Source: Ktedonobacterales bacterium (GTDB lineage Bacteria; Chloroflexota; Ktedonobacteria; Ktedonobacterales; JADMIN01). From it: a stretch of 32,000 nt of DNA. The translations under genes were made by a program, and so were the position numbers. The stretch is taken from NCBI GenBank assembly GCA_030167145.1, contig CP126532.1, positions 2,610,001-2,642,000 on the forward strand, written 5' to 3'. The stretch's first letter is position 1, and each line of letters starts with the position of its first letter. Shown here piece by piece: positions 1 through 32,000 of this stretch. The notes beneath the pieces were generated by a model, which searched no databases, had not been told where the DNA came from, and saw only the letters and a program-made list of their open reading frames with translations.

Positions 1-162
1 CTCCAGTTCCCTATCGAGACCAACCATGCCCATAGCTTCTGGGGGCTGACCGCGCGGCTCTACACCAAACTGGCCGCCCATACCCTCTGTCTCTGGCTCA
101 ATCGCCTGCTCGGGGTGGCTGAGGTCTTACATCTCAAGACGCTCGCCTTCCCCAACATCTAG
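1..162 (+). CDS. 3' end of an IS982-family DDE transposase gene (5' part outside the window)
   Basis: Frame 1 is open from base 1 to TAG at 160-162. It translates to LQFPIETNHAHSFWGLTARLYTKLAAHTLCLWLNRLLGVAEVLHLKTLAFPNI. The N-H-A-x-S-F-x-G-L-x-x-R-L-x-x-K-L-A-A-H-T-x-x-x-W-L-N tail matches the conserved C-terminus I recognise from IS982-type transposases. Too short for the supplied ORF track. Confidence 0.6.
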   Translation, partial: LQFPIETNHAHSFWGLTARLYTKLAAHTLCLWLNRLLGVAEVLHLKTLAFPNI

Positions 163-220
163 CACAACTCCCAACTTAATCGGGTAATGGTAGACTGACC
201 TCCAAAAAGGAGGTGTGCAG

Positions 221-529
221 ATGCGTCAACGTCGCTTGGCCCTGACAGCGGGGCAACGTCGCGAGTTAGTACAGATGCGTGACCGTGATCGTCGCGCCTA
301 TTTGCGGGAACGGGCCGCCGCGCTGCTCAAAATCGCGGAGGGCCGCTCGGTACGAGCGGTCGCCCTCCGCGGGCTGCACCGCCGCCGCAAGCCTGACACG
401 GTCTATGGCTGGCTCAATGCCTACCTGACCGGTGGCGTGGCGGCGCTGGTGCAGCGTGCGCGCGGCCACCGGGGTTTTTCCCCCTCAGCAGGGGCGCGAA
501 TTGCTCCAGGTGCTGCACCAAGCGCCTGA
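221..529 (+). CDS. IS630-family transposase, N-terminal HTH part (orfA)
   Basis: SD AAGGAGG (207-213) lies 7 nt before ATG 221; the track ORF opens at GTG 215. The Arg-rich helix-turn-helix-like N-terminus (RSVRAVALRGLH, VYGWLNAYLTGG) is typical of IS630/Tc1-mariner transposases. The frame must shift +1 near the G4T5C5 run (471-484) to continue into the DDE ORF. Confidence 0.7.
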   Translation: MRQRRLALTAGQRRELVQMRDRDRRAYLRERAAALLKIAEGRSVRAVALRGLHRRRKPDTVYGWLNAYLTGGVAALVQRARGHRGFSPSAGARIAPGAAPSA

Positions 530-1271
530 ACGCTTTGCCGTGGCGCGTGCGCGCTGGCGGTTGGTGGACTTGCGGCAGGTGCTTCCCTGGTTAGCGCACT
601 ACACCTTAGCCGGGATCTGGCGCGCCTTGCGGCGGCTGGGGGGTCGCACCAAACGCGGACGGCTCAGTGTCCACAGTCCCGATCCGCACTACGCTGAGAA
701 GTGCTTTGCCATTGAGCAGGTCTGTGCGCTGGCCCAGCAGCAGCCGCAGCGGGTGCGGGTGTTCTACGGCGACGAATTCAGCCTGTATCGCCAGCCGAGC
801 CTGGCGGCGCGCTTTGCGCCGCGTGGGCACCGGCCCAAGGCGCGGCTCGCACCCCGCGCCACCACCCGCTACCGCGTCAGTGGGGCGCTGGATGTCGTCA
901 GTGGCCAGGTGCACTACACCACCGGCGCCAAGATGGGGGTCAAGGGCCTCTGCGCCTTCCTGGCGCAGTTGCGCGCCCGCTCCCCCCACCACCGGCTGGT
1001 CCTGATCTGGGACAACTGGCCGGTCCACCAGCACCCCGATGTGCTCGCCCAAGCCGCGGCGTTACACATTCGGCTCCTCTGGCTGCCGACCTATGCGCCT
1101 TGGACCAATCCGATCGAAAAGCTCTGGCGCTGGCTCAAGCAGACGCTGCTGCATCACCACCGTCTCGCCGACCGCTGGGACGACTTGAAAGGCGCGGCGC
1201 TCGCCTTTCTCGACCAGTTCGCCACCGACTCATCGGCGCTCCTGCGCTATGTTGGCCTATTACCCGATTAA
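432..1271 (+). CDS. IS630-family transposase, DDE catalytic part (orfB)
   Basis: 279-aa track ORF. The region LVLIWDNWPVHQH ... LLWLPTYAPWTNPIEKLWRWLK is the catalytic signature of IS630-family DDE transposases. The first ~15 codons overlap orfA and are probably not translated from the annotated ATG. Confidence 0.8.
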   Translation: MAWRRWCSVRAATGVFPPQQGRELLQVLHQAPERFAVARARWRLVDLRQVLPWLAHYTLAGIWRALRRLGGRTKRGRLSVHSPDPHYAEKCFAIEQVCALAQQQPQRVRVFYGDEFSLYRQPSLAARFAPRGHRPKARLAPRATTRYRVSGALDVVSGQVHYTTGAKMGVKGLCAFLAQLRARSPHHRLVLIWDNWPVHQHPDVLAQAAALHIRLLWLPTYAPWTNPIEKLWRWLKQTLLHHHRLADRWDDLKGAALAFLDQFATDSSALLRYVGLLPD

Positions 1272-1503
1272 GTTGTAAAACTGCATTATGGCCGACGCAC
1301 AAGGGTAGTGGCATGAATGCCAGAGTGGCCGATGTAGCCGATATTCCCGGAAGGCAGACAGGAATGTTTGCCCTATGAGGGCAGTGGCCGGAGTGGCCGA
1401 TTTTTGACTTGGCGGGATGGATATGGCCGAAATGGCCGATTTTGCAATACGTGCATGATGCAGTTGCCGGAGTTGCCAGCGAGACGCTGGCGCTCCATGC
1501 GCG

Positions 1504-1566
1504 AGTGGCCGAAATGGCCGAAATGGCCGAAATGGCCGATGTGGCTGATTTGGCTGATTTGGTTGA
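1504..1566. repeat. Tandem 9-bp repeat array, 7 units (core TGGCCGA decaying to TGGTTGA)
   Basis: Read directly: AGTGGCCGA, AATGGCCGA x3, TGTGGCTGA, TTTGGCTGA, TTTGGTTGA, contiguous and head to tail. Further same-orientation copies are scattered across 1287-1479. Confidence 0.9.
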
Positions 1567-1732
1567 TGGTGCATGGGTGTGGGCATGTGGGCGTTCCTTG
1601 CGCGGGAGTGGGGGAGACATGGGGCGCTGGGGTAGTGTAGCATGCGAGGTGGGGAAGCGGAGGGGGTGAGGGCGGTCGAATGCGGTCAGATGTGGACGCG
1701 AGGATATGGGAGGCGGACGGGGAGTGAGGTAG

Positions 1733-2077
1733 TTACCACCGGCCATAGAGCAACTGATCGCGCATCTCTTCGGGGGTTGTGGTCAGTGCCAGCAGTTCGA
1801 GATACTCAACGCACGCTCCGATACTGAGTTGTACGGGAAAATAGACGATGCCCGCATGGGGGCGCTGGTTGAGACTGTGCTGGACAAAGTCGCTATCTTC
1901 GGTCACCAAGACACGCGCGCCTTCTGTGGCAAAGCGTAGCTGGGCCTCGTCTGGATATTTCTGGTTCGCCCGGCCAGCTTCGACAGTGGTGAGCACATCA
2001 ATGCCGCGCGCCCGCAATTGTTCGGCGATGGCTGGACGCATGTGCTCATCGAAGTAGTAACGTAGGGGATCAGCCAT
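1733..2077 (-). CDS. DUF5615 family PIN-like putative toxin
   Basis: Track ORF 1733..2233 trimmed to ATG at 2077 (MADPLRYYFDEHM...), 114 aa. The sequence YFDEH...LRARGIDV...DEAQL...VLVTEDSDF matches the DUF5615/Mut7-C-like family that pairs with DUF433. The start overlaps the upstream gene stop by 8 nt. Confidence 0.8.
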   Translation of the reverse strand: MADPLRYYFDEHMRPAIAEQLRARGIDVLTTVEAGRANQKYPDEAQLRFATEGARVLVTEDSDFVQHSLNQRPHAGIVYFPVQLSIGACVEYLELLALTTTPEEMRDQLLYGRW

Positions 2078-2405
2078 GCGTCTGCGACTGTTTGCGCGCA
2101 GCGATGGCGGCGCGCATGCGTTGAGCGATGGACGAGGTGTCGGCGTCGGCTCGTGCGGCATGCTCCGCTGCTTCTGCCGCCAACTCGCGGTCAATCTCGT
2201 CCTGGTGATCGTAATAGTAGGCGAGCGCGGCATGCACTTCGGCGGGGGTCAAGGCATATTCTTGAGCCAAGCTTTCGGCTGATACGCCCTGGAGGTACCA
2301 CCAGGCGATATGATGCACGGCGATGCGGTGGCCCTGGACGTGGGGTTTGCCACCAAGCACGCCGTCTTCACGTACAATGTACTTGATGCCAGTTTCTACC
2401 GTCAT
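2070..2405 (-). CDS. DUF433 domain putative antitoxin
   Basis: Track ORF 2070..2501 trimmed to ATG at 2405 (MTVETGIKYIVREDGVLGGKPHVQGHRIAVHHIAWWY...), 111 aa. The motif GGKP.v.G.RI.V..I is the DUF433 signature. SD-like GGGGA precedes the ATG. The 8-nt overlap with the DUF5615 gene indicates an operon. Confidence 0.8.
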   Translation of the reverse strand: MTVETGIKYIVREDGVLGGKPHVQGHRIAVHHIAWWYLQGVSAESLAQEYALTPAEVHAALAYYYDHQDEIDRELAAEAAEHAARADADTSSIAQRMRAAIAARKQSQTHG

Positions 2406-2432
2406 ATTTCTATCCCCTTGCCTTGCGGGAAG

Positions 2433-2493
2433 GCATGTGCGCGCCTCAGATGCCATGCTGTAGCGTATCACATGGCGGCGCGGGGGCGGACAC
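2433..2493 (-). repeat. Copy A of a ~60-bp intergenic element shared with 29997-30059
   Basis: Core 2455-2493 matches 30021-30059 at 36 of 39 positions, including a 28-nt perfect block GTAGCGTATCACATGGCGGCGCGGGGGC. The flank GCATGTGCGC (2433-2442) is also shared (29997-30006). Lies 28-88 bp upstream of the DUF433 start on the minus strand. Confidence 0.85.
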
Positions 2494-2545
2494 CTGCCCA
2501 ATCGCTCTCGTCGGCGGCGGTGTCTTCGTCGCCACGGCGCGCAGA

Positions 2546-3613
2546 TCAGCTCAGCCGCCCAATCTTGCCATCGCCAAATTCAGTGAACCAGAGAGCGCCG
2601 TCCGGCCCAGTGGTGATGCCAAAGGGGCCGCTCTTGGCCGGAAGGGGGAATTCGGTGATGCTGCCGTCCGTGGTAATGCGCCCGATCTTGTCGTCGGCTA
2701 ATTCAGTGAACCAGAGAGCGCCGTCCGGCCCAACGGTAATGCTTACTGGGTGGCTAGAGAGCCTGGAACCGCTGCTGCCAGTTGGGACTGAATACTCAGC
2801 GATAGCGCCCGCCGTGGTAATGCGCCCAATCTTGTTGCCATATTCCTCAGTGAACCAGAGGGCACCGTCTGGTCCGTTGACAATGAGTTGAGGGAAGCTA
2901 TAGGCCTGTGGAAGAGGAAACTCGGTGACGACGCCCGCTGTGGTAATGCGCCCAATCTTGTTGCCACCGACATCGTCAACGTTACCGCGCTCAGCGAACC
3001 AGAGGGCGCCGTCTGGTCCTGCGGTGATACCAGAAGGCGCACTGTTGGTCTGTGGAAGGCGGAACTCGGTGATGGCACCTGTTGTGGTAATTCGGCCGAT
3101 CTTGTTGGTTCCTACGTCGGTGAACCAGAGAGCGCCATCTGGACCAGTGGTGATCACAGTGGGGAAGCTATTCGCCGGAACGGGGAACTCGGTGATGGCG
3201 CCAGACGTGGTCATGCGCAAAAGCGTGCCGTCACCGTCTATGCACCAGAGAGCGCCGTCTGGCCCCGCCGTGATAGATTCTGGCCCGACCGAAGTGTATG
3301 GAAGGGCGAATTCAGTGATAGTGCCATCTGTGGTGATACGCCCGATCTTTTCGCCGTCGGCCTCAGCAAACCAAAGGGCACCATCTGGCCCCACCGTGAT
3401 GCCAGCAGGTCTGCTATCGCTCTGCCGAAGGGGGAACTCGGCGATGCTGCCTTGGATGGCGTGTGGTGAGGGCGTTCTGGGGGCTGGGGTGGACACGGAA
3501 GCGACGAGTGATGGAGCGCAACCAGCCAGCGCGGCGGCAAGCAGCGCAAACAACACACTTACATGGCTTGCACGCTGAATTCGAGATTGGATGCGTATCC
3601 ATATTTGACTCAT
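2546..3613 (-). CDS. Exported lipoprotein with 7-bladed Vgb (virginiamycin B lyase)-like / NHL-like beta-propeller repeats
   Basis: Track ORF trimmed to ATG 3613, which has SD GGGAGGTGG upstream. Signal peptide with lipobox LAGC (SVLFALLAAALAGCAP). Seven repeats of GPDGALWF(T/A)E...NKIGRITT.G.ITEF.LP. Confidence 0.8.
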   Translation of the reverse strand: MSQIWIRIQSRIQRASHVSVLFALLAAALAGCAPSLVASVSTPAPRTPSPHAIQGSIAEFPLRQSDSRPAGITVGPDGALWFAEADGEKIGRITTDGTITEFALPYTSVGPESITAGPDGALWCIDGDGTLLRMTTSGAITEFPVPANSFPTVITTGPDGALWFTDVGTNKIGRITTTGAITEFRLPQTNSAPSGITAGPDGALWFAERGNVDDVGGNKIGRITTAGVVTEFPLPQAYSFPQLIVNGPDGALWFTEEYGNKIGRITTAGAIAEYSVPTGSSGSRLSSHPVSITVGPDGALWFTELADDKIGRITTDGSITEFPLPAKSGPFGITTGPDGALWFTEFGDGKIGRLS

Positions 3614-3710
3614 AGCTCGCCACCTCCCATTTGCTGCGCCAGCGACACGCCTACTTGGCACGTGTTGCTGGCAGAATAGCAGGTGCGAGCGCGAATCGCA
3701 AGGGTTGCTG

Positions 3711-4661
3711 CTATTCTTTCACGTCGCGCTTCCAGGTGAGGACCAGCATGAGTGCGAGGAAGGCGGCGGACCAGAGGGCGGTGACGAGCAGGGTGTGCGC
3801 GCCGTCTACGGGCACAAGCGGCGGGGTGAACCGGCTGATGCGCGGGAGGCCAGGTCGCACGGGCAGAATGGCTTGGGCCATAATGTTGAGGTTGGGGCCA
3901 AGCAGGTCGCCAGTGGCGAAGGTCCAGAAGTCGCTGCCGGTGAGGCTGTGGGCGAGCAGGAAGAAGACGATGCCGATGTTGTCGGCGGCGAAGAAGCTTA
4001 GCCCGACGCTCATGCCAACGGCTAGCGAGCGGCCCATGACGGTGACGGCGGCGGCCATGAGGATGGTGACGGCCATGCTGATGGCGATGGTGACGACGTA
4101 GAGGCCCATGTCGCTCCAAAAGCCGCTGTTGAGCGACTTGAGCAGATCGAAGCTGCCGCTGACGCCTTTGAGGGTGATGAGGGCCAGAGCGATGTTGAGC
4201 AGCATACCGTAGACGAGCAGCAGCGTGGCGAGTATGCCGATGGTGAGTAGCTTTGCGGCGAGGAGTTGCAGGCGTCCGACGCCGCGGCCCAGCAGCACGC
4301 GAATCGTGCCGCCGGAGTATTCCATGCCGATCAGGCGGGCCGTCAGCACGACGAGCAGCGGCCCAACCAAGATGCGGAAGAGCATCAAGTTGCCATCTGC
4401 CTGCTGATAGGCGACGTAGAGCGGTTTGTGCTGGATGAAGGGTTTGAGGCCGGCGACGGTGAAATCGAGCAGGTAGGGCAGGCAGATGATGCCAGTGAAC
4501 AGCACGAGGAGTATCCGCATGCTCCACAGACGCCAGACCTTCAGGAATTCGCCGCGCACGATGCCCCAAAAGCGGGGCCGCGCTGGTGCGGAGGTGGCGG
4601 AAGAGGCGACCGCTGGCACGGTGGTCGTGGTGGCGGTGGTAGTGCTGGTAGTGGTGGTCAT
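3711..4661 (-). CDS. ABC-2 type transporter permease (no ATPase gene adjacent)
   Basis: Track ORF trimmed to ATG 4661 (MTTTTSTTTATTTT...), 316 aa. Multiple hydrophobic spans and the EYSGGTIRVLL motif typical of ABC-2 family permeases. GAGGAG lies 13 nt upstream of the ATG. Confidence 0.7.
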   Translation of the reverse strand: MTTTTSTTTATTTTVPAVASSATSAPARPRFWGIVRGEFLKVWRLWSMRILLVLFTGIICLPYLLDFTVAGLKPFIQHKPLYVAYQQADGNLMLFRILVGPLLVVLTARLIGMEYSGGTIRVLLGRGVGRLQLLAAKLLTIGILATLLLVYGMLLNIALALITLKGVSGSFDLLKSLNSGFWSDMGLYVVTIAISMAVTILMAAAVTVMGRSLAVGMSVGLSFFAADNIGIVFFLLAHSLTGSDFWTFATGDLLGPNLNIMAQAILPVRPGLPRISRFTPPLVPVDGAHTLLVTALWSAAFLALMLVLTWKRDVKE

Positions 4662-4902
4662 GTGGGTATGGGTTCTCCTCTGGCGTGCGATCCGAAAGGA
4701 ATGGGTGCGCTTGTGTGGCGCGGGTGTGTCTCTCAGGATAGCAGAGCGGGGCAATGTGTCCAGCGGATGATTGTCGCAACGTTGTCGCACTTCAGTTATG
4801 AGGTAGTGGCGCATGGCGTGTCACAATCGTGGGGGGTCGCGGCATGTATTGAGTGAGGGCAGTGGATGCACGCATGTGATGGTGGGATGAAGGGAGCGCA
4901 GA

Positions 4903-5481
4903 GTGGGTAGAGGGTCATCGCCCGATCCCGCGCTGGCGGCCCGATTCACCGTTGTGCTGAATCAGACGCAGGTGGCGCTCTTTTCGTTCGCGCGGGGGCT
5001 GGTGGGCGAGCCGGAGCTGGCCCGCGATATCACCCAGGATGCCTTTATGGACGCCTGGCGCGCGGCGACCCAGCATGAGCGTCCGTTTGATGGCGCGAAC
5101 GATGAGACGGGCATCCGTCGGTGGCTCTTTACCGTTACCTATCGGCACGCGGCAAAGGCGCTGCGCCGCCGGGGGCTGATCGCCTGGGAATCGCTGGACG
5201 CGGAGCGGCCGCACGAGTCCGGCGCGCTGGCTGAGACGCCGCGCTTCGAGGATCAGATTGCTGAAGCTGAGGCGCTGCGTGCGGCGCTGCTGACGCTGGG
5301 GCCGCAGGATGCCGCGTGCTTTCTGCTGCAAGTGGCCTACGGCTTCAGCACCGCTGAGATTGCTGCTATCGTTGACTTGCACCCCGACGCTGTACGCAAG
5401 CGGCTCTCGCGCGCCAAGCAGCGGCTGCGCGCCGCCTATTGCGAGCAATCGCCCGGCACGTGCGCGGGGAGACGCTCATGA
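4903..5481 (+). CDS. ECF-type RNA polymerase sigma factor (sigma-70 family)
   Basis: Region 2-like DITQDAFMDAWR and RRWLFTVTYRHA. Region 4 HTH FSTAEIAAIVDLHPDAVRKRLSRAKQRLR. GTG start with SD GAAGGGAG 6 nt upstream. Confidence 0.85.
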   Translation: MGRGSSPDPALAARFTVVLNQTQVALFSFARGLVGEPELARDITQDAFMDAWRAATQHERPFDGANDETGIRRWLFTVTYRHAAKALRRRGLIAWESLDAERPHESGALAETPRFEDQIAEAEALRAALLTLGPQDAACFLLQVAYGFSTAEIAAIVDLHPDAVRKRLSRAKQRLRAAYCEQSPGTCAGRRS

Positions 5482-6956
5482 ATAGCCATACACCACCGAC
5501 GCCGACGCCGCAGTGCGCGGCCTTCGATGCGCTCTTGCCCTTGCTGAATACCGATGCGCTTTCCGCTGGGGAGGCTGCCGCGACCCGCGAACATGTGGCC
5601 GGGTGCGCCTGGTGCCGCGCGCAACTCGACGCCTACGAGGCGCTCGAAGCTGCCACGCGCCGCCACTACGGACCTGACGCTGGACTCGATGCGCGCAGGC
5701 TCAAGGCTGTCCCCCGGTTTACGTTGGAGGACATCATGTCTGCTTCCGAACGCGAAGAGACCGGCAGTGAGACTACTGCTTCCGCATCTGCTGATGTGCC
5801 GCTCTCGCCGCTGCGTCGTGCGCCGGGACGCCTGACGGCGCTGGGGGCGGTGGCGGCGGTGCTGCTGATTACGTTGCTGACGGGGCTGATCTATATACGT
5901 GGCGGGGCGCTGCGGACCGGTGGCACGCCCGCGCCGACGCCGGGGCATGGCGGAAATCAGATTGCCTTCGTGCAGACCGTGCCCTGGGGCACGCTGACCG
6001 TCAATGGGCATGCCGTGGCCACGCCGGGCGACCTGGGCAAGCCGATCACGCTGCCGCTGGGACGCGCGACGCTGACCTATACGGCGGCGCCCTTCGAGCC
6101 GCTGACCTGCACGATCAGCGTGCCAGCGGCGAGTTCGGATACGTGCCCGCTGCAAGCCATCACGAAGACAATCACGACCTATCCTGACTCCAGGCCATCG
6201 GTCGAGTGGCCGCCCTATGCCGATGGAGTGCGGGTGATCGCGCTGGGGGCCGCGCCGAATCTGTTGCCGAAGGCGCAGTTCGATGCACTGGTCGCTGCGA
6301 CGCAGAGCAAACTGGATGCGCTTGCATCTACGGCTGAGGTGGAACCCGGAGACCACTATCTGGGCAGCGATGGCAAAGCGCATGTGGCGACCGCGCCGTT
6401 TCCCGCGACGCTGACCTTTCAGACGCCGAGCGAGAGCATGAACGTCCATTCCACTATTGTGGAGGTGTGCAAGCCCTTCTGCACCCCGATAAATTTCATT
6501 GCCCATAATGGGCCAAGTATACCCTGGGATGCGGGTTCGGGCTGGCAACTGGTATTCCTCCCAACGGCACAATGGCAATACACGCCGCCCGGCAGCCAGG
6601 AGGTAGTTGTACATGAGCACCCGGACTTTGCCAACCAGAACGACCTCGCGGTGAATTGGGTGCATGGATCGTGGCAGGTCACGCTGGTTCCGGGGAAGGT
6701 CGTGCCCCAGACACTCTGCCTGACGGTGCAAGTGTATTTGATGAACGCTTCATTACAGGAGGGTTTTGACTGTCGAGCAGTCGCTTCGCCTCCGGCTGAA
6801 GGCTTTGTGGTGAAGCTGAGCGAGAGTGGCGGACTGGGATTCTACCATTTCGGGGTGTTGGTGGCGGTGAATGGCGAGGCGCACAAGCTGTATCCGGCGC
6901 TGCCGCTGGCGAGCGCGCATGAGGCGGCGTTGGCGCACCAGCTCGCGGGTTCGTAG
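5478..6956 (+). CDS. Anti-sigma factor (zf-HC2 type) with one TM segment and a large extracytoplasmic domain
   Basis: ATG 5478 overlaps the sigma stop as ATGA (5478-5481). N-terminal HVAGCAWC fits the H-x3-C-x2-C zinc-binding anti-sigma motif. TM segment LTALGAVAAVLLITLLTGLIYI. The following ~330 aa belong to no family I recognise. Confidence 0.75.
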   Translation: MNSHTPPTPTPQCAAFDALLPLLNTDALSAGEAAATREHVAGCAWCRAQLDAYEALEAATRRHYGPDAGLDARRLKAVPRFTLEDIMSASEREETGSETTASASADVPLSPLRRAPGRLTALGAVAAVLLITLLTGLIYIRGGALRTGGTPAPTPGHGGNQIAFVQTVPWGTLTVNGHAVATPGDLGKPITLPLGRATLTYTAAPFEPLTCTISVPAASSDTCPLQAITKTITTYPDSRPSVEWPPYADGVRVIALGAAPNLLPKAQFDALVAATQSKLDALASTAEVEPGDHYLGSDGKAHVATAPFPATLTFQTPSESMNVHSTIVEVCKPFCTPINFIAHNGPSIPWDAGSGWQLVFLPTAQWQYTPPGSQEVVVHEHPDFANQNDLAVNWVHGSWQVTLVPGKVVPQTLCLTVQVYLMNASLQEGFDCRAVASPPAEGFVVKLSESGGLGFYHFGVLVAVNGEAHKLYPALPLASAHEAALAHQLAGS

Positions 6957-6972
6957 GGCGTCGCGTGATGGG

Positions 6973-7016
6973 CCGCATGCCCCAACTGTGCATGTGTGGC
7001 GCGTTGGGGCATGCGG
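6973..7016 (+). terminator. 14-bp perfect stem-loop 17 nt after the anti-sigma stop (terminator-like, no clean T tract)
   Basis: CCGCATGCCCCAAC (6973-6986) pairs perfectly with GTTGGGGCATGCGG (7003-7016) around a 16-nt loop. The downstream sequence is TGTGCGCGTGTGTATT, only partly T-rich. Confidence 0.35.
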
Positions 7017-7030
7017 TGTGCGCGTGTGTA

Positions 7031-7059
7031 TTGACAAACGCTCAGTCCTTGTGTATGCT
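7031..7059 (+). promoter_or_regulatory. Sigma-70-like promoter candidate for the 7143 gene
   Basis: TTGACA (7031-7036), a 17-nt spacer, then TATGCT (7054-7059). Located about 85 nt upstream of ATG 7143. Confidence 0.45.
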
Positions 7060-7142
7060 CCCTTCTCAAACAGGGCGGTTGTCCTGTGATGATCCGAGCG
7101 TGCGGCGCGCAGAGGTGTGCGTCGCGGAAGGGAGCAGTTCTC

Positions 7143-7475
7143 ATGATGGCGTTGTTCCGGGATTTCATGCGCTTTGTCGCGCTTGCCGTCGGCCTGGTAG
7201 CGGGTCTGCTCGCCCTGCTGATAGACCTGGGAGCGCTTGCCTTCGCGGGCAAGACACACCCTGGTTGGGGTCTGCTGATCGTGCTGATCGGCATCGCTGG
7301 GGCGCTGATCGCTCCGTTCAGCGGACGCTATGCCGCGCTGCTGATGTTGTTCTCGGCGATTGCGTTCTTCTTTGCGGTGGGCGCGGGCGCGGCTGTCAGC
7401 AGCGTGTTCTTCATCATCGCCGCCGCGCTGGCGTACTTCGACCGCAGCCGCGCGAAGGCGGTGCAGGCGGCCTGA
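7143..7475 (+). CDS. Small integral membrane protein, unknown function
   Basis: Track ORF trimmed to ATG 7143, with SD GGAAGGGAG upstream. 110 aa, almost entirely hydrophobic with 3-4 predicted spans (FVALAVGLVAGLLALLIDLGALAF, GLLIVLIGIAGALIAPF, LLMLFSAIAFFFAVGAGAAVSSVFFIIAAALAYF). Confidence 0.6.
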   Translation: MMALFRDFMRFVALAVGLVAGLLALLIDLGALAFAGKTHPGWGLLIVLIGIAGALIAPFSGRYAALLMLFSAIAFFFAVGAGAAVSSVFFIIAAALAYFDRSRAKAVQAA

Positions 7476-7489
7476 CGCAGGCGCGCAGG

Positions 7490-7511
7490 GCGTCCACCGG
7501 ACGCCCCTATG
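7490..7511. repeat. Dispersed hairpin repeat, copy 1 (GCGTCC-ACC-GGACGC + CCCTATG)
   Basis: GCGTCCACCGGACGCCCCTATG recurs identically at 15495-15516. It recurs with a 2-nt insertion and one change at 22673-22696. All three copies are intergenic and in the same orientation. Confidence 0.85.
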
Positions 7512-7539
7512 GGCAGCCGGGCGCGCGCGATGACTGAGG

Positions 7540-7571
7540 GCGGGGGTATCAGACGATGCCCCCGCTTTCTT
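7540..7571 (+). terminator. Rho-independent terminator for the 7143-7475 gene
   Basis: GCGGGGGTATC (7540-7550) pairs with GATGCCCCCGC (7555-7565), with one G-U pair, around loop AGAC. Followed by TTTCTT. Confidence 0.6.
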
Positions 7572-7584
7572 GTGTGGTGTGGGG

Positions 7585-8082
7585 TCAGGCCCAGCCAAAG
7601 CTGTCGAACCAGATGCCGCGCGCATAGTTCTCTAACGCCTGCCGCACGTAGGGAATGACGTTCGGGGGCAGGCCATCGCGCGGGAACCAGGCAAGTTCGG
7701 CGCATTTATCTGGCTCGGCGTTGGTGATCTCGCCGGTCCAGTGGTTGGCGGCGACGAAGAAGTTTATATATTCAGCATCTGACTGGCGGTGCATGACGCC
7801 GACGACGCGCAGATCGTCTGGCGCGAGGGTGATGCCGGCCTCCTCGCGCGCCTCGCGGATGGCCGCCGCGATGACTTCTTCGCCACCGTCCAGGTGACCG
7901 GCGATGACGCTATAGTTGCCGTCCTCATAGCCGGTATTGCGCCGCTGTAAGAGCAATACCGCGCCGTCGCGCTCCAGGAAGAGATGCACCGCGCACAGCA
8001 GCGCGAAACGAGTGGTCGTCACCGCTGTTCCCCCATTCACGTAGATTGCCGGATACCAGTCTGGCATGCGCGCGGCATGCAT
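7585..8082 (-). CDS. Nudix hydrolase
   Basis: Nudix box GHLDGGEEVIAAAIREAREEAGI fits G-x5-E-x7-REUxEExGU. The start is ambiguous: ATG at 8082 or 8067, neither with a clear SD. Confidence 0.85.
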   Translation of the reverse strand: MHAARMPDWYPAIYVNGGTAVTTTRFALLCAVHLFLERDGAVLLLQRRNTGYEDGNYSVIAGHLDGGEEVIAAAIREAREEAGITLAPDDLRVVGVMHRQSDAEYINFFVAANHWTGEITNAEPDKCAELAWFPRDGLPPNVIPYVRQALENYARGIWFDSFGWA

Positions 8083-8184
8083 GTCAACGCGCAGCCGCTA
8101 GCGTGCGCCGTGGCGGGAAAAATGGCTATTCGCGCTGGGTGCGGATGATATACTACCTCAGTTATAGAGGAGAGCAGCAGCATC

Positions 8185-9357
8185 ATGAATCCCGGACTCC
8201 TTGCAACAGCCGTTGCGACATCGCCCGATAGCATTTCTAAGGCGCTGGATACCGCGCTGAGCGGCATCGGCAGCCATCCCGTGCAGGCGGGGCTGACGGT
8301 GGTGATCGTGCTGGTGGCGCTGGTGGCGGGGCGCTGGCTCAGCCATCTGGCGAGCCGCGTGCCGGTGAGCATCGAGGCGCGGCGCGAGCGCAATGGCAAG
8401 ACACATGGCAAAGCGGGCGGCAAGAAGATGTCGCGCGTGCTGGAGGTGCGCCCTGGCATGGGCAGGTGGCTGGGGCGGTTCACGCTGATCTGCGTGTGGC
8501 TGGCGGCGGCGGTGGCGATCACATTGCTGTGGCTGTCAACCGTTCAGGCCACCCCGGAGAAGGACACCACTATTCAGGGGCTGCAAAGCTTTGCCAAGAA
8601 TATGGGGGCGTCGCTGCTGGTGATCGCGATTGCGCTGGGCCTGGGGCGGCGCTTGCAGAGCAGTGTGGTGGCCAGCGTGGGCGAAAGCTCGACGAAGAAT
8701 CTGGCGCTGCTGGGCGGGCGGCTGGTCTACGTTTCTACCCTGGCGCTGGGCTTCGTGATTATCCTGGCGATCTGGGGCACGGGCATCGTTTTTCCGGTGG
8801 CGCTGCTGGGCGCGCTGACGGTGGCGCTGAGTGTGGCGCTGCAAGATGTGCTGAAGAATCTGGTGGCGGGGATCTATCTGCTGATCGAGCATCCGTTCCT
8901 AATCGGCGACCAGATTGCGATAGACAAGTATAGCGGGCAGGTGGAAGACATCCAGATTCGCTATACTGCGCTGCTGACGGCGGATGGGCAGCGGGTGCTG
9001 ATGCCGAATTCGCTGCTGTTCACGTCGCCGGTGGTGAATATGAGCGCGTATGACAAGCGGCGTGTCACGCTCACCGTGACGATCCCCGATGGCGACACGG
9101 CCAGCGTCGAGCGCGCGCGCGCGGGCATCCTCAGCGCGCTGAAAAGCGTACATGATATGCTGCCCGATCCAGAGCCGCGCGTGATCCTCAACGGGGCGAG
9201 TGGGGGGAAAGTGGGCTTCTCGGCGATTTTCTGGCTGCCCACCAGCGAATTTGCCGGGGCTGCTGGGGTACTTTCCACCGCGATGGAGAGTATCCGCGCG
9301 CAGGTGGCTGAGGCTGAGGTGAGTGCCAGCGAAAGCGCTGCGCCGCCCGCCAAGTAA
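8185..9357 (+). CDS. Mechanosensitive ion channel, MscS family
   Basis: Pore-lining and beta-domain region ALQDVLKNLVAGIYLLIEHPFLIGDQIAIDKYSGQVEDIQIRYTALLTADGQRVLMPNSLL is the MscS signature. Several N-terminal TM spans. Confidence 0.85.
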   Translation: MNPGLLATAVATSPDSISKALDTALSGIGSHPVQAGLTVVIVLVALVAGRWLSHLASRVPVSIEARRERNGKTHGKAGGKKMSRVLEVRPGMGRWLGRFTLICVWLAAAVAITLLWLSTVQATPEKDTTIQGLQSFAKNMGASLLVIAIALGLGRRLQSSVVASVGESSTKNLALLGGRLVYVSTLALGFVIILAIWGTGIVFPVALLGALTVALSVALQDVLKNLVAGIYLLIEHPFLIGDQIAIDKYSGQVEDIQIRYTALLTADGQRVLMPNSLLFTSPVVNMSAYDKRRVTLTVTIPDGDTASVERARAGILSALKSVHDMLPDPEPRVILNGASGGKVGFSAIFWLPTSEFAGAAGVLSTAMESIRAQVAEAEVSASESAAPPAK

Positions 9358-9453
9358 GTATCTCTGCTGTGTGCCGCGCGCCGATTTCAAGCTATCATCA
9401 ATCGGGCTATATCGCGCCGCGCTGCCATCAAGGATGGCCAGGAGGATTGCCGC

Positions 9454-10116
9454 GTGCAAAAGAGACCGCGCTATGGTATCCTGGGCGGGACGTTCGACCC
9501 GCCGCACCTGGGGCATCTCGCGCTGGCGCAGGAGGTCTATGCGCGTCTGGCGCTGGACCGCGTGTGGTTCATGCCGGCCGGCGATCCGCCGCATAAGCGG
9601 GGCCGAATCATTAACGCGGCAGCGCGCCGGCTGGCGATGGTGGAGCGGGCCGTCGCGCCAGATCCGCGTTTCGGCGTTTTGACGCTGGAGCTGGAGCGGG
9701 CAGGGCCGTCGTATACCGCCGATACGCTGCGGGCGTTGCGCGCGCTGTGGGGCGCGGAGGCGCATCTCTGCCTGATTCTAGGTTGGGATATGCTGGCGTA
9801 CCTGCCGCAATGGCACCGGCCCGAGGCGGTGATCGCGCAGGCGGACCAGATCGCGGCGGTTCACCGTATCGGGGCGGAGACGCCGCCGGGCGAGATGGAG
9901 CGGCTGACGGCGCGACTGCCGGGTATCGCGGCGAAGCTGGTGATTCTGCCCGCGCCGCGATTCGAGATTTCGGGGACGCTGCTGCGCGAGCGCGTGGCAT
10001 CAGGCTTGCCGGTCCGGTATCTTGTGCCGGACGCGGTGGAAGAGTACATTCAGACGGAGGGGCTATATCTGCCACCAGCGCGTGCGCCACACGTAGAGCC
10101 AACGCGCGGAGGCTGA
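9454..10116 (+). CDS. nadD: Nicotinate-nucleotide adenylyltransferase
   Basis: YGILGGTFDPPHLGHLALAQ carries the (T/H)xGH nucleotidyltransferase motif. Length and the ISGT-like motif (FEISGTLLRER) fit NadD. GTG start with SD AGGAGG upstream. Confidence 0.9.
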   Translation: MQKRPRYGILGGTFDPPHLGHLALAQEVYARLALDRVWFMPAGDPPHKRGRIINAAARRLAMVERAVAPDPRFGVLTLELERAGPSYTADTLRALRALWGAEAHLCLILGWDMLAYLPQWHRPEAVIAQADQIAAVHRIGAETPPGEMERLTARLPGIAAKLVILPAPRFEISGTLLRERVASGLPVRYLVPDAVEEYIQTEGLYLPPARAPHVEPTRGG

Positions 10117-10161
10117 GATGTACGGCAGCGCGGATGCCGCGAGAAGGGCAGAAGGGGTAGC

Positions 10162-10392
10162 ATGACGATCCTTGAACTGGGGATGTATGATCGCCTGCGC
10201 CTGCGCAAGCCACATCCTTGCGGCAGCACCGATTGGCGGGTGGTGCGGTTGGGCGCGGATATCGGTCTGAAGTGCGAGGGGTGTGGGCGGCGTATTCTGC
10301 TGCCGCGTAGCGAACTTGAACGGCGGTTGAAAACGGTGCTGAGCCGGGGAGCCAGCGAGTATCCGATGGAAGGTGATACGCAGCATGGCTAG
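10162..10392 (+). CDS. DUF951 family small protein
   Basis: RLRKPHPCGSTDWRVVRLGADIGLKCEGCGRRILLPRSELERRLK matches the DUF951 pattern (HPCGs..W.v.R.GaDi..kC..CgR...l.R). SD GAAGGGG upstream. Confidence 0.75.
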   Translation: MTILELGMYDRLRLRKPHPCGSTDWRVVRLGADIGLKCEGCGRRILLPRSELERRLKTVLSRGASEYPMEGDTQHG

Positions 10393-11950
10393 AGCGGAGC
10401 GCCCAACGGGCGATGCCTACTCAGTGGCGCGCAACGACCGCGCGGATGCGTCATTTCACCCAGAAGAGCGGCACCATATGAAGGCGCCGAACGTGCCGCC
10501 GATGCGCGGCCCCTATAGCGGCGAGTTGACAGACCCCAATATGAGCGCGGTGCGGCGTGGCTTCGGCACGGTGCTGCGCAATCGCCTGTTTCTGCGGCTG
10601 TGGGTCGCGCAGTTGATTTCGCAGACGATCCAAAACGCCTCGAATTATGCGGTCATCATTTTGATTGCCACGATCAGCAATAGCGTGACCTTCACCAGCC
10701 TGGCCATCGTCGCGTTTAGCCTGCCTCCGGCGCTCTTCGGCGCGGCGGCTGGTGTGCTGGTAGATCGCTTCAACCGGCGCACGGTGCTGTGGGTGAGCAA
10801 TGTGCTGCGCGCGGCTGCTGCTGCTGGCTTCGTGTTGTCGTTGATCGTGGATAAGCATGCGCTGATACCGGTGCTGCTGCTGAGTTTTGTCACGGCGCTG
10901 ATCGGTCAGTTTTTTGCGCCGGCTGAGGGCGCGGCGATTCCGCAGTTGGTTCACAAAGATGAATTGATGAACGCGCTGGCGCTCTTCAACATCACGTTCA
11001 CGCTGGCGCAGGCGTTTGGCCTCATCATTCTTGGCCCGGTGATTATTAACTTCATTCCGACGGTGCGTATTGGCACGACGCGCCATGGCTTCAACCTGAC
11101 ATCCGTCGAGGTGCTGTTCATTCTCGTTGCGGCGCTCTATATCGTCTGTGCGCTGTTGATTCTCTCGATTCCACGGCAGAAGTTTCTGCTGCGCCGCCGG
11201 GGCGGCACTACGGTGCCGCTGGAGCCAGCGCCCTCGCAGAGTCCGTGGATTGACGGCATCTGGCATGGAATCGTGGAATCGTGGAACTTCATGCGCCGCG
11301 ACCATGCGCTCTTTGCGTCGGTGTTGCAGTTGTGTCTCGGCGGGACGATTGTGGCGGTGGTGGCGACGATTGCGCCAGAGTTCGTGTATCAGTTCTTCCA
11401 CAAAGATCCCAGTTTTGCTGCGCTGGTGCTGTTTCCGGCGGGCGTGGGGCTGGTGATTGGTTCGGCGATTACCCCGGCAGTGGTCAAGCGGCTGCATTAC
11501 ATGCGCACGGTGGGGCTGGGGATCATCTTGCTGAGTGTGTGCGCGGTGCTGCTGACGCTGGTGCGCGCGGTGGCGGAGGCGATAGATCCGCATCACTGGT
11601 GGAGTGATTGGCCATACCTTGGCACGGCGGTTTTTTTGATCTTGCTGATCGGTTTCGCGCTGGATTTCATCAATGTGCCCGCGCAGACGCGGATGCAGGA
11701 GCATTCGCCGGATTGGATCAAGGGGCGGGTGCTGGCGCTGCAAGGGATGTTGCTGAACGCGGTGACGGTGCCTTCGGTGGTGCTGATCGGCCTCGCCGCC
11801 GACAACCTGGGCTTGTCGAATGCGATGGCGCTGCTGGCGGTGGTGATTGTGGTGGCGGGGCTGGCGAGTTTGTCGTTCGGGTCGCCGAGTGGCGCTTCGC
11901 CTGATGGCAAACAACCCGCGCCACCAGCTACAATCAAACGTGATAGATAA
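10385..11950 (+). CDS. MFS transporter
   Basis: About 12 hydrophobic spans. N-terminal FLRLWVAQLISQTIQNASNYAVIILI and the loop VLVDRFNRR are typical of MFS_3-type exporters. I chose ATG 10385 (SD GGAAGGTG 9 nt upstream; 8-nt overlap with the DUF951 stop). GTG 10373 or ATG 10478 are also possible. Confidence 0.8.
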   Translation: MARAERPTGDAYSVARNDRADASFHPEERHHMKAPNVPPMRGPYSGELTDPNMSAVRRGFGTVLRNRLFLRLWVAQLISQTIQNASNYAVIILIATISNSVTFTSLAIVAFSLPPALFGAAAGVLVDRFNRRTVLWVSNVLRAAAAAGFVLSLIVDKHALIPVLLLSFVTALIGQFFAPAEGAAIPQLVHKDELMNALALFNITFTLAQAFGLIILGPVIINFIPTVRIGTTRHGFNLTSVEVLFILVAALYIVCALLILSIPRQKFLLRRRGGTTVPLEPAPSQSPWIDGIWHGIVESWNFMRRDHALFASVLQLCLGGTIVAVVATIAPEFVYQFFHKDPSFAALVLFPAGVGLVIGSAITPAVVKRLHYMRTVGLGIILLSVCAVLLTLVRAVAEAIDPHHWWSDWPYLGTAVFLILLIGFALDFINVPAQTRMQEHSPDWIKGRVLALQGMLLNAVTVPSVVLIGLAADNLGLSNAMALLAVVIVVAGLASLSFGSPSGASPDGKQPAPPATIKRDR

Positions 11951-12104
11951 CGCTGAGTTGCGACGTATATCATTGTGTAAGTCTTGTATACTGTATACGG
12001 TCAAGGATATTGTGGGGATTTCCCCGCCGTTGCCGCTGGGAGACGTGGTACGCTGTCTGCGTGCGGTGACGCGGCGGATGCCGTGCGCGAGCTAAAGGGG
12101 TCGA

Positions 12105-13322
12105 GTGATGCAACCGTTCAATGAAACGTGGCTGACTTCGCCCCTGCATATCGTTGACGCCTCAGTGGGCGCGCCCAGCACGATGCTCCCCGACCTGGGC
12201 GAGCGCTACCGCCATGAAGCCGAGGAAGAGCTTGCGCTCGATCCAGCGCAGATTCTGGTGAGCATGCTGCTGCCCATCGGCGACACCCTGTTTGCCACGC
12301 CAGCGCTGGGGGCGCTGCGGCGGCGTTTTCCGCTGGCGAAGATCTCGGTGCTGGTCTCGCGCAGCAATGCGGGCATTCTGGAAGACAACCCCAGCTTCGA
12401 TCATCTCGTGGTGGTGGATGAGCCGCGCTCGGAGCATGCGGAGCATAAGATGGTGCGCTTCGCGCGTGGGTTGAGTGAGTTGCGCACCACGAAGTATGAT
12501 CTGGTGATCAATTTCTCGCCGGTCGGCGCGCTGGTGCTGCGTATGGCGGGCATCTATCAACGTCCTCTGCGTGTGCATATGCCGTTGCTGTGGTGGCTGG
12601 TGGGAACGCATTCGTCGGATTATCGCTCGCGGCATGCGATTGACCACTACATCAACGCCATCGCCCCGATTCTGGACGCCCCGCTTGCCGAAGAGGAGCG
12701 CCAGCCGCGCATGTATCTGACGGCGCGCAATCGCACCGCCGCGCGCAAGTTGCTGCGTGAGTGGGGGTTATCGCCTGCGGATACGCTGATTACGATGCAT
12801 GTCGGCGGTGAGGGCTTTAATGGGCGCAAGCAATGGGCGCCGAAACGGTTCGCCCAGGTGGCTGCCGAGCTGATCGAGCGATTTGGGGCGCATGTGTTGC
12901 TGATCGGTGGCAAGCAGGATCTGCCGCTGTGTGAGCAGGTAGCTGAGCAGCTTGGCAACCATGCGACGGTCGCCGCTGGCCGCACGTCGCTGAAGGAGAC
13001 GGCGGCGCTGATCGAGGTGTCGGCGCTGTTCATCGGCAACGATTCGTGTCCGTTGCACATCGCCGCTGGGGTGGGCACGCCTGCCGTGGGCATCTTTGGA
13101 CCGTCGAACCATGTGCAGTTCCGTCCGGTGGGCAAGAAGGCGTACCGGCAGCGGATTGTTCACTCGAATCTGCCGTGCGCGCCATGCTTCCACTTCGTGG
13201 GCAGCGAGGCGCCGTGGGTGCCGAATACGTGCCATTCGTTCGCCTGCCTGAAGGCGATTACCGCCGAGCATGTGCTGGATGCCGCTGTGGAGCTGCTGGA
13301 GGATGCGCGCGAGGAAGGGTAA
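12105..13322 (+). CDS. Glycosyltransferase family 9 (heptosyltransferase-like)
   Basis: IGDTLFATPALGALRRRFPLAKISVLV and GRTSLKETAALIEVSALFIGNDSCPLHIAAGVGTPAVGIFGPSN are GT9 signatures. ATG 12108 is the more likely start (SD AAAGGGG 7 nt upstream). Confidence 0.8.
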   Translation: MMQPFNETWLTSPLHIVDASVGAPSTMLPDLGERYRHEAEEELALDPAQILVSMLLPIGDTLFATPALGALRRRFPLAKISVLVSRSNAGILEDNPSFDHLVVVDEPRSEHAEHKMVRFARGLSELRTTKYDLVINFSPVGALVLRMAGIYQRPLRVHMPLLWWLVGTHSSDYRSRHAIDHYINAIAPILDAPLAEEERQPRMYLTARNRTAARKLLREWGLSPADTLITMHVGGEGFNGRKQWAPKRFAQVAAELIERFGAHVLLIGGKQDLPLCEQVAEQLGNHATVAAGRTSLKETAALIEVSALFIGNDSCPLHIAAGVGTPAVGIFGPSNHVQFRPVGKKAYRQRIVHSNLPCAPCFHFVGSEAPWVPNTCHSFACLKAITAEHVLDAAVELLEDAREEG

Positions 13323-13370
13323 GGCTGGTTCCCCGGCGTTGCGGTCTGAGGTCGTCGGATCTGCCACTGA

Positions 13371-13610
13371 CTACGCTCCATGCTTTTCCAGACGCCAACG
13401 CTCGATCTCCTCATCAGAAGGCGCGGGGCGATTCCCTAACCCAATGCCGCGTAACTCGGCAGAAGCGACATACGGGCGGCCGGTCTGTGGATCAAGGGTT
13501 GCCAGGCCAGGATCCAGGATACGGCGGGCCAGATGCACTTGCTGGTCACGTGGCCACGCCTGGACCATGCGCAAGATAGTCTCTTCATCGAGAACCTGTT
13601 GCTCAGCCAT
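13371..13610 (-). CDS. Small antitoxin-like protein (79 aa)
   Basis: ATG at 13610. The C-terminal tail SAELRGIGLGNRPAPSDEEIERWRLEKHGA resembles tails of small type II antitoxin-like proteins (compare AEEVDAYIREERDSWDR in the VapB-like protein at 29718-29957). Lies 45 bp downstream of the NYN gene on the same strand. Confidence 0.55.
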   Translation of the reverse strand: MAEQQVLDEETILRMVQAWPRDQQVHLARRILDPGLATLDPQTGRPYVASAELRGIGLGNRPAPSDEEIERWRLEKHGA

Positions 13611-13655
13611 ATGTTTCCCTCCCTTGTATTCTCTGCCGGAGTCAGCCTAATGTCA

Positions 13656-15302
13656 TCACTCTACCATATCGGTCTGACGTGCTGGGCCAACATCCGCACC
13701 AATGCCACGTAGTTCGGCAGAGGGGATAAAGGAGCTATCACCAGCCACTGCTGACGCGGCGGGTGTCGAGATCGCTGACGTCTCGTCGGGGTGTGCGTCT
13801 TCCGGGCTTTCGTCCGCTGCTTCGGTTTCGGGCAGGCGTGGGTGGGCGATCTTGTCGAGTGAGTCGGGCACGTCGTCGAAGGTCAGCAGGCCTAGCGCAC
13901 GGGCGCTACGCACGAAGTAGCGGGCGTGGGTTTCGCGTTTGTCGTTTCCTGCGGCGATGAGCTTGAGTAGCGGTGCGGCTGCCGTGTCGGATGGGAAGTC
14001 GTGTGCCGCCAGTGCTGTGGCCACTCCATTCATGCTCACTATCTCCTCTGGGCGCGTGAGCGCTACTTGCACTGCCGCGCGGGCCGCCGCCTCGGCGATT
14101 GCGTACAGGCTGCGCGCGGCGTCTTCGGCGCTGGCTGAGCCGATAGTGGGAAGGGCATGCCCACGGGCGCGATGCAGCACACCTAACATCATCAAGTGCT
14201 CTTGCCAATAATCAAACCACTTGCTGCCAGCACTGTAGCCTACGCTCGCCAGGCGAGGACGAAATGTTGTGTCGAGCAGGTTGTAGAAAATATCCCTCTT
14301 GCTTTGGTCTGATTTCCCGCGCTGAGCGTCATTGCGTGCGGTTATCGTATCCGCGATGGCGTAATAGAGTTGCGCTTCGCCTGAGCGTGAGAGCGATGTG
14401 GGAACCGGGAGGCGCGGGGGCACAGTCGCGGATAGTTGATTTTTCTTCTGTTTGCGGGCCTTAGCCTTCTTCGGCTTGCTGGTAAGAGCCGGGGTAAGAG
14501 TCGCGGGGCGTTCGGACGGCTCTGATGAGACTATTTCCAATTCGGAGACTACGTGCGAAAAATCGTTGACGGTGACGAGGTCGAGATAGCTGGCGAGTTT
14601 GTGATAGGTTGGATTGGCGGGCGCAGCCCAGACTTGCACACGATGGCCAAGGGCAGCAAGCCGGTATACCAGCGCAACAAAATCACCGTCGCCAGTCACC
14701 AGAATGAATTCCTGGCTCGGCGGCCCCAACAGCGCGCGTTCGTAGGCATGCATCGCCAATTCTTTGTCCACAGCTTCTTTCACACGGACATAGCCCATCG
14801 GATCATGCGGCACATCAACCGGGCGGAAGCCAAAACGATACAGTGTCTTATATTTTTCGCCTGTTGCGGTCTGCGAGGCGTCGAGGAAATAGAGCAGGTC
14901 TGTCTTACGTCCGTCCAGGTATTTGGTGAGGAAATTCATGAAGGCGCGGATGTCACGTTCGGATAGTTGATTTTCGGCGTCAAGATACACGGAAACTGGC
15001 GGGATGAGCGAGGTGGATGTTGCGAGATAGGTGGAGTGTCGGTAGGAGGGCTGGAGGATGAGGAACAGGATGACGAGGGCGCACGCGGCTATGCCGATGA
15101 GCAGCAGGGTATGGGGGCCAAGCGCGCCGATGGCCTGGGCGGCGGTGGCCAGCGTATCGCGCACGGTGGTTTGCTCGGCGGTGGGGAGCGCCAGATAGAT
15201 GATGGCGAGCAGCGCGACGATGAAAAAGGCCACAGCGAGGAGGATACGGGTGCGGGAACGTCGAGACCAGTAGAAACGCCAGCGCAGGAAGAACGTGGAC
15301 AC
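13656..15302 (-). CDS. Membrane-anchored NYN (LabA-like) domain protein with uncharacterised C-terminal half
   Basis: GTG start at 15302. Two N-terminal TM spans (ILLAVAFFIVALLAIIYLAL, LLLIGIAACALVILFLIL). NYN motifs VSVYLDAEN and ILVTGDGDF. Lys-rich linker KPKKAKARKQKK. The ~260-aa C-terminal region has no family I recognise. Confidence 0.8.
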   Translation of the reverse strand: MSTFFLRWRFYWSRRSRTRILLAVAFFIVALLAIIYLALPTAEQTTVRDTLATAAQAIGALGPHTLLLIGIAACALVILFLILQPSYRHSTYLATSTSLIPPVSVYLDAENQLSERDIRAFMNFLTKYLDGRKTDLLYFLDASQTATGEKYKTLYRFGFRPVDVPHDPMGYVRVKEAVDKELAMHAYERALLGPPSQEFILVTGDGDFVALVYRLAALGHRVQVWAAPANPTYHKLASYLDLVTVNDFSHVVSELEIVSSEPSERPATLTPALTSKPKKAKARKQKKNQLSATVPPRLPVPTSLSRSGEAQLYYAIADTITARNDAQRGKSDQSKRDIFYNLLDTTFRPRLASVGYSAGSKWFDYWQEHLMMLGVLHRARGHALPTIGSASAEDAARSLYAIAEAAARAAVQVALTRPEEIVSMNGVATALAAHDFPSDTAAAPLLKLIAAGNDKRETHARYFVRSARALGLLTFDDVPDSLDKIAHPRLPETEAADESPEDAHPDETSAISTPAASAVAGDSSFIPSAELRGIGADVGPARQTDMVE

Positions 15303-15494
15303 GCGCCCATCCCTTCATTGTGGGCGGTCCCTGCCATTTCACCGCGCGGGCGTACTACAATAGTGCCCGCATTCTCAGTATAGTGGATATGGCTGAGGTG
15401 TCAATAGAGGTATCGGTGAAGTCGGCGTTTTTCGATAGCACAAGCGCGCAGCGATGGGTGACGCACAATGGGACAGGCGCATCGCCCGTGAGGA

Positions 15495-15516
15495 GCGTCC
15501 ACCGGACGCCCCTATG
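15495..15516. repeat. Dispersed hairpin repeat, copy 2
   Basis: GCGTCCACCGGACGCCCCTATG, identical to 7490-7511. Lies about 30 bp beyond the stop (15547) of the TPR gene. Confidence 0.85.
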
Positions 15517-15546
15517 CATGTGTATCGCCCTTCGCTTGCGGAGGGG

Positions 15547-17997
15547 TTAGCGTTGTTTCTTGCGGTCGCGGACGAGGATGGCCCGTAGCTCTGCCGCCTC
15601 TGGCAGGCCGGGCTGCAAGCGCTCCACCAGGTCTAGCTCGCGGAGCGCTTCGCCATAGCGGCCAAGCTCACCATAGCAGGCGGCAAGATGCAGGCGCGCG
15701 GGGATGTTATAGGGCGAGAGCTGCACGGCTCGTTCGAGCATGGGCAGGGCGTCGGCGGGGCGGTGGCGCGTAAGGTAGAGCGAGCCGAGCGCGTAGTGTG
15801 CCGACTCGTCGCCGGGATCGCGGCGCACGGCTTCTTCCAGCGCCAGCAGCGTGTCGTCTGGCTGGCCGAGCAGTTCGTAGATGGCTGCCATGCGGGTGAA
15901 CACGCCGCCCACCGAGGGGTCTAGCTGACTGGTCGCGCGCAGTTCGGCCAGCGCCTCGCGCGCGATGGCTTGGCGCTCCTCGGTGGAGAGGGTGACGGGA
16001 TCGTCGAGGTTCTCGCCGGAGACACGGCCCATGAGGGCATCGGTGAGATCCGAATGGAGTATCGCGCGGTCCGGCTCAAGTTGCAGAGCCTCGCGCAGCC
16101 GTGCTTCGGCCTGGTTGAAGTGTCCCTGGCGCGAGAGCAGTTCCGCCAGCCCTTGCAGATGCTCGGCGGTCTTTTCTTCCTCTACGACCTGCTCTAGCGT
16201 GCTCACGGCGCGCGCCAGCCAGGCGCTTTCTTCGCCGGCATTGCCCTGTGAGGCGTATTGCTCCGCGACGAGATATTGTTCGACGCCGACCTCGAAGCGC
16301 AGTTGTGTCTTCTCGCCGAGGCGCGCGGCCATGCGTTCGAGCAGTGCGGCGGCGCGCTCGTGGTTGCCCAGCGTGCGCGCGTCGGTCAGCGCGGCGCGAT
16401 AGACTGTCTCGTCCAGCGGCAGCCTGGCGATCAGCGCGTCGCCATAGTGGAGCGAAGCGGTGAGCGCACCAGTGATGGCGATGAGCGCTTCGGCGGCCTG
16501 CTCGCTGCCGGGAGTGGGCGGAGCCTGTTGCGTGATGGTCTCGACTGCCGTATGTGATTCCTGGATGCGCTGCTGCAATTCTTCGATGGTCAGCGCCTGG
16601 CTGGTTGCGCCTTCGTCGCGTGTGCGGCTCAGCAGCCAGGTATTCAGGGTGCGGTCGCGGGCGAGGGTGTAGCCGGTCCAGTACCAATGGCGTCCGGTCT
16701 CTTTGCTGTCAATCGTCGCCATCGGTAGCTCATCAAGCTGGCCGCCGCTGGGCGCGTCGGTGAGGCAGAGCGACCAGAATGCTTCCATCTCGATACGTTC
16801 GCCGTTCGCCAGATTGCCCGCTTGCCCTGGCACCCAGAGCGCGCTGGCTCGCTTCGCCTGTTCGCGCGCCAGCGTCAGCCGCAGCCCGCTTGGGTCGGAT
16901 TCCCGCGCCCACTGGCGGCGCAAGGCAATATAGTCATCGCGCGTTTCTTTGCGGCGCATGGGGTGATCGTCCGCCAGCAGATCATAGCTCAGCCCGTAAT
17001 CGCCGAGGCTCCAGCCGCCGATCCAGTTCAGGACGGTCTCATCGGCCTCCATGCCGCCCGCGATGTACGGCCGGTCGCCTTCGCGGTTGTAGCGATCGGT
17101 TTCGTGCTGGATGGCGGATTGGGCTTCGGCATCGTCCGGTTCCGCGAGCAGCCGCGCTTCAAGCTGTGCGAGCGCGCCCTGCGTATCGTCGCCTGGCTCG
17201 GTGACGCGCCAGTCGTTCACATCCAGCGCCTCGCGCACCAGCCGCCTGGCCCGCGCCCAGGATATGGCTAGCATCTCTGCTCGTTCGCCATCCGTGGCGG
17301 TGTCGTGCTTGATGCCTTCAATGACTTCGCGATGGAAGCGCGCACGACTCATCGAATCGAGCCGCGTGGCGTCTTTCAGCCCGTCGTGCCAGAAGTCCAG
17401 CAGCAGCGCCTGGGGGTGCAGGAAGTTGGGGTCGTTGCCTTCTTGCCAGCCAAGGAGCAGCGAGACCTCGCCCTGCTCGCGCGAGCGCGTGACGTAGGCT
17501 TCGACCAGGCGTTCGCGCCAGGTGAGTGGGTGCGGCTCGGCGGTTTCGGTGGCCGCCATCGCAGCGGCAAGCATGGTGGGGGTCGCCGCAGTTGGGGTGA
17601 GAGTGGCAGGCGCGCTGGCGGGAATGAGCAATGTGGGAACGAAGCCCATCGAGCGCAGATGGATGCGCGAACGCCGCGCTTCGCGCGCTACTTCGGCGCG
17701 GGGGTCAAGCTCGCCCACGGCCTGCGAGACGTCGGCGGCGTCTTGCCCAGCGGTGGCACGCAGTTTTTCGAGCCGTGCGGCGAAGACCTGGGCCACGGGT
17801 TCCGCTGCCATCCGCACTGGGGCGAGCGCCGCCAGCAGCGCGTCGCGTCCGGCGGGGTGCGCCGCATGGAGCGATTGCGCCAGCGCGGGAACCTCGGCGA
17901 GCAGGGTGTCTACCTGCGCGGCTTGCTCCGCCGTGAGCGGGGGAAGTGTGTCGTCCTTCTGGCGCTTGCGCTGGTCTCGCTGGTCGTGTCGCCCCAT
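15547..17997 (-). CDS. Large TPR-repeat protein with uncharacterised N-terminal ~550 aa
   Basis: Track ORF trimmed to ATG 17997 (SD AGGAG 8 nt upstream), 816 aa. The C-terminal ~250 aa have TPR-like repeats (AHYALGSLYLTRHRPADALPMLERAVQLSPYNIPARLHLAACYGELGRYGEALRELDLV). Confidence 0.8.
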   Translation of the reverse strand: MGRHDQRDQRKRQKDDTLPPLTAEQAAQVDTLLAEVPALAQSLHAAHPAGRDALLAALAPVRMAAEPVAQVFAARLEKLRATAGQDAADVSQAVGELDPRAEVAREARRSRIHLRSMGFVPTLLIPASAPATLTPTAATPTMLAAAMAATETAEPHPLTWRERLVEAYVTRSREQGEVSLLLGWQEGNDPNFLHPQALLLDFWHDGLKDATRLDSMSRARFHREVIEGIKHDTATDGERAEMLAISWARARRLVREALDVNDWRVTEPGDDTQGALAQLEARLLAEPDDAEAQSAIQHETDRYNREGDRPYIAGGMEADETVLNWIGGWSLGDYGLSYDLLADDHPMRRKETRDDYIALRRQWARESDPSGLRLTLAREQAKRASALWVPGQAGNLANGERIEMEAFWSLCLTDAPSGGQLDELPMATIDSKETGRHWYWTGYTLARDRTLNTWLLSRTRDEGATSQALTIEELQQRIQESHTAVETITQQAPPTPGSEQAAEALIAITGALTASLHYGDALIARLPLDETVYRAALTDARTLGNHERAAALLERMAARLGEKTQLRFEVGVEQYLVAEQYASQGNAGEESAWLARAVSTLEQVVEEEKTAEHLQGLAELLSRQGHFNQAEARLREALQLEPDRAILHSDLTDALMGRVSGENLDDPVTLSTEERQAIAREALAELRATSQLDPSVGGVFTRMAAIYELLGQPDDTLLALEEAVRRDPGDESAHYALGSLYLTRHRPADALPMLERAVQLSPYNIPARLHLAACYGELGRYGEALRELDLVERLQPGLPEAAELRAILVRDRKKQR

Positions 17998-18248
17998 GGC
18001 GGTCGCTCCTATCTGCTTTCGTTGCCGCGAATACGGACTCACGGTGACATCGTAGCGAATTATCGCAGATTTTGGCCCGCGTAGCGCGTGCGCCCCTACA
18101 TGCGCCGCAGGCGGGCCAGCCTGCGCGGGTTTCGGAGAGCGTGGGAATCGAGAGCGTGTGCGTTGGGATGGAGGGTGGTTGGCGCAGGTGATGCCGGTGT
18201 GCTATATGTGGAGGAATGGTCTTGGATTGAATGAGGAGGAGCAGAGAG

Positions 18249-18401
18249 ATGGCACGTAGCAGGTCGCTACGCTACTTTTTGACGAACCTGGATCAGCCGA
18301 TGCCGTTGCCTGAGAAGGTGGGGAAGCTGACGCGCAATCTGTGGCGCCGGGTGGCGCTGCGGCAGGCGTGCTGCGGGCATGATGGGGAGCCGGGCTGCTG
18401 A
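18249..18401 (+). CDS. Candidate 50-aa Cys-rich small protein (not in ORF track)
   Basis: SD GAGGAGGAG (18233-18241) lies 7 nt before ATG 18249. Translates to MARSRSLRYFLTNLDQPMPLPEKVGKLTRNLWRRVALRQACCGHDGEPGC, with TGA at 18399-18401. Support rests on the strong SD and non-random composition only. Confidence 0.45.
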   Translation: MARSRSLRYFLTNLDQPMPLPEKVGKLTRNLWRRVALRQACCGHDGEPGC

Positions 18402-18463
18402 ATGCGGGATGCTTCGTCCGGTGCGGACGATCACCATCACGGGCATGGGCATAACCATACGCA

Positions 18464-18682
18464 CTAGCTCCAGATATTTTCGGTGCGCACGTGGAGCCGT
18501 GCCCACTCGTCATAGAATGCCTGATCTTCGGCTGTTAGTTCATCGTCATCGAGACGCCCGGAGGACCATGCGGGCCAGAGATCAACCCATGGCTCATCGT
18601 GGATGACCACTCTTCCGCAGATGAAACAGCGTCCGAAGGCGTTGTTAGGCGGACTGGCACCCGACGTGCGCTCAGCAGTCAA
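18464..18682 (-). CDS. Possible small protein downstream of the Imm5-like gene (start uncertain)
   Basis: This is the 3' non-overlapping part of track ORF 18464..18952. It encodes ...FGRCFICGRVVIHDEPWVDLWPAWSSGRLDDDELTAEDQAFYDEWARLHVRTENIWS, which is D/E/W-rich, unlike the Arg/Ala/Pro-rich spurious frames here. No ATG. Candidate starts are TTG 18682 (overlaps the upstream stop) or GTG 18610. Confidence 0.3.
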   Translation of the reverse strand: MTAERTSGASPPNNAFGRCFICGRVVIHDEPWVDLWPAWSSGRLDDDELTAEDQAFYDEWARLHVRTENIWS

Positions 18683-19250
18683 ACACCGACCAGCAGATGT
18701 CGTTGCGCAATCGCTCGTCGTCAAGGACGAGCGCGCGAATCGCCGCTGGTAGTTGGTCGCGCTGCCACCGGCACTCGCGTCGCCCTGCGCTTTCGCCCGC
18801 TCCTTCCGGCGCGGCGGCACGTACGGCCTTGATCGCATAGGCGGCCGCGCCGAGTTCGTGCGCGGCGACGTGCGCGACGACCGCGGCCTGGCCGGCAGCG
18901 TAGGCGGCATACCGTGCCGCCCCACGCAGGTCCCTGGCCGCGCCCATTGCATGGCCGCCCGCCGCGCGAGCCTGAGTCATCGTAATCTCGCCACGCACCC
19001 AGGCGCGGGCCTGCGCGATGGCCTGACGCGGTCGCGGGTCCTCAGGCTGAGCCGACTCGAAGAGGCCCAGGACGTGCTCCGCGCACGATGCCGCCCACAG
19101 GGCAAGGAGATGGTGATCGGAATCGGTGAGGGTCCCACCACGGCGGATCGTCACGAAACGCGGGTCACGGTCTTTCGGGAGGATCACTCGTAGCACTCCT
19201 TCTGCTCGCATCTGCCCCAGAACTGCCGCCAGTTGAGCGCCTCTGGCCAC
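18672..19250 (-). CDS. Conserved hypothetical protein, Imm5-like putative immunity protein family (tentative)
   Basis: DPRFVTIRRGGTLTDSDHHLLALWAASCAEHVLGLFE...DPRPRQAIAQARAWVRGE...AAGGHAMGAARDLRGAARYAAYAAGQAAVVAHVAAHELGAAAYAIKA...RECRWQRDQLP...LRNDICWSVFDC closely resembles a protein family I recall from actinobacteria. That family is annotated as putative immunity protein or mislabelled SbcC. The start is GTG 19250 or ATG 19211. Confidence 0.7.
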   Translation of the reverse strand: MARGAQLAAVLGQMRAEGVLRVILPKDRDPRFVTIRRGGTLTDSDHHLLALWAASCAEHVLGLFESAQPEDPRPRQAIAQARAWVRGEITMTQARAAGGHAMGAARDLRGAARYAAYAAGQAAVVAHVAAHELGAAAYAIKAVRAAAPEGAGESAGRRECRWQRDQLPAAIRALVLDDERLRNDICWSVFDC

Positions 19251-19430
19251 TCACCAAACGACATGTGCTGCCCAGGCGGAAGGAGTATCACGCATGCTCT
19301 CTGATCCCCTGATGAGCCGGGGCGAATGAGAAGGCGCGCCGCGATGCGCTCGCACGCGCAGTATACATCACGGCGCCCATCCCCTATGAGAGGGACGGGC
19401 GCTCATGTGCCGCACTGGTGTGTGGCGCTG

Positions 19431-21509
19431 CTATTGCACGATCTCTGGGACCAGCGAGAGGTTGATGAAGAGATCGCAGCTTTGGCGCAGGATCATGGCG
19501 GCGGCGTCGTCGAAGGCGGCGATCTCGACGCGCACGCCGTGATCGGAGCAGTATTCGAGCAGCGGCAGGAAGTCGCTGTCGCCACTGACCAGCACGACGG
19601 TATCCAGCGCCTTGGCATCTACCATCCGCACGATGTCCATGCAGAGGTCGAGGTCCATATCGGCTTTTTTCGCGCCGGTAGCGAAGGTTTTGTAGTTCTT
19701 CGTGGTGACGCGATAGCCCATGCCACGGACCGGCGTGAGGAACGCCTGCTCAGCGTTCGGCTCTGGGTTGGTGGGGGCGTAGGCATGGGCGCGAATCACC
19801 CGGCGATTGCCGCGCAGGAATTCGAGCATCCGCCCGAAATCTACGTTCATGCGATGGCTGCGCGCGGAATAGACGACGTTCGCCACATCCACGAAGACGC
19901 CGACGCGCTCGGCGGAGGGGAACGCCGGGAAGGCTACGGTCATGCTTGGCCCGTGCGTCTGCTGGCGCAGTTCGGTTAGCATGCGGTCGGTCTGCTGCTG
20001 GATGGCATGCGTGACCATCGCGCCCAGTTGATTCGACGACATCGGCGGGATGTCCATCCCGCGGTCGGTGCGCGCTGGTCGCGGCAGCGAGGTGGGCGCT
20101 GGCCCGGCGACGCCGCGTGGCTGTGGGCCGAAGCCGCGCGCCATGTTCGGCTCTGGCGAGCCGAACGGGCTGACCGCTGGGCGTGGTGCCGTCTCGCGTC
20201 CAGGGCGGTTGTAGGGTGAATAGGGCTGCTCGAACGGGCCGAAGTCGCCGTATTGCTCGAAGCCGTTGCGCTGATCGCGCTCCGCAACTGGCGCGAGGGG
20301 CGCGCGCTCGCCGGTGGCGGCGGGCCAGACTGGCGCGATAGGCGGTGTTTCGGCGGCTGCTTCGGCGCTCCCATTCGCCGTGACAACATGCACTGGCCCC
20401 GCTGTAGGGCTGCCACGGCGGCGGCGGCGGCGGCGGCGCGATGGCGTCTGATCGTCTTCATCAGCTTCACCAGTTGCTTCCGCTGCCTCTTCCGTGGCTT
20501 CCACCTCGGCCTCCGCATCGGCTACCAGCTCGGCTTCGATTTCGGCTTCGCTGGCCGCGCGCATTTCGTCTTGGTCCGGCATGGGTAGCACGGTAGGGGT
20601 CGTATCGCGCAGGCCCAGCGCTGAGACGAGGTCGTCTATGGTGTTCTGCGCGCCTGCCGTCAATGGCGCACGCAGATCGCTGGCATCGAGCGCGGCGCTC
20701 GTCTCCGCGACGGAGCGCGCCAGCGCCTCTGGGGCGGTGCGGGCCACCGTGGCCTGCCATGGCTCCTCGGCCTCTTCCGGCTCAGCAGTGCCCTGCGTGG
20801 GGGCTTCGATTGGCTCAGTCACGGCGAGCGGGCCGCTCAAACGTTCGGGCCGCGCGGCTGGCGTCTGTCCGGCAACGGGAGCCGTGCCCCGCCGGTTGAA
20901 GCGGTAGCGCGTTGGGGCGGCCTCTTCCGCTGGGGCGACTTCCGTCACCACGGCGAGCGGTGGCACGAACGCGGCTGGCGTGATGGCGGCGTCGTGTTCT
21001 TCGGCGGTGGTGACGGGCACCACGCGCACCGCCTCTGGAGCGGCGGACTGCTCTTCGGGTCCGACCTCGCCCTCGGCGGCGGTGGGGGGGACGACGAGTT
21101 GCACGTCGTTCTTGCGACCGCGATGGCTCCGGCCACCACGGCTGCGCGGGCGCTTGGCCTCCGCTGGCGCGGTGGCCGCCTCGGCTTTGCCGGCCTCAGC
21201 GGTGGGCGCTTCGCTCTTCGCCGCGTCGTTTTCGATCTTCGGCGCAGCAGCTTTGGGCGTGCTGGCTTTCTTTGGCGCGCTCGTTTTCGGCGCGATGGCT
21301 TTGGGCGCGGTGTTTTTTTGCGCGGCGGTCGTGGGCGCGGTGGCCGCCACTTCGGCGGGCTGTGCCGTGAGCTGTGTCGCGGGCGCTTTGCTCGCGGCGG
21401 GCCGCCGTCGCGGGCGGGCGGGGCGGGTGGTAGCGGATTTGCCCGGCTCGGCGTTGGCGCTATGTGCGCTTTCGGCGCTGGCGTTGGGGGGAATCGTTGG
21501 TTGTGTCAT
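19431..21509 (-). CDS. NYN (LabA-like) domain protein with ~530-aa low-complexity N-terminal region
   Basis: Track ORF trimmed to ATG 21509 (SD AGGAGAAAT directly upstream), 692 aa. The C-terminal ~160 aa carry NYN motifs VGVFVDVANV and VLVSGDSDFLPL. The N-terminus is Ala/Pro/Glu/Thr-rich. It has basic patches (KRPRSRGGRSHRGRK, R8 run) and acidic patches (EAEIEAELVADAEAEVEATEEAAEATGEADEDD). Confidence 0.8.
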   Translation of the reverse strand: MTQPTIPPNASAESAHSANAEPGKSATTRPARPRRRPAASKAPATQLTAQPAEVAATAPTTAAQKNTAPKAIAPKTSAPKKASTPKAAAPKIENDAAKSEAPTAEAGKAEAATAPAEAKRPRSRGGRSHRGRKNDVQLVVPPTAAEGEVGPEEQSAAPEAVRVVPVTTAEEHDAAITPAAFVPPLAVVTEVAPAEEAAPTRYRFNRRGTAPVAGQTPAARPERLSGPLAVTEPIEAPTQGTAEPEEAEEPWQATVARTAPEALARSVAETSAALDASDLRAPLTAGAQNTIDDLVSALGLRDTTPTVLPMPDQDEMRAASEAEIEAELVADAEAEVEATEEAAEATGEADEDDQTPSRRRRRRRRGSPTAGPVHVVTANGSAEAAAETPPIAPVWPAATGERAPLAPVAERDQRNGFEQYGDFGPFEQPYSPYNRPGRETAPRPAVSPFGSPEPNMARGFGPQPRGVAGPAPTSLPRPARTDRGMDIPPMSSNQLGAMVTHAIQQQTDRMLTELRQQTHGPSMTVAFPAFPSAERVGVFVDVANVVYSARSHRMNVDFGRMLEFLRGNRRVIRAHAYAPTNPEPNAEQAFLTPVRGMGYRVTTKNYKTFATGAKKADMDLDLCMDIVRMVDAKALDTVVLVSGDSDFLPLLEYCSDHGVRVEIAAFDDAAAMILRQSCDLFINLSLVPEIVQ

Positions 21510-21842
21510 ATTTCTCCTACTTCTTAGCGGCCTTCGGGGAGCGTGGAGTGCCGGCGTGGGGAGGATGCGACGGCCAGGCGGCGCTATGCGCTTCGATTCG
21601 CGGCAACGCCGGTTCGGCGTGGTGGCTCCTTGCCTACCCGAAAGTGGTGGCATAGCCCGTCGCGAAGAAGCTGTGAATTCTTGCGCGCCAGTCCCTGGCC
21701 GTGCGTTCACATCCTCAACCCAGCGCCAAGGCCCTCGCGTGCCGCGTTGTCAGCGGGTCACGTTCCCGAAGCCTGGTAGTATGGGTTGGCCGCCGCATCA
21801 TGGGGATACGGCGCGATACGAAAACATCAGGGACAAGGTGTG

Positions 21843-22562
21843 TTAGTGTGAAGCGGAACCAGTGGTACGCCTGCCGAACTCACGTGTGGCGTCGGGTCGC
21901 GTGCCATTTGCGCCCGGCATCTCGCTCGCCGCACGCGTCTGGTCTTGCTCACCGAGACGCGGCTTGCGCGCGAGCGTGCGCCAGACGGCCACAATCCGTT
22001 GAATTGCCGTGAACGTGCTCGTCACCGCCAGAATGCCAATGACCCAGAGCAGCGAGGTGACGCTGCCAATGAGTAAGCCGACAGTCAGCAGGAGCACACG
22101 CTCTGGGCGTGCCATCAGTCCGCTTTTACACTCCAGGCCCAAGCCTTCAGCGCGGGCACGAGCATAGCTCACGATGAGCGAGCTGAGCGCCGCGATGTAG
22201 GCCAGGGCGATAAGCCAGGTGCGTTGGGCGGAGGCCACTGGCGAGAGCGCAAAGAGGATCACGCCCAGCAGCACCAGCCCTTCGGAATAGCGGTCTAGCG
22301 TCGAATCGAAGAAAGCGCCGAATGTCGTCTTCATGTTGCGCTTGCGCGCCAGAGCGCCATCTACCATATCGAAGAGACCCGCGAAGAGGAGCAATCCCCC
22401 ACCCACGCGCAGGTTTCCTGACGCGATAACCGCCGCCGCCACACCATTGAGCAGCAGACCGAGAATCGTCGCCATGTTCGGCGTCATGCCAATCGCGACG
22501 AGCGGCGCTACCACCATCTCCGCGATGCGACGCGCGTATTGTTGAATACGTGGCCCGAACAT
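21843..22562 (-). CDS. CDP-alcohol phosphatidyltransferase, probable phosphatidylinositol-phosphate synthase
   Basis: Track ORF trimmed to ATG 22562 (SD GAGGAG upstream), 239 aa. DMVDGALARKRNMKTTFGAFFDSTLDRYSE fits D-x2-DG-x2-AR-x8-G-x3-D-x3-D. The inositol assignment rests on cluster context (ino1, PimA-like GT4). Confidence 0.8.
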   Translation of the reverse strand: MFGPRIQQYARRIAEMVVAPLVAIGMTPNMATILGLLLNGVAAAVIASGNLRVGGGLLLFAGLFDMVDGALARKRNMKTTFGAFFDSTLDRYSEGLVLLGVILFALSPVASAQRTWLIALAYIAALSSLIVSYARARAEGLGLECKSGLMARPERVLLLTVGLLIGSVTSLLWVIGILAVTSTFTAIQRIVAVWRTLARKPRLGEQDQTRAASEMPGANGTRPDATREFGRRTTGSASH

Positions 22563-22589
22563 GCTTCTCCTCAATCCACCGTTCTCACT

Positions 22590-22618
22590 ATTGTACACTA
22601 TCGAACGAATATGCCCAA
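22590..22618 (-). promoter_or_regulatory. Promoter candidate for the CDP-alcohol phosphatidyltransferase gene
   Basis: On the minus strand: TTGGGC (22618-22613), a 17-nt spacer, then TACAAT (22595-22590), about 28 nt upstream of ATG 22562. The region is an AT-rich island. It holds two TTGTACA motifs (22591-22597 and 22638-22644). Confidence 0.35.
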
Positions 22619-22672
22619 TAGATACAAACAAAGCCATTTGTACAAGGCCATGGTCGTGTCGCTCCCCGGCGG

Positions 22673-22696
22673 GCGTCCACCGGACGCGCCCCTACG
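22673..22696. repeat. Dispersed hairpin repeat, copy 3 (variant)
   Basis: GCGTCCACCGGACGCGCCCCTACG has the same hairpin core as 7490-7511, a GC insertion, and TAC for TAT. Lies about 48 bp beyond the stop (22744) of the GT4 gene. Confidence 0.8.
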
Positions 22697-22743
22697 GAGA
22701 CCGACAGACCAGGCCGTTGGTTGCCAGCGTACACGCTGGTGGG

Positions 22744-23943
22744 CTATTCTGGCACGGCCAGCGGCGTGGCCCCTGGCAGGATGTAGGTGCGCTGCGCCAG
22801 CGGCGCATGCAACGCCATGATCTCCTGGTAATACGCCTCGACCTGTTCACCCACGCGCGCCCAGCTATATTCCGTCGCCCGCTCGCGTGCCGCCACGGCC
22901 ATGTCCCGTCGCGCCGCTTCATCGCCCAGCAGGTGACAGATAGCCCAGGCAAGCTTCTCGTGCTTGCGCGGGGGCACCAGCATGCCTTCGCGCTGCGTGC
23001 GGATCATGGTGCGGAACCCAGCGATATCGGAGGCCACGACGGGACGCCCAGAGGCCAGCGCTTCTAAGACGACAATGCCCTGGCTCTCGCCGCCGGTATT
23101 GGGCGCGCAGAAGATGTCTGCCGAGGCATAGAGCGCGGGCAGTTTCTCCGCCGCGATCCGCCCTGGAAAATGCACGTCGCGCCACCCCGCCTTCGCTACC
23201 AACTCCTGGAATGCTGGCCGCAATGGGCCATCGCCTGCGAAGATGAAGCGCGTGTTGGGGTAGTGCTGACGAATCGTCGGGATGGCGCGCAACAGGTATT
23301 TCGCGCCTTTGCGCTGCTCGAATCGCCCCAGGTAGAGCACGTTGAGTTTGTCGTCGTCATACTCTGGCAGCGGGGCGATATCGGGCGAGAAGCGCCCAAT
23401 ATCCACGCCGTTGGGAATGATGCGGTAGTTGCCAGGGAAGAAGCGCGAGACATAATCGCGCGCTGGCTGCGATACGGCGATGCGCCCCGAGAGCCGCCGG
23501 AAATAGCGTCCGAGAAAGGCTTTGGCCGAGACATACGCCCATTCGGATGCGGACGTGTAGCTGCGCGGGGCGTAGGCGTGGAAGGTGCCAATGTAGACCA
23601 GGCCAGGGATGTTGAGATGCAGCATGGTGAGCGATAAGGCTGACGCGAACGGCTCGTGCAGGTGCAGCACGTCGAACTGCTCACGCTCTAGCAGGGCGCG
23701 GATGCGGCCCTTGAGGTCTGGCGCGATGGCGACGCGGGCAATCGAGCCATTCATGCGCACGGGGGCAGCCCAGCCCAGCCGGTAGACCCCGTATTCCACC
23801 TGGCGCGCACGTGCGCCGGTGGCGGGGGTGAGAATGCGAACGGTATGCCCGCGGGCGCGTAGCTCTGCGGCGAGGTGCGTGATGTGATCCTGCACACCGC
23901 CGGGATAGCTCCAGTCGTAGGGCGATACCAGTCCGATTTTCAC
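22744..23943 (-). CDS. pimA: GT4 glycosyltransferase, PimA-like phosphatidylinositol mannosyltransferase
   Basis: The N-terminus MKIGLVSPYDWSYPGGVQDHITHLAAELRARGHTVRILTP closely parallels the mycobacterial PimA N-terminus as I remember it (MRIGMVCPYSFDVPGGVQSHV...). C-terminal GT-B motif GESQGIVVLEALASGRPVVASD. GTG start at 23943. Confidence 0.8.
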   Translation of the reverse strand: MKIGLVSPYDWSYPGGVQDHITHLAAELRARGHTVRILTPATGARARQVEYGVYRLGWAAPVRMNGSIARVAIAPDLKGRIRALLEREQFDVLHLHEPFASALSLTMLHLNIPGLVYIGTFHAYAPRSYTSASEWAYVSAKAFLGRYFRRLSGRIAVSQPARDYVSRFFPGNYRIIPNGVDIGRFSPDIAPLPEYDDDKLNVLYLGRFEQRKGAKYLLRAIPTIRQHYPNTRFIFAGDGPLRPAFQELVAKAGWRDVHFPGRIAAEKLPALYASADIFCAPNTGGESQGIVVLEALASGRPVVASDIAGFRTMIRTQREGMLVPPRKHEKLAWAICHLLGDEAARRDMAVAARERATEYSWARVGEQVEAYYQEIMALHAPLAQRTYILPGATPLAVPE

Positions 23944-23995
23944 TGTGTCCGTCCAGACTATTACCGGAGGCCGTCGGGGCCGTCCGGGCCACGAT

Positions 23996-24982
23996 TTAGG
24001 CGCTGCGGCTCATGCGCTGGGCCGCGCGGCGCGCGCTCCAGCCCGCGAGCAGGTTTCCACGCACTTCCGTCACCTCAAGCTCTGAGGTTGCGCCGCCGCC
24101 GTAGCGCATGCGGTGCGACACGAACGCCACGTACTCGCGCGCGTGCCAGTACGTCCCCAGCGGGAGGGTCTCGCGCCGTAGCAGCGCGGCGCGCAGGTCG
24201 TCTGCGGTACGCCCGGCGAAGGCCGTTCGCGCGCAACCGACCGCCGTTGGCGTATGCGCATCGCTGCCACCGGTCTCGGCCCAGTGATAGACGTTGCGCG
24301 CCAGGGTCATAGCGATCCGCGACGAGCCGATGCCAGCAAAGCTGCCATTCAACGTTTCGATGCCATCGGGGTGAACTTCGGGCTGGCGCAACAGCCGGTT
24401 CATCACCGAGCGCTGGACGCTATGCCGGAATACCCGATTGAACGGATGCGCGACAATCGCCAGGCCGCCCTGGGCGTGTACCTGCTCGATGCTGCGCTCG
24501 ATACTTTGATCTGGCGCGACAGGGGTTTGCAGGAATAGCGCCAGCAGATGCCCCTCGCGCGTGCTGATTTCCTCGCCGACGATCACCTCGAAGCGATAGC
24601 CGCGTTGCGCCGCCAGGTCGCGCGCGCGCAGCGCGCCCTCGATGGTATCGTGATCGGTGATCGCCAGTACGTCCAGGCGGGTGAAGCGCTGGGCGAAGTC
24701 GAGCACCTCTTCAACTGAGCCAGTGCCGTCGCTGTAGTTGGTGTGCATATGCACATCGGCCAGCCCGCGATGGCCCCTGGCTGTGCTAGCGGGCAGATGT
24801 TCTGCCAAAAGCGTTGATTCCGGCTCATCAGCCGGGCTATGAGAATGACGTTCAGCCGCTCGATCAAACTTCCACATGCGAATGATGTGCCTCGCTCTCA
24901 GGGTTCGCGTAGTAATTAAGGAATGTGCTTCCAGGTAGAGGCCCTTTGCAATGACCTGATGCCGTATCGCGTTCTCTGGCAT
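23996..24982 (-). CDS. PHP-domain metal-dependent phosphoesterase
   Basis: LADVHMHTNYSDGTGSVEEVLDFA...LAITDHDTIEG...GEEIST..GHLLALF...IVAHPF...GGSDAHT are the PHP (TrpH/YciV-like) His/Asp metal-ligand motifs. The start is ATG 24982 or ATG 24877. Confidence 0.8.
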   Translation of the reverse strand: MPENAIRHQVIAKGLYLEAHSLITTRTLRARHIIRMWKFDRAAERHSHSPADEPESTLLAEHLPASTARGHRGLADVHMHTNYSDGTGSVEEVLDFAQRFTRLDVLAITDHDTIEGALRARDLAAQRGYRFEVIVGEEISTREGHLLALFLQTPVAPDQSIERSIEQVHAQGGLAIVAHPFNRVFRHSVQRSVMNRLLRQPEVHPDGIETLNGSFAGIGSSRIAMTLARNVYHWAETGGSDAHTPTAVGCARTAFAGRTADDLRAALLRRETLPLGTYWHAREYVAFVSHRMRYGGGATSELEVTEVRGNLLAGWSARRAAQRMSRSA

Positions 24983-25091
24983 TGTATGCCGCTGGCGGAT
25001 GCATGTCCACTACAGGGGACCGTATCGCACATCCCTTTCAATCAGGCAAAGCAGCCGTTAACAGCCGGTTAAACTTTGACCTCTATCTCTT

Positions 25092-26111
25092 CTACGCCTC
25101 ACCTGCCTTTCGCGTTATGTCACTGGCAGAAGTGTCGCGCTGGTCGCTCAGTTCCCAGATTGGCGCGAGGGCTGCCACCCATTGTTCGGGGTGCGCCGCG
25201 ACCACTTCTTCCAGCCGTGTGAGGAAGATGCGCAGCGCGCGCTCGACGCGTTCAGCGGTGCGGGTGCGCTCCAGTTTCGTCGCGGTCAGTGGTCCGGCGC
25301 TGGCTGTGGCCGTCGCTGGCGCTTCCGCCGCGTTGCCTGCGGGCGCTGTGTCGGTTCCCGTCTCTAGCTCGCTGAGGTCCAGCGGAATGAAGACGCCGTG
25401 TTGTGTCTTTGGTCCGGTGCGCCACGAGTATGCCGTGAAGACGGGCGCGCCGCCGCGCAGCGCCAGGGCAATCGGCCCGGTGGGCAGCTTGGCTGGCTCT
25501 CCGAAGAACGGTGTTTCGATGCTTGCGCCCAGCACGTAGCGATCGGCTACGAACATCACCACTTCGTTGCGCTTGAGCGCGTCCAGCAGTTCGCGCAGGG
25601 AATCGCGGCTATCGGCGGGCACGATCTTCAGGCCGTGATGCTCGCGGATCTGGCAGAATAGCTCGAAGACGCGCTCCGGCTTCATGCGCTCGGCGGGGGT
25701 GATGAGCTTGTGGCCGATGGCCCCCAGCCGCGAGGCGGCGAACTCGAAGTTGCCGAAGTGGCCGGAGAGCAGAATCATGCCTTTGCCCTGCGCCATTGCC
25801 GCGTCGAAGGCATCCTGGTTCTCGATGGTCCAGCCCGCGCGCAGTTCGGCGTCGGAGAGATGCGCGCCGCGAAAGAAATCGAGGTAGTTCAGCGCCATCG
25901 TCTGAAAGACGCCGCGTGCGGCATAGTGCAGGCGGCGAGGATCGTTGGCGAGCGCGGGAATGTGACGCAGATTGCGCTCTACCCGCTCGCGCGTACCGGG
26001 GGCCAGCGCCCAGATGAGCATGCCGAGCGCGCTGGCCAGTGGCCGCGCGATTCCCATCGGCGCCAGCGGAATGATCGCGGCAGCGATACGGAACGCCCAG
26101 TATTTGGCCAT
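25092..26111 (-). CDS. LpxL/HtrB-family lipid acyltransferase, PatA-like (copy 1)
   Basis: ATG 26111 with SD AAAGGGGG. The motif LLSGHFGNFE fits H-x4-E/D of the lipid A biosynthesis acyltransferase family that includes the mycobacterial PIM acyltransferase PatA. Later FFGEPAKLPTGPIALALRGGAPV. Confidence 0.8.
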   Translation of the reverse strand: MAKYWAFRIAAAIIPLAPMGIARPLASALGMLIWALAPGTRERVERNLRHIPALANDPRRLHYAARGVFQTMALNYLDFFRGAHLSDAELRAGWTIENQDAFDAAMAQGKGMILLSGHFGNFEFAASRLGAIGHKLITPAERMKPERVFELFCQIREHHGLKIVPADSRDSLRELLDALKRNEVVMFVADRYVLGASIETPFFGEPAKLPTGPIALALRGGAPVFTAYSWRTGPKTQHGVFIPLDLSELETGTDTAPAGNAAEAPATATASAGPLTATKLERTRTAERVERALRIFLTRLEEVVAAHPEQWVAALAPIWELSDQRDTSASDITRKAGEA

Positions 26112-26167
26112 CGGCTGCGCCCCCTTTCGTGCGTGCTGCGGTTACTGCCTGCGGTTACTGCCTGCAG

Positions 26168-27130
26168 CTACGGCGCTGGCGCTTCGGCTCGCGCCGTCAC
26201 GGTTTCGCCGTGTGGTGTAGGCGCGCTGGCGTCGCTCTCCGCGCTGCGCGGTGGCTCCGGCCAGAACGCGCGGAACATCGCCCACTGGTCGGGCCGCTCG
26301 CGAATCTGCGCCTCCAAAGCGGTGAACATGCGCTGCGTGAGCGCGGTGGTATCGGCGCGTTTATCGCCAGTGACTTCGGGGTAGATGATCGGCCCCGCGC
26401 CCAGATAATAGGTAGACGAATACTGCTCATCATAGATGCAGTAGCCCGGCAGGATGGCTGCGCCAGACTTGAGCGCGATCTGTGCGATGCCGCCTGGCAC
26501 CCAGCACTCGCGGCCAAAGAAGGTGATCGGCACGCCCTCGCCCACGGGCAGTGGACGGTCTACGGCGACGGCGACGACGCCGTTTTGCTGCAAGACGCGC
26601 AGAATCTGGCGTGGGGTTTTCTCGATGTGCAGGATCTCCAGGCCCAGGTCGCGTCGTTGCTCTTGCCACATCGCATCCATACGCGGATCGTCGAGGGATT
26701 CGACGATCACGTGCGTGGGACAATGGCTGGCGACGGCAACCGCGGCGATATCAAAGGCGCCGAAGTGAGTCGAGACGACGATCAGCCCTTTGCCCTTGGC
26801 GCGCGCCTCGTCTATCCGCGCGAAGGCGCTCGGTGGTGGCGTGATATCGCGGATGCGCGCGAGCAGCTCGTCGCGAGTGGAGTTGGGCATGTAGACGAAA
26901 TCGGAGATGTAGCGCCCGAAGTTGCGCCACGAGATACGCGCCAGTTGCCGCGCTTTGGGGTCGCGGGGCGTGGTGCCGAGGATCTGCGCCATGTTGGCGA
27001 TGGTCACCCGGCGTTTGGAGACCCAGCCATAGTAGATCAGCACGGTGACTGACCCGGCCAGCGCCAGGCGCAGTGGTCGCGGTGTCTTGCCCGCAAGCCA
27101 ACTCGCGAAACGAATCAAATAATAGACCAT
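26168..27130 (-). CDS. LpxL/HtrB-family lipid acyltransferase, PatA-like (copy 2)
   Basis: VVSTHFGAFD fits H-x4-D. FFGRECWVPGGIAQIALKSGAAILP parallels copy 1. Same architecture and length as the adjacent paralogue. Confidence 0.8.
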   Translation of the reverse strand: MVYYLIRFASWLAGKTPRPLRLALAGSVTVLIYYGWVSKRRVTIANMAQILGTTPRDPKARQLARISWRNFGRYISDFVYMPNSTRDELLARIRDITPPPSAFARIDEARAKGKGLIVVSTHFGAFDIAAVAVASHCPTHVIVESLDDPRMDAMWQEQRRDLGLEILHIEKTPRQILRVLQQNGVVAVAVDRPLPVGEGVPITFFGRECWVPGGIAQIALKSGAAILPGYCIYDEQYSSTYYLGAGPIIYPEVTGDKRADTTALTQRMFTALEAQIRERPDQWAMFRAFWPEPPRSAESDASAPTPHGETVTARAEAPAP

Positions 27131-27232
27131 CCGGCGTTTCCCATCCAGCCAAGGTAGCCAATGTCCCCTCCCGTTTGGATACGAGTGATCCGCGCGGGAA
27201 GGGATGATTGGTGTCAGCGTGACGCCGTTGCG

Positions 27233-28405
27233 TTACGCCTTGGGCAGATCGGCGACACTCGCGGGTTCAGCGTAGGTGTGGCCGTTGGCCTTGGCGGCCC
27301 TTTCGTCCTTCGCGCCCTGGCCGCTGTGGCCGAACTCGCGGATGAAGTCTTCGGTCATCAGGCGGGCCTGCTCATCAGTGTACTGGATCGCCGGTGACTT
27401 CATGAAGTACGCCGACGGCCCCAGCAGCGCGCCGCCGATGCCTGCGTCCTTCGCCAGCTTGGCGCAGCGCAGCGCGTCAATCACCACGCCGGCGGAGTTG
27501 GGCGAATCCCAGACTTCGAGCTTCAGTTCGAGGTTCAGCGGCACATCGCCGAAGGTGCGGCCTTCCAGGCGGATGAAGGCGAACTTGCGGTCGGTGAGCC
27601 AGGGCACATAGTCGCTCGGCCCGACATGCACGTTCTCTTTGCCCAGGTCATAGTCGAGCTGGCTGGTGACGGCGTTGGTCTTCGAGATCTTCTTGGATTC
27701 GAGCCGCTCGCGCTCCAGCATGTTCATGAAGTCGGTGTTGCCGCCGACATTGAGCTGATACGTGCGCTCCAGCTTGACGCCGCGCTCGCGGAAGAGGCGG
27801 GCGAGACTGCGATGGACGATGGTCGCGCCGACCTGGCTCTTGATGTCGTCGCCGACAATCGGCAGGTTCGCTTCTTCGAAGCGCTTGCGCCAGAAATCCT
27901 CGCGGCCAATGAACACCGGAATGCAGTTGACGAAGCCGCAGCCAGCCTGAAGCACCTGCTCGACATACCACTTGGTGGCCGTCTCGCTGCCCACGGGCAG
28001 GTAGTTGATGACCACATCGGTGCCGGTGTCTTTGAGCACATGGACGATATCCGCCGTCGCGCCGGGGGCTTTGGTGATGACCTGCGACAGATACTTGCCG
28101 ATGCCGTCGTGGGTCATGCCACGCACCACCGGCACGTGGGCCTTGGGCACATCCGTGAACTTGTAGGTGTTGTTCTGCCCGGAGAAGATCGCCTCGCTCA
28201 GGTCTTTGCCGACCTTATCGGCGTCTACGTCAATGGCTGCGGAGAACTCGATGTCGTTGATGTGGTAGCCACCCAGGTTGATGTGCATCAGCCCCGGAAT
28301 CATATCGGTTTCGGCGGCGTTCTTGTAGTATTCCACACCCTGCACCAGCGACGAGGCGCAGTTGCCCACGCCGACGATGGCGACCCGCACTTTGTTCTTA
28401 CCCAA
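27233..28405 (-). CDS. ino1: myo-Inositol-1-phosphate synthase
   Basis: [26 protein letters not shown]...PGLMH...GIGKY... closely matches bacterial/archaeal MIPS (mycobacterial Ino1 has [22 protein letters not shown]). TTG start at 28405 with SD AGGAGGG 9 nt upstream. Confidence 0.92.
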
Positions 28406-28565
28406 TGTGTCGTACCCTCCTGGTTGTCTTCTGGTTGTCTCGATGGCCTCGGATTTTGTGAGATGGCGTTCCGCGACTCACCGGTCGCGATAGGGAGCTT
28501 TCGCCGGACGCTGGGCGATGACGGCCAGCGGTTGCGGCAAGCTCCGTACCGATTCAGCGCCCGCG

Positions 28566-28952
28566 CTACTGCCGTGCCGGCGAGAGATCGGGCTGCCCCG
28601 CCGGTGAAATCACCGGCGCCGCGCGCAAAGCCGCCGGCTGTACAAGGTCGCCCAACATCTGTAGGCAGAGGGCATAGCGCTCGCGGTCGAGCGAACAGTA
28701 GACCTGTCGCCCGGTGCGCCGCACCTGCACCAGCCCGGCCCGCCGCAGCGTGGCCAGATGCCACGACACGAGCGGCTGGCTGACATATCTGCCGTTGATG
28801 ATGAGCATCTGCGCCAGATCGGTGACGTTCATCTCGGTATTACCGGCCAGCACGGACACAATGTGCAGGCGCACCACATCGCCGAGCGCGCGCAGCACGT
28901 GTTTCAGTTCAAGAAACTCGTCCGCGCCGCTGCCGTGGATGCTCTCGTTCAT
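28566..28952 (-). CDS. ArsR/SmtB-family transcriptional regulator
   Basis: LRALGDVVRLHIVSVLAGNTEMNVTDLAQMLIINGRYVSQPLVSWHLATLRRAGLVQVRRTGRQVYCSL is the winged-helix ArsR pattern (..R..IL..L....e.cV.dL........S.HL..Lr.aGLv..rreGr..yY.l). Confidence 0.8.
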   Translation of the reverse strand: MNESIHGSGADEFLELKHVLRALGDVVRLHIVSVLAGNTEMNVTDLAQMLIINGRYVSQPLVSWHLATLRRAGLVQVRRTGRQVYCSLDRERYALCLQMLGDLVQPAALRAAPVISPAGQPDLSPARQ

Positions 28953-29019
28953 GCGTCCTCGCTTTCGGCTCGCGCACGCCGTTATGCGCCAGCCATCTAG
29001 GTGGTCACATATGTAGCGC

Positions 29020-29060
29020 CGCTATATAAATGGGCGCTTATAAATGTCCGCTTATGTATG
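29020..29060 (-). promoter_or_regulatory. Three direct 12-13-nt repeats in the AT-rich region upstream of the ArsR-family gene (possible operator/promoter)
   Basis: CGCTATATAAATG (29020-29032), CGCTTATAAATG (29035-29046) and CGCTTATGTATG (29049-29060) sit at 14-15-bp spacing, 70-110 bp upstream of ATG 28952. The function is inferred from position only. Confidence 0.3.
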
Positions 29061-29280
29061 TACCGAAAAACGAGGGGAATGTCAAGGGCAAAATGCGCGG
29101 CTCACAAAATTGTGTGGTGTTGCGCGCGGTGGCGGGTTGGGTGTGATAGCAAGTTCCCAGCATGAATGCCGGGGATAATCCCGTATGCGAATATGCTATG
29201 CTGAGGCGAAGCCAAGCAATGTTTACACTCGGCAGGCGTGTACGACAACGCGCATTTCACCTTTGTAATGACCTTCGCGA

Positions 29281-29730
29281 TCAAGGGGTGATCAGATCCC
29301 CTAGCACGACTACGGTGAGGCCAGGGACACGGCGAAATATTGGGTCATTGGTGACAAGGAGGGCACAGCCTTCGACCAGCGCGGTTGCGGCATGAATGGC
29401 GTCGGGTGTTTTGAGCGCGGTGGTCGCACGTAACTGCGCCGCCTGTTCGAGCACGGCCTCTGATATCGGACTGAGCTTCACGTCAGAGGCGCCTTGGAGG
29501 AGCGTCCGATAATCTGCTTCGAGTTGGGTATCTCCACTCTTGAGCGGCCCGACGAGTGTTTCCAGTAGCGAGAGGCCACTCGTCACGATACGATGTGTGT
29601 TGTTCTTCGCGCTCTGCCAAATGGGAAGAAGCAGATCATGGTAGGGCGGGATGTGCTCTACGCTATAGATGATGCTGTTCGTATCGAGGTAGATGGCACT
29701 GGCGAGCGCGGGCAGTGTCAGCGATCCCAC
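29281..29730 (-). CDS. vapC: VapC-type PIN-domain toxin
   Basis: PIN acidic residues lie in IYLDTNSIIY, LLETLVG, TPDAIHAATAL and LVTNDPIF. No ATG. GTG 29730 has SD GAGGAG 8 nt upstream and overlaps the antitoxin stop by 13 nt. Confidence 0.8.
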   Translation of the reverse strand: MGSLTLPALASAIYLDTNSIIYSVEHIPPYHDLLLPIWQSAKNNTHRIVTSGLSLLETLVGPLKSGDTQLEADYRTLLQGASDVKLSPISEAVLEQAAQLRATTALKTPDAIHAATALVEGCALLVTNDPIFRRVPGLTVVVLGDLITP

Positions 29731-29957
29731 GAATCGCGCTCCTCGCGGATGTAGGCGTCCACTTCCTCGGCGGTTTTGAAGAGCCGCTGGCCAGGCATGT
29801 TGGCGAGCAGGTCCAGCGCATGGGGCTTGTGGGCTGGCGCGGCCTCTTGCGTTTCGATGGTGACGGTCACTCGCTGCCCTGGCGTCAGATCGGGCACATT
29901 GACTGCGATGGTGCCATCTGGCTGGACGATGGCGTTGGCATGAATGATGGTTGCCAT
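29718..29957 (-). CDS. VapB-like antitoxin (AbrB/SpoVT-like N-terminus)
   Basis: Track ORF trimmed to ATG 29957 (SD GGAAGGAGAAAAG upstream), 79 aa. MATIIHANAIVQPDGTIAVNVPDLTPGQRVTVTIE is a swapped-hairpin-like N-terminus. The tail is TAEEVDAYIREERDSWDR. Overlaps vapC. Confidence 0.7.
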   Translation of the reverse strand: MATIIHANAIVQPDGTIAVNVPDLTPGQRVTVTIETQEAAPAHKPHALDLLANMPGQRLFKTAEEVDAYIREERDSWDR

Positions 29958-29996
29958 GCGCTTTTCTCCTTCCTGTGTGACCGATTCTCGCTGAAC

Positions 29997-30059
29997 GCAT
30001 GTGCGCCCGCCGCTGATCTCATGCCGTAGCGTATCACATGGCGGCGCGGGGGCAGACGC
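29997..30059 (-). repeat. Copy B of the ~60-bp intergenic element shared with 2433-2493
   Basis: See copy A. Lies between the STAND gene stop (30064) and the VapB-like start (29957), 40-102 bp upstream of the latter. Confidence 0.85.
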
Positions 30060-30063
30060 CCGA

Positions 30064-32000
30064 CTATGGCGCGACGCCCAGCCGCCGCAGCGCCCCGCGC
30101 ACATCTTCGGCGTCGGGGGATTCGACCTGCACGAAGCGGCGCAGCGCCTCGCGGTAGTGCGCGATGGCGCCGCTGCGGTTGCGGGCATCTTCGTCGAGCA
30201 CAGCAAGAAACCGATGACAATAGCCGATCCCCTGAATGTCGCTCAGGCGCTCGCAGATGCTGAGGCTTTGCTCGATCATGGCGCTGCCTCGCTCTGGCTC
30301 GCCTTGCTTGCGAGCCAGGAATACGCCGAAATTGCGTAGCTCATTGGATTCAGCGGCGGGATCATTGAGTTGCCGCGCTAACTCAATGGCACGCTCGTAC
30401 ATCGTTCGCGCTTCGCTGAGGCGACCCTCTTGCGAGTTCAGCACCGCCAGTTCATGCACCTCGGCACGCTCCGCCGCCGGGTCGCCCAACTGTTGGGCCA
30501 GCGCCAGCGCCCGCGCGTAGCCCGCCCGCGCCTCGGCCAGCCGTCCAGTCTTGCTGTCGAGCACCGCCAGTTCATGCACCTCGGCACGCTCCGCCGCCGG
30601 GTCGCCCAACTGTTGGGCCAGCGCCAGCGCCCGCGCGTAGCCCGCCCGCGCCTCGGCCAGCCGTCCGGTTTGCGCGTCGAGCACCGCCAGTTCATGCACC
30701 TCGGCACGCTCCGCCGCCGGGTCGCCCAACTGTTGGGCCAGCGCCAGCGCCCGCGCGTAGCCCGCCCGCGCCTCGGCCAGCCGTCCGGTTTGCGCGTCGA
30801 GCACCGCCAGGGCATGCACCTCGGCTTGCTCCGCCGCCGGGTCGCCCAACTGTTGGGCCAGCGCCAGCGCCCGCGCGTAGCCCGCCCGCGCCTCGGCCAG
30901 CCGTCCGGTTTGCGCGTCGAGCACCGCCAGCCCATGCACCTCGGCTTGCTCCGCCGCCGGGTCGCCCAACTGTTGGGCCAGCGCCAGCGCCCGCGCGAAG
31001 CCCGCCCGCGCCTCGGCCAGCCGTCCAGTCTTGCTGTCGAGCACCGCCAGCCCATGCACCTCGGCTTGCTCCGCCGCCGGGTCGCCCAACTGTTGGGCCA
31101 GCGCCAGCGCCCGCGCGTAGCCCGCCCGCGCCTCGGCCAGCCGTCCAGTCTTGCTGTCGAGCACCGCCAGCCCATGCACCTCGGCTTGCTCCGCCGCCGG
31201 GTCGCCCAACTGTTGGGCCAGCGCCAGCGCCCGCGCGTAGCCCGCCCGCGCCTCGGCCAGCCGGCCTAATCGCCCTAGAGTTATCGCGCGACTATGCTCC
31301 ATATATTGGACTTCCGCCTTATCGTCCAATGATTGTGCCGCTTCCAGCGCCAGCGTATCTATGTGGAGTTCCTCGTCTCGTCGTCCTCGTGTGTCCCATG
31401 CTCGTCCCAAGGTCTTCGCCAGTGCTAGCACGTCGCGGTGGCGGGCGTGGTCGTGTGCCCAGGTGAGCGCGCCCATCAGGCCGGGCGCTTCGGCTTCGAG
31501 CGCGTCCATGCCGTCGTAGCCGGGATGCGCGCGGGCGTAGGCGAGCCAGTAGGCGATGAGGGTGTCGCCGAGACGGTCAGCGGTGGGGGTGGGGAGTTGG
31601 CGCAGGCGGGCGGCGGCGTACTCGCGCAGCAGTGGATGCAGGCGCAGGCGCGGGCCGGTGGCGCTGGCGAGCGGCTCGACCAAGCGCAGGGTGACGAGCG
31701 CGGCGACGGCGGCTTCGGCGTCAGCGGCAGTAGTGGGCACGGGCGGCGACGGGTCTGGCTGGTCCGGCTGGCCTGGTATGTCCAGGGTGGCGAGGGCGAG
31801 CGCGGCGGCGCGGGGGAAGCTGGGGCCGCTGATGAGCGCGAGACCGGCGAAGAGGCGCTGCTGCGCAGGAGTGAGCACATCCCAGGAGCGGTCGAAGCGC
31901 GAGACGATGGCCTTGCGGGGATTGCTCTTGAAGGCGGCGGCGTTGATGCCGTCGCGGGCATGCTGTGCGCGGATGTCGGGCAGGGAGAGACCTTGCACAC
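30064..32000 (-). CDS. NB-ARC/STAND (NLR-like) protein, C-terminal part: winged-helix/linker plus TPR-like repeat sensor (N-terminus outside window)
   Basis: The ORF is open to the window edge. SRFDRSWDVLTPAQQRLFAGLALISGPSFPRAAA, LVTLRLVEP and RLHPLLREYAA match the winged-helix end of bacterial NB-ARC NTPases. About 11 units of 40-aa TPR-like repeats follow. Confidence 0.8.
   Translation of the reverse strand, partial: VQGLSLPDIRAQHARDGINAAAFKSNPRKAIVSRFDRSWDVLTPAQQRLFAGLALISGPSFPRAAALALATLDIPGQPDQPDPSPPVPTTAADAEAAVAALVTLRLVEPLASATGPRLRLHPLLREYAAARLRQLPTPTADRLGDTLIAYWLAYARAHPGYDGMDALEAEAPGLMGALTWAHDHARHRDVLALAKTLGRAWDTRGRRDEELHIDTLALEAAQSLDDKAEVQYMEHSRAITLGRLGRLAEARAGYARALALAQQLGDPAAEQAEVHGLAVLDSKTGRLAEARAGYARALALAQQLGDPAAEQAEVHGLAVLDSKTGRLAEARAGFARALALAQQLGDPAAEQAEVHGLAVLDAQTGRLAEARAGYARALALAQQLGDPAAEQAEVHALAVLDAQTGRLAEARAGYARALALAQQLGDPAAERAEVHELAVLDAQTGRLAEARAGYARALALAQQLGDPAAERAEVHELAVLDSKTGRLAEARAGYARALALAQQLGDPAAERAEVHELAVLNSQEGRLSEARTMYERAIELARQLNDPAAESNELRNFGVFLARKQGEPERGSAMIEQSLSICERLSDIQGIGYCHRFLAVLDEDARNRSGAIAHYREALRRFVQVESPDAEDVRGALRRLGVAP
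30421..31260 (-). repeat. Seven tandem 120-bp units, nearly identical, inside the STAND gene
   Basis: Period exactly 120 bp, visible as alternate 60-nt lines repeating. Bases 30441-31260 are identical between units except at four small codon clusters. Diverged units flank the array (30301-30420 and 31261-31380). Confidence 0.95.

Follow-up and report, generated by a model that had tools for sequence, protein, structure and literature searches.

Can a bacterial NLR-like protein have its sensor rebuilt by recombination between near-identical repeats? This question is raised by a gene that runs off the end of the window, as we call the whole 32,000-nucleotide stretch of Ktedonobacterales DNA that was analyzed. 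A minus-strand frame is open from the window edge to a stop codon at 30064-30066, and its translation gives the 644 aa that form the C-terminal part of the protein. The window holds the 3′ part of the gene; its 5′ end, with the P-loop NTPase and the N-terminal domain, would lie beyond base 32000. We find that the gene probably encodes an NB-ARC-class, NLR-like STAND NTPase. Of this protein, the window would cover the winged-helix end, a linker, and a TPR solenoid of 40-residue period with seven homogenized units (Table 1).

The first-pass annotation, made from the DNA letters, had described a near-identical array of 120-bp units, and this array is real. Tandem Repeats Finder reports a period of 120 at 30440-31263, with 6.9 copies, 97% matches, 0% indels, and a score of 1453. 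Furthermore, a 39-mer from the invariant part of the unit occurs in seven exact copies at 120-bp spacing, while none are expected in 100 shuffles. The six core units, over 240 aa, share 35-39 of 40 amino acids and 109-119 of 120 nucleotides. The seventh unit (aa 485-524) shares 105-114 of 120 nucleotides with the others and has divergent last residues, NSQE. By the definition of Dyrka et al. 2014 (>85% identity over at least 100 aa), the array is highly internally conserved (HIC).

When the units are counted from G245, their haplotypes run SKT/G/Q/Y, SKT/G/Q/Y, AQT/G/Q/F, AQT/A/Q/Y, AQT/E/R/Y, and SKT/E/R/Y, followed by a diverging unit. This reproduces exactly the order and the diverging last unit given in the annotation. 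A base-by-base comparison of 30441-31263 finds variation at plus-strand columns 30451-52, 30466-67, 30518, and 30547-30555 (each +120n) and at no others; the third of these varies in one unit only, at 30998. The earlier claim that only four sites vary therefore stands, although two of its positions needed correction: the base behind the Y/F difference is 30998, not 30968, and the identical stretch starts at 31266, within the helix-B portion of the cap unit that comes before the array. The SKT/AQT cassette includes a synonymous ACT/ACC difference. In total, 11 variable nucleotides fall within 6 codons, a clustering that is not due to chance (simulation, P about 1e-4).

Table 1. Features of the putative NB-ARC-TPR gene within the window, with positions on the forward strand.
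Feature	Coordinates	Strand	Basis
Probable NB-ARC-TPR (NLR-like STAND) gene, 3′ part, 644 codons + stop	30064..32000	-	Open translation, Pfam TPR families, homologues with NB-ARC
Winged-helix (ARC2-like) end of NOD module, aa 1-135	31594..31998	-	P0001/P0011 alignment, NOD profile vs AfsR
RNBS-D-like winged-helix motif SWDVLTPAQQRLFAGLALISGPSFP, aa 38-62	31813..31887	-	Aligned to AfsR 'atFelgYgqLepaqaraFrlLgLadGpdis'
MHD-like motif RLRLHPLLREYAA, aa 117-129, His nearly invariant	31612..31650	-	Aligned to AfsR 'RYRFHDLVRLYAR'
Helical linker and degenerate first TPR-like hairpins, aa 136-244	31267..31593	-	A1 invariant columns; AF2 helices 137-243
GMDALEAE motif, invariant across the family, inside the helical linker	31486-31521	-	A1 alignment columns
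Highly internally conserved array, 6.9 × 120 bp, giving seven 40-aa TPR units, aa 245-524	30440..31263	-	
Column 5, TPR position 1: CAA (Q) in units 1-4, CGT (R) in units 5-7	30466..31188, codon 30466-30468 +120n	-	
Column 10, TPR position 6: GGG (G) ×3, GCC (A), GAA (E) ×3	30451..31173, codon 30451-30453 +120n	-	
Columns 16-18, TPR positions 12-14: AGC AAG ACT (SKT) vs GCG CAA ACC (AQT)	30547..31155, cassette 30547-30555 +120n	-	
Column 28, buried TPR position 24: single TTC (F) replacing TAC (Y)	30997..30999, variable base 30998	-	
Three diverged C-terminal TPR-like units and cap, aa 525-644	30067..30426	-	Position-wise conserved across relatives

Several lines of evidence agree with the proposed TPR identity of the repeats. 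Pfam TPR_12 matches the window protein at 95.5 bits (cut-off 30.1), and further matches are to TPR_2, TPR_10, and TPR_MalT. The AF2 model folds the repeats as helical hairpins with a pLDDT of at least 95, columns 1-17 of the unit forming helix A; the same model is poor over the predicted winged-helix segment, aa 1-135 (pLDDT 41-60). The best match of the repeat region, both in sequence (E 4e-13) and in fold (Foldseek, TM 0.77-0.87), is to the TPRs of LGN/Pins (GPSM2), which share the 40-residue period. LGN/Pins is a eukaryotic polarity scaffold without an NTPase and with divergent repeats, and its resemblance to the window TPRs is structural only. The ligands of LGN are extended peptides, which it holds in the concave channel on its inside.

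To place the variable sites on this fold, we used the register of Pfam TPR_2, in which aa 516-542 correspond to profile positions 6-32; a TPR position is therefore the column minus 4. The concave ligand-contact positions in TPRs are 2, 5, 6, 9, 12, and 13 (PMC1261162). By this register, variable TPR positions 6, 12, and 13 are within the published contact set, and position 1 is adjacent to it but outside. The variable helix-A residues (TPR 1, 6, 12, and 13; for example Q271, G276, S282, and K283) are thus expected to lie on or beside the concave ligand-contact face, an assignment that draws on the Pfam register together with the published contact positions. A helical wheel alone is not decisive.

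The annotation had also read the upstream part of the gene as an NB-ARC STAND module, and comparison with full-length relatives agrees. The 245 aa that precede the repeats match full-length proteins, the best of which (P0011) is 74% identical. Pfam NB-ARC (PF00931) is found above cut-off in 29 of the 32 full-length relatives, whose NTPase motifs are GMGGVGKT and LLALDN. Window aa 1-135 align at 74% identity from P0011 residue 432 on, directly after GGLPLAIELTAAYAG, and the winged-helix segment begins ~10 residues past the GLPL motif of the relatives. Toward the C-terminal end, the consensus '...AIAHYREALRRFEQVQSPDAEDVR..LR.LG' is common to the window protein and its homologues.

A profile of the relatives' NOD, searched against the PDB, matches AfsR (1e-23), Apaf-1 (4e-12), and plant NLRs, including Roq1 and NRC. 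The match to AfsR spans the P-loop, Walker B, GLPL, winged helix, and HD motif. It covers both of the winged-helix motifs that had been quoted for the window protein, as RNBS-D-like and MHD-like elements, and the family profile puts 'RLRLHPLLREYA' of the window segment opposite AfsR 'RYRFHDLVRLYA'. We take the motif at aa 38-62 to be equivalent to plant RNBS-D. In the MHD-like motif, whose histidine is His121, alignment A4 shows no variation at R, L, H, or P, and in A3 these residues are at least 90% conserved.

AfsR, a Streptomyces SARP-NB-ARC-TPR regulator (PDB 8k60, 8jke), thus provides the closest solved NOD, and it has a C-terminal TPR domain, as does the window gene. This raises the alternative of a non-immune STAND transducer like AfsR or MalT, in which the TPRs sense an endogenous metabolite or partner for housekeeping control and the homogeneity of the repeats is incidental. 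Weak NCBIfam and Pfam matches to the TPR regions of AfsR and MalT point the same way, as do a gene neighborhood that is largely housekeeping (one PIN protein is the exception in a Pfam scan of the larger ORFs) and the lack of matches to PADLOC defence models. Nevertheless, we consider such a role quite improbable. AfsR is a transcription activator with an N-terminal SARP DNA-binding domain (OmpR-type plus BTAD), whereas none was found in the relatives of the window gene: the DNA-binding families SARP/BTAD, LuxR, and HTH are absent from the 25 Pfam families that occur most often in the 32 full-length relatives. The NCBIfam AfsR model itself reaches 43.4 bits on the window protein, against a cut-off of 1430.

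The N-termini of the 32 relatives instead carry TIR (5), DUF4062 (5), SIR2 (1), or else two TM helices or a zinc ribbon (Pfam TIR_2, SIR2_2), a repertoire typical of conflict or cell-death NLRs. The closest relative, P0011, has DUF4062 as its N-terminal domain, and its neighbors are transposases, a KAP NTPase, and a phage terminase, company that also speaks against housekeeping control; its locus (L017) is not syntenic with the window. In a PADLOC-DB 2.0 search, no Avs or bNACHT model matched the window protein or four full-length relatives. The sole PADLOC match of the window protein is the generic PDLC01169 'TPR', and TIR models match the TIR-bearing relative L006.

We find that the array has been homogenized recently, as shared-residue codons are nearly identical between units when compared with homologues. 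Codons of residues shared between units are identical in 34/35 to 39/39 cases (97-100%), versus about 50-75% in homologues. Nucleotide identity is 113-114/120 within arrays versus 87-94/120 between species. Units of the window protein, L006, L007, and P0003 are each nearest to units of their own protein, the signature of concerted evolution. Furthermore, all four Q/R × SKT/AQT combinations (four gametes) are present in the array. Together with the near-perfect codon identity between units, this bears out the mosaic by recombination that had been suggested from the haplotypes. The best explanation is that recent tandem duplication and/or gene conversion brought the seven central units close to identity. 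The variable codons are each 2-3 nt apart, while ~108 other unit positions are identical, so the variants are much older than the homogenization and were preserved through it.

The same features bear on whether the expansion was simply neutral, that is, a recent product of slippage or unequal crossing-over in which what differs is inherited from two or three founders that happened to be unlike at fast-evolving surface positions. The variants do lie in contiguous blocks (Q ×4 then R ×3; G ×3, A, E ×3), as duplication of neighbors predicts. In all relatives, helix A is under less constraint than the other half of the unit, and 6-7 units are too few for a codon-model selection test. However, the four gametes indicate re-assortment and not serial duplication alone, and the greater age of the variants also argues against this reading. 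The same columns, the SK/AQ codon cassette, and the Y/F difference also recur in independently homogenized arrays of other genomes. We therefore regard a neutral expansion as unlikely.

Among these other arrays, that of L018 varies at columns 5, 10, 16, and 28, including the same Y/F dimorphism. The L019 array varies at columns 2, 6, 16, and 17, and its AGCAAG/GCGCAG alternatives encode the same SK/AQ pair in nearly the same codons. Variation is at columns 5, 6, 10, 16, and 17 in P0047 and at columns 10, 14, and 17 in P0052. Across 16 other proteins, the window's four columns rank 4, 5, 7, and 3 of 40 in within-protein variability (permutation P about 0.0008), a positional coincidence that is weaker against a helix-A-only background because the helix-A half is generally more variable than helix B. 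A search of the protein collection for alleles, using the TPR part, returned nothing above 67% identity, and an exact DNA search for the repeat 39-mer in genome and metagenome contig collections gave no match. The protein of the neighboring PIN gene likewise had no exact counterpart on record.

The presence of the same cassettes in another genome argues for inheritance rather than de novo mutagenesis. It thus bears on a further possibility, that the variable codons were written by targeted mutagenesis, for example by a diversity-generating retroelement. GAA/GCC/GGG and CAA/CGT are each derivable from an adenine-containing template codon. SKT/AQT, however, differs at G, C, and T positions too (AGCAAGACT versus GCGCAAACC), and a Pfam scan of the larger ORFs found no reverse transcriptase. 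On these three grounds, mutagenesis of this type was rejected as extremely improbable.

A different concern is whether the array is partly a product of assembly, in which case the repeat would still be real but its unit count and unit order would be unreliable. This would touch the unit count, not the nature of the gene. The longest stretch duplicated exactly inside the array has 145 bp, and a single base separates unit 1 from unit 2. A duplicate of this length exceeds common k-mer sizes and is about equal to an Illumina read, so the copy number could be wrong if the assembly was made from short reads. Shortening of conserved NLR arrays by short-read assemblers has been documented (PMC11761791), and frameshifts occur in related arrays from long-read MAGs (L001, L018, and P0052). 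On the other hand, the array is in frame, has 0 indels over 824 bp, and gives way on both sides to cap units that are properly diverged. The 120-bp architecture also recurs in related genes, with 3-8 units. An error in unit number or order is unlikely here, although it deserves a little more weight than the neutral explanation and far more than the retroelement. More broadly, assemblies will probably break, shorten, or frameshift arrays that exceed the k-mer length, which is a warning for MAG-based surveys.

The gene is an unusually clean bacterial case of a pattern that is known from fungal NLRs and from some bacterial ones. The annotation had linked the array to this pattern, and highly internally conserved TPR repeats are indeed described in the literature for both groups (PMC4986451; bioRxiv 10.1101/2020.01.06.895854). 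In fungi, NLRs whose TPR, ANK, or WD repeats are highly internally conserved include the Podospora NB-ARC/TPR genes, such as Pa_2_10340, and the HET-E/D NWD family (Dyrka et al. 2014, PMC4986451). These fungal genes and the window family both combine NB-ARC and TPR with variable N-terminal domains, have units >85% identical over >100 aa, and exhibit concerted evolution and evidence of repeat reshuffling. In both the fungal genes and the window gene, variation is focused on a few helix-A positions, which lie on the concave face in the fungal genes and are predicted to lie on or beside it in the window gene. Unlike the fungal genes, the window gene is bacterial, with Chloroflexota relatives. Its unit has 40 aa and is LGN/Pins-like, whereas kinesin light chain 2 served as the template for the homology model of the fungal TPR domain (PMC4986451). 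Repeat-number polymorphism and positive selection have been demonstrated in the fungal genes (PMC4986451).

In bacteria, proteins with NB-ARC/TPR and NACHT/WD NLR architectures are known from filamentous Actinobacteria, Cyanobacteria, and Chloroflexi, Ktedonobacter being named among them (Dyrka et al. 2020, bioRxiv 10.1101/2020.01.06.895854). The window gene has the same architecture and the same kind of host. That work mentions in passing that TPR and WD repeats with an internal identity of 80-90% also occur in bacterial NLRs, and the six core units of the window array, given as 92-100% identical in amino acids for this comparison, are more uniform than this. It also cites 42-residue TPR-like repeats (Marold et al. 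2015, as cited in Dyrka et al. 2020). Its main subject is the amyloid (BASS) motifs found at N-termini and the Bell-domain genes with which they are paired, whereas relatives of the window protein have TIR, DUF4062, SIR2, or TM segments. A further comparison is with Avs, in which the alpha-helical repeat sensor of a STAND NTPase binds a phage protein and triggers effector oligomerization (PMC13581612). Avs and the window relatives have overlapping effector repertoires (TIR, SIR2). Avs sensors, however, envelop conserved phage protein folds by shape complementarity, and near-identical arrays are not mentioned in that report (PMC13581612).

By analogy with Apaf-1, plant NLRs, Avs, and AfsR, we infer that the repeat domain may act as a sensor, with a putative immune or cell-death role. 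A protein or peptide ligand might be bound by the TPR groove. Binding would free the NB-ARC module from an ADP-locked, MHD-stabilized off state, and this release would allow the protein to oligomerize. The oligomer could then activate the N-terminal domain, which in relatives is TIR, DUF4062, SIR2, a two-TM segment, or a zinc ribbon. Because the units are identical at the DNA level over most of their length, unequal recombination between them would be promoted. Such recombination could change the number of units and re-sort the old cassettes SK/AQ, Q/R, and G/A/E, presenting new groove surfaces quickly.

We tentatively suggest, as a possibility short of an even chance, that filamentous Ktedonobacteria keep a family of NLR-like proteins whose TPR sensors are rebuilt by 120-bp recombination, which would re-sort ancient cassettes (SK/AQ, Q/R, G/A/E, and Y/F) shared across species. 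If so, the family would parallel, in bacteria, the HET/NWD repertoire that fungi shuffle by their repeats, and closely related strains, or even cells of one colony, might differ in recognition specificity. In fungal NLRs, highly conserved repeat arrays have been proposed to drive rapid changes of specificity. The unit described here is frozen but for four predicted groove positions that are variable in relatives too, making a direct test of repeat shuffling in a prokaryotic NLR possible.

Two further observations concern the DNA around the array. A 279-aa plus-strand ORF (30430-31269) was rejected as a gene: it arises as an antisense by-product of the repeat, which is GC-rich, and every domain match and homologue belongs to the minus strand. 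A promoter and terminator scan of 29200-30200 gave nothing above chance. For the neighboring PIN gene, the start was taken as 29958, from a GGAGG-like ribosome-binding site.

We show that the window gene encodes the TPR solenoid of an NB-ARC family protein. Its repeats match Pfam TPR_12 at 95.5 bits (cut-off 30.1) and other TPR families as well. An AlphaFold2 model has regular helix hairpins at pLDDT of at least 95 from about residue 210 to the C-terminal end, and among solved structures LGN/Pins TPR domains match best both by sequence and by fold (TM 0.77-0.87), with a 40-residue period like that of the window repeats. Profile and predicted fold thus both identify the repeats as TPRs.

The NTPase lies outside the window, so the STAND assignment was tested through relatives, searched with the 245 non-repeat residues of the window protein. 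Homologues, full-length and partial, come solely from Ktedonobacterales and Chloroflexia MAGs. Against the exhaustive representative library the search yielded 236 matches at E <=1e-3, the best being P0011 (955 aa, 74% identical). The window protein begins 10 residues past the relatives' GGLPLAIELTAAYAG (GLPL) motif. Pfam NB-ARC is found in 29 of 32 full-length relatives, scoring 24-53 bits at five individually checked loci (cut-off 23.5). A profile of the relatives' nucleotide-binding module matches Streptomyces AfsR (1e-23), Apaf-1 (4e-12), and plant NLRs (Roq1, NRC, Sr35, and ZAR1-like). The AfsR alignment passes through both motifs that the first-pass annotation had called NB-ARC winged-helix-type: SWDVLTPAQQRLFAGLALISGPSFP aligns to the AfsR winged-helix core, and RLRLHPLLREYAA to AfsR RYRFHDLVRLYAR, an MHD-type motif. 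Because the alignment covers both, it supports reading this segment as a probable winged helix of NB-ARC type; the AlphaFold2 model here (pLDDT 41-60) is too poor for fold confirmation.

Close relatives combine one NB-ARC-TPR chassis with varied N-termini (see table). NLR-like proteins of conflict and cell death are known for such combinatorial N-termini (PMC4986451; bioRxiv 10.1101/2020.01.06.895854; PMC13581612), and the domain annotations of the relatives fit that pattern. No DNA-binding family is among the 25 most frequent Pfam families of the 32 full-length relatives. An AfsR- or MalT-like regulatory role for the window protein is possible but disfavored, since the N-terminal repertoire speaks against it. 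A PADLOC search returned a generic TPR model only, with no Avs or bNACHT match, which places the family apparently outside those catalogued systems. A degraded family copy (L002 5474-7071; also L003 and L004) adjoins a tuf/ribosomal-protein operon, an arrangement common to two assemblies and one Logan contig. In L002, a 170-aa ORF with a two-transmembrane N-terminus precedes a 356-aa ORF that has lost most of the NB-ARC module and kept an MHD-like motif and TPRs.

The array is exceptionally regular. Tandem Repeats Finder reports a 120-bp period at 30440-31263 (6.9 copies, 97% matches, 0 indels), and an invariant 39-base segment occurs exactly 7 times at 120-bp spacing (0 expected by chance). 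Base-by-base comparison limits between-unit differences to four clusters, as had been claimed from the sequence alone; the haplotype order noted then matches exactly, and the sole error was the Y/F base, which lies at 30998 rather than 30968. The coding-strand alternatives are CAA/CGT (Q/R), GGG/GCC/GAA (G/A/E), AGC-AAG-ACT/GCG-CAA-ACC (SKT/AQT, one Thr change being synonymous), and TAC/TTC (Y/F). Such clustering, with 11 variable nucleotides packed into 6 codons, would rarely arise at random (P about 1e-4). A 279-aa antisense ORF (30430-31269, +) spans the entire array. We reject it as a gene, since a GC-rich repeat free of stop codons yields such a frame incidentally; gene callers could mis-annotate it.

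Identical residues in pairs of the six core units use the same codon in 34/35 to 39/39 cases, versus only about half to three quarters in homologues (L006, L007, L016, L008, L009, and L012). This codon identity therefore shows that the uniformity of the array core is best explained by recent homogenization at the DNA level, through duplication or conversion, not by protein selection. Units share 113-114/120 nucleotides inside the window array and inside that of the related locus L018, and 87-94/120 when compared across the window, L018, and L019. Each unit of the window protein, L006, L007, and P0003 is nearest to units of its own protein, whereas units of the L009-L015 subfamily are nearest to their positional orthologues. 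This pattern amounts to concerted evolution in one family branch; the terminal cap units fall outside it and are conserved by position. All four Q/R by SKT/AQT combinations are present, which implies re-assortment between sites 30 nucleotides apart. Together with the near-perfect between-unit codon identity, they bear out the earlier proposal of a recombinational mosaic. The variable codons differ by 2 or 3 bases each, and about 108 other positions are identical; the variants therefore long predate the homogenization. A DGR-type mechanism was rejected on the cassette differences and their recurrence in the L019 genome.

We numbered unit columns from the Pro opening helix A, so that canonical TPR position equals column minus 4. 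In the Pfam TPR_2 alignment, residues 516-542 correspond to profile positions 6-32, and the same register puts the unchanging residues L, A, A, Y/F, and A at canonical positions 7, 8, 20, 24, and 27. The variable residues then occupy helix A positions 1, 6, 12, and 13, whose columns lie within helix A of the AlphaFold2 model (267-283 and so on), plus buried position 24. The hypervariable concave face of TPRs comprises positions 2, 5, 9, 12, and 13 (and 33 and 34), and Hop contacts its ligand through 2, 5, 6, 9, 12, and 13 (Magliery and Regan, PMC1261162). Three of the four helix A sites belong to the published contact set, and the fourth is adjacent to it. Among 16 other proteins, the four window columns rank 4th, 5th, 7th, and 3rd of 40 in within-protein variability (permutation P about 0.0008, a test somewhat weakened by the generally greater variability of helix A over helix B). 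The variants are old and re-sorted, and they occupy positions predicted to point into the groove.

Related arrays give independent support for this placement, varying at similar columns: 5, 10, 16, and 28 in L018 (120 bp x 3.8, 93%); 2, 6, 16, and 17 in L019 (x 2.8, 89%); 5, 6, 10, 16, and 17 in the related protein P0047; and 10, 14, and 17 in P0052. The same positions thus vary in more than one lineage. At columns 16-17, the SK/AQ codons are AGC AAG/GCG CAG in L019 (6845-7185) and AGC AAG/GCG CAA in the window (30547-31155), which suggests either an old dimorphism maintained across species or convergence. Purely neutral expansion of the array is disfavored, as the same columns and cassettes recur in other genomes.

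Arrays of this kind have been described. In fungal NLRs, the TPR, ANK, and WD repeats are highly conserved and vary on the concave face (PMC4986451), and in filamentous phyla, Chloroflexi among them, bacterial NB-ARC/TPR NLRs likewise have repeats 80-90% internally conserved (bioRxiv 10.1101/2020.01.06.895854); both papers state explicitly the conservation that the first-pass annotation had invoked. The window gene is a very clean further example. It adds near-perfect uniformity, variation that returns at the same four or five columns in different lineages, and a SK/AQ cassette common at codon level to the window and one relative, L019.

From what is established for STAND proteins and from the cited papers, the TPR groove would bind a protein or peptide, relieving an ADP/MHD-locked state, and oligomerization would then activate the N-terminal module. 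DNA identity of the units may drive unequal recombination that creates new groove surfaces, as shown for fungal WD, ANK, and TPR NLRs (PMC4986451) and suggested for bacterial NLRs (bioRxiv 10.1101/2020.01.06.895854).

Unit number and order are provisional, and that they are partly an assembly product is a real caveat: exact internal duplication extends to 145 bp, shortening of such arrays by short-read assemblers is documented (PMC11761791), and arrays of related long-read loci contain frameshifts. The nature of the gene is unaffected. The frameshifts, in long-read-style contigs (L018 4203-6771; L001 4932-7447; P0052 residues about 600-706), are either sequencing errors in repeats or real pseudogenization. 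The C-terminal 'GAARGGAGGIRAGVEAGRGVGRPLRP...' of P0052 repeats at a 40-aa period, as expected of the same 120-bp unit in another frame.

Features of the window and N-terminal regions of related proteins
Feature	Location or carriers	Strand	Remarks
NLR-like gene, 3' part	30064 to window edge	-	single long frame, stop 30064-30066, 644 aa
Variable cluster	30451-52 +120n (plus-strand)		base comparison
Variable cluster	30466-67 +120n (plus-strand)		base comparison
Variable cluster	30547-55 +120n (plus-strand)		base comparison
Variable cluster	30998 (single base)		base comparison
PIN-domain protein	29281-29958	-	225 aa; 105 bp downstream of NLR-like gene, same strand
Phosphatidylinositol/PIM-like lipid cluster	21843-28405		farther downstream of PIN gene
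NYN-domain protein (predicted RNase)	19431-21710	-	759 aa
Second TPR protein	15547-18042	-	831 aa; unrelated to NLR-like one; TPR_19, TPR_1, TPR_2
NYN-domain protein (predicted RNase)	13656-15302	-	548 aa
Virginiamycin B lyase family member	2546-3661	-	strong match, 362 bits
P0011 neighbors	L017 (JGI 3300045419, 5.07-Mb contig) 3668-7884 and 17017-18333		
DUF4062 N-terminus	P0011 and four others		
TIR_2 N-terminus	five relatives		including L006 at 99.6 bits
SIR2_2 N-terminus	one relative		
Two-transmembrane N-terminus	L005, L007, L008, P0013-16, L001		
Zinc ribbon N-terminus	P0018, P0031		
Unannotated N-terminal region	L009-L015		about 130 residues

The window neighborhood is no obvious defense island. 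Around the closest relative, P0011 (DUF4062-NB-ARC-TPR), lie IS-type transposases, a KAP-family NTPase, and a phage terminase, a mobile, variable neighborhood unlike that of the window. The PIN protein, whose exact sequence is absent from the public protein collection, has a strong GGAGG-like ribosome-binding site and its PIN domain at residues 89-213; the 88-residue N-terminal extension has no Pfam match and could be a fused antitoxin-like segment. Phosphatidylinositol/PIM biosynthesis clusters are usually associated with Actinobacteria. The cluster here encodes a CDP-alcohol phosphatidyltransferase, a GT4 glycosyltransferase, a PHP-domain protein, two lipid-A-type acyltransferases, and myo-inositol-1-phosphate synthase. 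The two NYN-domain proteins, less than 8 kb apart, have no Pfam matches outside the NYN domain. The second TPR protein has ordinary 34-residue TPRs without an internal DNA repeat. A short intergenic 14-bp tandem repeat (29018-29055, 2.6 copies) lies in a stretch of lower G+C (0.57, 29001-30000), and in L019 a 77-bp tandem repeat (4526-4818, 3.9 copies, 90%) occupies the intergenic space between a TPR gene and the NB-ARC gene fragment.
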